A stretch of 61,333 nt of DNA, filler included, from Stramenopiles sp. TOSAG23-2 (lineage: Eukaryota): NCBI GenBank assembly GCA_900128395.1. It is 3 parts of 3 records of this genome, joined end to end, with 100 filler letters (N's around TTAATTAATTAA, not from the genome) between each part and the next. Parts side by side here need not be neighbours in the genome. Positions count along the whole stretch, not along the records: positions 1 to 20,539 come from LT649556.1; 2 more parts are not named here. One strand, 5' to 3'. Positions 1 to 61,333 of the stretch are shown here, one piece after another; the stretch's first letter is position 1, and each line of letters opens with the position of its first letter. The position numbers and the translations under genes are program-made. The notes beneath the pieces are model-generated. The model was given only the letters and a program-made list of their open reading frames with translations, searched no databases and was not told the origin of the DNA.

Positions 1-51
1 AAAACACATTGTGAATATCCTATTAACACCGGTGGAGATCCAATTGAATAA
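1..51 (+). CDS. 3' end of a glutathione S-transferase-like paralog, convergent with the next gene
   Basis: Frame 1 reads KTHCEYPINTGGDPIE*, matching the C-terminus KTYCEFPVNNGGDPL* of the minus-strand GST-like gene. Confidence 0.75.
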   Translation, partial: KTHCEYPINTGGDPIE

Positions 52-97
52 AAAAAATAATACGTTCGTAATAAAAAATGGAAACGAGGGCGTGAGA

Positions 98-127
98 GGT
101 GTATGTGTGTGTGTGTGTGTGTGTGTG
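98..127. repeat. (GT)n microsatellite
   Basis: Direct reading of the sequence. Confidence 0.9.
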
Positions 128-365
128 GTGTTAATTTTAAAAAAAAAGCTACAAAGTCGTACATGATAAATTTACGCGCGTCTTTAAATTTTCCACACAT
201 ATTCTCCTCTTCGTATGCACACCAAGTTAAAGTGGATCTCCACCATTGTTTACTGGAAATTCACAATATGTCTTGATAATATAATCACGATGTTCAATTA
301 ATATTGGTTTTAATGCGGCTTTTACTACTGGTTGATTATTTCCAAACATTGTATTGCACACCAAG

Positions 366-1225
366 TTAAAGTGGATCTCCGCCATTGTTTACTGGAAATT
401 CACAATATGTCTTGATAATATAATCACGATGTTCAATTAATATTGGTTTTAATGCGGCTTTTACTACTGGTTGATTATTTCCAAACATTTTATCCAGAAA
501 TTTTGTTTGTTTTGAACGTGGAAGAAAATCTGGTCCAGGTGGTGCAAGCATATATGACATAGTAGCCATGTAAATGTCTGCTGCTGTCAACGAATCTCCA
601 ACTAAATATTTACTACCAACTTTTTTTTGTGCTTCAAGTCGATCACAAATAATGGTTACAATTTGTGCAATTTTCCCAGGCGCTGCTTTACTTGCTTCTT
701 CGCTATATCCATATTTCATTGCAAGTGCTCCAGGTGCTTGGATACGCGAATTCCATATCAATCCATCTTCTGCTAAAATGAGAGTGCATAGACCAAAGAC
801 TCTTGCTCTGTCCATCATATTGTTTGGCACCAATTGGGGGCCTGTACCAATACGTTCTGCCAATGCCAATTGCTCAGTCCAATTACTACGTAAGGGCCTG
901 TACCAACTCTTTCTGCCATGGCTAATTGTTCAGTCCAATTACTACGTACTCTTTCGTCGTTGTACCACATTACAGGCAAACTTGTTTGTGATGTCAATTC
1001 ATACAATCTTTTTTGTCGATCTTTACCAGTTTTTTTATCTTTACCCATAGCTGGATGATGCACACGTGTAAATGGAATGTTTTTCACATAACATATATTT
1101 TTCAAAGCTTCTGCATATAAAGCAGGAAAGCCACGCATAAAAGTTATTCGAACTCCTTTCATTGTTGCACCTTCTTCCAATGATACATAATTTTCATTTG
1201 CTTTATCTAAAAATGCTTTTGACAT
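366..1225 (-). CDS. Glutathione S-transferase-like protein, split into two ORFs by a 57-bp duplicated overlap
   Basis: N-terminal thioredoxin-like part (QTSLPVMWYNDE) and C-terminal YLVGDSLTAADIY GST motif. SNWTEQLAxAERxGTGP is encoded twice with substitutions at about 838-948. Confidence 0.75.
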
Positions 1226-1888
1226 GATTTGTTTCTTTTATTTCTTTTTTATTGTATGTTTATTAAAGCACTACTTGGTTGTAGCGGGTCTCTTTTGGAT
1301 TTAGTTTTTATTATATCTATATACCTTTCTTCTTATATGAATGTGTATAATGTATAGATATACAAATGAATAATATCTAATATATCAATTCAATAATACT
1401 GTATCTTAAGCACATAAGTTCAATAATAAGGATAAAGGATTGATGTAATAAAGAGATTGGACACAACAAAAATTAAAATAAAAAGCTGGTTCACAGTTCA
1501 CAGTATAGCACAGTAGCTATATTCACCTTAACCTGCTGAGGTATTATTATACTACACTAATGGTATTATCATATTGATTCAATAGCAGGTGAATAACTCT
1601 GGAGACCACCTTTTTTTGAACGAAGAATATTGTGGTGTTTTTTTTCTGGTGTTTAATTAGGACTTTACAGAAATAATTAATAAATACAATTAATGTATGA
1701 ATGAAATAACATACATGTAGACGTATACATTTAACAACAACAATAGAAAACAACAACAAATAACAACATGGGGCGATTAAATAGGCAGAAGAAATATAGG
1801 AAAATATTGAAATATTATAAAATCAATTATAAAATAAAAGCACCGTTTAAAGTAACAACAACAATAGAAAACAACAACAAATAACAAC

Positions 1889-2653
1889 ATGGGGCGATTA
1901 AATAGGCAGAAGAAATATAGGAAAATATTGAAATATTATAAAATCAATTATAAAATAAAAGCACCGTTTAAAGTATTATTGGATGGTAATTTTATACATG
2001 CATCCATTAAAAATAGTGTCACTATTAATGAAAAAATACCAAAAATATTAAACGATCCAACTTGTGACTTATTAGTGCCTAATATTGTATTGGATGAATT
2101 GGAAAAAATAGGAGAACCTGTAAAAGAAACGTTGTATCAAGCACAAACATTTAAAAAACATAAATATGGAAATGGCTCGACACCATCGGAAGTTATATTA
2201 GATATTATTGGTCAAACCAACCGTAATAAATTTGTTGTATGTACTCAAGATGTAGATTTACGACATCAACTTCAAAAAATACCAGGTGTACCATTAATAT
2301 ACATGAACAAAGCATCATTTGTCATTGAACCACCATCCTATGCATCAAATCGATTAACTGAAAAACAAGAACAAAAAAAAAATGAACCAAAACGAGATGA
2401 ACGTAGACGTTTACAACAAGCAATGGGTGGTAAATCATTATCCTCTATCAATAAAAATCATAATAATGATAATAGTATCAATCCATTATCCAAAAAACGT
2501 AAAAAAGGTAGTGGTGGTGGTATTAAACAACCAAATCCATTATCCATGAAAAAGAAAAAAGTAAAAGCAAATCTTGGTGTTGTGAATAATAATAATAATG
2601 ATGATGATGATACTACGACAAATAAAAAACGTCGTAAAAAACGTCGTGGTTGA
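1889..2653 (+). CDS. UTP23: rRNA-processing PIN-domain protein UTP23 (Fcf1 family)
   Basis: PFKVLLDGNF, FVVCTQD and IPGVPLIY motifs, plus the C-terminal PNPLSMKKKK. Confidence 0.9.
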   Translation: MGRLNRQKKYRKILKYYKINYKIKAPFKVLLDGNFIHASIKNSVTINEKIPKILNDPTCDLLVPNIVLDELEKIGEPVKETLYQAQTFKKHKYGNGSTPSEVILDIIGQTNRNKFVVCTQDVDLRHQLQKIPGVPLIYMNKASFVIEPPSYASNRLTEKQEQKKNEPKRDERRRLQQAMGGKSLSSINKNHNNDNSINPLSKKRKKGSGGGIKQPNPLSMKKKKVKANLGVVNNNNNDDDDTTTNKKRRKKRRG

Positions 2654-3148
2654 AAAGAATCATTTTAATTTTTGTGTAACAACGAGCGAGGAGAGAAGAG
2701 GTGTTTTCGCAAAGGTAAATGTAGAATGTAAGGTATAAATAAAAAACGTCGTAAAAAACGTCGTGGTTGAAAAGAATCATTTTAATTTTTGTGTAACAAC
2801 GAGCGAGGAGAGAAGAGGTGTTTTCGCAAAGGTAAATGTAGAATGTAAGGTATTTTTATATAGTGCTATTTATATGCTAAATTTCGAAATAATAAATAAA
2901 TAATAAATAATAATTAATAGATAGATCTAATAATAATAAATAATAAATCAACAATACTACTAAATCAAAAACGTAGATGACGTTGATATATATATATATA
3001 TATAAACATCATATGAAAAAATCTAATGGACAATAATATCCCCAACCCATGTAAATATATATATATATAAACATCATATGAAAAAATCTAATGGACAATA
3101 ATATCCCCAACCCATGTAACAAAATTGTAACATCTAAAAAGTAACAAG

Positions 3149-4459
3149 ATGGAAACGATACCAAAAAATAATGTAGATACAAAAAAACAAAAAACTTCGA
3201 TATTATTTCAACATGTACAAAATATTCCACGATATGAATGGAAAGATCCAAAAGCATTTGAAGCAATGTTAAAACAACAACCTATTGTTATTACTAAAAC
3301 TAATTTAGCTGGTAAAGGTTTAGAAAAATGGTATGATTTAGATTATTTAGGTGAAAATATGTCCCCTAGTGCAATGTTTCATACATACTTTTGTGAAAAA
3401 ACATTCTTATATTCCGATAGAAATGGTAAAAAAGGTCATCCGTATATTTTTGATAATAAAGTCAGAGAAGTAGAAATACCATTTCTTCAATTTAAAAATT
3501 TATTGGAGAAAAAAATAAATAATAATAAACATAATAATGATGATGGTGATGAATTAATTTACCTTCAACAACCATTATATGCTGGTATTGGAGAAAATAT
3601 TACAAAAGATTTCTCTTCTATGAATTGGGCATGGGTCAACGCAATGAGAATGCAATTGGATTTTGGACCATTAACGACAAATACACTTTTAATAGGTCAA
3701 GAAGGTTCAACAACACCTTTACATTTTGATGAGCAAGAAAATTTCTTACATCAAATTGGTGGTACAAAAACATGTTATTTATTTGCTCCTTCGTATTATA
3801 AATATTTTTATCCATATCCATTGCAACATCCATGTGATCGACAATCTCAAATAAATTTTGATGCAATAGATTTTGATCGATTTTCAAATATGCGTGATAT
3901 CTGTTGTAATGATAAAGAAGAAGAAGGAGAAGGAGAAGGAGGAGGAAATAACAATGTAAATGAAAAAAAGGAAAAGAAGAAGAATTCAAATAAAAAACAA
4001 TATTATCATGGATATAAATGTGTTTTGGAACCTGGTGATGTTCTTTATATTCCAAGGTATTGGTGGCATCATATAATAAATGAAAAAAAGACCAGTATGG
4101 CTATTAACTTTTGGTTTAAACCACCAGATTTGGATAAAGAAATATTAAATCAGATTCCTATTACAAATCCTGATATTAAAGTGACATTAAGTCGAAATAT
4201 TGAAAAACTTGCATTAAATGAATTAAAAAATAAACATAAAGTAGCAAGCTTTTTTAAATATCATGATGATAAATTGAATGGGAAAAAAACAACTACAAAA
4301 ACAGGAAAGATAATTGAAGGTTACGAAGAATACTTCAAAGTAGTTAAATCACGTTTAAAATTAGTTTTACGTGAAGAGGATATAGATCCTTTTTTAAGAG
4401 ATTATTTATTTAATGGGAGATTTTCAGGGGTTAGGGTTATAAAATATACGGCCGTATGA
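3149..4459 (+). CDS. JmjC (cupin-8, FIH/JMJD5-like) 2-oxoglutarate/Fe(II) hydroxylase
   Basis: TPLHFDEQENF (HxD), LEPGDVLYIPRYWWH and AINFWF motifs. Confidence 0.9.
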   Translation: METIPKNNVDTKKQKTSILFQHVQNIPRYEWKDPKAFEAMLKQQPIVITKTNLAGKGLEKWYDLDYLGENMSPSAMFHTYFCEKTFLYSDRNGKKGHPYIFDNKVREVEIPFLQFKNLLEKKINNNKHNNDDGDELIYLQQPLYAGIGENITKDFSSMNWAWVNAMRMQLDFGPLTTNTLLIGQEGSTTPLHFDEQENFLHQIGGTKTCYLFAPSYYKYFYPYPLQHPCDRQSQINFDAIDFDRFSNMRDICCNDKEEEGEGEGGGNNNVNEKKEKKKNSNKKQYYHGYKCVLEPGDVLYIPRYWWHHIINEKKTSMAINFWFKPPDLDKEILNQIPITNPDIKVTLSRNIEKLALNELKNKHKVASFFKYHDDKLNGKKTTTKTGKIIEGYEEYFKVVKSRLKLVLREEDIDPFLRDYLFNGRFSGVRVIKYTAV

Positions 4460-4700
4460 TAGATGTAATCAGAGAGAGTGTGTGAGACACGAGGTGAAGA
4501 GGATATAGATCCTTTTTTAAGAGATTATTTATTTAATGGGAGATTTTCAGGGGTTAGGGTTATAAAATATACGGCCGTATGATAGATGTAATCAGAGAGA
4601 GTGTGTGAGACACGAGGGTTTACATGAAAATATACGCACACACAACAAATTTACGTTCGTATATTTTTATATATATATTATATTACGAGAAGTGTAAAAT

Positions 4701-4866
4701 TATAATTTAATTTACGCATAATTTATTTTTAATTTACTCATGATAATTCCTACTCTTCAAAAGAATAAAATAACTGAAATAATCTATCTCACACTACAAG
4801 TGTGTTGATATTCTCATAATCGAAAATACCAATGTAAAATTATTATAACTTTAGATTTTAACCATC
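4701..4866 (+). repeat. Dispersed AT-rich non-coding element, copy 1
   Basis: Matches 20640-20707 (reverse complement, identical) and 51312-51615 (diverged, with insertions). Confidence 0.85.
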
Positions 4867-4940
4867 ATAATCATAGATTATAAAATATAAAAAAAAAAAA
4901 TAATGTTTTCGTACATAATAAAGTTTGTGTTTTTATTCAT

Positions 4941-6651
4941 TTAAAAATCACCATTGCCTCTTCCAACTCTTCTACCATTTGCATCATAAATGTTTGATTT
5001 TCCACCTTTTGAACGTAAAAGTCCAATGATCTCTTGTTTAATTGGACTATCATTATATTCATATGCAAGATCTAATAGAGTTTGTCCATAATCATCCATT
5101 TCATTAATATCATCAATCTTAGTTAATGCTTCACGTACGACTTCTATATCGGATCCTATTACTACTGCATGCCGTTCAACATTTAAATCACCATTGCCTC
5201 TTCCTACAATTCTACCATTTTCATCATATTTATTTGCTTTTCCACTCTTAGTTAATGCTTCACGTACGACTTCTATATCGGATCCTATTACTACTGCATG
5301 CCGTTCAACATTTAAATCACCATTGCCTCTTCCAACTCTTCTACCATTTGCATCATATTTATTTGCTTTTCCACCTTTTAAACGTAAAAGTGCTATGATG
5401 TCTTGTTTAATTGGACTATCATTATACAAATATGCAAGATCTAATACAGTTTGTCCATAATCATCCATTTCATTAATATCATCAATCTTAGTTAATGCTT
5501 CACGTACGACTTCTATATCGGATCCTATTACTACTGCATGCCGTTCAACATTTAAATCACCATTGCCCCTTCCTACAATTCTACCATTTTCATCATATTT
5601 ATTTGCTTTTCCACAATGCTTCACGTACGACTTCTATATCGGATCCTATTACTACTGCATGCCGTTCAACATTTAAATCACCATTGCCTCTTCCTACAAT
5701 TCTACCATTTTCATCATATTTATTTGCTTTTCCACCTTTTTGACGTAAAAGTGCAATGATATATTGGCGATTACATGCATATGCAACGCCCAGGGGAGTG
5801 GATCCCCACCATAACCTGGACAGAGAGTCTGCAATGGACGTCTTCTTATTAATGCTATCAAGAGACAGATGAGATAATAACAATTTAATCAACTCAGTAG
5901 TCATTCTGCCATTACTTGCTGCATAGTGTAATACATTCCATCCATCACTATCTGCAATATTAGGATCAGCTTCACCTTGTTCAATTAAATATTGAACTAC
6001 TTGGAAATGTCCTTTCTTTGCAGCTATCATTAAAGGTCTCTTATCCCAACCACCCCAATTTGTACCGACTTGATTCACGTATTCTCTCAATGTCATATTA
6101 CTATTAATACCATTCATGCATGTAATAAATAATTTCACATCCTGTAAACGCCCTTTTTCACATGCACATACCAATGGCGTGCCTTCTGGGAATTCGGTTT
6201 CATAACGATCGTTTAAACGATTCAAAACATTTTGATAATATATATCACGTATTGTCGGTACAGTTAAAAATCGTTTTGTTGTTTTTCCAAACATATTCAT
6301 TAACGCTTGACCATCGTTACCAAGATATGGTATTATAGTTTTCACACATATATCATCAATCCCAGGCAATCTTGAAAAGTCACGCTTTACTACCTTTTCC
6401 ATGCATTGTTTATCTTGTTGCCTCACTTTAAGATGCACCATTGTTTCCATTCGTTCTAAAACACCTTTCTTGTTTTCTGGTGTAAGCTCACCATTACCAT
6501 TAGATAATTTATCATACATTGTATTTATAAAATCATCAATAAATGGTACTAATGAAATTGTTTTTATTTGTGATGTATTATTATTTTGTGTAGTTATTGC
6601 TGACGTCCTCGGTCTTTTTGCTGGTGGTGGATTGATAGTTAACGATGCCAT
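4941..6651 (-). CDS. NLS / F-box-like / ankyrin-repeat protein; frameshift near 5613 lies in the repeat array and is probably a mis-assembly
   Basis: PPAKRPR; FSRLPGIDDICVKTIIPYL; ankyrin motifs GTPLVCAC, RPLMIAA, NVLHYAA and GQTVLDLA; full and partial 80-aa C-terminal units. Paralog of 37368-38837. Confidence 0.8.
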
Positions 6652-7071
6652 GTTGTTGTTATATGTGCTGTGTATGATATATATATATATATATGTTTGT
6701 TTCTCTTGTCAAATATATTTCTTATAATTCTATATTAGAGTATATATTATATATATTTTTAAAAATAATAATATTTTTTACATACACGCATACAACACGT
6801 ATATATTTTGAAAAAAAATTGATGATGATTATTTTATATTCAACGAAGCAGGAATACACACACACACACCGCGCAGTAAACACACACAACACAATTTCTC
6901 ATTTATATATCATATTAATTTACAATGGAACTTGACTTAACTTATAATTCGTCTTTGCTTTTGGCATTGTCATCCATCTACCTTTCTTTTCATATTCCGT
7001 TTTGACTTGTTGAATGAATGAATTATTAATTTCACGCTCAACTTCATCCATAGCAGCTATATCATATTAAT

Positions 7072-8625
7072 TTACAATGGAACTTGACTTAACTTGTAAT
7101 TCGTCTTTGCTTTTGGCATTGTCATCCATCTACCTTTCTTTTCATATTCCGTTTTGACTTGTTGAATGAATGAATTATTAATTTCACGCTCAACTTCATC
7201 CATAGCAGCTCTGGCTTCTGCTTTTCTAGCATTGTCTTCACTAATTTGACGTATTAAATCACGACGATATTGTTTCTTATTTTGTAATCGTTTTTTAACA
7301 TCATTATCTTGCAATTTTAATTTTTCACTAGCAATTTTATTCATCTTAATTGCAAACTCTCTATCTTTTTTTCTTAACGCTTCTTCCTCCTCCCTTTTTC
7401 TTATAATTGCTGCATCAATCGAGGCCATCATGTCACGTTTCATCTTCTCTTTCTTCGCAATCGCAGCTTTTTCTTTGTCATCAACTCTTTTTTGTTCTGC
7501 TTCCCGATGTCGCTTATTTCTAGCTTCTTCAGCAGCAAATATTGCTGCTTCATTATTTTGCGTTGCTTGACCAATGGCAGTCAATTTATGCTGGCGTGCA
7601 TATAGATCAGCTAATCTTTTCTCACGTGCCCTTTCCTGTTTATCAAGAATTTCTTTCCATTGCGCATCGATTCTAGCTTCTTCTTCCCACATTTTCTTCT
7701 TTTGATTCTCACGCATAATCAAAATCTGTGCATTTTCTTTTTTCACAATTTCCAATTCTTTCTGTTTGCGCAACATATCACGACGTTTTTCTTCTTTTTC
7801 ATCCTCTAATGCTTTTTTTTGCCTTTTAACAATTCGCATTTCTTCGAAATGTTTTTGTTTACGCGCAGCATCCGTACGACGTTTTGTTTCCTCCAGTTGT
7901 TTTTTTCTTTCTTGTTGAATCAACTGATGTTGTCTTAAACTTCTGCGTTTAATTTCTTTTTGCTCTTTAATCCATTTTTTCTTTTGCATTTTTTCATATT
8001 CTAGCCAATACTTTTTATCTTCATTTGCCTTGATTCTCTCTGCATATTTTGACTCTTCTTGTTTTTTTAAATATGACTGTATATCTTTAGCATGCTTACG
8101 CCTAGCTGCTTCTTTCTTCTTTGCATCCATTTCACTTTTTTCTGCAGAAAACATATTTAACATTGCCCATTCATTTGTCTTTGCACCTTCTTTTCTCTTA
8201 ACATAAAAGTTTGACTCTGGCACATCTGATACTATTTTTTGTGTCGGCAAAGAAGTCTTTGCTGATTTTATAGCTTCTTTCATTTCGTGTTGAAACTTTT
8301 TCTTTGATTTTTTCTTTTCATATTTATTTCTTGGATCTGGATAATGATCAATTCGTTTTAAACGATTAGGATTACCAATACTTGCTTTATTGGTTATTTT
8401 AACTCGTTTTAAAAATTCGGTTAAATTTTGATCTTTTCCATGGTCATTTCCATGTATCCTATCATGTCGTATTTTACGTGCACGTGCATGTTTCCGTGCT
8501 AACTCTTTAGCATGCATATCATTCATTATTTTTTTTTTCCTTGCAACTTTATCTTCACCAGATGCACGTTTCCTAGATGATTGTGCTGCATTTTTTGCAT
8601 ATATTTGTAACATTCGTGTCGTCAT
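7072..8625 (-). CDS. Long charged coiled-coil protein, trichohyalin-plectin-homology (ciliary MIP)-like
   Basis: 517-aa E/K/R/Q-rich helical ORF with YRRDLIRQI and AAMDEVEREIN-type C-terminal motifs. Confidence 0.6.
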   Translation of the reverse strand: MTTRMLQIYAKNAAQSSRKRASGEDKVARKKKIMNDMHAKELARKHARARKIRHDRIHGNDHGKDQNLTEFLKRVKITNKASIGNPNRLKRIDHYPDPRNKYEKKKSKKKFQHEMKEAIKSAKTSLPTQKIVSDVPESNFYVKRKEGAKTNEWAMLNMFSAEKSEMDAKKKEAARRKHAKDIQSYLKKQEESKYAERIKANEDKKYWLEYEKMQKKKWIKEQKEIKRRSLRQHQLIQQERKKQLEETKRRTDAARKQKHFEEMRIVKRQKKALEDEKEEKRRDMLRKQKELEIVKKENAQILIMRENQKKKMWEEEARIDAQWKEILDKQERAREKRLADLYARQHKLTAIGQATQNNEAAIFAAEEARNKRHREAEQKRVDDKEKAAIAKKEKMKRDMMASIDAAIIRKREEEEALRKKDREFAIKMNKIASEKLKLQDNDVKKRLQNKKQYRRDLIRQISEDNARKAEARAAMDEVEREINNSFIQQVKTEYEKKGRWMTMPKAKTNYKLSQVPL

Positions 8626-9476
8626 CTTTTTTTGTTTGTTTGTTTGTTTTATGTTTAAATATTAATTATCAATAACAAATAAAAAAATAAATCTAATAAT
8701 ATAACTACTAATAAATAGCAGTTGTTATCGTGTTAAATTATATATTTATATCTGTATTTATATATACAGAAAACAAAATAAATAAACAGTATTCCTATGA
8801 TATATTTCGCTTACAACTCTTCAATCATGAAACACAATCGTAATAAACTTGTTCTATAACAAGAAGAGAGAGACTAAATATATATATTTTATTAATTTTT
8901 TTGGTATGGTTACAAATAATAATATATATTTTTTTTTAACAACAGGTAAATACAATGGGGAAACCCAATATTTTATTTCGCAAAATTAAAACCTTCAACA
9001 ACTCTATAAAACGTCTTTATTTCAACCCATAGTTGCTACACAGCACTACAGTATGAACATTCATAGAGTAAGGCGTGGAAATTGGTCTATCAGATACTGA
9101 AACATTAAAAAACCGGAAATATAACAAACTCATGTGTAAATCCCTTAAAACTTAAATTTGGTGTTTTTTTTGCTAGGTAATATCATACTATTTTGAACTC
9201 AACTTTTGTATACTAATGACCAAATCACGATCAATAAAAATCCCAAAAACTGGAAGGCCAGAAGGCAAACAACCTTGGTGGAAAGTGGAAAGGGGAGTTT
9301 ATTCGTTCGTTCAGCCAGTAACTTACAAGTATATAGTATTTTTATTAGATTTAAACAGTTGAATAAATGGAATGGAACAATATATCTTTCATAAAAATAT
9401 ACATAAATTGTTGTTTTTTCTTTGATATTATTGATAGAAATATTGAAGAAAGTTTTTAACAATAGCAGGCATCACA

Positions 9477-10151
9477 ATGTCAGCGAATTATAGAGGTTTG
9501 AATTACCATGGTGGTGGAACATATCAAGAATCAAATATGAATAATACCAGAGCACGTTTTAATGCTGCTTCCTCACCAAATAATAATAATAATTATAATC
9601 ATCATATATTAAGTACACCATCGTCCAACCAAGGTGATACTTTATTACCGTCTATTAGCTCACGAAAAAGCTCGCCCAGAAAATCATTCGCCGCCAAAGA
9701 TGGTGGCTTTGGTAAATCGTCCCTCCTTTTATGTTTCATATCATTAACACTTTTTGCTTTATGTATATATTTAATTTTTACTCGAAAATGTGCTACAAGG
9801 TCTGATTATGAAGCTTTGCAAGAAGAACATGAATTATTAAAAATGAAATTGTCTGAAGTAAAGTCAATCAGTTTAAATTTAAAAGCAAAGCATCAACGGC
9901 GATCAAAAGTTTTGCAAAATTTATATACGTCCAATTCTAAATTACGTGTTATGTTAAAAGAAGTTTGTATGGTACACGTTCCGGACGCTCTGAAACATGA
10001 AAACGAAGGAATAGAAGATTTTAAATTAGACAAAAAACATGATGAGAAGAAGAAGAATATAAAAGTAGAAACATTAGCCAAAAATAAGAAAATGCAAGAG
10101 GCAAAGTTAGAGTCGGATCAAAATAAAAAAGAGCCAAGTGGGCCATCATAA
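9477..10151 (+). CDS. Single-pass membrane protein with a coiled coil
   Basis: 224-aa ORF with one hydrophobic segment (LLLCFISLTLFALCIYLIF) followed by a heptad-rich region. Confidence 0.65.
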   Translation: MSANYRGLNYHGGGTYQESNMNNTRARFNAASSPNNNNNYNHHILSTPSSNQGDTLLPSISSRKSSPRKSFAAKDGGFGKSSLLLCFISLTLFALCIYLIFTRKCATRSDYEALQEEHELLKMKLSEVKSISLNLKAKHQRRSKVLQNLYTSNSKLRVMLKEVCMVHVPDALKHENEGIEDFKLDKKHDEKKKNIKVETLAKNKKMQEAKLESDQNKKEPSGPS

Positions 10152-10384
10152 ATATAGTTATATACATATACAATTTTTACGAACCGTATAATTCTTTCTT
10201 TACAAAGATAGTTTGATAGTTTTTTCTCTTACACAAGCAAGAATATTTATTGATAAGTATTTTATCACTTCGTATGATATGCATATCAATAACCATATCA
10301 TACTCGTATCATACAGTACTTCGTACATATAATTTTATATTCGCATATTGACATATGGTGTACATATTTCTATTTCTATTTAAC

Positions 10385-13300
10385 TCAACTAAAATCAATA
10401 TCATCGCCTCCTAAACCCCAATCACTACTAAGTGCGATATCAAGTTGATGTTTCATTACTTCAAAAGAAGAATATTTGGGTAACTCGACGTTAAAAAAGC
10501 AAGTATCTGCTGTGGGTAACAACATATCAGGATTTCCAGATTTAGTTGACGCTTTTAAAAGCAACCTTGCACCTTTTTCATTCCACTCCCGATCTGAACT
10601 TGGGATTCGTTTTTGCCCCCATGCAAATTTAATAAATCTTCTCCTTTCATCATTAGAATACGATTCTAAACATTTCCAGAAAAATGCGATTCGTGGATCC
10701 TCTTTTGCCATTCCAGAATACTCTGTATGCCGTTTTAATAATTCGATATCTATCTCTGGCGTACCGCAAATTAGCATTTCTAATTCAGACCAATTTAAAA
10801 TCCACAAAAGTTGTGGTGGAACAATCGCTACTAATCCCCTGGCAACCGCTTTGATTTGATTTATAGGTTGAATTTTTAATAAAGATTGTCCATCGACTGA
10901 TTTATCAACTGCTTCTAAGTCTTCCTTTGTGACTTCCTCGCCAACTAGTGGTTTCCAGAATAACGATGGTAAATCCAATGCTAGCTTCACCCCTGTTCGC
11001 AATGCCATACCCATTATTCGTCCCAAAAATTCATATTTTTTTAATGACAAATAATCCGTACGTCTTGCTCCTGGAATGAATTTTTCTCTATTCTCACCAA
11101 AACTCAATAGTTGATTTGGACATGGGACCAACAATGAAAGAAGACCATCAGGGGATTGTAACTCCCTGCATATCTCATCAAAAAATTCTCTATATGGTCC
11201 ACCCTCACCAACAACATGTTCTTTTTGAAATTTAACTTCAAAGGCCAAATGTGGAGGTGCCATATCAGCTGTGCGTGGGCGTAATCTCCATGGATTTACT
11301 TTTTCTAATCCTAGGAATTGTTCCATTGCTTGGCCAAAAATTGTATATTCTTCCCCATTTTGCAGAGCAGATGCTGCGGTGTAACGGTTAATAACGATCC
11401 GTGGTCTTTCCGGTTCGGATGAAGTTGATGTTGCCTCTAGCATAGATGACACTATTTGAAACTTCACATTTGAGAAAAACAAGTTACGACATTCGGAAAA
11501 AAATTTACTTATGGATGAATTCAATTGAATAAATTTATAATTTGGCCAACATAGAGTATCTTTCAAAACAAAATTTATCCGATTTAAGATTAACCAACGA
11601 AGGTGTAAGAGTTCAACTGGGATATTTTGTAACGCTTTATAGCTAATTGGCATTGCAGCTGATTTAATGGTTTCTATATTGACCCTGTTGTTACTTTGCA
11701 TTATATTCGATGCTAATGAGACTAATGTTTCATCCGTATTGAGTTTGAATGTATTTTTCATTAGTAATAAAACATCTTCAATACCTGGGCCCAACTTTTG
11801 AACAACATCACTATGTTCTCTCCACAAAGCAAATACAAACTTAATTGGGACAATTTTACTGCTTCTTATACATTCCAACACATCTAAGCATTCAAGCCAT
11901 TGTTGTAAATGTTTATCCAGCGAGGGCATTTTTGGCCGTGCAGAGTGAATGACACCAGCAATTGATTGCAAAAGCGTAGATGGCAATTCTCCTTGTTGTC
12001 TTAAAAATGATAGTTCTGTGCAAAGCGGTGCCAAAATATGTCCATATTCAAACTTCGTCACGTAAAATAACTCGCGTAATACGGCATGGGCTCTTATTCT
12101 GAAAATTTGGGGCATTCGTGGGGCATAAGAGAAACGGGCACAGACATTAATATAGGAACGCAAAATTTCCCCAACATCAATCTTTTCCTCTCTTTCAATA
12201 CCATCTAAGTTGCCATTGATCATTTGTAAAATCAACCAAAATGCAAACTTCATCTTAGTTGAAAATGGTGACACTTGAAACATAACAACTGAATCATTTC
12301 CCGTATTTCGAAAAGTTTGTCGCTTAAATCGCATCCATATTGAATTATATGGTAAAGTAATAGATAGCAGCGGTTTTCGAATTGATCGCAATAATGTGGT
12401 GCATGATGAATCATTAAAAATGTCTATCGTATCATCATCTCTTAATTTACATTGTTTAGAAAATTGTAATAAAATGCCCATTCCCTCTGGAACTTGAATA
12501 TGTACACGCCGTCGCCCGTGATGCGGTAAGGTTACATCCATCGTATATCTTCTTATTCCCCTCATCACGTTTTCTAATAAATGTATTGGTGTTTCCGGCT
12601 TTTCGCAAAGTAGTTTCTTTGCATATGAAATCAACGATGGTGAATTTCGAAATTTAGAATCATGTGCATATTCCAACGAAACATTAAACAACATATCCTT
12701 CGAATAAACAGTCTCGTCGGGATCATCTAGAACACCACTCTCATCGCCTTTGCTATTTGCAATTTCATCTTTATAATCATTGTGGGTTTTTAACAACTTC
12801 AATCTGATAGCAAATGAACGAGAAAGCAGTTTCATATAATCTTTTTCAGCATTTAAAAGAGTATCGTCAAAAGCAATTGTTGTGGCACTTGATTTTTTCA
12901 TTATACCTTCTTCATCTGTGTTTCTATTCTTAATAAAATCAATTTTACTGCCATAACCAAATAGTATACTCTCATCTACACATACAGCAACCAATTGCGA
13001 TGGTCTAAACCACCATCGCTGATAAATATTTTTCTCGTTGTCCTGAAATTCTACAAATGCAATCTCTTTTACTAGATCTATTTTAACAACTTGGCCAACG
13101 TAACCATGTAAATCTTCTAAGCCAGAATTTTGCTGCGTATCGTGGTTGCTTTCCTGTATAATTCGCACTGCCATTCCGACCCATATTTCTTCCATGTGAA
13201 GCGAACGTCCGACGTATTGCAAACAATAACCGGTATTAAGAAACTTATCATTACCATCCAGCTCAACTGGCATCGGAGGTAATGACAACCCGATGTCATC

Positions 13301-16300
13301 CAACATCATTCGAGCCATTGCAATATTTTCCGAGCCACCAGATTGCAACACTTGTAAAATTAATTGACTAGTCCTTGGGGGTATATGGCGCTGTTGTAAT
13401 AATGCAATTATACTTTCCAACCATTCCATTTTTTTCTGTGAAATACCTCGGGAACCACTTGAATGTAGATATACTTCCTCTTCCTTTGAAAAACATTCCA
13501 TCGGCATAATGTGTTTCAAGCTTGATTCTACAATCACCGTTGAGCTCGTTGTATGATTGAAGCAGGCCAACTCCAATGCCACTTTTGTTTTCCACGGTCT
13601 AACTGCACGCCTTCTTAAAATATGGATATCGCTTTTTTTTGATTGTTCCTTTTGTGAATGGTCCGATAATTTTTCATCGATATCGTTTGTTGGAGACCCT
13701 AAACGCCCACTTCCACCACCGTCCCTATCACTTGTAGTAAATTTCTCTGACTGTGTGTTTCGTATCATATTTGTATCTTTCGTAATTTCTAAGTCGTCGA
13801 CAAGACCTTCCCAACTTTCTCGCTCCGGGAAAAATACAATAGCGGACGCTAAATCACTTCCTGGTGCATGGTGAATGGCCCTTATAATGCCTACACAGTC
13901 ATGGTTGATTCCATCCCAGCCTAATACAGGCTCCATGACGGTATTCCTAACTTTAACGTAATCTCCAACTTGAATGACATCATCGCTCTCCCTTGTTTCG
14001 TATAGCATTTCTTGCTTTTCTACGCTATGTTCTGTTGTAGACGCTGTATCTTTAGCTTCACCATCAGGTTTGCCCGTTTGGTGTTCATTGATATTATTAT
14101 CATTCTTATCACCATCATTATTATTTTCATCTGAGTGATTGCTTCTGTTTGTAGTATTTTCTGCACCCGTAGTATCTTTACCTGATGGGTTCACTCCAGT
14201 TTTCAAGATTATCGTTTCATTGTCACTATCTGCAAGTCTTTGTTTGATTATTTCACCATCTTCAAAACTTATCATGACAGCTGGAATTCGTATATCTAAA
14301 CCATCATCAGTATCATTTTCAGGAAGACCCATTCGCCAATCTTTTGACAATCCTTCTGTTGATATAACTAAGACTCCCAGTGCGCCAGCAGATTGGCAAT
14401 TACGAATTTTTACGCTAAAAGCAACGTTGCCTCTATCAACTAATACGCAGCAACCAGCGACATCAGCTGCATTATTGAGCGGAGTTTCTGCATATGGTGG
14501 GTCTGCAATTTTAATTTGCAAATTTAGTCCCGGTGCTGGAGGTGGTGCTGGTGCAAACGATGAGACATTATGATTCAAATATCTCCCTGCAAACACAACG
14601 TGGCTGTGTTTAGCACATTCTTCAATTATCGTTTGATCATTTGATAAGTTTGATAATTCTTCGGCGTGTGTTAAAGCCCATTCTGCAGACCTTTGAGGAT
14701 CTTGTCCATGCGCCTCCAATACTCGCATCATTGCTTGTATCATATTTTCACCTCCATCAAACATATCTGCAAGTGGGATAGCCATTTGACGGCTATACCA
14801 GCATTCACACGGTGTAATTGGTTCAACAGTTCCTATATGAATATCTTCTTCTACTTTTCTTGCAATTTCTTCATCTATTTTTGCCTGTGATAGTCGTATA
14901 TTGTGATAATGAAGCATTCGCTTTTGGCGATCTATCGTCGTGCTGCTGTTAACGCTATTGATACTGTTGCTGTAAGAACCCCTTCCTTCTGGTGCCCCGT
15001 ATACAAACGGGCTATCCTTACCGAAATTAACCCGCAAAGCTGCACATTGGTTCGAAAATGCAACAGCTGGATAAAATATCCCGAAGACGTTAGTAAATGC
15101 TAAACCAAGTGGTTTACCATTTAAAGTGTAAAATATTGTCCCTTCATCTGCGTTCCAACCACATCCAACAACATCGCCAACTTGACCAAAAGCTTCAGTA
15201 AATGGACTCTTTTCCATAAACCCAGCAGGTCTTGGGCCTCGTGTGTGTGTACGAAACGGTGCAATCTTTTTGGATGATTTTTCCATCCAAATGTTCCATT
15301 TATCTTCCCAACCGATAAAATGCACCTGTATCTGTGTCTTATCCTCACTTTCTGCAATAACTCGAGCAGGTCTCCAACGAACAACGCCGGTGTAATCCTC
15401 TATGTCCAACGGTGCTCCCAGTCGAAAATCTACTTCGTGTGATGCACCAAGGGAGGACCATTGAGCTTTTTCGCCACTTTTTGAGTATACTGAATAGCTT
15501 CCAAGTCCCCATTCTAAACCGGTATTGGTTGTATCTGTTCCAGGGACGTCAGACCAAAGGCCAACAGAAAATCCCGGTTTATCCTGCATGAAATTGTATG
15601 AATCAACTGAAACGACTGTCACTTCAAAATAAAAATTAGAGGCTGCTGCTGGAATTGGATCGTTTGCCACTACTACTACACACTCTGAACGTCGTCCAGG
15701 GGCTTGTTCCGCTCTCCTAGGGTCTTCTTTTAATTTACGAAAAGGAAACCCAGCAAATTGTACCGTGTCCGCTATCAATCTTGGACTTTCCCCTTCAAGT
15801 AAATTATCATCATCACTGGCACCCACTTTATTTTCTACAAACATCATATGCCACGACAATTTTGTATTCCAACCAACAGGACAAGATAGATTGCTATTAG
15901 ATTTATGTTTTTCCAGTAAAACTACATTATCATCGCCTGTTTCTGTTGGTATATCAGTAATCTTAAATGCAGCGGCCGTAGCACGAGCTTTTATGTCACT
16001 TGGTGTAAGAATGGTTGATGATGGTTGCCCAATCGATTCGACCCAAGAAAATGAATTTGCAATGCGTTCAGTAAATACAGATGGATTTACATGCACTAAA
16101 TTGGTTAAAAATCTAAAAACGCGAGTTTTTAAAAAGGTATAACTCCAATGATCGCGTACCCCAATAGTTTTTGATCTATCAGCGGAGGATGACACTAAAG
16201 ATAAATCTCGTTGCAGAAAATTATTTATTGCCTTAAAATGCTTTTCGGTAAATAGTGGGTTTAGAAGCTCTACGACGCCACGAGAAGGAATTTCATCCAT

Positions 16301-19240
16301 TTTTCTAAGCTCCTTGAAGGATATTGTAATTGGTATAGAGTTATTGTTCAATAAAACTGTTGCAGAACCTTGTGCGTAATTCAACGATAAAACATTTCCA
16401 TATAAACGAGGCGCTGTATTGCACGTTAAAACTTCCACTACATTTCCAATCGACAACAAGTCGTTTTGTTCTAACGAACAAACAGTAACAGCACCTGTTA
16501 TCATTTCTTTCTTCGTCTTGCCAAATTTTTCAAATGACGTCAAATCACACCAAGAGTGCGCAACTAATTCATTGATAACACTCTTCCATGACGTATTACA
16601 AATCAACCATCGCAACAACAAAACTAGTTCCTCCGTCAACGCAGTCCGTGCAGCAAAAGAATAGCGCTCGCCATGCGAGTTATTGCCAAATTTTTCTCTT
16701 ATTGCATCATTTCTTAGAACAGCATCGCTAGAAACTTTTTCAACTACAATGGTTTGTAGTCCGGTTGTTGCAAGAGTTTTTGCATTGTTTATACATTCAC
16801 GACGCGAGCCTTCGAGGACAACAGTGTATTCTTTCTTTTGGTCTGCATAATCAGCTTGTACCAAGTCTACAACAACTGTTGAGTTGCACATGTTTCTTGG
16901 GGACAAACTTTGGACTTTTCTTACTATTTCATCATATGGAACGCCTGCATTCAAACAAACCAGCACATTGTGAACTGGTGGCATAGAAATGCAGCAAGAT
17001 CGTGAAAATCTAGCGTTGTCTTTTTTCGTCGAGGCGCCGCAATCACAGTAAAACCTACTGCGCGTGGCAAAAACAACGTCATGGCCAAAATGGCATGTTT
17101 TGGCACAAATTGCACACACTCCATTTTGTTCTATTAAGCAACATGTCAAACAATGATACCAATCCTGCTCAACATGTTGTTGTCCTGTATCACTAAACGT
17201 GCAAAACTTTTCTTGTCCATCTTGTGTTGTAAAAACTGTGTTATTTTCTCTCAATTCTGAATGTTTCCTTTTCCTCGATAAGACTACTTTCGCAAGTTCC
17301 TCGTTATTTACATCTACTTTGCTAGGAACGCGTTTATTCTTATTAATATCATGAACAAGAAGCAGACTTCCGATTTTCTTAAACAACTGATTCACTGTAT
17401 TTATCGATGAATGATTTTCATTACCGGGTTCTTTCTCTCCTTCTTGCTGAGATTTTTTAACAGCACGTAATTTATTGTATCTAGGAAGTATGAAGCGTAG
17501 CAATCGAATGCAAATTCGTTGTACCCTTAACGTCATGCAACTACCATTTCCTACGATCACGCTTAATATAGCATCTTTCGGCTCTGCAAAGAGCTCGAAT
17601 GGATAATTTTTCCAAGCTATAGAGTCACAATGATCCGCTAATATACATAGCAATCCATGTAATTCACGTTCGTTTTTGTAGTATTTATATTTCAACGCTT
17701 TAAATACTACATCAAAAAATATTTTTTGAATTCGAACAGGGGATGATCTGTCCTCCTCCTCTCCAGATTTTGAACTGATTGTTGTTTTGACACTTGTCTT
17801 TTGACTGGCGGAGATACCAATGCTATTATACTCATTTTCAGGAACCGAAGATTTAATCACGTCATTCCACCCTAAACAAACCGTAGCTAACTTTGAAAAT
17901 GCTGACCATGTTGCATAGCGGAGCTCGGCATGGGCTTTTTCTATATATAAAAATTCTCGCTCTCCAAAATTGAATTGTACCGACGAAGATAAAGGCATGG
18001 AAAGTGATGGGTACATGCCACCCGTATTTTCAAATTGCTGTGACTTGATTAAATTTGTGATTGGGATGCTTATTTCTATATGACCATTCACTGTTACGTA
18101 TAACTTCGAGTTTTCAAAATTCAATCCAATACCAACAACATCATTTATACCAAAACTGGAAACACGCGCATTTCTACCATCATGCATTACTAAATATTTT
18201 CCATTTACACTGATTTTCCCGTTCGAATTAAATGAAAAAATAGATTTTTCATCATTAAACAAGTCTGGACTTTTGCGCAATAGATCACCGTACAAACTTA
18301 CAGTAAATGCGGGCTGTTGTTCTTTTGACTCAAGAAATTTGACTTCAAAATACGATAAATTAGCAGACAGGGACTGATCGCTGCAAACGATTGAGACTAA
18401 ATCAAATGGAGATTTTCCTTGGTTTACTTTAAATCGATCTCTCATAGGGGAAATAAAACTTAACCAAGCGGGGTCGTGGCTTTTATCTTCGGGTGCTGGA
18501 GTTGGTGAAGATGAAGGTGAGCGAGTATTGTTTTCTCCATCTTTTCCAATTAAAGTTGAAGGCACCTTAAATAAACGATTAGAACTTTCATTTATCCATT
18601 CATTCCATCGCTCGGACCATCCTTTGAATTTCACTAAATATTCGATGCCACTAAGATCTTTATTAGTTCGGTTAGCAATGATTATACCAACTCTTTTTAC
18701 ACCAGTCATATATTTATCAATGATATAAACTTCATCGCCAGTACTCATAAGGTTTGAAAGAGATATAATATCGTTATCTACTGCAACTGCTAATGGGTTT
18801 GTCTTTGTATAACCACGGAAAGCAATATGTTCTATACCGATATCTTCGTCTCTATTCTCGCCATTCATTAGTTTGACAAATAAATATTTTCCACGCATAG
18901 GCTTCTCAAACACTATCGTGCCGCTACATAATCGGCTACTAGAAGCGTTTTGTTTGTCTAATTCTATCAGGACTCCGCCAGTACAATTCTTTGGCTTCTT
19001 TATGTTACAAAATGACTTTTTTGTACAATTGCCAAAAGCATTAAAATCATCTAAAGATGGTAGAATGGATGTTGAAAATATTGCAATCGATGTCACAGGG
19101 GATGCAAATGGGTTTTTGTAAGGACATCGCAAATACACAGCAGTCAATTCAAACTCTTCTACTGTTTTTGTTGTCAAAATTACGTTAACATTTTGTCGCA
19201 TCCTACTTCCTGCGTCCGAACAATATACCTGAGAGTCATT
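10385..19240 (-). CDS. Giant HECT E3 ubiquitin ligase (Tudor/MBT-like, SPRY x2, UBR-box, PA, CPH-like, HECT), 5'-truncated at a junction near 19241
   Basis: Uninterrupted ORF of about 2950 aa with GEGGPYRE, LPTADTCFFNVELP (catalytic Cys), the UBR-box QDWYHCLTC..FYCDCG, SPRY YFEV..GDVVGCG..YPAV and PA VLVDRGNVAFSVK..IPAVMIS. The first ~17 codons of the track ORF come from the inverted duplicate. Confidence 0.9.
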   Translation of the reverse strand, partial: NDSQVYCSDAGSRMRQNVNVILTTKTVEEFELTAVYLRCPYKNPFASPVTSIAIFSTSILPSLDDFNAFGNCTKKSFCNIKKPKNCTGGVLIELDKQNASSSRLCSGTIVFEKPMRGKYLFVKLMNGENRDEDIGIEHIAFRGYTKTNPLAVAVDNDIISLSNLMSTGDEVYIIDKYMTGVKRVGIIIANRTNKDLSGIEYLVKFKGWSERWNEWINESSNRLFKVPSTLIGKDGENNTRSPSSSPTPAPEDKSHDPAWLSFISPMRDRFKVNQGKSPFDLVSIVCSDQSLSANLSYFEVKFLESKEQQPAFTVSLYGDLLRKSPDLFNDEKSIFSFNSNGKISVNGKYLVMHDGRNARVSSFGINDVVGIGLNFENSKLYVTVNGHIEISIPITNLIKSQQFENTGGMYPSLSMPLSSSVQFNFGEREFLYIEKAHAELRYATWSAFSKLATVCLGWNDVIKSSVPENEYNSIGISASQKTSVKTTISSKSGEEEDRSSPVRIQKIFFDVVFKALKYKYYKNERELHGLLCILADHCDSIAWKNYPFELFAEPKDAILSVIVGNGSCMTLRVQRICIRLLRFILPRYNKLRAVKKSQQEGEKEPGNENHSSINTVNQLFKKIGSLLLVHDINKNKRVPSKVDVNNEELAKVVLSRKRKHSELRENNTVFTTQDGQEKFCTFSDTGQQHVEQDWYHCLTCCLIEQNGVCAICAKTCHFGHDVVFATRSRFYCDCGASTKKDNARFSRSCCISMPPVHNVLVCLNAGVPYDEIVRKVQSLSPRNMCNSTVVVDLVQADYADQKKEYTVVLEGSRRECINNAKTLATTGLQTIVVEKVSSDAVLRNDAIREKFGNNSHGERYSFAARTALTEELVLLLRWLICNTSWKSVINELVAHSWCDLTSFEKFGKTKKEMITGAVTVCSLEQNDLLSIGNVVEVLTCNTAPRLYGNVLSLNYAQGSATVLLNNNSIPITISFKELRKMDEIPSRGVVELLNPLFTEKHFKAINNFLQRDLSLVSSSADRSKTIGVRDHWSYTFLKTRVFRFLTNLVHVNPSVFTERIANSFSWVESIGQPSSTILTPSDIKARATAAAFKITDIPTETGDDNVVLLEKHKSNSNLSCPVGWNTKLSWHMMFVENKVGASDDDNLLEGESPRLIADTVQFAGFPFRKLKEDPRRAEQAPGRRSECVVVVANDPIPAAASNFYFEVTVVSVDSYNFMQDKPGFSVGLWSDVPGTDTTNTGLEWGLGSYSVYSKSGEKAQWSSLGASHEVDFRLGAPLDIEDYTGVVRWRPARVIAESEDKTQIQVHFIGWEDKWNIWMEKSSKKIAPFRTHTRGPRPAGFMEKSPFTEAFGQVGDVVGCGWNADEGTIFYTLNGKPLGLAFTNVFGIFYPAVAFSNQCAALRVNFGKDSPFVYGAPEGRGSYSNSINSVNSSTTIDRQKRMLHYHNIRLSQAKIDEEIARKVEEDIHIGTVEPITPCECWYSRQMAIPLADMFDGGENMIQAMMRVLEAHGQDPQRSAEWALTHAEELSNLSNDQTIIEECAKHSHVVFAGRYLNHNVSSFAPAPPPAPGLNLQIKIADPPYAETPLNNAADVAGCCVLVDRGNVAFSVKIRNCQSAGALGVLVISTEGLSKDWRMGLPENDTDDGLDIRIPAVMISFEDGEIIKQRLADSDNETIILKTGVNPSGKDTTGAENTTNRSNHSDENNNDGDKNDNNINEHQTGKPDGEAKDTASTTEHSVEKQEMLYETRESDDVIQVGDYVKVRNTVMEPVLGWDGINHDCVGIIRAIHHAPGSDLASAIVFFPERESWEGLVDDLEITKDTNMIRNTQSEKFTTSDRDGGGSGRLGSPTNDIDEKLSDHSQKEQSKKSDIHILRRRAVRPWKTKVALELACFNHTTSSTVIVESSLKHIMPMECFSKEEEVYLHSSGSRGISQKKMEWLESIIALLQQRHIPPRTSQLILQVLQSGGSENIAMARMMLDDIGLSLPPMPVELDGNDKFLNTGYCLQYVGRSLHMEEIWVGMAVRIIQESNHDTQQNSGLEDLHGYVGQVVKIDLVKEIAFVEFQDNEKNIYQRWWFRPSQLVAVCVDESILFGYGSKIDFIKNRNTDEEGIMKKSSATTIAFDDTLLNAEKDYMKLLSRSFAIRLKLLKTHNDYKDEIANSKGDESGVLDDPDETVYSKDMLFNVSLEYAHDSKFRNSPSLISYAKKLLCEKPETPIHLLENVMRGIRRYTMDVTLPHHGRRRVHIQVPEGMGILLQFSKQCKLRDDDTIDIFNDSSCTTLLRSIRKPLLSITLPYNSIWMRFKRQTFRNTGNDSVVMFQVSPFSTKMKFAFWLILQMINGNLDGIEREEKIDVGEILRSYINVCARFSYAPRMPQIFRIRAHAVLRELFYVTKFEYGHILAPLCTELSFLRQQGELPSTLLQSIAGVIHSARPKMPSLDKHLQQWLECLDVLECIRSSKIVPIKFVFALWREHSDVVQKLGPGIEDVLLLMKNTFKLNTDETLVSLASNIMQSNNRVNIETIKSAAMPISYKALQNIPVELLHLRWLILNRINFVLKDTLCWPNYKFIQLNSSISKFFSECRNLFFSNVKFQIVSSMLEATSTSSEPERPRIVINRYTAASALQNGEEYTIFGQAMEQFLGLEKVNPWRLRPRTADMAPPHLAFEVKFQKEHVVGEGGPYREFFDEICRELQSPDGLLSLLVPCPNQLLSFGENREKFIPGARRTDYLSLKKYEFLGRIMGMALRTGVKLALDLPSLFWKPLVGEEVTKEDLEAVDKSVDGQSLLKIQPINQIKAVARGLVAIVPPQLLWILNWSELEMLICGTPEIDIELLKRHTEYSGMAKEDPRIAFFWKCLESYSNDERRRFIKFAWGQKRIPSSDREWNEKGARLLLKASTKSGNPDMLLPTADTCFFNVELPKYSSFEVMKHQLDIALSSDWGLGGDDIDFS

Positions 19241-19649
19241 TGACAAAGAAAAAGCTGCGATTGCGAAGAAAGAGAAGATGAAACGTGACATGATGGCCTC
19301 GATTGATGCAGCAATTATAAGAAAAAGGGAGGAGGAAGAAGCGTTAAGAAAAAAAGATAGAGAGTTTGCAATTAAGATGAATAAAATTGCTAGTGAAAAA
19401 TTAAAATTGCAAGATAATGATGTTAAAAAACGATTACAAAATAAGAAACAATATCGTCGTGATTTAATACGTCAAATTAGTGAAGACAATGCTAGAAAAG
19501 CAGAAGCCAGAGCTGCTATGGATGAAGTTGAGCGTGAAATTAATAATTCATTCATTCAACAAGTCAAAACGGAATATGAAAAGAAAGGTAGATGGATGAC
19601 AATGCCAAAAGCAAAGACGAATTACAAGTTAAGTCAAGTTCCATTGTAA
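19241..19649 (+). CDS. Partial duplicate: C-terminal part of the coiled-coil gene at 7072-8625
   Basis: Identical translation ending ...KTNYKLSQVPL*. Confidence 0.8.
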
Positions 19650-19968
19650 ATTAATATGATATAAATGAAAAATTGTGTAGTGTGTGTTTACTGCGCGGTG
19701 CGTGCGTGCGTGTGTGTGTGTGGGTATTCCTGCTTCGTTGAATATTATTTAAAATAATCATCAATTTTTTATCAAAAAATCTCGTACGTGCACACGTGTA
19801 AAAAATACGAGTATTATTATTTAAAAATATAATATACGAAGTCGTATATATATATACTCTCCAATATAGAATTATAAGAAATATATTTGACAAGAGAAAC
19901 AAACATATACGTATATATACTCGTATGTATATATCATACGAAGTACACAGTTCACATATAACAACAAC

Positions 19969-20261
19969 ATGACATCGTTAACTATTAACCCACCACCAGC
20001 GAAAAGACTGAGGACGTCAGCAACAACTACACAAGATAATAATACATCACAAATAAAAACAATATCATTAGTACGAACGTACCATTTATTGATGATTTTA
20101 TTAATACAATGTATGATAAACTATCATCTAATGGCATCAATCGTAGTGTAATTCGCCAAGAGATCATTGCACTTTTACGTTCAAAAGGTGGAAAAGCAAA
20201 TTATTATAATGATGAAAATGGTAGAAATGTAGGACCAGGCAATGGTGATTTGAATGAATAA
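19969..20261 (+). pseudogene. Internally deleted, frameshifted copy of the F-box-like/ankyrin gene
   Basis: MTSLTINPPPAKR start; 8-nt insertion at 20074-20081; after correcting it the frame reads ...DKLSSNGI joined in frame to NRSVIRQEIIALLRSKGGKAN...GNGDLNE*. Confidence 0.85.
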
Positions 20262-20539
20262 AAAACACAAACTTTATTAATGTACGAACCGTATTTTTTT
20301 TTTATATCACTCTCTCTGATTACATCTACTGTATCATATATATCATATATATAACGAAATTTACGCACGTACCACTCCTCTCCAATCACACTTTATATTT
20401 TCGCTCTTCTATAGCACACCTCGCATGATATACTTCGTATAACATATTATATTTTATTGATTTTCTGTACATAATTCACACCCAGAAAATCTCCCATTAA
20501 ATAAATAATCTCTTAAAAAAGGATCTATATCCTCTTCAC

Positions 20540-20639
20540 NNNNNNNNNNNNNNNNNNNNNNNNNNNNNNNNNNNNNNNNNNNNTTAATTAATTAANNNNN
20601 NNNNNNNNNNNNNNNNNNNNNNNNNNNNNNNNNNNNNNN
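20540..20639. other. Artificial contig-joining spacer
   Basis: N44-TTAATTAATTAA-N44 (stop codons in all frames), identical to 41040-41139. Confidence 0.97.
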
Positions 20640-20707
20640 TATTTTATTCTTTTGAAGAGTAGGAATTATCATGAGTAAATTAAAAATAAATTATGCGTAA
20701 ATTAAAT
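20640..20707 (-). repeat. Dispersed non-coding element, copy 2, truncated by the contig end
   Basis: Reverse complement identical to 4705-4772. Confidence 0.85.
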
Positions 20708-20951
20708 AATATTATGGTGCTCGTAAATTAAATTTAAAAAAATAATTCGTATTATACTCCGTATATTAATTATTTTTATATTAATTGAATTGATAATGCG
20801 CATTACAAAAACCGTTCTTATAATATAATACACTCGAGAATACTAATTTTTAATTTACACACACCACGACTTTTATATATATTGTGACATGTTGTGACCA
20901 CCTGTGAGCAATTACTGATGGTTTACCCAAAGAGTTTCTTTTTGTCATTTT

Positions 20952-23003
20952 TTATACTATCATCACCTTGCTAGTTTTCTTTTTATTCACATTTAAAACT
21001 TTATTGCTATTATTATTATTACTACTACTACTACCGATAATATTATTATTATTATTATTACTATTTCCTCCACCATCTTGATCATTATCATCTTCAATTA
21101 TAACAGCTTCTGCTGATTGATTTACTTTTTGTCTAGCCTTTTCTAACCATTTACGGGCTTCATGGTACGTTTCTTTTAAAAGTAATGATTCTTCAAATTT
21201 TGTAATTGCATTCTCATAATCTTCTAAATAAAAATAGCATATACCTTGATTGTGGTACGTAACATGATGAGCACCACAATGTTCAGTTGACGCCTCAAAT
21301 AATCTAATGGATGTACGATAATCTTTTAAACCCATATAAACACGGGCAACTTCAAAACTAATATCACGTTTAGGTTGCAATGGAAAATAATTTTCCAAAA
21401 CACCCTTTAACGTTTTACGTAAATCTTTACGTACACTTTCCGATGTTTTCAATGCACCAACTTTATCAATAACAGTTGATTTAAATTTATGAAAAACTTC
21501 AGCATCGTTATTTGCAAGACGGACCATTGCTATTGCATGTTTTAAACCTGGAGAGACACTCTCATCGCGATCACAACGCTGTAAGGTCGAAAACGATTCA
21601 GGGCCAAATCCTTTTGCCCATTCATTAAATGCTAAACATGTCATTGGTATATTCTTAACAGATAATTTCCTTGATCCTATTAAACAGCATTTAAATCCAT
21701 CTGCATTTCTACCTTGCAACATAAATCCACCTGATTTTACAGCATATAATGACAATGCATGAAAGTTAACCATAAAGGAGAAACTACCATGTTTTGCTAT
21801 GTGGGGATTACGTAATCCTGCCATGTCGTTAAACGAGCTATACCCTTTATCACCTATCAATGATAGTAACGGGACATTTGCACCATCACAAATTCTAGTT
21901 AAATTTTGTAACAATTTTAAACCACCAATTGGAATTAAAATAGTTGCATCCTCTGCCACATTTAAATTTTTCATATCATCTGTTGGATATTCCCCTGTAA
22001 TTAAATCAAAGTATTGATGGGGCAAGGAATTCAAAATGGGATCATTTCCATATAAACCTTTCTCATTTACTTTTGCATCGTATTCTTTATTAATCCTATT
22101 TTCAATTGTATTACTACCTTCAACAAACCCTATATCTACCGGTTTATATGACCATTCCGTGCTCATTCCTTGTATAATTTCAAAGGGTTTTGCATCAATT
22201 TCTTCATTATTTATATTTAAACGCGTCGTTGCCGTGGATTTTGTTAATACAGATCCAACATAAACACCATCTGGTTGAATTTGCAATGCATCTTGGGACA
22301 ATGTATTAAATACATAATTGGCAACGCAAATGATCGGATTTTTTAATGTAGATTTAGATAAAACTTTCCCAGATGAAAGAGTGATTTCATCACCAATTGC
22401 CTCCCCATCAATCAATGCAGCTTCTAATAAACCTTGATCAAATAATGGTTTTAATTTTGAATGACTAAACCAATATTCTAAATTACGTCTTGCAACGTCG
22501 GATACAATAATGCGAAATGGAACTCCTTGTGGATCTTTATGTCCTTTTGTGAAAAACCGACAAAGTTTCATAATTTGATTCATTAATAAATATGCTAATT
22601 TCCCTGAACCAGAACCAATTTCTAATATATAAATTGGTTCATTTAGATCTGGTTCACATACAGTACCATCTTCCAAAGTTATAGATTTTGAAAACCATTC
22701 ATTCGCAAATTCAACAATTACTTTGGCATAACATTTTGCAATAAATGCATTGGAAGAAACAAAACTTGGTACGATTCCTTGCGTCCATGCTTCCTCACCA
22801 ACATCTTTATAAAAATTCTTTTGCAATTCCCATAATATATGTTTTGATGAAAATAAACGCGTAGAATTTTGAATCACTTGAGGCTCTCCACTTTGCAATA
22901 CACCATCATTATCATTATCAAAAGATATATTTGTGGATCTAGTAGCAAAATTATCCTCCTCATCTTCTGGTTTATCAGCTGCACAATCTAATACATTACC
23001 CAT
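20952..23003 (-). CDS. SAM-dependent methyltransferase-like (MidA/DUF185-like) protein with C-terminal TPRs
   Basis: IYILEIGSGSGKL SAM motif and ANYVFNTL; TPRs (TYHNQGICYFYLEDYENAITKFEESL); MGNVLDC acylation-type N-terminus. Confidence 0.75.
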   Translation of the reverse strand: MGNVLDCAADKPEDEEDNFATRSTNISFDNDNDGVLQSGEPQVIQNSTRLFSSKHILWELQKNFYKDVGEEAWTQGIVPSFVSSNAFIAKCYAKVIVEFANEWFSKSITLEDGTVCEPDLNEPIYILEIGSGSGKLAYLLMNQIMKLCRFFTKGHKDPQGVPFRIIVSDVARRNLEYWFSHSKLKPLFDQGLLEAALIDGEAIGDEITLSSGKVLSKSTLKNPIICVANYVFNTLSQDALQIQPDGVYVGSVLTKSTATTRLNINNEEIDAKPFEIIQGMSTEWSYKPVDIGFVEGSNTIENRINKEYDAKVNEKGLYGNDPILNSLPHQYFDLITGEYPTDDMKNLNVAEDATILIPIGGLKLLQNLTRICDGANVPLLSLIGDKGYSSFNDMAGLRNPHIAKHGSFSFMVNFHALSLYAVKSGGFMLQGRNADGFKCCLIGSRKLSVKNIPMTCLAFNEWAKGFGPESFSTLQRCDRDESVSPGLKHAIAMVRLANNDAEVFHKFKSTVIDKVGALKTSESVRKDLRKTLKGVLENYFPLQPKRDISFEVARVYMGLKDYRTSIRLFEASTEHCGAHHVTYHNQGICYFYLEDYENAITKFEESLLLKETYHEARKWLEKARQKVNQSAEAVIIEDDNDQDGGGNSNNNNNNIIGSSSSNNNNSNKVLNVNKKKTSKVMIV

Positions 23004-23620
23004 GTTTTATTCCAGTAATATTATGTTTTCAATATATACAGAAGCAATATATATATATATATACTGAATATTCAATGTTGTTGTATAAGTAGAGACATTA
23101 AAAATACGTTACGTTGTAAGTAAATGCTACTCGTGTCTTTCTTTCTATATATAATATATGTATGTACCAAACATTTTTTTATTTTTTTCTTCTTCTTCAT
23201 TCATTTTTTTTTTTAATGTGATATGATGTGCCAATCATCACAACAACGAGCAACGAGAGGCGGCCAAATTTATATTTTAAGGAGCTATTACCGGTTCAAT
23301 AGCAGAGGACGAGAAAAAAGGCCACAGCATTAGCTAAAAATAGTTGCACATGTGCATCACATAGTGAAAATATTTTTAAAACTTTTTTTTGAAAAAAATA
23401 TATATATAGACCCTTTTGACATAGATATAAACCATTTTAAAATAGTCTTCGTTAATATATATAATACATCGGTACGAACCTGAAAATTTATATAAAGTGA
23501 CTAAACTATATTTAGCAGGTGTTGTACAATTTTCAGGGTGTTACGTCTTGTTCTATATATATCGTTTGCATATTTGCGTATTATTAGAAATTATATAAGG
23601 ATAGGGACGTATAATAAAAC

Positions 23621-24826
23621 ATGAAATATAATAATAATAAATTAATATTATTTTGCCTCATTGCATGTATCGTATCAATAACAACTAGTGAAGGAAGGCG
23701 TGCAGTGAAAACATTTGAAATTAACTTGGATCTTGCGCCAGAGAAGAGATATGAAGAACTATTGCCAACATATAATAAAACGGTATGGGGTTTCTACAAT
23801 AAATATTTTGCAAAAGATAAGATATTGACAGATATTTTATATGGCTTAGCAGATAAACGCGGCCCTGAAAATGAGGAGCAACAAAAAGAAATTGAAGGTT
23901 TGGCTGATTTATCTAAATTACCATTAAAATTTGTTCAAGGGATACAAATGTTATATGAAATCCAGACACTAATGGTTCCAATTGTAAATTTTACAGGTCA
24001 TCCAAAGCGTATTGATCCAATACCTGAAGGATACGAGGCATTATTAAAGTTGCCATGGCATGGTGGTTGCACTGGTATAATAGCAAGAAATTCAAAGGAT
24101 AATACGGTATATCATGCCAGAAATCTTGATTTTAGTCCTGTGCCTGTCATGACTAATTTAGTGTACAATGGTGTTTTCACAAAAGGTGGAAAAGAAATTT
24201 TTCGATCTCAAATGATTGCTGGATATACTATGGTTATCACTGCGTTCAAAGCGGGGAAAGATGGATATGCAATTGAAAGAAATACACGGTATACGGACCA
24301 TTGGGGTGGTAATAAGGAAATGATTGATAATTTAGAAAGTGGGAGAAAGTTAAATGGATGGCAATTACGCAAAATCTTGGAAACTACTGATACTTTTGAT
24401 GATGCAATTCAGAAAATTTCAACAATTCCATATGCATCTACAGAATATGCAATTGTATCAGGTGTACAAAAAGGTCAAATTATCAGCCGCAACCCAGATA
24501 ATGTTGCATACCGCCAAGTGTTAGGTCAAAACAATTTCGATGAACCAGATGATTATATTATCATTACAAATTTTGATTTCTTTTATCATGATATACGTGA
24601 GCAGTTTGACCCTACTGCTGGTGGTGGTTTTAAAAAGCCAACAAGAAGAGAAGCAGCGCAAAAAATATTGAATAGTTCAACAGCATTAACTCCACAAGTA
24701 TTGTTTGATACAATTAATGCTGAATACGTATTGGCAGATACTGTATTTCAAGCAATTATTAATGTTGAATTAGGTTTATGGAATATTAGTCAACCTGATT
24801 TAAAAGATGGTGTCGTGGTGCTTTAA
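23621..24826 (+). CDS. Acid ceramidase / N-acylethanolamine acid amidase family Ntn-hydrolase
   Basis: Signal peptide, INLDLAPEKRY, GG|CTGIIA nucleophile Cys, HARNLDF and ITNFD motifs. Confidence 0.88.
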   Translation: MKYNNNKLILFCLIACIVSITTSEGRRAVKTFEINLDLAPEKRYEELLPTYNKTVWGFYNKYFAKDKILTDILYGLADKRGPENEEQQKEIEGLADLSKLPLKFVQGIQMLYEIQTLMVPIVNFTGHPKRIDPIPEGYEALLKLPWHGGCTGIIARNSKDNTVYHARNLDFSPVPVMTNLVYNGVFTKGGKEIFRSQMIAGYTMVITAFKAGKDGYAIERNTRYTDHWGGNKEMIDNLESGRKLNGWQLRKILETTDTFDDAIQKISTIPYASTEYAIVSGVQKGQIISRNPDNVAYRQVLGQNNFDEPDDYIIITNFDFFYHDIREQFDPTAGGGFKKPTRREAAQKILNSSTALTPQVLFDTINAEYVLADTVFQAIINVELGLWNISQPDLKDGVVVL

Positions 24827-24984
24827 ATTTTGTGTGCGGTGTTTTAACTTTTTTAAAATACTTCGTATCATATATTGGAGAATATATGATATGTGTGTGC
24901 GTGTGTATGATACTCGCACTATCATATCATAAAAATATCATAATTCCGTATTATATTACACATGATATTTGTGTGCGTGTATAT

Positions 24985-27900
24985 TTATCTTCTAGATTTA
25001 CTACTACCACTACTACCACTACCTCTTCTATTTCCTAGTACAGATGATGTATTGTTTGAACTGCTTCTTCTACCAAGGGCAGTTAAATTATTTCGCTTTT
25101 GTAAATTTGGCGAAGTTGTTGTTGTTTCTATCCATTTCGAGGAACTTTCCCTTCTAACATTACCATTAACAACACGTCTACGTTCTTTTGCAGTATTCGA
25201 TTTAGAAGCTGACAAGGATGAAGACGGTGCGGATATTCCTAAGGCTGATCTTGCATTTGGAGAATTATTTCTTGATAATCTTCCAATATTTCGTACCTTT
25301 GACACACCTTGATATAATAATGGATTCATAGTAGGACTGATATTGCTTTTACTACTACCAAGCGAAGTAATATTTGATGAACTGCGGTTCATATTATTGG
25401 CTTTCGAGGAAGATGGAGAAATAATTGATGTTTGTATTTCACTTTTTGATAGACCTTGTTTCATACCCGAAAGAGATGACCCAGAATTTGAACCCAGAGT
25501 TCGTTTTAATCTTGCTATTTCGATATCCTTTGGATCGATAGTTTTACTACTTTTGGAAGATGAAATACTAGAATAGGCTTTATAGCCCATAAATTGTTTT
25601 CTTAACCGTTCTATCTCCATATCTTTATCGATTGGTATTCCTTTACCCTTGCCATTATTAATTTTATCCGGGCTATTGCTAAATTTTAATCGAGCATTCA
25701 CACCATCAAAAAAGTCTATGATTGTTTTATGTAAACCGCCTCTAGATGCATAAGCTTGTCTATTTTCTTCTGACAACTCCATGCCACTCTCTATGAACGT
25801 TTTCATTTCATTTTTTTCAATCAACGAATCTCCATCTTCATCAACGCTTTCAAGAAAGTCTTTACACATGCTTTCGTCAACTTCATGTCCAGTAAAATCC
25901 TTTAACAATTGTTTTACGTTTCTAGCATCTAAACTGCCGAGCCCCTCGGTATCGTATAATTGCCATATTTGATCTAGTAACGATTCTACATCGTGAACGG
26001 CTATTTTTTCTGATTTCAACAATTTCAATCGTTTTAAATGATCTCCTACACCTTGGAAAAAATCTATTATAGTTTTGTGGAATTCACCACGTTGTGCATA
26101 TTCTGTTTTCAACGACTCGGATAATTGTAAACCTTCTTCAATAAATTTCAACATTTCATTTTTATCGATTTGTCCATCTCCAGAGCCATCAATACTTTTC
26201 AAAAATTGAGAACATCTTTCTTCACCTATTACATGCCCAGTGTATTCTTCTATGCAAGGTTTGACCTCTTTTGCGTCCAATAAATTGTTTCGATCTAAAT
26301 CATATTTACGAAAAATATCATCGATTAAATTAGATAACGTAATCTCTTTACTGGCAACTTCATTATCCCAAAAAGAAGCAAGTGATAAGCGCCGTGCTAG
26401 AGTTTTTGGTGTTGGAGGGAGTATTTTCGATTCTTCTTCTTTTATTTGTGTCATCAATGTTGCTTCAACACCAATAAAAAATTCAACAATCGTTTTATGA
26501 AATTCTCCACGTTTTGCATATTGTGCTCTCAAGGATGTTGGTAATTCTAACCCATCTTGTATAAATTTCTGTAATTCTTGTTTATCGATTTCCCCATCAC
26601 CAGATGTATCAATACTAATCAAAAATTCATGACATTGGTCCCCCGTTATTGCATGCCCAGTATACTCTTCAATAAATGGCTTTACTTCCATCGCATTTAA
26701 TGTGTCACTATCAGTTAAATTATATTTAATTAGCATCTTATCGATAAATTTATTTAATTGTCTTTGCATTTCGGTAGATAAAGCAACAGCATCTTTTTCT
26801 TCTTCTTCATCCCCGTCTTCATCTTCTTTCGACTTGCCAACATTGCTCGCGTCATCTTTATATTTATTTGCTTTAGGCGATGCCCCTTTTGATGGATTAA
26901 TATGAATAGAGTTTGAAATGACTATTTCAATGTTGTTTTCCTCTAATAATTCGCGTAATCTTTTGTTTTCAGCCTTCAAAGCGTGCAAACCATTATCCCA
27001 GTACCATAGTTCACCATCCATTTCAAATTCTATATTTTTATCTAAATATTCATTTAAATCCCCATTACATTTACTAAATTGATTTAAATATACGCATCCA
27101 TTTATATGATCAGGTAATTTTGGTGTCCGTCCGCCCAACTTTAATTTCATCATCCATCGCCTTCGATACCAGAAAATTGCTATTGGTAATGTAATGAAAA
27201 TTGTAATTGAGCTAAATGCCATCATTATAAATACTACCACAACTTCCCAATACAATAATCGCGCGGAAAAATATTTAAAATCATCATTAAATCCAGTTGG
27301 TGGTTCTCTTTTCCACACTAAATTCTGATCAAGCCACTCACCATAGCTATAGCGAGCACAGCAACGTTCGTAAATGCCAAATGTTATTACGTTCAATAAT
27401 TTATTTTTCAACCAATAAAAATAAAAATCACCAAAATGTACCTCCAACATGGTCGTTTCATTTAAAACTTGCAATGGTGCAGCTGTTGCATTTACTAGGG
27501 ATTGATAACTAATATATTCAATGAAAGGCATTGGTAACCAAAGTAATGCAACATCAATAAAAATTAGTTGATGTATCATTTGTATTAACATATTTATTGG
27601 GCTTGTTAAAGAAACTAAAATAGCCACGCAACTATGCGATGTTTCAATATTAAATAAAGCAGTTTTTTTAAAGCCACGTTCTACATCATCACCATCGTTC
27701 ATATTATTACCATAGATATTTTTGGCTCCCATATCTGAAAGTTTCAATGATGACTTGTCTCGTATTCTTATCTCTCGTCTAGCTTCACGTTGCTTATGCA
27801 ACTGGAATAAAGTGAAATTCATAAACAAAATATGTAAAGATGTAGTTATTGCAAATAATAACAATACAACATATAGTAAAGTTCCAAACCAAATAGGAAC

Positions 27901-28176
27901 ATAGTCAAATAAATCTCTGCTTACATCTTTTATTAATACTTCTTCCGTTTCATTTGCTACAATTAGCCATAAAGTCCAAAAGACACTACTTAACGCAATA
28001 TATGCAGTTGCTGTAAAATAATACCATACCGGGAAACCCAAATGGTGATGGATTGTAAGTCCTTTTTTACGAAAAGTTGAACCAAAACCAACCTTAACAA
28101 TGCCAAATCCTAAATGCAATGAGGTACAAATGCTGCCAATAATTAATGGCAAAAAACTTGTTGCCGATGCAGACAT
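24985..28176 (-). CDS. Multi-pass membrane protein (DUF898/YjgN-like segment) with three EF-hand pairs and a Ser-rich tail
   Basis: N-terminal TM helices, WLKNKLLNVITFGIY, and EF loops DTSGDGEIDKQE, DGSGDGQIDKNE and DEDGDSLIEKNE in three homologous blocks. Confidence 0.75.
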   Translation of the reverse strand: MSASATSFLPLIIGSICTSLHLGFGIVKVGFGSTFRKKGLTIHHHLGFPVWYYFTATAYIALSSVFWTLWLIVANETEEVLIKDVSRDLFDYVPIWFGTLLYVVLLLFAITTSLHILFMNFTLFQLHKQREARREIRIRDKSSLKLSDMGAKNIYGNNMNDGDDVERGFKKTALFNIETSHSCVAILVSLTSPINMLIQMIHQLIFIDVALLWLPMPFIEYISYQSLVNATAAPLQVLNETTMLEVHFGDFYFYWLKNKLLNVITFGIYERCCARYSYGEWLDQNLVWKREPPTGFNDDFKYFSARLLYWEVVVVFIMMAFSSITIFITLPIAIFWYRRRWMMKLKLGGRTPKLPDHINGCVYLNQFSKCNGDLNEYLDKNIEFEMDGELWYWDNGLHALKAENKRLRELLEENNIEIVISNSIHINPSKGASPKANKYKDDASNVGKSKEDEDGDEEEEKDAVALSTEMQRQLNKFIDKMLIKYNLTDSDTLNAMEVKPFIEEYTGHAITGDQCHEFLISIDTSGDGEIDKQELQKFIQDGLELPTSLRAQYAKRGEFHKTIVEFFIGVEATLMTQIKEEESKILPPTPKTLARRLSLASFWDNEVASKEITLSNLIDDIFRKYDLDRNNLLDAKEVKPCIEEYTGHVIGEERCSQFLKSIDGSGDGQIDKNEMLKFIEEGLQLSESLKTEYAQRGEFHKTIIDFFQGVGDHLKRLKLLKSEKIAVHDVESLLDQIWQLYDTEGLGSLDARNVKQLLKDFTGHEVDESMCKDFLESVDEDGDSLIEKNEMKTFIESGMELSEENRQAYASRGGLHKTIIDFFDGVNARLKFSNSPDKINNGKGKGIPIDKDMEIERLRKQFMGYKAYSSISSSKSSKTIDPKDIEIARLKRTLGSNSGSSLSGMKQGLSKSEIQTSIISPSSSKANNMNRSSSNITSLGSSKSNISPTMNPLLYQGVSKVRNIGRLSRNNSPNARSALGISAPSSSLSASKSNTAKERRRVVNGNVRRESSSKWIETTTTSPNLQKRNNLTALGRRSSSNNTSSVLGNRRGSGSSGSSKSRR

Positions 28177-28910
28177 TATTCGCTAATACGTATGTATAGA
28201 TTATTAGATGAAAAGATCTTCTACTCTTGAGTTTTATACGAAAACAGTTTAATCATTGAATATTGATTTAGTTATAATTAATTAATAATAATAGCAACGG
28301 TTTGTTTTGTTGTGTCTGTTGTTGTTGTTTATTATTATTTTATGTTGTACTATAATATTACAGCACATACTGTAGTAATACCAGGTACACATCACCATCA
28401 ATCTCATTATCTTTTACCAAATTATAACTGCTGTGCTCAATATTATTTTATCATACAAAAAATAAATAGGGCTAGGCGGCTATTTAATTTTTTGTACACA
28501 TAAAAGCTAACCAGGCTAAAGCATGAAATAAAGTTAAAGTCTGAAAAAAAAAAAGGCTGTGGATAATTCATATAGCAGGTTCATACCACTGTGTAACCTA
28601 AATAGCAGGCTTTAGCACTGTCGAGAAAGAAGAAAGAAATATGCAAAAGCACAAATGTGCAAATCGAAAAAAAATGAATAGACATCGACCACACACATTA
28701 TTATAACACATAAATATAATATATATATGATTATACAAAAGAGGTATAGAATAAAGTAGGATGAATCAGGATAAAAGAAACAAACACAATTACATATTCC
28801 AGTAATTATAGTATATTGCATAACTACACACATAGTACATACGCACACACGCACACACATATATACAGTTACAATTTGTTTCATTATATATATATTGACG
28901 TTGTTTAACA

Positions 28911-31076
28911 ATGAGTTTACGTTTAGCAAAGAAACGATCGATCGAGTTGGAAAAAAAGAAAGATGAGGAAAAAGATACTAGCTCCGCACCACCACCGAAA
29001 AAAAGAGCTAAAGTTGTTCCAAAGAAGAAAATGCCAGCAAAGAAAAAAGCCCCAGCAAAGAAAAAAGCACCGGTAAAGAAAAAAGCGCCTGCAAAGAAGA
29101 AAGCACCTGGAAGAAAAAAGGCAGCACCAAAGAAAAAAGCACCTGCAAAAAAAAGAAATAGCAAAAAGAAATCAAAACACGAAGATTATTTTGATGCATC
29201 TTCTTCAGACGAAGATGATGACTCCTCTTCTGATGATGACGATTCATCTTCCTCGGATGATGACGATTCTGATGACGATGATTCTTCATCTTCTGATGAT
29301 GATGACGACGACGATGATTCCGATGACGACGACTCGTCATCTTCTTCGGATGACGATGATTCCTCAGATGACGAAGATTCAGATTTAGAATATGAAGATG
29401 ATTATGATGAGAATTTTTATAAAAAAGATGATGCAGAAGACTATAATAAATTGATGGCTATGAAAGATGTTGAAAGGCAATTGGTTATTGAGGAGCGTAA
29501 AGCTGAACGTGAAACAAAGATGCAGCAATTTAATGTTGAGCGCAGAATTCGGCAAAGGAAAAAGCAGGAAAAGGAAGAAGCAAAACAAAAAAAAGCAGGT
29601 ACAAGGCGTAAATCATCACGTGCACAAAGTAAGAAAACAACAGCAAGAAAAGCGGCATTGGATAATTTGGCAAAAAAAAAACGTTCAAACAATCGCTCCA
29701 GAATGTCGGACTCGTCTTCAGAAGAGTTTTCTTCCTCTGAGGAGGATGATGATGATGACGAAGATTATGAATATGGCGGCACATTAAAACGCAGCGCAAC
29801 TAGAAAAAAGAAAAAAGTTGGTAGCAAACGTGGTAGCAGTAGTAGTAGAGTAGATGATGCAATGGATGTAGATGATGATGACGAGGATGTGAAACAACGC
29901 GAGGCAGAAGTGAAACAACCGCGGATGGAGTATAGAAGTGTCATAGGTAGTGTTTCTCTTCAAAGAAAAGGTGCCCAACTTACACGTCAGGATGTTTATG
30001 ATGATATCCATAAGCCATGGTTTAAAACAGCTGCAAGAGGCATGTTTGTTAGAGTTCGTAAACAACATGGGAGAAAAGGATATATGTTGATGAGGATACG
30101 CAAAGTTTATAGTGGCAAAAAGCCATATACGTTAATCCATAAAAATGGTTTAGGTAGTTTAAAAACATTAGAGATGTTTCAATTGTATTTGCATACAGAA
30201 GATACTAAAGTCATGACGGTACCAGCAAAATTCATATCGAATGATAAATGCTCGGTTGAAGAATACAATTCATATTTAAAACGTCTAGAAAGTGTTAACT
30301 ACACAGTACCACGACAGAATGAAATTGAAAAACATGTTCATAAATATTCATTATTTAAAAAAGATACATCTGATGGAGATATATCAGCAATGATTGCAAT
30401 GAATAAGAAATTTCGTAAAAAGGCGATTAATTTGTCCACTGCTAAAATCGAGACACAACGTGAGTTGGAAGTAATGTTACAAAAACCAACGCCAGAAGAT
30501 GAGATTGAAGCAGCGAAGCTTGAAGAGAGAATCAATGAATTAAAGGATAAAATCGAGGATTTAAAGGCACAAGAGGAAAAAGATAAGACAGGACGTAATG
30601 CGAAAGATTTACGTACTGCGAAAATTAATGAAAGAAATCAATTAGGAAATATATTAAGAATGGACCATGCAAAGTCACAAGTACAACAACAGGCCGAGGC
30701 TGGAGCAATGAACCCGTTCATGAGACGTGCTACAAGACCAAAAATTTTGTGGGATATGCACAATGGCGACAAAGAGGAGTCGAAGAAAAAAGACGATGAT
30801 GAGAAAAATAAAGAAGAGAAAAAAGAAGATGAAGCAGCAGCTAATAGTAAAAAGAAGAAGGAAAAGGAAAAAATACTTACATTGTATGATTTACATAATT
30901 TTAGCCTACCAAATGAAGATAATTTGCCATTTACGGAAAGTCAAGCTGAAACAGGAATCGATAGTAGTAAATATAACCCTGATGGTAGTGGTAAAATTGG
31001 ATATGGTACAAAAAATCGCACTAAGATGCGAATTGAAGGCACAATGTCATTAAATGAATATTTAAATGGATTTTAA
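28911..31076 (+). CDS. RTF1: PAF1-complex subunit RTF1 (Plus3 domain)
   Basis: LMAMKDVERQLVIEER, Plus3 start LTRQ..KPWF..GMFVRV, ISND and NPFMRRATRP motifs. Confidence 0.85.
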   Translation: MSLRLAKKRSIELEKKKDEEKDTSSAPPPKKRAKVVPKKKMPAKKKAPAKKKAPVKKKAPAKKKAPGRKKAAPKKKAPAKKRNSKKKSKHEDYFDASSSDEDDDSSSDDDDSSSSDDDDSDDDDSSSSDDDDDDDDSDDDDSSSSSDDDDSSDDEDSDLEYEDDYDENFYKKDDAEDYNKLMAMKDVERQLVIEERKAERETKMQQFNVERRIRQRKKQEKEEAKQKKAGTRRKSSRAQSKKTTARKAALDNLAKKKRSNNRSRMSDSSSEEFSSSEEDDDDDEDYEYGGTLKRSATRKKKKVGSKRGSSSSRVDDAMDVDDDDEDVKQREAEVKQPRMEYRSVIGSVSLQRKGAQLTRQDVYDDIHKPWFKTAARGMFVRVRKQHGRKGYMLMRIRKVYSGKKPYTLIHKNGLGSLKTLEMFQLYLHTEDTKVMTVPAKFISNDKCSVEEYNSYLKRLESVNYTVPRQNEIEKHVHKYSLFKKDTSDGDISAMIAMNKKFRKKAINLSTAKIETQRELEVMLQKPTPEDEIEAAKLEERINELKDKIEDLKAQEEKDKTGRNAKDLRTAKINERNQLGNILRMDHAKSQVQQQAEAGAMNPFMRRATRPKILWDMHNGDKEESKKKDDDEKNKEEKKEDEAAANSKKKKEKEKILTLYDLHNFSLPNEDNLPFTESQAETGIDSSKYNPDGSGKIGYGTKNRTKMRIEGTMSLNEYLNGF

Positions 31077-31689
31077 AAATTTTTTGAGTATATTAATATG
31101 CTTGTATTCTACTCTTTTCGTACATTTTTGTTATAACGTAATAACTACTATACTAATTTTATATTTATTATCCCAAATCGCCAAATTTTTACCATAATTA
31201 TAATTATTTAAAAATAAAAAGTGATAAAATTTTATTTTACTAATTTCGTCACTAATGTTTTGAAAGAAATAGCGGAATGTTTAATATACTGTATAATACA
31301 GTACAGAGCTCTAACGCTCCAACGCCAACCAAAATAGTAAGGTAAAAATTTAAAAAAGCGACGGAAATTTTTTAATGGAAATTATCAAAGTTATGGTAAC
31401 AAAACTTTAACAATTGGTATTAATAAACATATAAATACTCAACCATATGAATATACAATGTTCTCATTCAATGTGACATTTTTTTAAATAAGAAAAGTGA
31501 ATTCTGGAATTAAAAAGGAAATATTATAGCACATTTGCAACGTGCCAAGCCACATCACAAAATTTGTTTTTTATTTATTTTATTATTTCAATTATTAATA
31601 AGCACATAATAAAGGATAATAATAAGCCCAGTAAGACTATTACATGTATAAATCATATCTTCGCATTCTTTTTGTTATTGTTTGACTGA

Positions 31690-32360
31690 AATCATTATTT
31701 CCCCTTTTGTTTTAATTGCTGGTAAATGTACGTTGTATATTGTATCACTAGTGAACAACTTGTTAATAAAATAGGGATAGATACTGCGAAAAACAAAAAT
31801 AGTTAAAAGACTTGATCATGGAAAGGGGAGGATTAGAAAGGGGAGGATATGTAAAAAAAAAAGTATTAAATCCTCAGGATGATAACACACGCGTTCAGTA
31901 TAAATGGGTAGAAGGACCTGGAGGATATATAAAAATGAGTAACGGATTTTGGACATGGAAACCCGGTAGAGGTACTTATGTTCTGAAAGACGGAGAGATG
32001 CAATGGAAATTAAATTAGAATATTTTGTACCTGCTATACAAATTGCTGGGCAAGTGCGAATAAGATGCAAAGATATATATGTAAATTTATTTGATTTGCC
32101 ATTTTCAAATGGATTTGACCGATATGGATGTTTTCAAAAGTCAAAACAAAAGTTTTTTAGATATATAATATATATATTAACAGTGATAAATGTAAATACG
32201 AGAAAGCTATATATGCCTATAAATCGAAAAAGAAAGATGCTGCGATAGTGATTATTACGCCGCGTTAAAATATTATTTATCAAACAATTTGTAAAAGATG
32301 TATGGTATGATATGGATTAAGTTTCATGAAAACGATTATCAAAGACCCCTCCCTTATTTA
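31690..32360 (+). pseudogene. Possible degraded gene (short coding-like ORFs in shifting frames)
   Basis: Overlapping ORFs 31812-32018 and 32003-32248 with protein-like composition; no family recognised. Confidence 0.3.
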
Positions 32361-32469
32361 TAAAAATATTTTTTATAAAAAATATAAAAAATTATAAAAA
32401 TAACTGAGAGACTGAGAGATGCTGCTGTGTCAGAGTTTAAATTTAAATCGTATTGTTAATTTAATATGG

Positions 32470-32502
<33 letters not shown>

Positions 32503-32633
32503 TTTACCAACATCGACTTTTGGATTTGTTAAAAAGAGACGACACTCTAGGAGCAGACCCACACCAACCAACATATCCTTTTCTTGTAAAATATTTATAT
32601 ATGCATCAGACATCAAATCGCACACCCTAAGAA

Positions 32634-33808
32634 TTATTCATCAGTTGTAGCTTCACCTTCACCCTCATTTGTTGTCTCTTCCACCTGCTCTACTGCTGCT
32701 TCTTCTTCGTTTACTATTAATAATCGTTTTTTTTCAAGCGTTTGTGTCATATCTTCTAATTCTTTATTTATACGATCTTGTTCCTCTTGTACTTTCCCTC
32801 ATTTGTTGTCTCTTCCACCTGCTCTACTGCTGCTTCTTCTTCGTTTACTATTAATAATCGTTTTTTTTCAAGCGTTTGTGTCATATCTTCTAATTCTTTA
32901 TTTATACGATCTTGTTCCTCTTGTACTTTTTTATTAACTATTTCTTGTAAATGCTCAGGAAGTTCAATCATTTCCTCTTCTTCAACAACATCTGTTTTTC
33001 CTTCATCATCCATTTTATTTTCATCATTACTATTCATATTATCACTATCAATTACTTCTGAATTTTCCTCCACAACTTTTTTTGGCACCGGACGTGGTAC
33101 CTCAGTTGCAGCAATCAATGGAGTAGGACGCAATGGCGTTTCAACGACAACGTCTAATGGCAAACGCCTTAATTCTTGTTCTTGCGTAAATGCAACTTCA
33201 TATGCTTTATATTGACGGAAATACGTCGATGTCATGAAAACAGTAATTTTTTTCACTTCCTCCTTGTTAAAAACTTTCACACGTTCCGGTGCTTCTTCGA
33301 CACTATGTTGCATTACTAAATTATGAAATGCTTTATATGCATCATCGCGTTTTAAAAATGTGGCTGATGTTATCTTGGTAGTTTCATCACCTTTGCTTGC
33401 ATGAAATGTACGTTTTGCTATTGCAAAAAAACCTGACGTTTGTTCATCTGTAAACTTATTTTCTTGGCAAAATAAAACTGCATTTGCCATATAGTCAACA
33501 TATATATCCCCACGAACTTCATCGTTGTTTACGTTTAATATTTGTTTCACATAATTGCGACGGCGGGCCATCGTTGTATCCCCTACAATGTTTTCATCAT
33601 CGAATGTAATTTTACCACCGTCGCCTTTTTCATCTTCCGTTATATTTTCCTCAGGTCTACCAGGCATTATACGTGCTTGGTCTTCGTTTAAATCCACCCA
33701 TATTAATCCACGTTCTGGTTTCACAACTTCTTGTACGACTTCCTCCGTTGCTTCCACTACATTTTCCGCTTCCTCTCCTTCCACAATATTTTGTTCACTA
33801 TCTGACAT
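32634..33808 (-). CDS. CFAP119: Flagellar central-pair C1a-32 / CFAP119 (CLAMP family)-like protein
   Basis: FCQENKFTDEQTSGFF, LVMQHSV and TYFRQYKAYEVAF motifs. Collapsing a 134-bp duplication gives the ending ...NEGEGEATTDE* with the stop at 32634-32636. Confidence 0.75.
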
Positions 33809-34383
33809 TTTGTATATGTATATGTATCTTATATAATTGTTCTCGTATTGATCATATTGATTTATATTCTGTTCTATCTATTCCTGTCAATATGTACATA
33901 CATCAGTGTAGTATATTATATTTTCTTAAAACAATATAATTAGAATAATATATATCATATTGATTTATATTCTGTTCTATCTATTCCTGTCAATATGTAC
34001 ATACATCAGTGTAGTATATTATATTTTCTTAAAACAATATAATTAGAATAATATATATATAGTTATTAAAAAAACGGTTAATTGTTGGGAGATGCCTCTA
34101 ATTTGGCGATGTAGATAATACATAATGCTGTACTGTAGTCGAATCTACAATGGTATTGCAATGCTATTAAAATTTAAAATATTTTGTATTCTTATTAGCT
34201 TGTTTTTCTATCAATCCGTATACTTGACTAGAAAACCCCAAAAACCCACCACATACATTTCATACATATTTTAGATATGATCATGCCACATTATCATGCC
34301 ATTCCATTGCATTGCATTATACGTGTAGGCGCCTTGGTTCTTTCCTATCTTATTCAACATATTTTCCCGGCAGATTTTGAAAG

Positions 34384-35040
34384 ATGTGTTCTAAAACATG
34401 TTGTGAGAGTTTAAAGCTATGTTGGTCAGTAAAATCAAACATAGACGAGGCGAAAGAAAATTACGACCGGCATAAGGAATCAATTGATACAGTGAATAGT
34501 ATCCATTCTAGAAATAAAGAAAGGAAGCGGGGAAAGACGCTGGCGGGGAAGAAACGGCGATCGTTTAAAAAGGCAAAGAACAGAAACAATTGTTGTCCGA
34601 AATTGGCCGCTGTTTACCATGATTTTGTAAATACATACTCAGATGCAATTGTTATTTTAACTGCATTAATATCTGTCGCAGCATTTTATAATGATTTTAT
34701 TTCAGATATACAAGTTTTGGTTTTTATCTCAAATGTGCCAAACTACAATTGGATTGCCTTGATCATGTTTTTGTTCATGGCATGTCAATATTTTGTTGCT
34801 GTCTATGCAATTCAATCGTATCTAGAAGTTTGTGAAATTTCTCATATAGAAAATGTCTTTGGTTCGAAATGGATTAAATACCTTGTCGTAGAGGGAAAAA
34901 ATAATAATGATAATAACACTGTAGCAGCAAATTGTGGATTTGTTGTTGTATCACGTTCGTCACTTGCATCCAACGTATCCGCCAATTCGCCACTTGTAGC
35001 AGCAAATTGTGGATTAGTTGTCTTACCAACAACTGATTGA
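34384..35040 (+). CDS. N-terminal part of a membrane protein; the 3' part overlaps an antisense ORF and may be chimeric or truncated
   Basis: Two hydrophobic helices around FYNDFISDIQV; after about 34900 the minus strand (34842-35195) looks more coding. Confidence 0.45.
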   Translation: MCSKTCCESLKLCWSVKSNIDEAKENYDRHKESIDTVNSIHSRNKERKRGKTLAGKKRRSFKKAKNRNNCCPKLAAVYHDFVNTYSDAIVILTALISVAAFYNDFISDIQVLVFISNVPNYNWIALIMFLFMACQYFVAVYAIQSYLEVCEISHIENVFGSKWIKYLVVEGKNNNDNNTVAANCGFVVVSRSSLASNVSANSPLVAANCGLVVLPTTD

Positions 35041-35754
35041 ATCAAGGTATCACCTTTTTTCATTTGTAACTCCTTGCCTTGATCAAATACACTATGACTG
35101 GTTTTTAATCCATTTTTTTTTGGTATTTGAGGCTTGGTTTTTTTTGACGATACTAGCCGTCCTTGACGTAGTGCTTTTACTGAAGTGGAATTCATTTAAG
35201 GGTTTTTAGATGTATTTGTTTTGTCTGGATATATGTATATTCAATTATATGTTAACGTTTATATGTTTAAGGATATGTTTCTTCTTGTGCAATGTTTCTT
35301 TGATATATATATATATGTATCTATTATATGTTTGTAAAATACAGGTACCTATTTCGATATATATATGTATACACATACGAAATATGCTGGTAACCTGTGT
35401 GTGATAAAAATTATCGCTGATAATGTTTTTCACTTAGAAAGTGTTAGTGTTATTCCAATGCTAATGGATATTTTTTATTCGTTATTAATATTGGTGCACT
35501 TGCCTTAAATGACTGTTACTAGTTACTGTTAATTCTATTCCCTTGTTAAAGTTAAAAGTATCAGTTGATTTAATGCTGTTGTCAAGTATGGTACAGGTAT
35601 TAAAATGAAAAAATGAGTGTGCTACGATGGTAACTTTTATGATGTGGTAGGTGGTAGTAGATGCATCCTGTATTGTATAGTATACAGGAGGATATCTGTA
35701 CAAGATGCAGAAAACACTACATACATAAAGGTATACTTATATTTTTTGCTTTCC

Positions 35755-35924
35755 AAAAAAGGCGGAAAATAATCCAAAAGTTTTAACCCAAAAAAAAGTA
35801 CATTTCATGCGTTTTATTTTTCCAAAATGCAAAGTTTGGCCTAACTTTGCATTTTGGAAAAATACAACGCATGAAATGTACTTTTTTTTGGGTTAAAACT
35901 TTTGGATTATTTTCCGCCTTTTTT
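35755..35924. repeat. 170-bp near-perfect palindrome
   Basis: 85-bp arms centred at 35839/35840, no spacer, 2 mismatches, no indels. Confidence 0.95.
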
Positions 35925-37367
35925 TTTTGCTTTTTTTGTTTCATTAGAGTGCTGTATGCCATTGAGGAAAATGGTAACACTCGGGGATAATCTATGTCAT
36001 CTTCATATAATAAAATCGTCGAAACAGATGTATAATATAACGAAAAAACAAATTTAAGGATTTGTATCAATTTAAGGAATGTCGCTAAAACTCCCTTTGA
36101 CTGTGAAAATCTTAATCTAAATTAAAATCTAAATCTAAATTAACGTTGGTGTTAATAATATAATAAAACCTTAAAAAAGATATTATTATCGATGAAGTGA
36201 TAATATTCTACTTTGAGATAGATAGATTAAGATAGATGGATTAAGACAGGTAGATAGATAGACTAAGATAAGATCTAAAATCATTGCAAAGAAAATGGCG
36301 ATGTGACCGAAGGAAGCAAAAGAGTTCGCCGCAGATGATGGAGTAAACATAAAATATATTTTTTGATAAAGGTCATGATAAGGAAAATCCTGAACAACAT
36401 ACTGTTGTATTATAATACATTAGTTTAACGTCACTCTTGCATTAAATTTTCATTTACTAATTTTGAATGATCTCGTGCACGCTTCGTTTCATGTTGTAAT
36501 GATTTTAATCGATTTACCTCAATATCGTAATTAGCAATTTTTGTTGCCAATTCTTCGATTCGTTGTTTGTAATTTAAATACAATGCATTTGTTTTATTAT
36601 AATGTTGTTTGATGTTATGAAGTTGATATTGTTTCTGCAAATAAAACTTTCATACTAAATAACATACAATCACATTGAATTTTTGAACATGGTTAAACTC
36701 AATTGTTCCATTGCTAAATCGAAAAATATAGTTCTAGATCCATTTTGTAACACCGTTAATGATTTCAAGCTATATTTGAACCGTGTTGAAATATTTATAC
36801 GTATTTATGGATGATATTTTTTATTTATTTAAAAAAGCAAAAAAAAAAAAAAATAAATAAAACCGGACACGCAAACAAAAAAAAAAGTGTGTGATGAAAT
36901 GAATTTGAATGAATCAATCACAGGACAAGAAGAATATATTATATTATGTATTATGCCAATGGGAATTGCTCTGTGTGATGTACACATACATTTGTTTTCT
37001 ATAATATCTTCTATATTCATCTTTATTAACTTATTATTTTACTTACAATTTGATTATTACCAACACTATACTTATACTGTGCCACTGGTGGTAGTATTAT
37101 AGGTACATAGTAGGTGCTGTTTGTTGCCAGCTGGCCCAGCTGGCCCCAAGTAATAATTAATAGTATAATAATAGCTATAAATAATAGTGGTGTGCAATTT
37201 ATAATATACGTTGTTGTTGTGAAATAATATGATGACGTTGGAACAAAAATATATACAGATAAAAATGTATAAATATATTGATAATAGAAGGTACAAAGTA
37301 AAGAAAATATAGAAAATATAGAAAAGGTATATATATATATAAATACATACACATAGACATTAACAAC

Positions 37368-38837
37368 ATGGCATCATTAACTATTAACCCACCACCAGCA
37401 AAAAGACTGAAGACATCAGGAAATACACAAGATAACAATACATTGTCAAAAATATCGTTAGTACCATTTATTGATGATTTTATTAATACAATGTGTGATA
37501 AACTATCACCTAACGGCATCCATGGTGAGCTTACACCAGAAGTCAAGAATGATGTTTTAGAACGAATGGAAGCAATAATGCATCTTAAAGTGTCACAACA
37601 GCAAAATAAACGTTGTTTTGGTGACTTTTCAAAACTACCTGGTATTGATGATATATGTGTAAAAACTATTATACCATATCTTGGTAACGATGGTCAAGCG
37701 TTAATGAATATGTTTGGAAAAACAACCAAACGATTTTTAACTGTATCAACAATACATGATGTATATAATAGTAATATTTCGAATTGTTATAAAAAGGTTT
37801 TAAATCGCTTGAATGTTCGTTATAAAACTGAATTTCCAAAGGGCACTCCATTTTTATGTGCATGTGAAAACGGGTTTTTAGAGGATGTGAAATTATTTAT
37901 TACATGCATGAAGCATATTAATAATAATAATATGACATTGAAAGATATGGTGAGTCAACTCGGTAAAAATAGTGATGGTGATGAATATACACCGTTAATA
38001 GAATCTATATTTTGTCAGCATTTCCATGTAGCTAAATATCTAATTGAACACGGTGAAGCAGATCCTAATATTGCGGATAGTATTGGATGGAATGCATTAC
38101 ATTATGCAACAGGTCGGAACAGAAGGGATACTGAGTTGATTCAAATGTTATTAACACATATGTCTCTTGATAATATTAATATGACTGATTCCGAGGAGGG
38201 AGAGACCCCCCTGGACAGGATATATCATCATAATGATAGTCCAATTCGCCACGAGATCATTGCACTTTTACGGTCAAAAGGTGGAAAAGCAAATTGTTAT
38301 GATGTACATGGTAGAAATGTAGGAAAAGGTAATGGTAATTTAAATGTTGGACGGCATGCAGTGATAACAGGATCCGATATAGAAGTTGTACGTGAAGCAT
38401 TGACTACAATTGATGATATCAATGAAATGAATGATGATGGGCAAACTGTATTAGATCTTGCATATTGTTATAATGATAGTCCAATTAGTAAGCAAGAGAT
38501 CATTGCACTTTTACGGTCAAAAGGTGGAAAAGCAAATTGTTATGATGTACATGGTAGAAATGTAGGAAAAGGTAATGGTAATTTAAATGTTGGACGGCAT
38601 GCAGTGATAACAGGATCCGATATAGAAGTTGTACGTGAAGCATTGACTACAATTGATGATATCAATGAAATGAATGATGATGGGCAAACTGTATTAGATC
38701 TTGCATATTGTTATAATGATAGTCCAATTAGTAAGCAAGAGATCATTGCACTTTTACGGTCAAAAGGTGGAAAAGCAAATTGTTATGATGTACATGGTAG
38801 ACATGTAGGAGAAGGTAATGGTGATTTAAACGATTAA
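37368..38837 (+). CDS. NLS / F-box-like / ankyrin-repeat protein, intact
   Basis: 489-aa ORF with PPAKRLK, FSKLPGIDDICVKTIIPYL..KTTKRF, ankyrin motifs and 81-aa tandem units. Confidence 0.88.
   Translation: MASLTINPPPAKRLKTSGNTQDNNTLSKISLVPFIDDFINTMCDKLSPNGIHGELTPEVKNDVLERMEAIMHLKVSQQQNKRCFGDFSKLPGIDDICVKTIIPYLGNDGQALMNMFGKTTKRFLTVSTIHDVYNSNISNCYKKVLNRLNVRYKTEFPKGTPFLCACENGFLEDVKLFITCMKHINNNNMTLKDMVSQLGKNSDGDEYTPLIESIFCQHFHVAKYLIEHGEADPNIADSIGWNALHYATGRNRRDTELIQMLLTHMSLDNINMTDSEEGETPLDRIYHHNDSPIRHEIIALLRSKGGKANCYDVHGRNVGKGNGNLNVGRHAVITGSDIEVVREALTTIDDINEMNDDGQTVLDLAYCYNDSPISKQEIIALLRSKGGKANCYDVHGRNVGKGNGNLNVGRHAVITGSDIEVVREALTTIDDINEMNDDGQTVLDLAYCYNDSPISKQEIIALLRSKGGKANCYDVHGRHVGEGNGDLND
38253..38830 (+). 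repeat. 243-bp coding tandem repeat (two identical units plus a partial third)
   Basis: GAGATCATTGCACTTTTA begins at 38253, 38496 and 38739. Confidence 0.92.
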
Positions 38838-38980
38838 AATTCTTTGCTTCAATTTTATGCTCTTATAAAAATTGAAATTATCTCTCTTATTTTTTCTTTA
38901 GTGTTTAGGAAGAGTTAGAGTATTATATTTAACGTTTCATACGATTTCTGTTCAGACATTTCGACATCGTTGTCTTTTGA

Positions 38981-41039
38981 TCAATTTGCATTATTCTTTT
39001 CACTTGCATCAACACCTACTTTAGCTAATACCATTGCTGCTGTTTTTTTTGCAGTACGATCTAATGCATTCCCGGATTTACGTTTGCTACCAACAGTTAA
39101 TGTTGTCTCTTCCGGTTCATGTTTGCTACCAGCAGTTGATGTACCCATTTCAACATTGTCTTTTGTTTCATCTACAGGTTGCACTGCATTTCCCAACATT
39201 TCATGCAAAACCGTCACTGCTCTCTTTACTAACTCTTTGGCAACCCGCATTGTAACTTGTACCATTAACCGACAATTATTATGATGTAGTGAAAATGCCA
39301 TCACAATTGATTGCTTGGAGCACCAATCTTGGTGCATGGCACAACTGCTTTGAGTATTAGCAAACACTTTTGTAACTCGATAGCCATGCATGTGTGCGAG
39401 ATTGTGGTAATAATCCAAAAGCATGCATGTTCCTAACCCAGATCCACATGGATAATATTTTATCGTTTGGATATTCCCCCGTTTAACCGATTCTTTTTGT
39501 ACTTGTTTTGCATCTGTTGCGTTTAAATATTCTTCCGTAACTTTAGTTATTACTGAGTAACCAGTATCTAATATTTCAAAGGCCAATGCCTTTACTCTGG
39601 TGTTCCTTGTGAAGCCGTCTTCATCTTCATAAGTAGATGGGTACAAATCCTGTATGCTGTCGCAGCAATTTTCTTTCTTCAAAACATCGAAAATTATGTT
39701 CATCAAGTTTACAATTGGTTCCACAACACCTTTTTCATAATTTGTTGATGTACATAAACCCCTGTATGATACTTTTGGCACTAATAAATATGCACCATTT
39801 TTGTGAATGGCATTCGTTGCCCCTGTTTCTTTTGCATTTTTGATTCCCGCCCATATTTTCGTGTTTGTCGTTATATACGTGTGCAGTTTTGCTAACGATC
39901 TTGAAATATCTGGTGTTAATTGAAGAATTAAAGGCCCATTGGTCTTTATCGCACTTTGCTCGACAGTGGATAAACTTTGGTAATATACATGGCGTGCAGC
40001 AACTTGCCAGTTATTTCCAAACTTCCCGGCTGCCTTCTTCTTCGCCTTTAGCTCCTCGGCTGCCTTCTTATATTTCCTCACTAACTCTGTTTCACCAGCA
40101 TATATAATATCTAACAAATAGTCTATAATTTCTTTGTGTTTGTCTGCTGCTTTTAAAGGTGTACATCTACAACCACGACTATTTCTACCTTCTTGATTCA
40201 CATATTCTTTCGATGTCATATTATTATTATTATTATTACCATTCCCATCATTACGATGAGTAATCAATAATTTCACATCCTCAAAACGTCCTTTAGAAGC
40301 AGCAACAGACCAAGCTTTGATTCACGTATGCTTTCAATGTCATATTATTATTATTATTATTATTACCATTCCCATCATTACGATGAGTAATCAATAATTT
40401 CACATCCTCAAAACGTCCTTTTTGACAAGCACATACTAATGGCGTACCGTGTGGAAATTCTTTTTTATATTTCCTCACTATACTGCATGGAAATTTTTTT
40501 TTATATTTCCACACTAACTCTGTTTCACCAGCATATATAATATCTAACAAATAGTCAATAATAGCATGGTCTGTTGCTGCTTCTAAAGGTGTACATTCGC
40601 ACCCACGACTATCTTTACCTTCTTGATTCACGTATGCTTTCAATGTCATATTATTATTATTACCATTACTACCATTCCCATCATTCCCATCATTACAATG
40701 AGTAATCAATAATTTCACATCCTCAAAACGTCCTTTTTGACAAGCACATACTAATGGCGTACCGTGTGGAAATTCTTTTTTATATTTTCTCACTATACCG
40801 CATGGAAATTCTTTTTTATATTTTCTCACTAACTCTGTTTCATCAGCATATGCAATATCTACCAAATAGTCAATAATAGCTTGGTCTGTTGCTGCTTCTA
40901 AAGGTGTATATTCGCACCCACGACTATCTTTACCGACTTGATTCACGTATGCTTTCAATGTCATATTATTATTATTACCATTACTACCATTCCCATCATT
41001 ACGATGAGTAATCAATAATTTCACATCCTCAAAACGTCC
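38981..41039 (-). CDS. Ankyrin-module repeat protein with an unrelated ~360-aa C-terminal domain; 5'-truncated by the contig end and interrupted near 40290-40316
   Basis: Repeated YKKEFPHGTPLVCACQKGRFEDVKLLIT...YVNQ.GKDSRG...TPL, homologous to the first ankyrin module of the F-box-like family. Confidence 0.75.
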
Positions 41040-41139
41040 NNNNNNNNNNNNNNNNNNNNNNNNNNNNNNNNNNNNNNNNNNNNTTAATTAATTAANNNNN
41101 NNNNNNNNNNNNNNNNNNNNNNNNNNNNNNNNNNNNNNN
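41040..41139. other. Artificial contig-joining spacer
   Basis: N44-TTAATTAATTAA-N44. Confidence 0.97.
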
Positions 41140-41955
41140 TATTCTTTTAGTATAAATTAACCCTATTTATCCAAATATCGTTAAATTTTTATTTTTTTTT
41201 TCTAACGATTGTTTTCGTCAATATTACTACAGAATTTCCTATAATAATCCCCTTGTATTTTTAATAATTGTCGAATTTTGTTCGTGCCGAAATTGATTTC
41301 GGCACGTCCGAAAAAAAGACACTCATACACTCCATCCAAAGCGGACATTTGACATACAAAATGATATTAACAAAGTCCACTTTGTTAATAGAATCGAATA
41401 GAGCAAATTCTACAGAAAATCCCAGAGAAAAAAAAATAAATACAAAATGTTTTACGAACGAGTAAAGTCATGGCACGCAAAATTATTTTTTGTGCCGAAA
41501 TTCATTTCGGCAAAAATTGATAAAAAATAAAACTAATTATAATTAAAATTTTGTGGCACCCGTTTTTTTTCACGTGCCACCTCGTTTTTCCTATATATGA
41601 TTTTTGCTGTGTACTAGACACTACTAGTGCATAGTTACCTGCTAAAAGTGATATCCCCACTATGAGATATCATAATATATATGATACCTATTTCTGGCTA
41701 TGTTATATTATGTCATATTATATATAATACAAGTGCACAACGCGTATATATATATATTCTTCTTCGTTTTTACCATCTCTAATTTATAATTCTTCACCTG
41801 TGTAATTATTCATATATTCAAAGAATGAAAATTCTGCACCATCAAGTCCATACTTATATACGAACCTACTAGCTATGTAATACCCAAATACACTTTTAAC
41901 GTAATCTTCTGGTAATCTTATATATATATTCTTCTTCGTTTTTACCATCTCTAAT

Positions 41956-44900
41956 TTATAATTCTTCACCTGTGTAATTATTCATATATTCAAAGAATGA
42001 AAATTCTGCACCATCAAGTCCATACTTATATACGAACCTACTAGCTATGTAATACCCAAATACGCTTTTAACGTAATCTTCTGGTAATCTTTCTAACAAA
42101 GTATCTAAACCAAATTCATCTTGTAATGCTTTTGGAAATGCTTTTGTTAAAACTGATTTTCGTATTTCAATATTATTCCATAAACTTGAATTTTGCACAT
42201 CAACGTTTAAATCATTAATTTTAGTACTAAGTACATCAGTTAATACTGCGCGTTGCTCACCAGTTCTTTCATGTTCAATCCACAAACAATTAAATTCCAA
42301 TCGTGCATTTTCTTCAATTACCATAATAACTTCTTCCACATATCTGTTGTAAAAGTCTGGGAATTCGCCATTTTTTACTTGCATTAAATTACTATGCTCT
42401 TCATCCGTCATACATAATGCAGCTAACACTTCCATTGAACTGGATGTTACCCCACCTTTATTAGTTGAAGCATCTTTGAACAGAATGACACCTTGCTCCT
42501 CTAAGGTTGCCCTCGCATCTTCCGTAATAAATAAATTGGCGCCTTCTACAATATATTTATACATGCAATTGCCATTTTCATCAAATAATTCTTTCACGTT
42601 ACCTGCATTGATACTTTCGGGCCGTCCACCGCAAGGTACAAATAAATCTGCTTTTGCAAATTTTGACATATGAAAATTATTTCTAAAAGTTAAGCCGTTA
42701 TCAACAATCGAACCATCTGGTAATGTAACATCAGTTTCATTGACTAATATTAATGCACCATCTTTTGATAACTTGCTTTTATCAAAATGTTCAACCATTA
42801 ATCGTTCAGTAGCAAGCCTAGTCATCTCCTCACGATCAATACCATTTGGATCCATCAACGTACCGCTACCATCAACTATACCAATAGTATTATCTTTTGA
42901 AATTAAAATTTCATTAGATCCTAAATCACCATCTGGTCCACCTGTTTGCATTTTAGTTACGGTGGATTCGTCTATACCAAGACGATCTAGTGTTCCAACG
43001 ACATATTCATGAACCGATCGAGTCGTCATACCATACGTATCATGGGGTATTCCACCCATCGTATTTGGTTTTCCTGTAGTAAATGCTTTCCAATATGGAT
43101 ATCCCCGACCTTTGCCATAAAATGCGGCCCATTCCATAACATCAGCAGTGCCTTCATCTGGACCACAGAAAATTAATTCTTCTTTCCCATGATGATCAAC
43201 GACTCTGCCATTTGGACTTGGCAAGATGACATCAAATAAACCTGAAACATATTTAGAAAATGCATAGTTGCCACTTTGTTGACAATTACGTTCTAACAAT
43301 ATAGTACCCTTCGAGCCAAACTCCGGAATGTCTTTATTCTTTTTATTTTGCGTATATGCTAAATTATAATTTTCAGTAAAAAGCGATTCGCGATTTTTAG
43401 TATATGCAGCTGCATCGCGAGATGGAATCAATCGTAATCCACCACGTGCGACTTCCCTAAAGCGTACGTGAAATCCTCGAAATTCATTTGATAAAATCAT
43501 AAAGATACCATACGGAGCCATTGGATAAATTGAATTTTCATCAATAAATTTCGTGTTCAAACGGTACGATAATGTACTTTTTTCTCTTACATAAAAATTT
43601 GTTTTTTCTATATTTTGATTGAATGATAAAAATGCATACAAAATTTTACGATCAAGCTCATCGAATACCTCTTTTTCAATTGTATTTTTCAATTCATTTG
43701 AAAATTCTGGGGTATTCTTTGGACCCTCCGGATCATGTGAATCAGAAAAATTCTTAAATATTTGTTTCATTAAATCAGGATATTGACGAACTGTCTCATC
43801 AATTCTTGATACGGATAATGCTGCACGCGATAAATTCGCACTAATACGCTCTAGCCTACCAGCGTTGACCGGATCCCTTTTAAGTGCATCACGCAATAAA
43901 TTTAAATCTTCACTCTCATTCTCCAAGAAATAAAATGCAAAATTTGTTGCGCCTAATGTATAAGCGTATTCATTTGCGGTAAATGTTTGATCAATCAATA
44001 GGTTGATTAAATCACTTCGGGGTAAGATGGATAGCAAGCCAATACGATCTAGAAACCTTTCAATTTCGGCATCATCATCTGGGTTCTTATTTTCTAAATA
44101 TAAATTGTAAAATATCAATCCATTTGACAAGGTATTCATATACTTTCTTCTTGCAATTAATTTTTCACCTAATAATTCCGTAATAATAGTATTCAACCCC
44201 CGTTCACGATTTCTCACACCGCCACTACCAAACGTTTTGCTAATAATGGAGCTGCCTTCTTCACTTTGATAATCTAAGTTTTCTGTCGGATCCGTTACAG
44301 ATCGCATCCCAATGACAACTGGCACTGTTCCATCTTCCTGTTCTTCATAACGCTCAACATATGGTCTTAATTGATTCAACTTTGCATCAATAATATTTTG
44401 ATAACGTTCTAAAACAAATTCACTGCGGTTTAAGAATCCATCAGACGTAATCTTTGATAGATCACGCTCCATAATATCAACACTATGCTCCCGGTAATCT
44501 TCCACATCTACGATGTATACTGCTAATCTATCATCCCAATATGGTGCAGCAAAATTATTGGATATCCAACGTGAGGAAGATAAACATTTATTTTGTGCTT
44601 TTGTTTGCGTACGTAAATCATCTAAAATTTGTTCTGCATCCGATATTTCCGTTCCGTATACAAATTGGCGCGTATTGCACATCATAACTACACCATTACC
44701 ATCAACATTAGGCAATGATATTTGTATTGAGTTACGATTCAACGATCTTGCGCTTGTATATGCAGATATATGTCTAGCAATTTCATTAGGAGTAAAACGA
44801 TCAAAATATGAATTGCTCAAGCCTAATTGATTGTAAAACCAATCAACACTTTCCAAATTCAAAGATGCATGGAAGGTACCCATTTCACGTAAACGCATAT

Positions 44901-45798
44901 ATACCAAATCCATCTGTTCTTGGTTCATGTGCTTCGATGCTCGCGTGTTTTCCGACTCTACCAACACTGGCCCTGCTTCGTATGTTGTCTCAACTGCATG
45001 CATTTGTTTTGCTAAAGATGTAAAATCCTCTGACATATAATCCGCTTCGCTTTGCTGAAGTACACGAGTACTGTAAAAATGTAATACAGCTGTAATTTCT
45101 GTATTACTAGTGTTCCACACAGGCACTACTAAACCGCTTTTCAAACCAGCACCTTTTGATGAATTCATACGTGCTCTACCTTTGAAATTCAAGTCCGTAA
45201 TCACTTCAGCTTTTTGCGTTTCAAACACACGGCCAACGGCACCACGCCCAGGTTCCAATGTAATAGCACGTGCAGCAGTTTCAAAGTCAGCAATTGCTTC
45301 GAAACTATCGTCATAAAAAGTATCATAAACTCTTAAACCAGTTTGCTCTTCATTAATAGCCCATGCTTCAGCATACGAAAAACGACCACGATCCGTTAAT
45401 ACTGGCAAAAATTTTCGTGTTGCATTTATTAAATTTTCACGATCAACCAGCCATTGTGATATAGAATCTTCACGCCTTGGCGGAGATTCCACAGCAGAAC
45501 TTGAATGAAAATGTTTATTTTGTTGTGAAAAAACATTTTTTTGCAGTTGAAAATTAGTATTTGCTGATATTTTATTAAATATCTCTTGAAAAGTTTTAGT
45601 AGTTGAAAATTGTTTGTTGCGTTTTCCATATGGCAGTTTCTGTTGCATTTGGTTTTTTTCTTTGTTTTTCATATTCATAACAATATTGTTCCGTTTTTTT
45701 GTCGTTGATGTTAAAAAACGTTTATTATTATTATTTAAAGTATTTGTAACAACATTAGTTGTTGTTTTATTACGTAAATGTTGACTTGCACGAAACAT
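41956..45798 (-). CDS. GDH2: Large NAD-specific glutamate dehydrogenase (GDH2 type) with an N-terminal GAF domain and a likely mitochondrial presequence
   Basis: FRGFHVRFREVARGGLR, KNKDIPEFGSKG, GPDEGTAD, GGPDGDLGSNEI and EGANLF motifs; GAF-like PGRGAVGRVF..GLKSGLVVPV; basic N-terminus with few acidic residues. Confidence 0.92.
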   Translation of the reverse strand: MFRASQHLRNKTTTNVVTNTLNNNNKRFLTSTTKKRNNIVMNMKNKEKNQMQQKLPYGKRNKQFSTTKTFQEIFNKISANTNFQLQKNVFSQQNKHFHSSSAVESPPRREDSISQWLVDRENLINATRKFLPVLTDRGRFSYAEAWAINEEQTGLRVYDTFYDDSFEAIADFETAARAITLEPGRGAVGRVFETQKAEVITDLNFKGRARMNSSKGAGLKSGLVVPVWNTSNTEITAVLHFYSTRVLQQSEADYMSEDFTSLAKQMHAVETTYEAGPVLVESENTRASKHMNQEQMDLVYMRLREMGTFHASLNLESVDWFYNQLGLSNSYFDRFTPNEIARHISAYTSARSLNRNSIQISLPNVDGNGVVMMCNTRQFVYGTEISDAEQILDDLRTQTKAQNKCLSSSRWISNNFAAPYWDDRLAVYIVDVEDYREHSVDIMERDLSKITSDGFLNRSEFVLERYQNIIDAKLNQLRPYVERYEEQEDGTVPVVIGMRSVTDPTENLDYQSEEGSSIISKTFGSGGVRNRERGLNTIITELLGEKLIARRKYMNTLSNGLIFYNLYLENKNPDDDAEIERFLDRIGLLSILPRSDLINLLIDQTFTANEYAYTLGATNFAFYFLENESEDLNLLRDALKRDPVNAGRLERISANLSRAALSVSRIDETVRQYPDLMKQIFKNFSDSHDPEGPKNTPEFSNELKNTIEKEVFDELDRKILYAFLSFNQNIEKTNFYVREKSTLSYRLNTKFIDENSIYPMAPYGIFMILSNEFRGFHVRFREVARGGLRLIPSRDAAAYTKNRESLFTENYNLAYTQNKKNKDIPEFGSKGTILLERNCQQSGNYAFSKYVSGLFDVILPSPNGRVVDHHGKEELIFCGPDEGTADVMEWAAFYGKGRGYPYWKAFTTGKPNTMGGIPHDTYGMTTRSVHEYVVGTLDRLGIDESTVTKMQTGGPDGDLGSNEILISKDNTIGIVDGSGTLMDPNGIDREEMTRLATERLMVEHFDKSKLSKDGALILVNETDVTLPDGSIVDNGLTFRNNFHMSKFAKADLFVPCGGRPESINAGNVKELFDENGNCMYKYIVEGANLFITEDARATLEEQGVILFKDASTNKGGVTSSSMEVLAALCMTDEEHSNLMQVKNGEFPDFYNRYVEEVIMVIEENARLEFNCLWIEHERTGEQRAVLTDVLSTKINDLNVDVQNSSLWNNIEIRKSVLTKAFPKALQDEFGLDTLLERLPEDYVKSVFGYYIASRFVYKYGLDGAEFSFFEYMNNYTGEEL

Positions 45799-46333
45799 GT
45801 TGATGTGATATATAGAATAAATATATGATTAATTTTAATATTATATGTATGATGGTATCACAAAATTAAAATATTTGGAAGCACTAAAATATTCTGTTGC
45901 AATTGATATGTAGTGAATACAGACGTACGTCGGAAAATGTCAATGAATACGTCTATAATACTTTAATATATAATAATTTGTTTTTGTTACTACGAAAAGT
46001 ATAAGTTATANNNNNNNNNNNNNNNNNNNNNNNNTGACGACTTCTTACAACTTTTTTTTTTTTTTTTTTTCTATTTTTTCTTCTATTTCCACCTCTTGTG
46101 CTCTTTGTCAGTTGTTTGCCAGTTTGCACTTTATTTCAAAATAACAATACCAACTGCAATTATGAGATCCATGGGAGATAGATGAAAGCAAATTTTTTCT
46201 TCTATTTCCACCTCTTTGTCAGTTTGCCAGTTTGCACCTTTATTTCAAAATAACAATACCAACTGCAATTATGAGATCCCTGGGAGATAGATGAAAGCAA
46301 ACTATTCATTCATTTAATTATTTATTGTATAAA

Positions 46334-47878
46334 ATGGAAGAGGAATTATTACCTGCAAATAATAACAAAAATGACCGACAATTTATGTTGTTGAAAACAA
46401 AGTCAAAATATTGCTGTTGTGGTCCAATCAACTTATTTGCTTTTGGTGGATTTGCATGTTCCGCTATACATGTAACCTATTTAGCACTTTTTGGAATAGC
46501 AATTATAAATATATCAAGTGAATACCATCTTACAAATGGACAAAAAAATTTAATACTTGGATCATTTAGTATGGGATATGCATTAGGACAAATTCCTTGC
46601 GGAGTATATGTGACCAAATATGGTGGTTATCATGGTCCAGTTTTTGCTAGTATTTTTAGTGGCATTGTTTTTATAATGCTTCCAATGCTTGTATCGCATT
46701 TAGCAACAGCATCTTCATCATCTTCTTCGCAAATTAGCCTTGAAACGGGAAATTCAATAGCTTGGGCGTTTGCAATTTCCCTATTTTGTGCTGGATTTGT
46801 AAATGCATTGTATAATCCATCTTTTCATGTCCTAATTGCTAAAAATGTACCACATAAATACCACAATATGATACACAATTTTATTTACAGTGGTCAGCAA
46901 TTTGGTGCAATCTTTGCAACTATAGGAATGGATTTTTTAATTAGTGCATGTGGTTGGAAGTTATCGTTAACTATTGTTGGCATAGCAGCTTTTAGTATAG
47001 GCACGCTTTGGTGGTTCATAGTTGATAAAGAATATTTTGGTAACAATGACAATAATAATAATCAAACCACAAATATTAATAATACTACTATGAATAATAA
47101 TGATATGATGATTGATTTTATTAATGATAGTGAAGATAACAATGAGCAAGACAGAAATCTCCTAAATAATCGTAAGATTACGAATGGTTTCAACAACAGT
47201 AATAGCAACAATGATAATAATAATTCTTATGATAGATTTTCTATGAAACATTGGCGTCCAGTGCTCACTTCATTAAGTTTTTGGGGGATGTGTGTAAATC
47301 ATTTTGGATCGACGTATTCGTTTTATTTTATTATAAATTATGTCCCAACTTATTTAAAATCTATTCATAATATTGATTATAAAGAATTAGGATTTATTAG
47401 TGCCTTGCCGCGAGCATTATCGTTGTTAATAATAATTGTAAGTGCCAGAATAGCTGCATATATCATCAATAATAAATATTTGACCAAAACGAATGTACGT
47501 AAAATTTTTCAATCCATTGGATTATTTCCATGTGCTATCATGTTTTTATTCTTATGCCATTTTCAATCTACTACGTTGATTATATTATTTATAATATTGG
47601 CAAGTGGAATAGGGGGCTTTTGTTACCTCGGGTTTCATATTAATAGCATTGATTTAGCACCATTACCTGAAATGGCTGGATTAATGTTTTGTATTAGTAA
47701 TACTATTGGTACGTTTAGTGGCGTAGTAGTATCCATCGTTAATGATACAGTATTTTCCAATAATCCAAATGCAGATGCAAATGATAACTGGATAACTACA
47801 TGGAATATTGCTGCTTATATTCAAATATTTGTCGGTATAATTTTTATTTTGTTTGCATCTGGGGAGAAGATTGTGTGA
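46334..47878 (+). CDS. MFS transporter, SLC17/sialin-like anion:cation symporter
   Basis: About 12 TM segments; ILGSFSMGYALGQIPCG, YVPTYLK, VRKIFQSIG, IDLAP and ISNTIGT motifs. First ATG at 46334. Confidence 0.88.
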   Translation: MEEELLPANNNKNDRQFMLLKTKSKYCCCGPINLFAFGGFACSAIHVTYLALFGIAIINISSEYHLTNGQKNLILGSFSMGYALGQIPCGVYVTKYGGYHGPVFASIFSGIVFIMLPMLVSHLATASSSSSSQISLETGNSIAWAFAISLFCAGFVNALYNPSFHVLIAKNVPHKYHNMIHNFIYSGQQFGAIFATIGMDFLISACGWKLSLTIVGIAAFSIGTLWWFIVDKEYFGNNDNNNNQTTNINNTTMNNNDMMIDFINDSEDNNEQDRNLLNNRKITNGFNNSNSNNDNNNSYDRFSMKHWRPVLTSLSFWGMCVNHFGSTYSFYFIINYVPTYLKSIHNIDYKELGFISALPRALSLLIIIVSARIAAYIINNKYLTKTNVRKIFQSIGLFPCAIMFLFLCHFQSTTLIILFIILASGIGGFCYLGFHINSIDLAPLPEMAGLMFCISNTIGTFSGVVVSIVNDTVFSNNPNADANDNWITTWNIAAYIQIFVGIIFILFASGEKIV

Positions 47879-48091
47879 TTATCATTTTACGAGTACGATC
47901 GTATGATATTACACCTTAATGATATATATATATATTTTTAAATATAATTTAATATAAAAATGATATCGTCGTGTATATATTATATACATCATATGAGAGT
48001 ATTATATAACACGCTCTAGTGTGAATTAAAAACAATTTTTTTTTATTTTTTTTAAAAAAATTAAAAAAAATTACACGTCGTAAATGTTAAT

Positions 48092-49025
48092 TTAAGAATC
48101 AGTACGTTTTCTTTTTGAATTTTTACTACTACCTTTTTGTTTACGATTATTATATGCCTTCAATATGTTGTTAGCGAGCACTTTCTTAGTGCCCTTATCG
48201 CTAACATCAAATTTCTTAGCTAATACTTGCAATTCACTGTTTTTCTTTTTCTCTAGGATCTTTTTAGTAAGAACCTCCTCTTCTTCAGCATTATCCCCCA
48301 TATGCTGTATTATATCCTTGTCTTCCTCTTTTGATTTTTCATCAATATTCTTCTGCTGTACTTTTTTAACAACGACTTTCTTCTTCTTGGTTGTAGTAGT
48401 AGTAGCAGTAGTATTGGATCCAATTGAAAACGATGGCAATAAAACATTTTGAAATGATTTCCATAATAAAGCATCTCCATCACTATTGGATTGTCCATTA
48501 TTAGAATTACTAGAAACGCTCAAGTTAAATGTACTGTTAAATAATATGGAATCAAAATCTTTGACCCTATCACTCATTGATAATAACCATATAATTATAT
48601 TTAGAAGATTTTTTACATTATTATTACTATTATTATCATCATTGAATAATAATGAATGCAATACTACATTAGCGACAGTCGTTAAATTTTGAAATATAAC
48701 AAATGAAGATTCTTGTACTGGTAGCAAGTCTATTTCTGTAAAACGTTGGACATTGATTGAGCTTGGTGTGTACGTCGTATTATCATTGTTACAATTTAAT
48801 ATGATATTCGAACGATATTGTCCTCTAATTAATATAGATAAGCAAATTGATTTACCTATTATATCTTCATGTGATATATTCGATGAAATCCGTGTCGATA
48901 TATTCTTATTTAAATATTTGAGTAACTTTTTTTCCAACAAATTCGAAGTTATTGCATCGTCGACTTTAATACCTGATTCTTTCACAATACACCCCAGATC
49001 AGGAACTTGAACAATTCCATTACAA

Positions 49026-49056
<31 letters not shown>

Positions 49057-49192
49057 TACCACTATATTTATTTAGTGAGGTTTTAATTAAATTTTCAAAC
49101 TTATTCTTTTTTTCACTAAATGTCCCATTGCATAATGTTAAATATGCTTCATCAATTTCGGATCGATTGTTATTTTTTTTAATCAACGACAT
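48092..49192 (-). CDS. Hypothetical nuclear protein with a C-terminal SAP-like motif
   Basis: KKNSELQVLAKKFDVSDKGTKKVLANNI followed by a basic tail. Confidence 0.55.
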
Positions 49193-49973
49193 GTTTCCGT
49201 ATCTTTTTTCTTTCTTTTGTAGACGAAAAAACTTTATATCCCTTACTTTTAATATATAACATCAATTTTGATATTTCCATCAAATTTCTATTTTCTCTCT
49301 TTTAAATATTAATATACATGTTATTTGTTTTTTTTTATAGTGTACATTAACAACATAAATACTTACAGTAGTACATTACATTAGGAAAACGTAGATTTGG
49401 ACCTGGAAATGCCTCTGGTGTCCAGAGAAACATTACATTACTGGATTATATACTACCAGGTATAATACTCACTATATTATAACACACCAAACGACGTTTT
49501 TTGTTTTATTAAGGTTTTATAAGTTTGAAGTTAAAGTATTAGTATTAGTATTATTCCCTTTTTTGCTTTTTTGGTAACTTGTATCCTTAATTTTTTATCA
49601 TAGCAATATTGGCGAACAAAAGGCATGCTGGCAGCAAGCCCAACCCGATGCGTATTATTATTTCTTTTTTTTTTTTTTTTTGTTGNNNNNNNNNNNNNNN
49701 NNNNNCGTATTATTATTTCTTTTTTTTTTTCTTTGTTGTTGTTGCAGCCTTTTTTTTTTATTACCAGATACTTTCCTTTCTTATTATAAAAATGAATAAA
49801 AGTCTGTATACACAGGTAAATGGATACATTGCAATAAAGATGCATGGGGAAAAAAAAGACGTAAGCTGGAAACATCAATCCAATTGATTGGTAAAAAAGA
49901 GACAGATCGAAGAAGCTTTTCTGACAGCATATGTAATATTGTTGCTGCCACAATATAGCGAAAATAAAAAGAT

Positions 49974-51281
49974 ATGAAGCCCATTCATTATTTGATCATT
50001 TTTGCTGGGATAACAATTGGCATCTTGGCTGGTCTTCAATATAAATTTTTGAAAATTGAAAGTTGTTTGAGAAGTGATATACGTAAAAGAGCTAAACGAA
50101 ACCATCGGGGTCATTTTTCCAATTTAAAAGAAAAGAGTAGGCTTATTCAAAGTGACAATAACCAAACAATAGATTTGTTACCAACGATGGCAAATAAACA
50201 CATGAAAAGAATACCAAAAGATACTCCGGTTGTTAAAAATAATAATTCTCAATCTCAAAGTGAGTATAAAATAAAGAAGAAGGTCGAAAGCAAGGAGAAA
50301 GAAATGATACCGATAAAAAAAGAAATCAATGCATCAGCATATACCCCATGTCCAAAAAATAAAAGATTTCCTCGTCCTGCATTCGTTATGCCTGGCGTAG
50401 AAAAAGGTGGCACAACAGCACTTTACAATTTCTTACTTAAGCATCCTCAAATTTTGTCTAAAAAAAACATGCAAGAAGCTGGTGGGGGTTCAGAAACACT
50501 TTTTCTTGGCGAACATTGGAATCGCCGTGGAAAGAATGAACCAATGGAGCAAAAAAGACAACGCTATAGTAATATGTTTCATACAGTTACGAATGGTAAA
50601 AATGGCTTAGGTTGCACTCCGGATGATCCTATGGTGTTAGTTGGTGATAAAACACCTTCATACATGGCTTTACCAAAAGGTGTGGAAAAATTATTTTCAA
50701 TTGCACCAGACGCACGCATTATAATAAGTTTACGAGAACCTGTAGCAAGAGCATTGTCTTCCTATCGATATTTTGGTCATTTTAAATCAAAATTTTCTGT
50801 ACATATAAATGATGAAATATCTCTTATAAATGAATTTGGTGTCTTACCTGAAGATAAGGATGTAACTCGTTTTAATAAGTTCAACGACATATTGTTATCA
50901 CGTTATAAAAGACACGGTAGGCATTATCATCGTGGTGCAATAGTCGGTTTTGGATTGTATAGTGTGATGTTATACCATTGGATGCAATTTTTCCCTCGAA
51001 ATCGTTTTTTAGTCTTGTTTTTAGAGGAATGGCGAGGCAATACAAACACGACAATGGATGCATTGAATGAAATTTTTGAGTTTTTAGGTTTGCCTAAAAA
51101 ATCTGCCAAAGAAATTGGCAACACACAACGCCCTATAAATAAAACGCCCAAAAAAAATGAACAGACAAAACCTGTCAGTCCAGAAGATATAAAAAGATTA
51201 CAACAATTTTATAAACCGTATAATGAAGCACTTGAAAAACTACTAGGGAGAAAGTTACCAAGAGAGTGGTATTATGATTAA
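49974..51281 (+). CDS. Type II membrane sulfotransferase (heparan-sulfate O-sulfotransferase-like)
   Basis: N-terminal TM; 5'-PSB GVEKGGTTAL; DKTPSY; 3'-PB LREPVARALSSY; FYKPYNEAL. Confidence 0.88.
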   Translation: MKPIHYLIIFAGITIGILAGLQYKFLKIESCLRSDIRKRAKRNHRGHFSNLKEKSRLIQSDNNQTIDLLPTMANKHMKRIPKDTPVVKNNNSQSQSEYKIKKKVESKEKEMIPIKKEINASAYTPCPKNKRFPRPAFVMPGVEKGGTTALYNFLLKHPQILSKKNMQEAGGGSETLFLGEHWNRRGKNEPMEQKRQRYSNMFHTVTNGKNGLGCTPDDPMVLVGDKTPSYMALPKGVEKLFSIAPDARIIISLREPVARALSSYRYFGHFKSKFSVHINDEISLINEFGVLPEDKDVTRFNKFNDILLSRYKRHGRHYHRGAIVGFGLYSVMLYHWMQFFPRNRFLVLFLEEWRGNTNTTMDALNEIFEFLGLPKKSAKEIGNTQRPINKTPKKNEQTKPVSPEDIKRLQQFYKPYNEALEKLLGRKLPREWYYD

Positions 51282-51311
51282 AAATGTATGTGATACGGAT
51301 ATATCTAGATA

Positions 51312-51615
51312 TATAATTTTAAGTTTATACGCATAATTTATTTTTTAATTTTTACTCAATAATAATTCCTACTCTTCAAAAGAATACAATAATTGAAAAT
51401 AATCTATCTCACACTATGCATATGATATGATAGTGTGTTGATATATATGTACCCATAAATAGAGAATACCAATGAAGGTATGCATACAAATTTATATTAA
51501 GTGTGATTATTATTATACTAATTAATATATAACTTTTATGAACGGGAGTAAAACAAATTTATATAATATATGAGTAAGAAAACATTTTATATAACTTTTA
51601 AGATTTTAACCATCA
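51312..51615 (+). repeat. Dispersed non-coding element, copy 3
   Basis: Shares ACGCATAATTTATTTTT, ATAATTCCTACTCTTCAAAAGAATA, AATAATCTATCTCACACTA, AGTGTGTTGATAT, AATACCAATG and AGATTTTAACCATCA, in the same order, with copy 1. Confidence 0.85.
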
Positions 51616-52077
51616 ATATTTAAGTGTGATGAAAATATGTTATCATATGATATGATACACACACGAATATACCGCGTATTATAACATGTTTTATTATTCG
51701 AAAAAAATAATATTATAGATTGTCGCATATTTTGTGTGCTAGAGTATTTATTAAAACACATACTGGCATACTTGGTTCGTATTTTTTATACCCCGAATAA
51801 ATTTTACGAAACATATCTCTCCTCTCTCTCTATTTTACATTTTTATATATATGCACATTTTTTATTTTTTTCTTCTGGTCATATGATATGCATAGCACCA
51901 TACATATTTGATAATAATGCTAGTACGTATCATATACACATTTGATACGTACTTCTTGTATCAATCCAACACAACAAAACAGATTCACATTTGTAATAAT
52001 TATTGTATTTCCTATTTCTTTTTTAAATTGGCCTATTTCACATTTTTTTTAACATATTTATGATTGGTTTACGCAAT

Positions 52078-52962
52078 TTAGTTCAAATAGCGTGAACCAA
52101 TCTTCTTGAATTTAGACATTTTAAATGGTTCTTTTGAACTAGGTTTTCTTCTTGAATTTTTATATAATAAATCTGCTGAATTGGTTGATCGTGGCTTTGG
52201 TAATCTACCAGCTGCTGTTTGCCCAGATAAATCTGCATATGTTGGGTCTTTGACATTTCCTACGCCAACCAATAATGTGCCAACAGGTTCAGAGGGAATA
52301 GAAATGGAACCGAAGCAGATATCTCCTTCCCATGGTTTCTTTGGCCCCTCTTGTACTGCTTCTTTGTCTTCCTTTTTCACAGCAATTCCAAGACTTTCGT
52401 CCGCTTCAATTTTTAACAACATTTCCCTACGTTTTGCTTCTTTTGCCTCTTTACGTGCTCTATATGCATCACGCCATTCATTTGCTTGTTTAGTATTTAT
52501 ACAGCCATTAATATTAGCCATGCGGTTTTCGTATATAATGTCTTTGCCTTTTTTCTTCTTCTTACTTTTTTCACCAGCAACCCAACTAAATATGATATTA
52601 CCAGCAGGCTCTTCGCTTCTTTTTGGTTTATTACCATAGGTAAAACTTAACCCTGGTAAATCATAACTTGTATCACGGCTTTTACCTACAACATATCTAA
52701 TAAGGAGCCGATTTAATTTAGCACCATTGCCTTCAGCGACCATAGTATTGCACCAATTAAGAAATTCATCTTTTGCGATGTCACCGTTTTTGTCTAGTAT
52801 CATAAGTGCTTGACATTGCATACGGTCGTCGTTACTAAACCCTACACCTTTTAATGCAGCAGCAAGTTTTGTTTTTGGGATTGTACTTGCACCATCTGCA
52901 AGTGAATCAAATGTTTCTGATGCACGTTTACGTGCGGCTTCTACTTCTTTTTTTGTTGCCAT
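52078..52962 (-). CDS. CFAP77: CFAP77-like ciliary protein with an N-terminal EF-hand-like domain
   Basis: LLIRYVVGKSRDTSYDLPGLSFTYG, PRSTNSA and EPFKMSKFK motifs; N-terminal FDSL..DKNGDIAKDEF. Confidence 0.65.
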   Translation of the reverse strand: MATKKEVEAARKRASETFDSLADGASTIPKTKLAAALKGVGFSNDDRMQCQALMILDKNGDIAKDEFLNWCNTMVAEGNGAKLNRLLIRYVVGKSRDTSYDLPGLSFTYGNKPKRSEEPAGNIIFSWVAGEKSKKKKKGKDIIYENRMANINGCINTKQANEWRDAYRARKEAKEAKRREMLLKIEADESLGIAVKKEDKEAVQEGPKKPWEGDICFGSISIPSEPVGTLLVGVGNVKDPTYADLSGQTAAGRLPKPRSTNSADLLYKNSRRKPSSKEPFKMSKFKKIGSRYLN

Positions 52963-53631
52963 TTTGTTGCTATTTATTTACTCAATCTAAATCTATTCGT
53001 TATTGTAAATTATGTTGAAATGAAACATAGCACTAGAATATATATATATATATGGTGGATAGGTATGTAATATTTATATATTTACAGCAGAATCAATAAT
53101 AATAATAAAACACCCAGTACTATTTATATGCTATTATATTATTTTCATTTGTTGTTTGTTGTGGCAACGTTCAGTTAGTATAGAAGTATCAGCAGTAAGC
53201 GTTTCGACAGAATACCATGTAAATAGAACTGGTTGCCGGCAACGGCTTAGTGTGTAATGCTATTCTCCTCTTAAAACAATTTTAAATGCTGCGACGTAGT
53301 AGAATTTAATAATTGCCAAATCGATTGCGCCTTTGTTTTTGTACTTGGCCTGTGTGTGTGGCACAGCTATAGTTTCTTTTTGTCGTCTGGTACTGTAATC
53401 GTCAGACGACTCTTTCTCGTAGTGCTGTGCTATGGTAATAAGCTTTTAACCTTATTCATCTTCTAACATGGTAAAAAATAATTATACAATTTCTAATAAT
53501 AGAAATAATCTAACTGGCTAATATCTAATAATAAAGTACAAAATGTACACATTTAATAATTACATGAATTATATGTATATCTAGTGAGAATGGAAAGATA
53601 AGAGAGTTAGATTAAAGAAATAAATTCATAC

Positions 53632-54126
53632 ATGGCAGATGTGGCATCGGATCCATCCGATCCACGATGGAGAGAATATACTGCAACCGAGCAGAAAGCA
53701 AGTAGAGATATGTTAATGTTTGGTTTATGGTGTATGACAATAGTAGTATTTTTTTTGTTGATTGTTATATTGAAAGATTATTTTGCGCTTAAAAATATAT
53801 GTTGCGTAATAAAGCAAAAAGGAAGTTGTGGTACCTTTTTGACACGTCCAATTTATGGATTACTTATTGGCATGTATTCTGTGATTATTGGTATTTGCGT
53901 CCTTAATATAGATATGAGCAATGTGGAATATTTCATTACTGGAATTATATGCTCTGGTCTTGGCTTCTTTGCAATAGTATTTAGTATAATAAATTTACGA
54001 CGACGTTTATATACAAATCGACATAAAGAATTACAAGAAATTTGGAGCAGTAATAGACGCAATGATATTTTAAATACATTGAAAACAGTGAAAGATCAAA
54101 TAATTATTCCATTTACAAGGGATTAA
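53632..54126 (+). CDS. Small membrane protein with three TM segments
   Basis: 164-aa ORF with three hydrophobic segments. Confidence 0.6.
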   Translation: MADVASDPSDPRWREYTATEQKASRDMLMFGLWCMTIVVFFLLIVILKDYFALKNICCVIKQKGSCGTFLTRPIYGLLIGMYSVIIGICVLNIDMSNVEYFITGIICSGLGFFAIVFSIINLRRRLYTNRHKELQEIWSSNRRNDILNTLKTVKDQIIIPFTRD

Positions 54127-54825
54127 AGATAATCATAATGTGAAAGAAAAAGTCCGCACAACAAAGTTGGCCTTTGTGTAAAAAGAGCGCTGAGATTATT
54201 TGTATTTATTGGTATCGTGTGTAAAAATTGGATTTTTACATTTTTTTATTTTTATATTTTTAAATAATATGTTAATCGTCTCAATCTAAGAAAAGAATTT
54301 ACTCCTATTGTTAATAAAGCTCTCATGCGCCGCCGCAAGCCCGGGCAAGCTAAAATGTACTCTAATACAATAAGCACAAGAGTAGATATGAATCCAGCAT
54401 AACACTCTCGATGAAAGTGATCGATGTAGTCTGCGTCGTCAGACTCTTTCGAATCGTGTGATCGATGTGAATAGTCCATAGGTTTACCTTAAAAATTATA
54501 AAACTAAAATATATTATATTTTTAAAAAATAAAAATAGTGTCTGCGCTTTTTTAGTGTCTGTGATGGAGAGAGACGGAGGAGAATACGCAGAATATTTTT
54601 TAATACAATCGTAAAATTTAAGATTGAAACATGTACAAAAAGTTTTTATTATTTTTCCTCTATCTCTCTTTTTCAGAGTTTTAAAATAAAATATTTACTC
54701 TCGTACATTTTATTTAAAGAGACCGACCAAGTGTTCAAAACGAACGCTTGCATATTTTTATGTAAATATTGACAATACCTCTTTTTAAAATGAACTAAAA
54801 ACTCTTTTTGGCGTGATATATGAAC

Positions 54826-55317
54826 TTACAATTTCTTGCCATTTCCACGCAATTGTTGTTGGATAACTTCAACTTTTTTGTGTGCTGGAGCTTCATGTAC
54901 AGCTTTTTTCATTTCTTCAGTAACTGGCTTATCAGCATTGACGGGTTCTTCTGCTTTACATGTAGCAACGCAACCACAGGTAGCTTGTCCACAACATCCA
55001 CACGTGTGATGTTCAACAATAACTGGATGGGAAGTACACGTTGAAACACAACCGCATGTAGCTTGGCCACAGCAATCGCAAGTGTGTACTACTGGTACCA
55101 TAACTTTTTTCTCAGCGCATGGACATGGTTTTGGTTCTTCGTCTGGTAGTTTCTTAACAATTTTTGCTTTTTTCATACAGTCACAACCTGGTTTCTCGTC
55201 TCCTTCAACTTTTCCAATAATAACAGTTTTTGCATCTTTTTTGCAATCATCACCAGGGCAATTTGTTGCACTAGCAACTGCTAATAATGCAAATACTACA
55301 ATAAGAGATAATTTCAT
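54826..55317 (-). CDS. Secreted Cys-rich small protein
   Basis: Signal peptide MKLSLIVVFALLAVASA and two HTCxCCGQATCGCV repeats. Confidence 0.8.
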   Translation of the reverse strand: MKLSLIVVFALLAVASATNCPGDDCKKDAKTVIIGKVEGDEKPGCDCMKKAKIVKKLPDEEPKPCPCAEKKVMVPVVHTCDCCGQATCGCVSTCTSHPVIVEHHTCGCCGQATCGCVATCKAEEPVNADKPVTEEMKKAVHEAPAHKKVEVIQQQLRGNGKKL

Positions 55318-55838
55318 TTTATTTTGTTGTTACTTTTTTGAATATTAAAAAAATGTGTTTGATTTCTTGTTTATAATATGTTATATAATAAATGTTTTTA
55401 TCTACATGTGTAGAATATATGTACTGATCTAATAAATAGTAAATATCCCCCTTTTTCCTTTTGTTATGGAGAGGAAGCCGCCTTCTTTTTAGGGAAAATA
55501 TAATAGGAACATCATCCGTAGAGTATATTATACTATTATAGGGCTCATCTGTACTATGGGCATACCATATGGCATACTGGTACAAGTGGTAATTATAATA
55601 CTCTTAGAAAAACACACTATTAGTAGAATTAGACTATTTCTTCCTAAAAAAAAAGTTTTATTTGAAATTTTTATTGATGTTTTTTAAAATAAAAGTTTTT
55701 AAATATAATTATGACAGGGTATATCAAATATATCTCTCTCCATACGTTTCCATTTTCCTGGTCTACGTATTTAAACCACACACACACATCATGTCCATTT
55801 TCAATTTTTTTTTAAAAATAATGAGTTTGTTGGTTTTT

Positions 55839-58800
55839 TTACTCTTCATCATCATCTTCTTCGGATTCTTCTTCTTCGGATTCTTCTTCTTCTTCTTCGG
55901 ATTCTTCTTCTTCGGATTCTTCTTCTTCATCATCATCCTCCTCCTCTTCTTCCTCCTCCTCCACCACCACCTCTTCTTTCTTTTCCTCTTCTTCTTCTTT
56001 CTTCTTTTTCGCAGCTGGTTTCTTTGCAGCAGCAGGAGCTTTTCTCTTTTTTGGTTCGGGAACCTTTCCTTCGGAAATATCTTTTTCTGCCCTAATTAAT
56101 TTAACTAATAAATCGCCACGTCGATTTAATTCTTGTGGAGTACGTGATTTGATAAACCAATCAAAACGAAATTGCCATGCTTTACGTATTTCCAATTTAA
56201 TTTCCTCCCATCTACCATATCCAATCTTTTGCATTAAACAAACAATAAAACGATCTTCCTCCTCCGTATATGCTTTACCACGATTCGTTAAATAATTAAT
56301 CTTCAAATTTTGCCATGGCGATTTTGTTGACTTTACTTTCCAATCTAAGATGGATTTGATTTCGTTCCTTAAAACAATTTTTTTCTCCCCTCTTTCTATC
56401 CTATTCAAAATTTTCGGCCATTCCGAAACTTCCGTGCAACGTTTTAAAAAGACATCAAAATATGCACCAACTTCCGAAGCTGCTTTGCCGGTATTTTGTT
56501 CTACATCCATTGTCACTGCACTTTTATCTTTACGACCAAATTTTTCAAGTGCACTTACAAATGCTCGATAATCACGGCGATTCCAACTACCAAATCCACT
56601 TTGTAACAATTTTTTCTTTTCATCTTCAATCGTTTTATCAGCTTCCATTTCTTCTAGCACAAGTTGGGCTTTATCCGATTCGTTTTCAACTTCTACTTCC
56701 ATTTGAGGAGCGACATAATTACCTTGCTTTTTCTTTCTTTCAATCTCTAATTTCTTCTTTGCTCTTGCAACTCTTTCCTCCTCTCTTTTGAATTGAATAG
56801 TTACTTTTTGTTGCCTTTTCTTCATTTCCCATTCATATTCTTCTTCAACTAGTTCTGTAATTCTTTCCTGATTATAAAATTGATAATCTGCCATTTGTGG
56901 AACTTTTCCTTTTTTAGGCATTGGAATCATCTTCAATTTTCTTTGTTGCGTCGCTCTGATAGTGGCAGCTGATACTGAATTTGATGATGAACTTGAATTT
57001 GCTGCTGCTGCTTCACTGAAGGCTTTTTTATAATACGCATTTTCATTGTAATTTTGTTTACGCTCTCGTTGTGGCAAATTAATGAATTTATGCTTTTTAT
57101 TTTTTTTGTAATCTTCCCCTTCAAATTCAAATAAATTAAAATCACCACCATCCAAAGAGAAATCTTGTAAACTATTATTCATTGCTTTTTTGATTTTATT
57201 TTGCATTTCAGCAGTACGCTTCTCCCCATCTGCTAATATTGCATCAACATCAGCATCGGTAATTACTTCACTATCTTTTTTGAAAATTTCATCCGCACCA
57301 AAACGTACCATTGTGCTCAATTCATCCTTACTTAATGCTTTATTTTGTTGCGCCAAACGACCTTGTTGAATAACAACAGCATCCAAATACAATTTACGTT
57401 CAGCACGTTCAATGATTTTTTCTTCCACGCTATTTTTCGTAATGAAACGGAAAACTTTTACCTGCTTTTTTTGACCAATGCGATGAGCCCGATCCATCGC
57501 TTGTAAATCCATTTGTGGATTCCAATCACTGTCGTACAATATTACAATATCAGCAGTGTATAAATTAATACCTAAACCACCTGCTCTTGTACTTAACATG
57601 AAAACAAACTTTTCACTACCTTCCTCATTGAATAGGTCCATTTGTTCTATACGCTTGTCACCATTCGTGCTACCATCGATGCGGCAATATTGGTAACCTT
57701 TTAAACGTACGTAATCATCCAAGATATCCAACATACGTGTCATTTGACAAAAAATTAATACCATGGACCCTTGCTCCTTTAATCTTGGCAACAACTTGTC
57801 CAATAAGAGCATTTTCCCGCAATTTTCCCATAGATGCGGCCCATCGAAAAACGGCGGGCCAGGTTCTGCACCTTGAAACAAATATGGATGATTGCATGTT
57901 TTTCTCAATTGCATCAATATATTTAACAATCGAGATTTTTGGCCACCATTCAATGCATTTAACGTTTCAATATCTTTTGCCAGCAATTTTCTATAATAAA
58001 AGCGTTGCATCTCTGTCAAACCGACGTACAATTTCAACTCTTTCTTTGGCAACAAACTTTTCTCCACATCGTTTTTCAAACGTCTTAATAAAAATGGTCT
58101 TAAAATTCCATGTAATTTTGAAACAACTTGATCTTGCATAGCTTCATCACCAGAGTTGGTATTAAAGAAAGAGTCAAATATTTCCGCATTATCAAAAACT
58201 TCTGGTAATAAAAAATTCAACAATGCCCACAGCTCGTGCAAATTGTTTTGCAGTGGCGTACCAGTAATTAATAAGCGAAATTGCGTATTAAACGTACGGA
58301 CAGTAACAGCTAACTTTGATTTTTCATTTTTGATTCTGTGTGCTTCGTCAATACATATATAACGCCAATTAAATTTCAATAAATGGCTTTTTTCAATAAT
58401 ACATAATTCATATGTTGTAACAACAACATCAAATAAACCTGATTGTATTTGGTTTTTTAAAATGTCTTGGCGAAGAGGCTTGCTCCCATCTAAAACAACC
58501 ACTCTTAAAATTGGGCACCAACGTGCAAATTCTCTTTGCCAATTTGATACTGTTGTTTTTGGCACGATAACCATGTGTGGTCCAGTGACACCTCTTGCTT
58601 CATGCAAATACCCTAAAATGGAAATGGTTTGCAATGTTTTACCTAGACCCATCTCATCAGCTAATATACCATTTATACCACGATCATATAATGATATCAA
58701 CCAATTCAATCCCTCAATTTGGTAATCTCTCATTGTGCCAAATTTAATACAATTTGGCTGAACAGTTAGTCGAGTCGCACGTGTGGCTTGTTTACTTGCA

Positions 58801-59402
58801 GCTAATAACCGTGCGTCTTCTTCGTCCTCCGTCATACGGTTCCCGCGACCTCGTCCACCTTTTTTCTTCTTTTTCAAACCCGCATTTTTGGAACGATGTT
58901 CAGAAGCATCTTTTGTAAAATCTTTTCCACTGGAGAAAAACGAAAATAGACCGGCTTGCTTTGATAGCCAATCCAAACGTCTTTGTACACTTTCTTGTTT
59001 ATCAGCAGCAACATCCTCATTATCACTTTTTCGCAATGCTGCTAAATTAGCCTTTCGTTGTGCCTTTGCTAATCGTAATTGTTTTGCTTCCTCTTTTTCA
59101 CGTTCACGCCTTGCTTTAGCTTCTTCCCTTGACCCTTTTTTTGGCGAGCCAATAGACGAAGACCTTTCCCTACCACCATTCATCGAAGACGATGCATCGT
59201 TAATTTCAATGCTTAGCGTTTTCGCATCTATAGCATCTTGATCCATTTGTGCTTTTTTCAATGCCGCTATTTCCTCCGCCGTAGCTGTCTCATTTAATGT
59301 TCTAGTGTCATCGGTAGTAGTAGTTGTTGTAGTCGTGGTCGTAGTAGTGGTAGTAGTTGTTGTAGTAGTTGGTGGTGTTGGTAATACAGAATTATCTGCC
59401 AT
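55839..59402 (-). CDS. ISWI: ISWI-family chromatin-remodelling ATPase (SNF2 helicase + HAND-SANT-SLIDE)
   Basis: LADEMGLGKT, DEAH, QAMDRAHRIGQ, GFGSWNRRDY and QFRFDWFIKSRTPQEL motifs. Confidence 0.95.
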   Translation of the reverse strand: MADNSVLPTPPTTTTTTTTTTTTTTTTTTTDDTRTLNETATAEEIAALKKAQMDQDAIDAKTLSIEINDASSSMNGGRERSSSIGSPKKGSREEAKARREREKEEAKQLRLAKAQRKANLAALRKSDNEDVAADKQESVQRRLDWLSKQAGLFSFFSSGKDFTKDASEHRSKNAGLKKKKKGGRGRGNRMTEDEEDARLLAASKQATRATRLTVQPNCIKFGTMRDYQIEGLNWLISLYDRGINGILADEMGLGKTLQTISILGYLHEARGVTGPHMVIVPKTTVSNWQREFARWCPILRVVVLDGSKPLRQDILKNQIQSGLFDVVVTTYELCIIEKSHLLKFNWRYICIDEAHRIKNEKSKLAVTVRTFNTQFRLLITGTPLQNNLHELWALLNFLLPEVFDNAEIFDSFFNTNSGDEAMQDQVVSKLHGILRPFLLRRLKNDVEKSLLPKKELKLYVGLTEMQRFYYRKLLAKDIETLNALNGGQKSRLLNILMQLRKTCNHPYLFQGAEPGPPFFDGPHLWENCGKMLLLDKLLPRLKEQGSMVLIFCQMTRMLDILDDYVRLKGYQYCRIDGSTNGDKRIEQMDLFNEEGSEKFVFMLSTRAGGLGINLYTADIVILYDSDWNPQMDLQAMDRAHRIGQKKQVKVFRFITKNSVEEKIIERAERKLYLDAVVIQQGRLAQQNKALSKDELSTMVRFGADEIFKKDSEVITDADVDAILADGEKRTAEMQNKIKKAMNNSLQDFSLDGGDFNLFEFEGEDYKKNKKHKFINLPQRERKQNYNENAYYKKAFSEAAAANSSSSSNSVSAATIRATQQRKLKMIPMPKKGKVPQMADYQFYNQERITELVEEEYEWEMKKRQQKVTIQFKREEERVARAKKKLEIERKKKQGNYVAPQMEVEVENESDKAQLVLEEMEADKTIEDEKKKLLQSGFGSWNRRDYRAFVSALEKFGRKDKSAVTMDVEQNTGKAASEVGAYFDVFLKRCTEVSEWPKILNRIERGEKKIVLRNEIKSILDWKVKSTKSPWQNLKINYLTNRGKAYTEEEDRFIVCLMQKIGYGRWEEIKLEIRKAWQFRFDWFIKSRTPQELNRRGDLLVKLIRAEKDISEGKVPEPKKRKAPAAAKKPAAKKKKEEEEEKKEEVVVEEEEEEEEDDDEEEESEEEESEEEEEESEEEESEEDDDEE

Positions 59403-60157
59403 GTCTCTGTCTCTTATATATCACTGATTATTGAATATACTTCTCGATAAAAAGTAGAACTATTTGTCTGTTTTCTATTCTTTTCTTTACTGTAATATAT
59501 ATATATAATATATATATATATTTATTTAATTTTCTATCTGAGTACTAAGAAATCTAATTATTATCACTATGATGATATGTATGATGGATTTTCCTAATGC
59601 ACTAATGGTATTTCATAGTAATTTTTAAAAAAAATGATTAGAAAATCAATTCTTTCAAACCAATCAATCAATCTGGATGGTTCGAAAAATCTGGCAAAGT
59701 CTTGGCTATGTGCCCTATCCAGCTATTGTATACTGTACTGAGTTATGTGCGCAGACCAGCAGACCAGCAGGGAGGGTCTAGTAGCTACACTACACTAATC
59801 ACAGAGGTACGTAGTATGGGAATATAGGGTACTGTAGCTCTGTAGCTCTGCAGCTTGCAGCTATCATCTATAGCCGCCAGCTAGGCCATTTTACTACATA
59901 CTAAAGTACAGAACTTCCAGATAATTCCTTTCACACATCACTATTGATAAACCATTCCATAACGTTATCTACCTGCTAAGCCAACAGCAAAAAAAAGAGG
60001 AATTCCTCACATCAAAAACATCAAAAAAGTGGGGAAATTATAAATGATGAATAGAAATAGTTTTACTACAGACGTACAAGTTGAATTATAAATGTACAAC
60101 AGGAACACGTTTGTAAAGAACATTTAAAACAACAGAACAACAAATCATAAAACAAAT

Positions 60158-61123
60158 ATGAAATTATTATTATGTATTATACTATGTCTTAGTGTGACAT
60201 CTTCTATGGGAACACGTCAAAGACTTGTAGTTGATAAAGTGAAACTTAGAAATTTAGCCAAAGAAGCTGGTGTATTATCTTTGTTGGAGACAAAAGAAGC
60301 AGCGCCAGCCCAAGAGGTTAGTATTGAAGCAACACCACAAGACGTACAATCTGGAGATTTTGAAATCAAATGTGCAACCTCATGTGACTTTGTTAAAAAA
60401 GGATCAGCTGAGTTTGTTGGATCTGCAGGTGTAAACGGGCCAGCTGGTGCAGCTGGTAGCAAAGTTGGCAGTCAAGCAACGGAGGCAGCACAAAATTTGG
60501 AAGAATTATACTTGAAAATGGCTGCGTTACAAGATGCATTAGCAAAAGAGCCAACTTCTGAAAAATTAATTAAACAAAGACAAGGTTTAAGTGCAAAAAT
60601 CAACGCACAAACTGCTTTATTAAATGCATTAGCAGGTGGCGGTGCCATGGAAGCACCAGTTAGTCCAAATGACCAAAAACGTATTGAAGCAGCAGAAAGT
60701 AAATTGCAAGCCATCCAAGCACAGTTAGCCGGCTCCCCAGACGATCCAGCATTGAAAGCTATGCGCGATCAATTAAAGAAAGAGATTGAGCAACGTAATG
60801 ATGCTGTTGTCGGTGCTAAAAAAATCGAAGAACACCGTAAAGAGGTTACGATGCAATTAGGTAATTTGAATGAAAAACTTGATAAATTAAAGGCACAAAG
60901 TGGTGCTTTACCAAATGATGCTACGTTAAAAGAAGAGATTGTGAAAACACAGGAAGCTATTGCAAAATTATCTACCCAAGATTTGACACCAAAGGAAACT
61001 TGTGTACGTACATGTGCACAACCAGGTATGCAAGGAAAAGACAAAGGTGCAAGTAACTGTGTACGTATGTGCGTTAAAATGTTCAGAGCTGTTACATACC
61101 ATGTAGCAAAAAAGTTCTTGTAA
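60158..61123 (+). CDS. Secreted coiled-coil protein with Cys pairs at both ends
   Basis: Signal peptide; CxxxC motifs (CATSC, CVRTC, CVRMC); repeated P.D..LK helical hairpins. Confidence 0.75.
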   Translation: MKLLLCIILCLSVTSSMGTRQRLVVDKVKLRNLAKEAGVLSLLETKEAAPAQEVSIEATPQDVQSGDFEIKCATSCDFVKKGSAEFVGSAGVNGPAGAAGSKVGSQATEAAQNLEELYLKMAALQDALAKEPTSEKLIKQRQGLSAKINAQTALLNALAGGGAMEAPVSPNDQKRIEAAESKLQAIQAQLAGSPDDPALKAMRDQLKKEIEQRNDAVVGAKKIEEHRKEVTMQLGNLNEKLDKLKAQSGALPNDATLKEEIVKTQEAIAKLSTQDLTPKETCVRTCAQPGMQGKDKGASNCVRMCVKMFRAVTYHVAKKFL

Positions 61124-61333
61124 AGAAGACATTTTATATTTTAAATAGTTAGAACCCCCCCCACACAAAAAAAAATTTTTACTAAATATAAAAAAACAGA
61201 TATCATAAACGAAATGAGGAGAGAGCGTATTTTAATCACATGTGTGTGTGTAAATATATATATATACATGTATATATATGCAATAAAAAAGGAAAATTAA
61301 GTCGTTAACTTATTTGTTTTTTATTTAACACCC

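Follow-up and report, generated by a model that had tools for sequence, protein, structure and literature searches.

TA-flanked C...G micro-insertions between two versions of a locus in an uncultured marine stramenopile

Six short segments, each bounded by TA dinucleotides and each with a core that begins with C and ends with G, lie within about 280 nt of one version of a locus in Stramenopiles sp. TOSAG23-2 (GCA_900128395.1) and are missing from the other version. The observation is real, is independently supported, and is part of a TA-specific, C...G-specific signature that extends across the window, by which we mean the whole 61,333-nt stretch of DNA analyzed. We interpret the micro-insertions, with a probability of roughly 0.55, as footprints left on excision by cut-and-paste elements of the IS630/Tc1/mariner type, which target TA. 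So read, they are a known kind of scar in a new instance, an uncultured marine protist, with one feature that is unexplained: the bias of one class of cores, the CGA class (CGAG/CTCG, for example), toward the 3' ends of genes.

Two versions of one interval and the inserts that separate them

The window is AT-rich (27 to 41% G+C per 2 kb) and dense in coding sequence, with 29 long uninterrupted ORFs of at least 150 aa. The encoded eukaryotic proteins include an ISWI-type remodeller, a 2968-aa HECT ligase, a large NAD-glutamate dehydrogenase, an Rtf1-like Plus-3 protein, the flagellar proteins CFAP77 and C1a-32, a JmjC/cupin protein, and the products of a family of ankyrin-repeat genes. The ISWI protein matches one EukProt entry at 79% identity, metagenome proteins at 70 to 71%, and stramenopile proteins and others at ~50%; its gene has no relative in IMG/VR. 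Public runs with matching sequence are mostly marine or seawater metagenomes and metatranscriptomes. The window is not a single molecule: spacers of the form N44-TTAATTAATTAA-N44 at 20540–20639 and 41040–41139 link separate contigs. For counting, we separated the DNA covered by ORFs (44.1 kb, 35.0% G+C) from the remainder (17.3 kb, 27.6% G+C), which we treat as non-coding. A metagenome scan yielded two loci only: L001, a metagenome contig that represents a third haplotype (98% identity in the TPH protein) and stops within the region, and L002, a more distant relative (81% protein identity).

The two versions are as follows:

19241–20539, plus strand: block B, with a TPH 3' fragment, intergenic DNA, an internally deleted ankyrin remnant, and the JmjC 3' end
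4371–7057, minus strand: haplotype A of the TPH–JmjC interval, with a full ankyrin gene running from 6651 down to about 4941

Are these copies separate loci or alleles? We compared contigs from four independent runs with positions 540–20539, using as evidence only the parts that the contigs cover. Record 4 of run X2 (2506 nt) carries the whole TPH gene (8620 to 7058) and then passes straight into B (19664–20157), while record 3 of the same run joins B (20210–20484) to the 3' end of the JmjC gene (4425 to 3992), with the joint running from 20484 to 4425. Since the X2 contigs thus connect TPH, B, and JmjC, B is the short version and 4371–7057 the long version of one TPH–JmjC interval, the difference being the full ankyrin gene in A. 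The A-type spacer lies downstream of TPH in X6 record 25 and in L001, and X4 record 20 follows the HECT gene up to 19246 and thereafter diverges from the window. The two copies are therefore most likely two haplotypes of one locus rather than two loci; an earlier note on this DNA had recognized the shared locus, and these contig joins amend its "two copies" to haplotypes. The arm 19241–19663 (423 nt) is 100% identical to 7058–7480, and the junction at 19240/19241, where B is attached to the HECT gene in inverted orientation, is most plausibly chimeric, although this single genome may instead carry a true inverted segmental duplication. In L002, no ankyrin gene separates TPH from JmjC; the spacer there could not be aligned with that of the window, so that L002 is of no use as an outgroup.

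The six inserts in block B are listed below:

19806–19813: TA-CGAG-TA (TACGAGTA); not in A or L001, present in the X2 contig
19835–19846: TA-CGAAGTCG-TA (TACGAAGTCGTA); polymorphic in the B lineage, not in A, L001, or X2
19908–19913: TACGTA in a (TA)n run; A and L001 have TATATA, so an insertion or a TA-to-CG double substitution
19918–19925: TA-CTCG-TA (TACTCGTA), the reverse complement of CGAG, in a (TA)n run; a 12-column gap in A, present in X2
19937–19945: TA-CGAAG-TA (TACGAAGTA); A reads TCATACACAG
20072–20081, plus strand: TA-CGAACG-TA (TACGAACGTA), an 8-nt insertion by A/B alignment and translations; present in X2

In an alignment of 19480–20260 with the reverse complement of 6440–7080, each of the six words is missing from copy A, and L001 likewise has neither CGAGTA nor CGAAGTCGTA and carries TA in place of B's CG at 19910. 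The earlier note, which had reported the six words as absent from the other copy, is borne out, its coordinates included. Its division into three clean and three ambiguous cases also stands. Outside TA runs, inserts that duplicate the TA occur as AAAAATA(CGAGTA)TTATT, TTAGTA(CGAACGTA)CCATT, and TCATA(CGAAGTA)CACAG. MAFFT places the gap for the last of these elsewhere; the placement given here costs one extra 2-nt gap and has 0 mismatches. The remaining three interrupt a (TA)n run, where the alignment is ambiguous. Every one of the six cores has C as its first base and G as its last, and pooled they are 20/29 G+C in DNA of 27.6% G+C. The 8-nt insert at 20072 shifts the frame of the ankyrin remnant, as the earlier note had stated: translated, B reads ...KTISLV and then RTYHLL..., with a stop at codon 61, where A reads ...KTISLVPFIDDF.... 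By eye, B without this insert would have an ankyrin frame that is open to 20262.

Over 494 nt (19664–20157), X2 record 4 differs from B by only 2 substitutions and 13 gap letters (2 + 1 + 10), so an independent sample carries five of the six inserts. The 10-nt gap falls exactly at 19835 and corresponds to the core CGAAGTCG plus one TA, a polymorphism between near-identical haplotypes. Neither A nor L001 nor X2 has this insert, which therefore either entered B recently or, as a less simple alternative, was lost precisely from X2. Both versions occur in other contigs, the A-type in X6 record 25 and L001 and the B-type, less the 19835 insert, in X2. Could the inserts still be products of amplification, sequencing, or assembly? 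The chimeric inverted junction at 19240/19241, tandem duplications that are missing from other runs, and the concatenation of contigs with spacers lend this idea some substance, and users of the assembly should note that haplotypes are mixed in it, that some of its joins are chimeric, and that it has false tandem duplications. However, X2 is an independent run that differs from the window at many other sites and yet has five of the six inserts, and the same word class occurs in L002, a contig from another study; we regard an artefact as very improbable.

The direction of change is shown for one of the six (19835), and the other five are unrooted. The words could in principle be ancestral, having been lost from the other haplotypes by microhomology deletion between TA and TA, a process that would take out exactly a core plus one TA; there are only two allele classes, five of the six differences cannot be rooted, and the L002 spacer cannot be aligned. 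Yet six such deletions would all have to hit C...G segments only, the 19835 insert is found in B alone and not in A, L001, or X2, and the window-wide excess described below favors gain over loss. We therefore think reversed polarity improbable.

Further events of the same kind lie in block B, in haplotype A, and elsewhere in the window:

20327–20333: TA-CTG-TA (canonical Tc1-type word), an insertion in B; B has acatctaCTGTAtcata where A has acatctatcata
20283–20293, plus strand: TACGAACCGTA, 21 nt past the B stop codon; an older motif whose A homologue is decayed (gtacgaaaacatta)
20362–20371: TACGCACGTA, by local homology the counterpart of A's TACGAACGTA (4652–4661, other strand)
20431–20439, minus strand: TACTTCGTA, which reads TACGAAGTA in the JmjC sense, 14 nt past the JmjC stop in haplotype B
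4570–4579: TACGGCCGTA in A, not in B; also at 4447–4456 in a 123-nt duplicate
10301–10325: the cluster TA-CTCG-TA tca TA-CAG-TA-CTTCG-TA, in the 3'-3' spacer adjoining the HECT gene
47888–47903: TA-CGAG-TA-CGATCG-TA, two words with one common TA, 10 nt past the stop of an MFS gene

The event at 20327 reads acatcta(CTGTA)tcata in B; with it and the 10-nt polymorphism relative to X2, clean TA-duplicating cases number five. Copy A has an event of its own, tcataCGGCCGTAtatttt, which reads tcata(CGGCCGTA)tatttt where B has tcatatatatc. The 11-mer TACGAACCGTA recurs identically at 10178, and the 9-mer of the 19937 site, or its complement, recurs at 10317, 20431, 24859, and L002:1555. Some motifs are common to both haplotypes in mutated form (B's TACGCACGTA and A's TACGAACGTA; B's GTACGAACCGTA and A's GTACGAAAACATTA), some are specific to B, and one is polymorphic within B. 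The events are thus of different ages, as for a continuing process. It is one source of indels among others and not dominant everywhere, since none of the 11 indels between L001 and the window upstream of TPH is of the TA-C..G-TA type; a ~98-nt block present in L001 in that alignment includes TACTCGTA and is not a clean case.

Enrichment of the word class in non-coding DNA

How common is the TA-C..G-TA arrangement in the window as a whole? We counted neighboring TA dinucleotides 2 to 8 nt apart in non-coding DNA and classified them by the first and last base of the core between them. TA-C..G-TA occurs 78 times, against 32.8 ± 5.4 expected from dinucleotide-preserving shuffles, whereas its mirror image, TA-G..C-TA, occurs 18 times against 18.5 expected in the same test. 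When block B and one copy of each duplicated segment are left out, 65 words remain against 28.2 ± 5.2 (none of 300 shuffles reaches 65, the maximum being 46) or, with trinucleotide-preserving shuffles, against 34.6 ± 4.6 (maximum 48 in 200). The mirror pattern in this reduced set stands at 17 against 14.4 to 17.4, the lower figure coming from trinucleotide shuffles. Cores that bear CpG (31 versus 13.7) and cores that do not (34 versus 14.6) are both enriched there. Among 32 patterns composed of a dinucleotide, C or G, zero to six arbitrary bases, G or C, and the complementary dinucleotide, TA-C..G-TA has the highest z score (5.7; 81 versus 46). The C...G cores of block B, together with this enrichment and the lack of any enrichment of TA-G..C-TA, are more than chance. 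In all, roughly 30 to 45 TA-C..G-TA words above expectation are found in about 16 kb of non-coding DNA, and six scars in 280 nt amount to about nine times the window-average density of the motif. Coding DNA has a small excess (55 versus 39).

The same cores recur at unrelated sites. Counts in non-coding DNA, with expectations where calculated, are as follows:

CAG/CTG (TACAGTA/TACTGTA): 13, expected 4.0–4.5, about 3-fold
CG: 6
CGAG/CTCG (TACGAGTA/TACTCGTA): 4, expected 0.45–0.86
CGAAG/CTTCG (TACGAAGTA/TACTTCGTA): 4, expected 0.15–0.34
CGAACG/CGTTCG: 3
CGAACCG: 2

The 44 kb of coding DNA contains no CGA-class core. When 7- to 9-mers are ranked without bias, microsatellite words come out on top, and the next over-represented words include TATCATA/TATGATA (32 versus 11), TACGAAC (9 versus 1.5), TACGAACC (5 versus 0.2), and TACGAAGT (6 versus 0.4). 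The word class extends to the relative: the 287-nt spacer of L002 has, among 14 close TA pairs, one CGAAG core, three CG cores, and no G...C core. We also ranked candidate 4-nt ends, restricting the final ranking to cores of at least 4 nt, because with 3-nt cores allowed it was swamped by TATCATA/TATGATA. The end CGAA ranks first of 162 candidates when block B is included (12 versus 2.92, p = 5.5e-5) and seventh of 162 without it (7 versus 2.56, p = 0.016, nominal only), so that the exact end sequence rests mainly on block B.

Might the words be ordinary cis-regulatory motifs, such as ACGT-core sites or a signal at 3' ends, produced by point mutation and resembling insertions because diverged AT-rich DNA has been aligned? 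TACGTA is a palindromic ACGT-core site, the words are enriched in non-coding DNA and near stop codons, and the three cases in (TA)n runs are ambiguous in alignment. Five clean TA-duplicating indels speak against this, one of them between haplotypes with 2 substitutions in 494 nt. In addition, the flanks of the words show no consensus beyond TA and AT-richness, the words vary between haplotypes and are not preserved in the relative, and one lies inside a reading frame and breaks it. We judge this explanation unlikely.

Comparison with transposon footprints

A 2-nt TA target duplication is the signature of integration by IS630/Tc1/mariner transposases. If such an element gave rise to the words, it would have integrated at TA, duplicating it; on excision, staggered cuts would leave either flank with a few terminal bases, to be sealed by end joining into TA, terminal bases, and TA. 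Element ends that are inverted repeats starting with C would leave a residue with C first and G last, which would explain why C...G and not G...C is enriched. Two families may have contributed, one with CAG...CTG ends that would yield TAC(A/T)GTA and another with ends like CGAA...TTCG. With two 4-nt overhangs and variable nibbling, the latter could give CG, CGAG/CTCG, CGAAG/CTTCG, CGAACG/CGTTCG, CGATCG, and CGTCG, as well as the CGAA-TA forms found in L002 and in X2 junction fills. CGAACCG and CGAAGTCG would each need one filler base, CGGCCG would need filler, and CGCACG would be a mutated CGAACG, judged by A/B homology. Cores longer than 4 nt would fit if two 4-nt overhangs joined without annealing. 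We infer that a full element once stood at these sites, that it had such ends, and that its stagger was 4 nt. Block B and the 6540–7057 block would then be haplotypes of one locus that collected different scars, and the local cluster a hot spot in which each scar makes two new TA targets; cut-and-paste elements also tend to hop locally.

How well do the words match footprints of known elements? The TA is duplicated on both sides of the residue (five clean cases, with the three in (TA)n runs ambiguous), and the cores have the symmetry of inverted repeats, C...G, rather than the mirror image. CG, CGAG, and CTCG fall within 2 to 4 nt, and CGAAG (5), CGAACG (6), and CGAAGTCG (8) are longer. Minos ends, which we take to begin with CGAG, would make TACGAGTA/TACTCGTA an exact Minos scar. 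Footprints of Sleeping Beauty, Tc1, ZB, and Minos share with the words here the TA target, the TA duplication, the few residual bases, and the C...G core. According to passages of PMC2874221, Tc1/mariner excision leaves a duplicated TA plus a few terminal bases after end joining, and the Sleeping Beauty footprint, read on the other strand, is TAC(A/T)GTA, the very word found in the window. Excerpts of PMC7913693 give footprints of 2 to 4 bp for the superfamily and a preference for palindromic AT repeats, which agrees with the AT-rich palindromic targets seen here; the 6-bp Minos footprint reported in part of PMC10992017 is matched in size by TA+CGAG+TA. The words here are unlike Tc1/mariner footprints in that half of the cores are 5 to 8 nt rather than 2 to 4, the CGA class occurs at gene 3' ends only, with a sense-strand bias, the local density reaches six in 280 nt, and no donor or transposase was found in the window.

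The search for the elements themselves was negative. We found no TA-flanked inverted-repeat element with CGA or CAG ends in the 61-kb window or in L001/L002; the best of 501 TA-bounded pairs in the window were a 170-nt palindrome and ankyrin repeats. Pfam scans of 30 translated ORFs revealed no transposase domain, an Rfam search found no family, and the contig matches listed included no full element at a scarred TA (an occupied allele). The earlier note had proposed Tc1/mariner footprints of an element with CGA...TCG ends and had suggested looking for TA-flanked elements with CGA terminal repeats and for transposases. The footprint part of its proposal gains from the TA duplication, the recurring cores, the ~3-fold excess of TAC(A/T)GTA, and the first place of CGAA among 162 ends with block B; the suggested search found neither kind of element in the window, and CGAA falls to seventh without block B. 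The note had also held that six scars so close together would imply very high cut-and-paste traffic acting as a major mutational force. This is not required: scars persist while they remain recognizable, so that, as a rough estimate, a few active copies at ordinary rates would suffice, and the 0/11 count upstream of TPH points the same way.

Comparisons beyond the superfamily are also instructive. In rice, comparison of close genomes shows that excision of DNA transposons leaves small indels and filler DNA; the target was cleanly duplicated in 8 of 94 excisions, and most gave deletions or fillers averaging 13 bp (passages of PMC4423477). The inserts described here resemble those scars as small indels between close genomes or haplotypes but are short and stereotyped, and in rice the excised elements are known (PMC4423477, same passages). 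Internal eliminated sequences of Paramecium are at least about 26 bp long and are removed precisely from the somatic nucleus. Ciliates that carry such sequences also differ from the organism studied here, whose ORFs are long and use standard stop codons. Like the Paramecium segments and TA-indels, which are bounded by TA and related to Tc1/mariner ends (parts of PMC3464196), the segments here are TA-bounded and vary in presence between versions of the DNA; unlike them, they are 4 to 10 nt long, and there is no sign of nuclear dimorphism. Segments of 4 to 10 nt do not fit eliminated sequences of the ciliate type. A literature word search for the 8- to 9-mers returned primers and oligonucleotides only, and the excerpted text of a population genomics study of marine stramenopiles (PMC13724720) mentions indels and contains nothing that resembles TA-C..G-TA inserts.

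If the words are transposon scars, an uncultured marine flagellate records a long cut-and-paste history at single-base resolution. The scars bring CpG-containing bases into AT-rich spacers, vary between co-occurring haplotypes, and can break reading frames; they could serve as population-genomic markers for uncultured protists and could help to infer the ends of elements yet to be found.

Position and orientation at gene 3' ends

Where do the words lie relative to genes? Counting only intervals unbroken by contig ends, we found 10 CGA-class cores in convergent (3'-3') and none in divergent (5'-5') intergenic intervals, compared with three and seven CAG/CTG cores, respectively (CGA versus CAG, Fisher p = 0.003). 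TA density is alike in the two kinds of interval (133 and 137 per kb). By hand count, 12 of 15 TACGA words read in the same direction as the nearer gene (p = 0.035), and a TA-flanked word lies at most 40 nt past the stop codon at 8 of ~23 gene ends, against ~2 expected from the non-coding average. Perfect inverted ends and neutral scars would lead one to expect neither a 3' bias nor a sense bias, and both therefore count against the excision-footprint reading.

The 3' bias could reflect targeted integration, selection, or a function in transcripts. A required function is argued against by the absence of words after TPH in A and L001, by JmjC ends that differ among A, B, and L002, and by the majority of genes, which have no word. 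A 3'-end or cis-regulatory signal would mark the majority of gene ends, with fixed spacing and orientation, and would be conserved in orthologues; the words, although mostly sense-oriented, stand near a minority of gene ends and are not so conserved.

A TA-directed micro-insertion process tied to gene 3' ends would accommodate these biases. It could consist of terminator-homing elements whose scars are kept as 3'-UTR elements or of an undescribed break-and-repair reaction in which a 2-nt staggered break at TA, at transcription ends, is filled with a short set sequence; the earlier note, too, had named TA-directed break and repair as an option. In its favor are the 10 to 0 split of the CGA class at equal TA density, the sense orientation of TACGA, the frequency of words close to stop codons, the lack of a donor element in the window, and the fact that the 10-nt insert has ATACGAAGT in common with a site 100 nt away. 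Several observations weigh on the other side: the words are not conserved at orthologous ends, 15 of ~23 genes have none near the stop, no known process yields TA duplication with a fixed filler, the CAG-type words fit ordinary Tc1 scars, and the counts are small. Such a process seems to us doubtful, if worth keeping in mind. The more specific proposition that the CGA-class inserts are products of a TA-targeted micro-insertion system at gene 3' ends, and not passive scars, we consider rather unlikely; that system could be one of terminator-homing transposons with 4- to 8-nt residues kept as sense 3'-UTR elements (UACGAA...) or, alternatively, a repair reaction, as yet undescribed, that acts on breaks with a 2-nt stagger where transcription ends.

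Our preferred reading is still that of excision footprints of Tc1/mariner-type elements, and further work should turn to the CGA class, with its restriction to 3' ends and its sense bias. If the restriction holds genome-wide, it would point to targeted integration or co-option.

Neither the allelic nature of the two copies nor the confinement of the CGA class to gene 3' ends had been foreseen when the DNA was first read.

Ankyrin gene and JmjC end in the two haplotypes

The whole ankyrin-repeat gene is present in one haplotype and absent from the other (4371-7057, haplotype A, versus 19664-20539, haplotype B). The long allele carries a gene of more than 350 aa, whereas in the short allele an N-terminal and a C-terminal ankyrin remnant have been joined in-frame and are now frameshifted. 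No ankyrin gene was found at the same locus (1504-1790) of L002, a metagenome contig from a relative at 81% protein identity. The JmjC C-terminus and stop also differ between haplotypes. Haplotype A alone has a telomere-like GGGGTTAGGGTTA (4427-4439) directly ahead of its JmjC stop, with a second telomere-like copy in the duplicate about 123 nt further on.

TA-rich words and a high-depth repeat

In non-coding DNA across the window, TATCATA/TATGATA is found 32 times, where 11 copies would be expected. A mariner-type element whose ends are TCA...TGA would be expected to leave this word as its scar; TA-rich low complexity may also produce the excess as a side effect.

Three places in the window carry the same AT-rich repeat:

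4701-4850, AT-rich repeat
20640-20711, AT-rich repeat
about 51330-51420, AT-rich repeat

Its summed contig depth in four metagenome runs is 1400-11000, compared with roughly 5-30 in adjacent bins. Other copies show the junction variants TTATAAC, TACGTATAAC or TACGAATAAC at one site, and no inverted ends were seen in the repeat.

Joins, duplications and a palindrome

Two kinds of gap interrupt the window:

20540-20639 and 41040-41139, spacers of the form N44-TTAATTAATTAA-N44
46011-46034 and 49686-49705, further N runs

The spacers show that at least three contigs have been concatenated, and neighbourhood across these points carries no meaning. At 19240/19241, an inverted junction sets the HECT 5' flank against a copy identical to the 3' end of TPH (7058-7480). 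This junction is probably chimeric, because a contig of X4, an independent public run, departs from the window sequence at 19246; the called HECT start (19291) would then lie in foreign sequence, making the called N-terminus putative.

The window also contains eight tandem duplications of two copies each, seven of them near-perfect and 117-172 nt long:

216-493, near-perfect duplication
1732-1973, near-perfect duplication
2620-2853, near-perfect duplication
4371-4616, near-perfect duplication
6906-7209, near-perfect duplication
32662-32929, near-perfect duplication
41747-42090, near-perfect duplication
33831-34036, duplication of 103 nt, 92% identity

They look like assembly artefacts, since a contig of the independent run X2 passes over the 121-nt duplication and a contig of the independent run X6 over the 152-nt one. 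Several of them distort gene 3' ends.

One more feature lies in 2.3 kb of sequence that has no Pfam match:

35755-35924, perfect palindrome of 170 nt, two 85-nt arms with spacer 0, 98% complementary

It may be an artefact of amplification or assembly, or a real hairpin.
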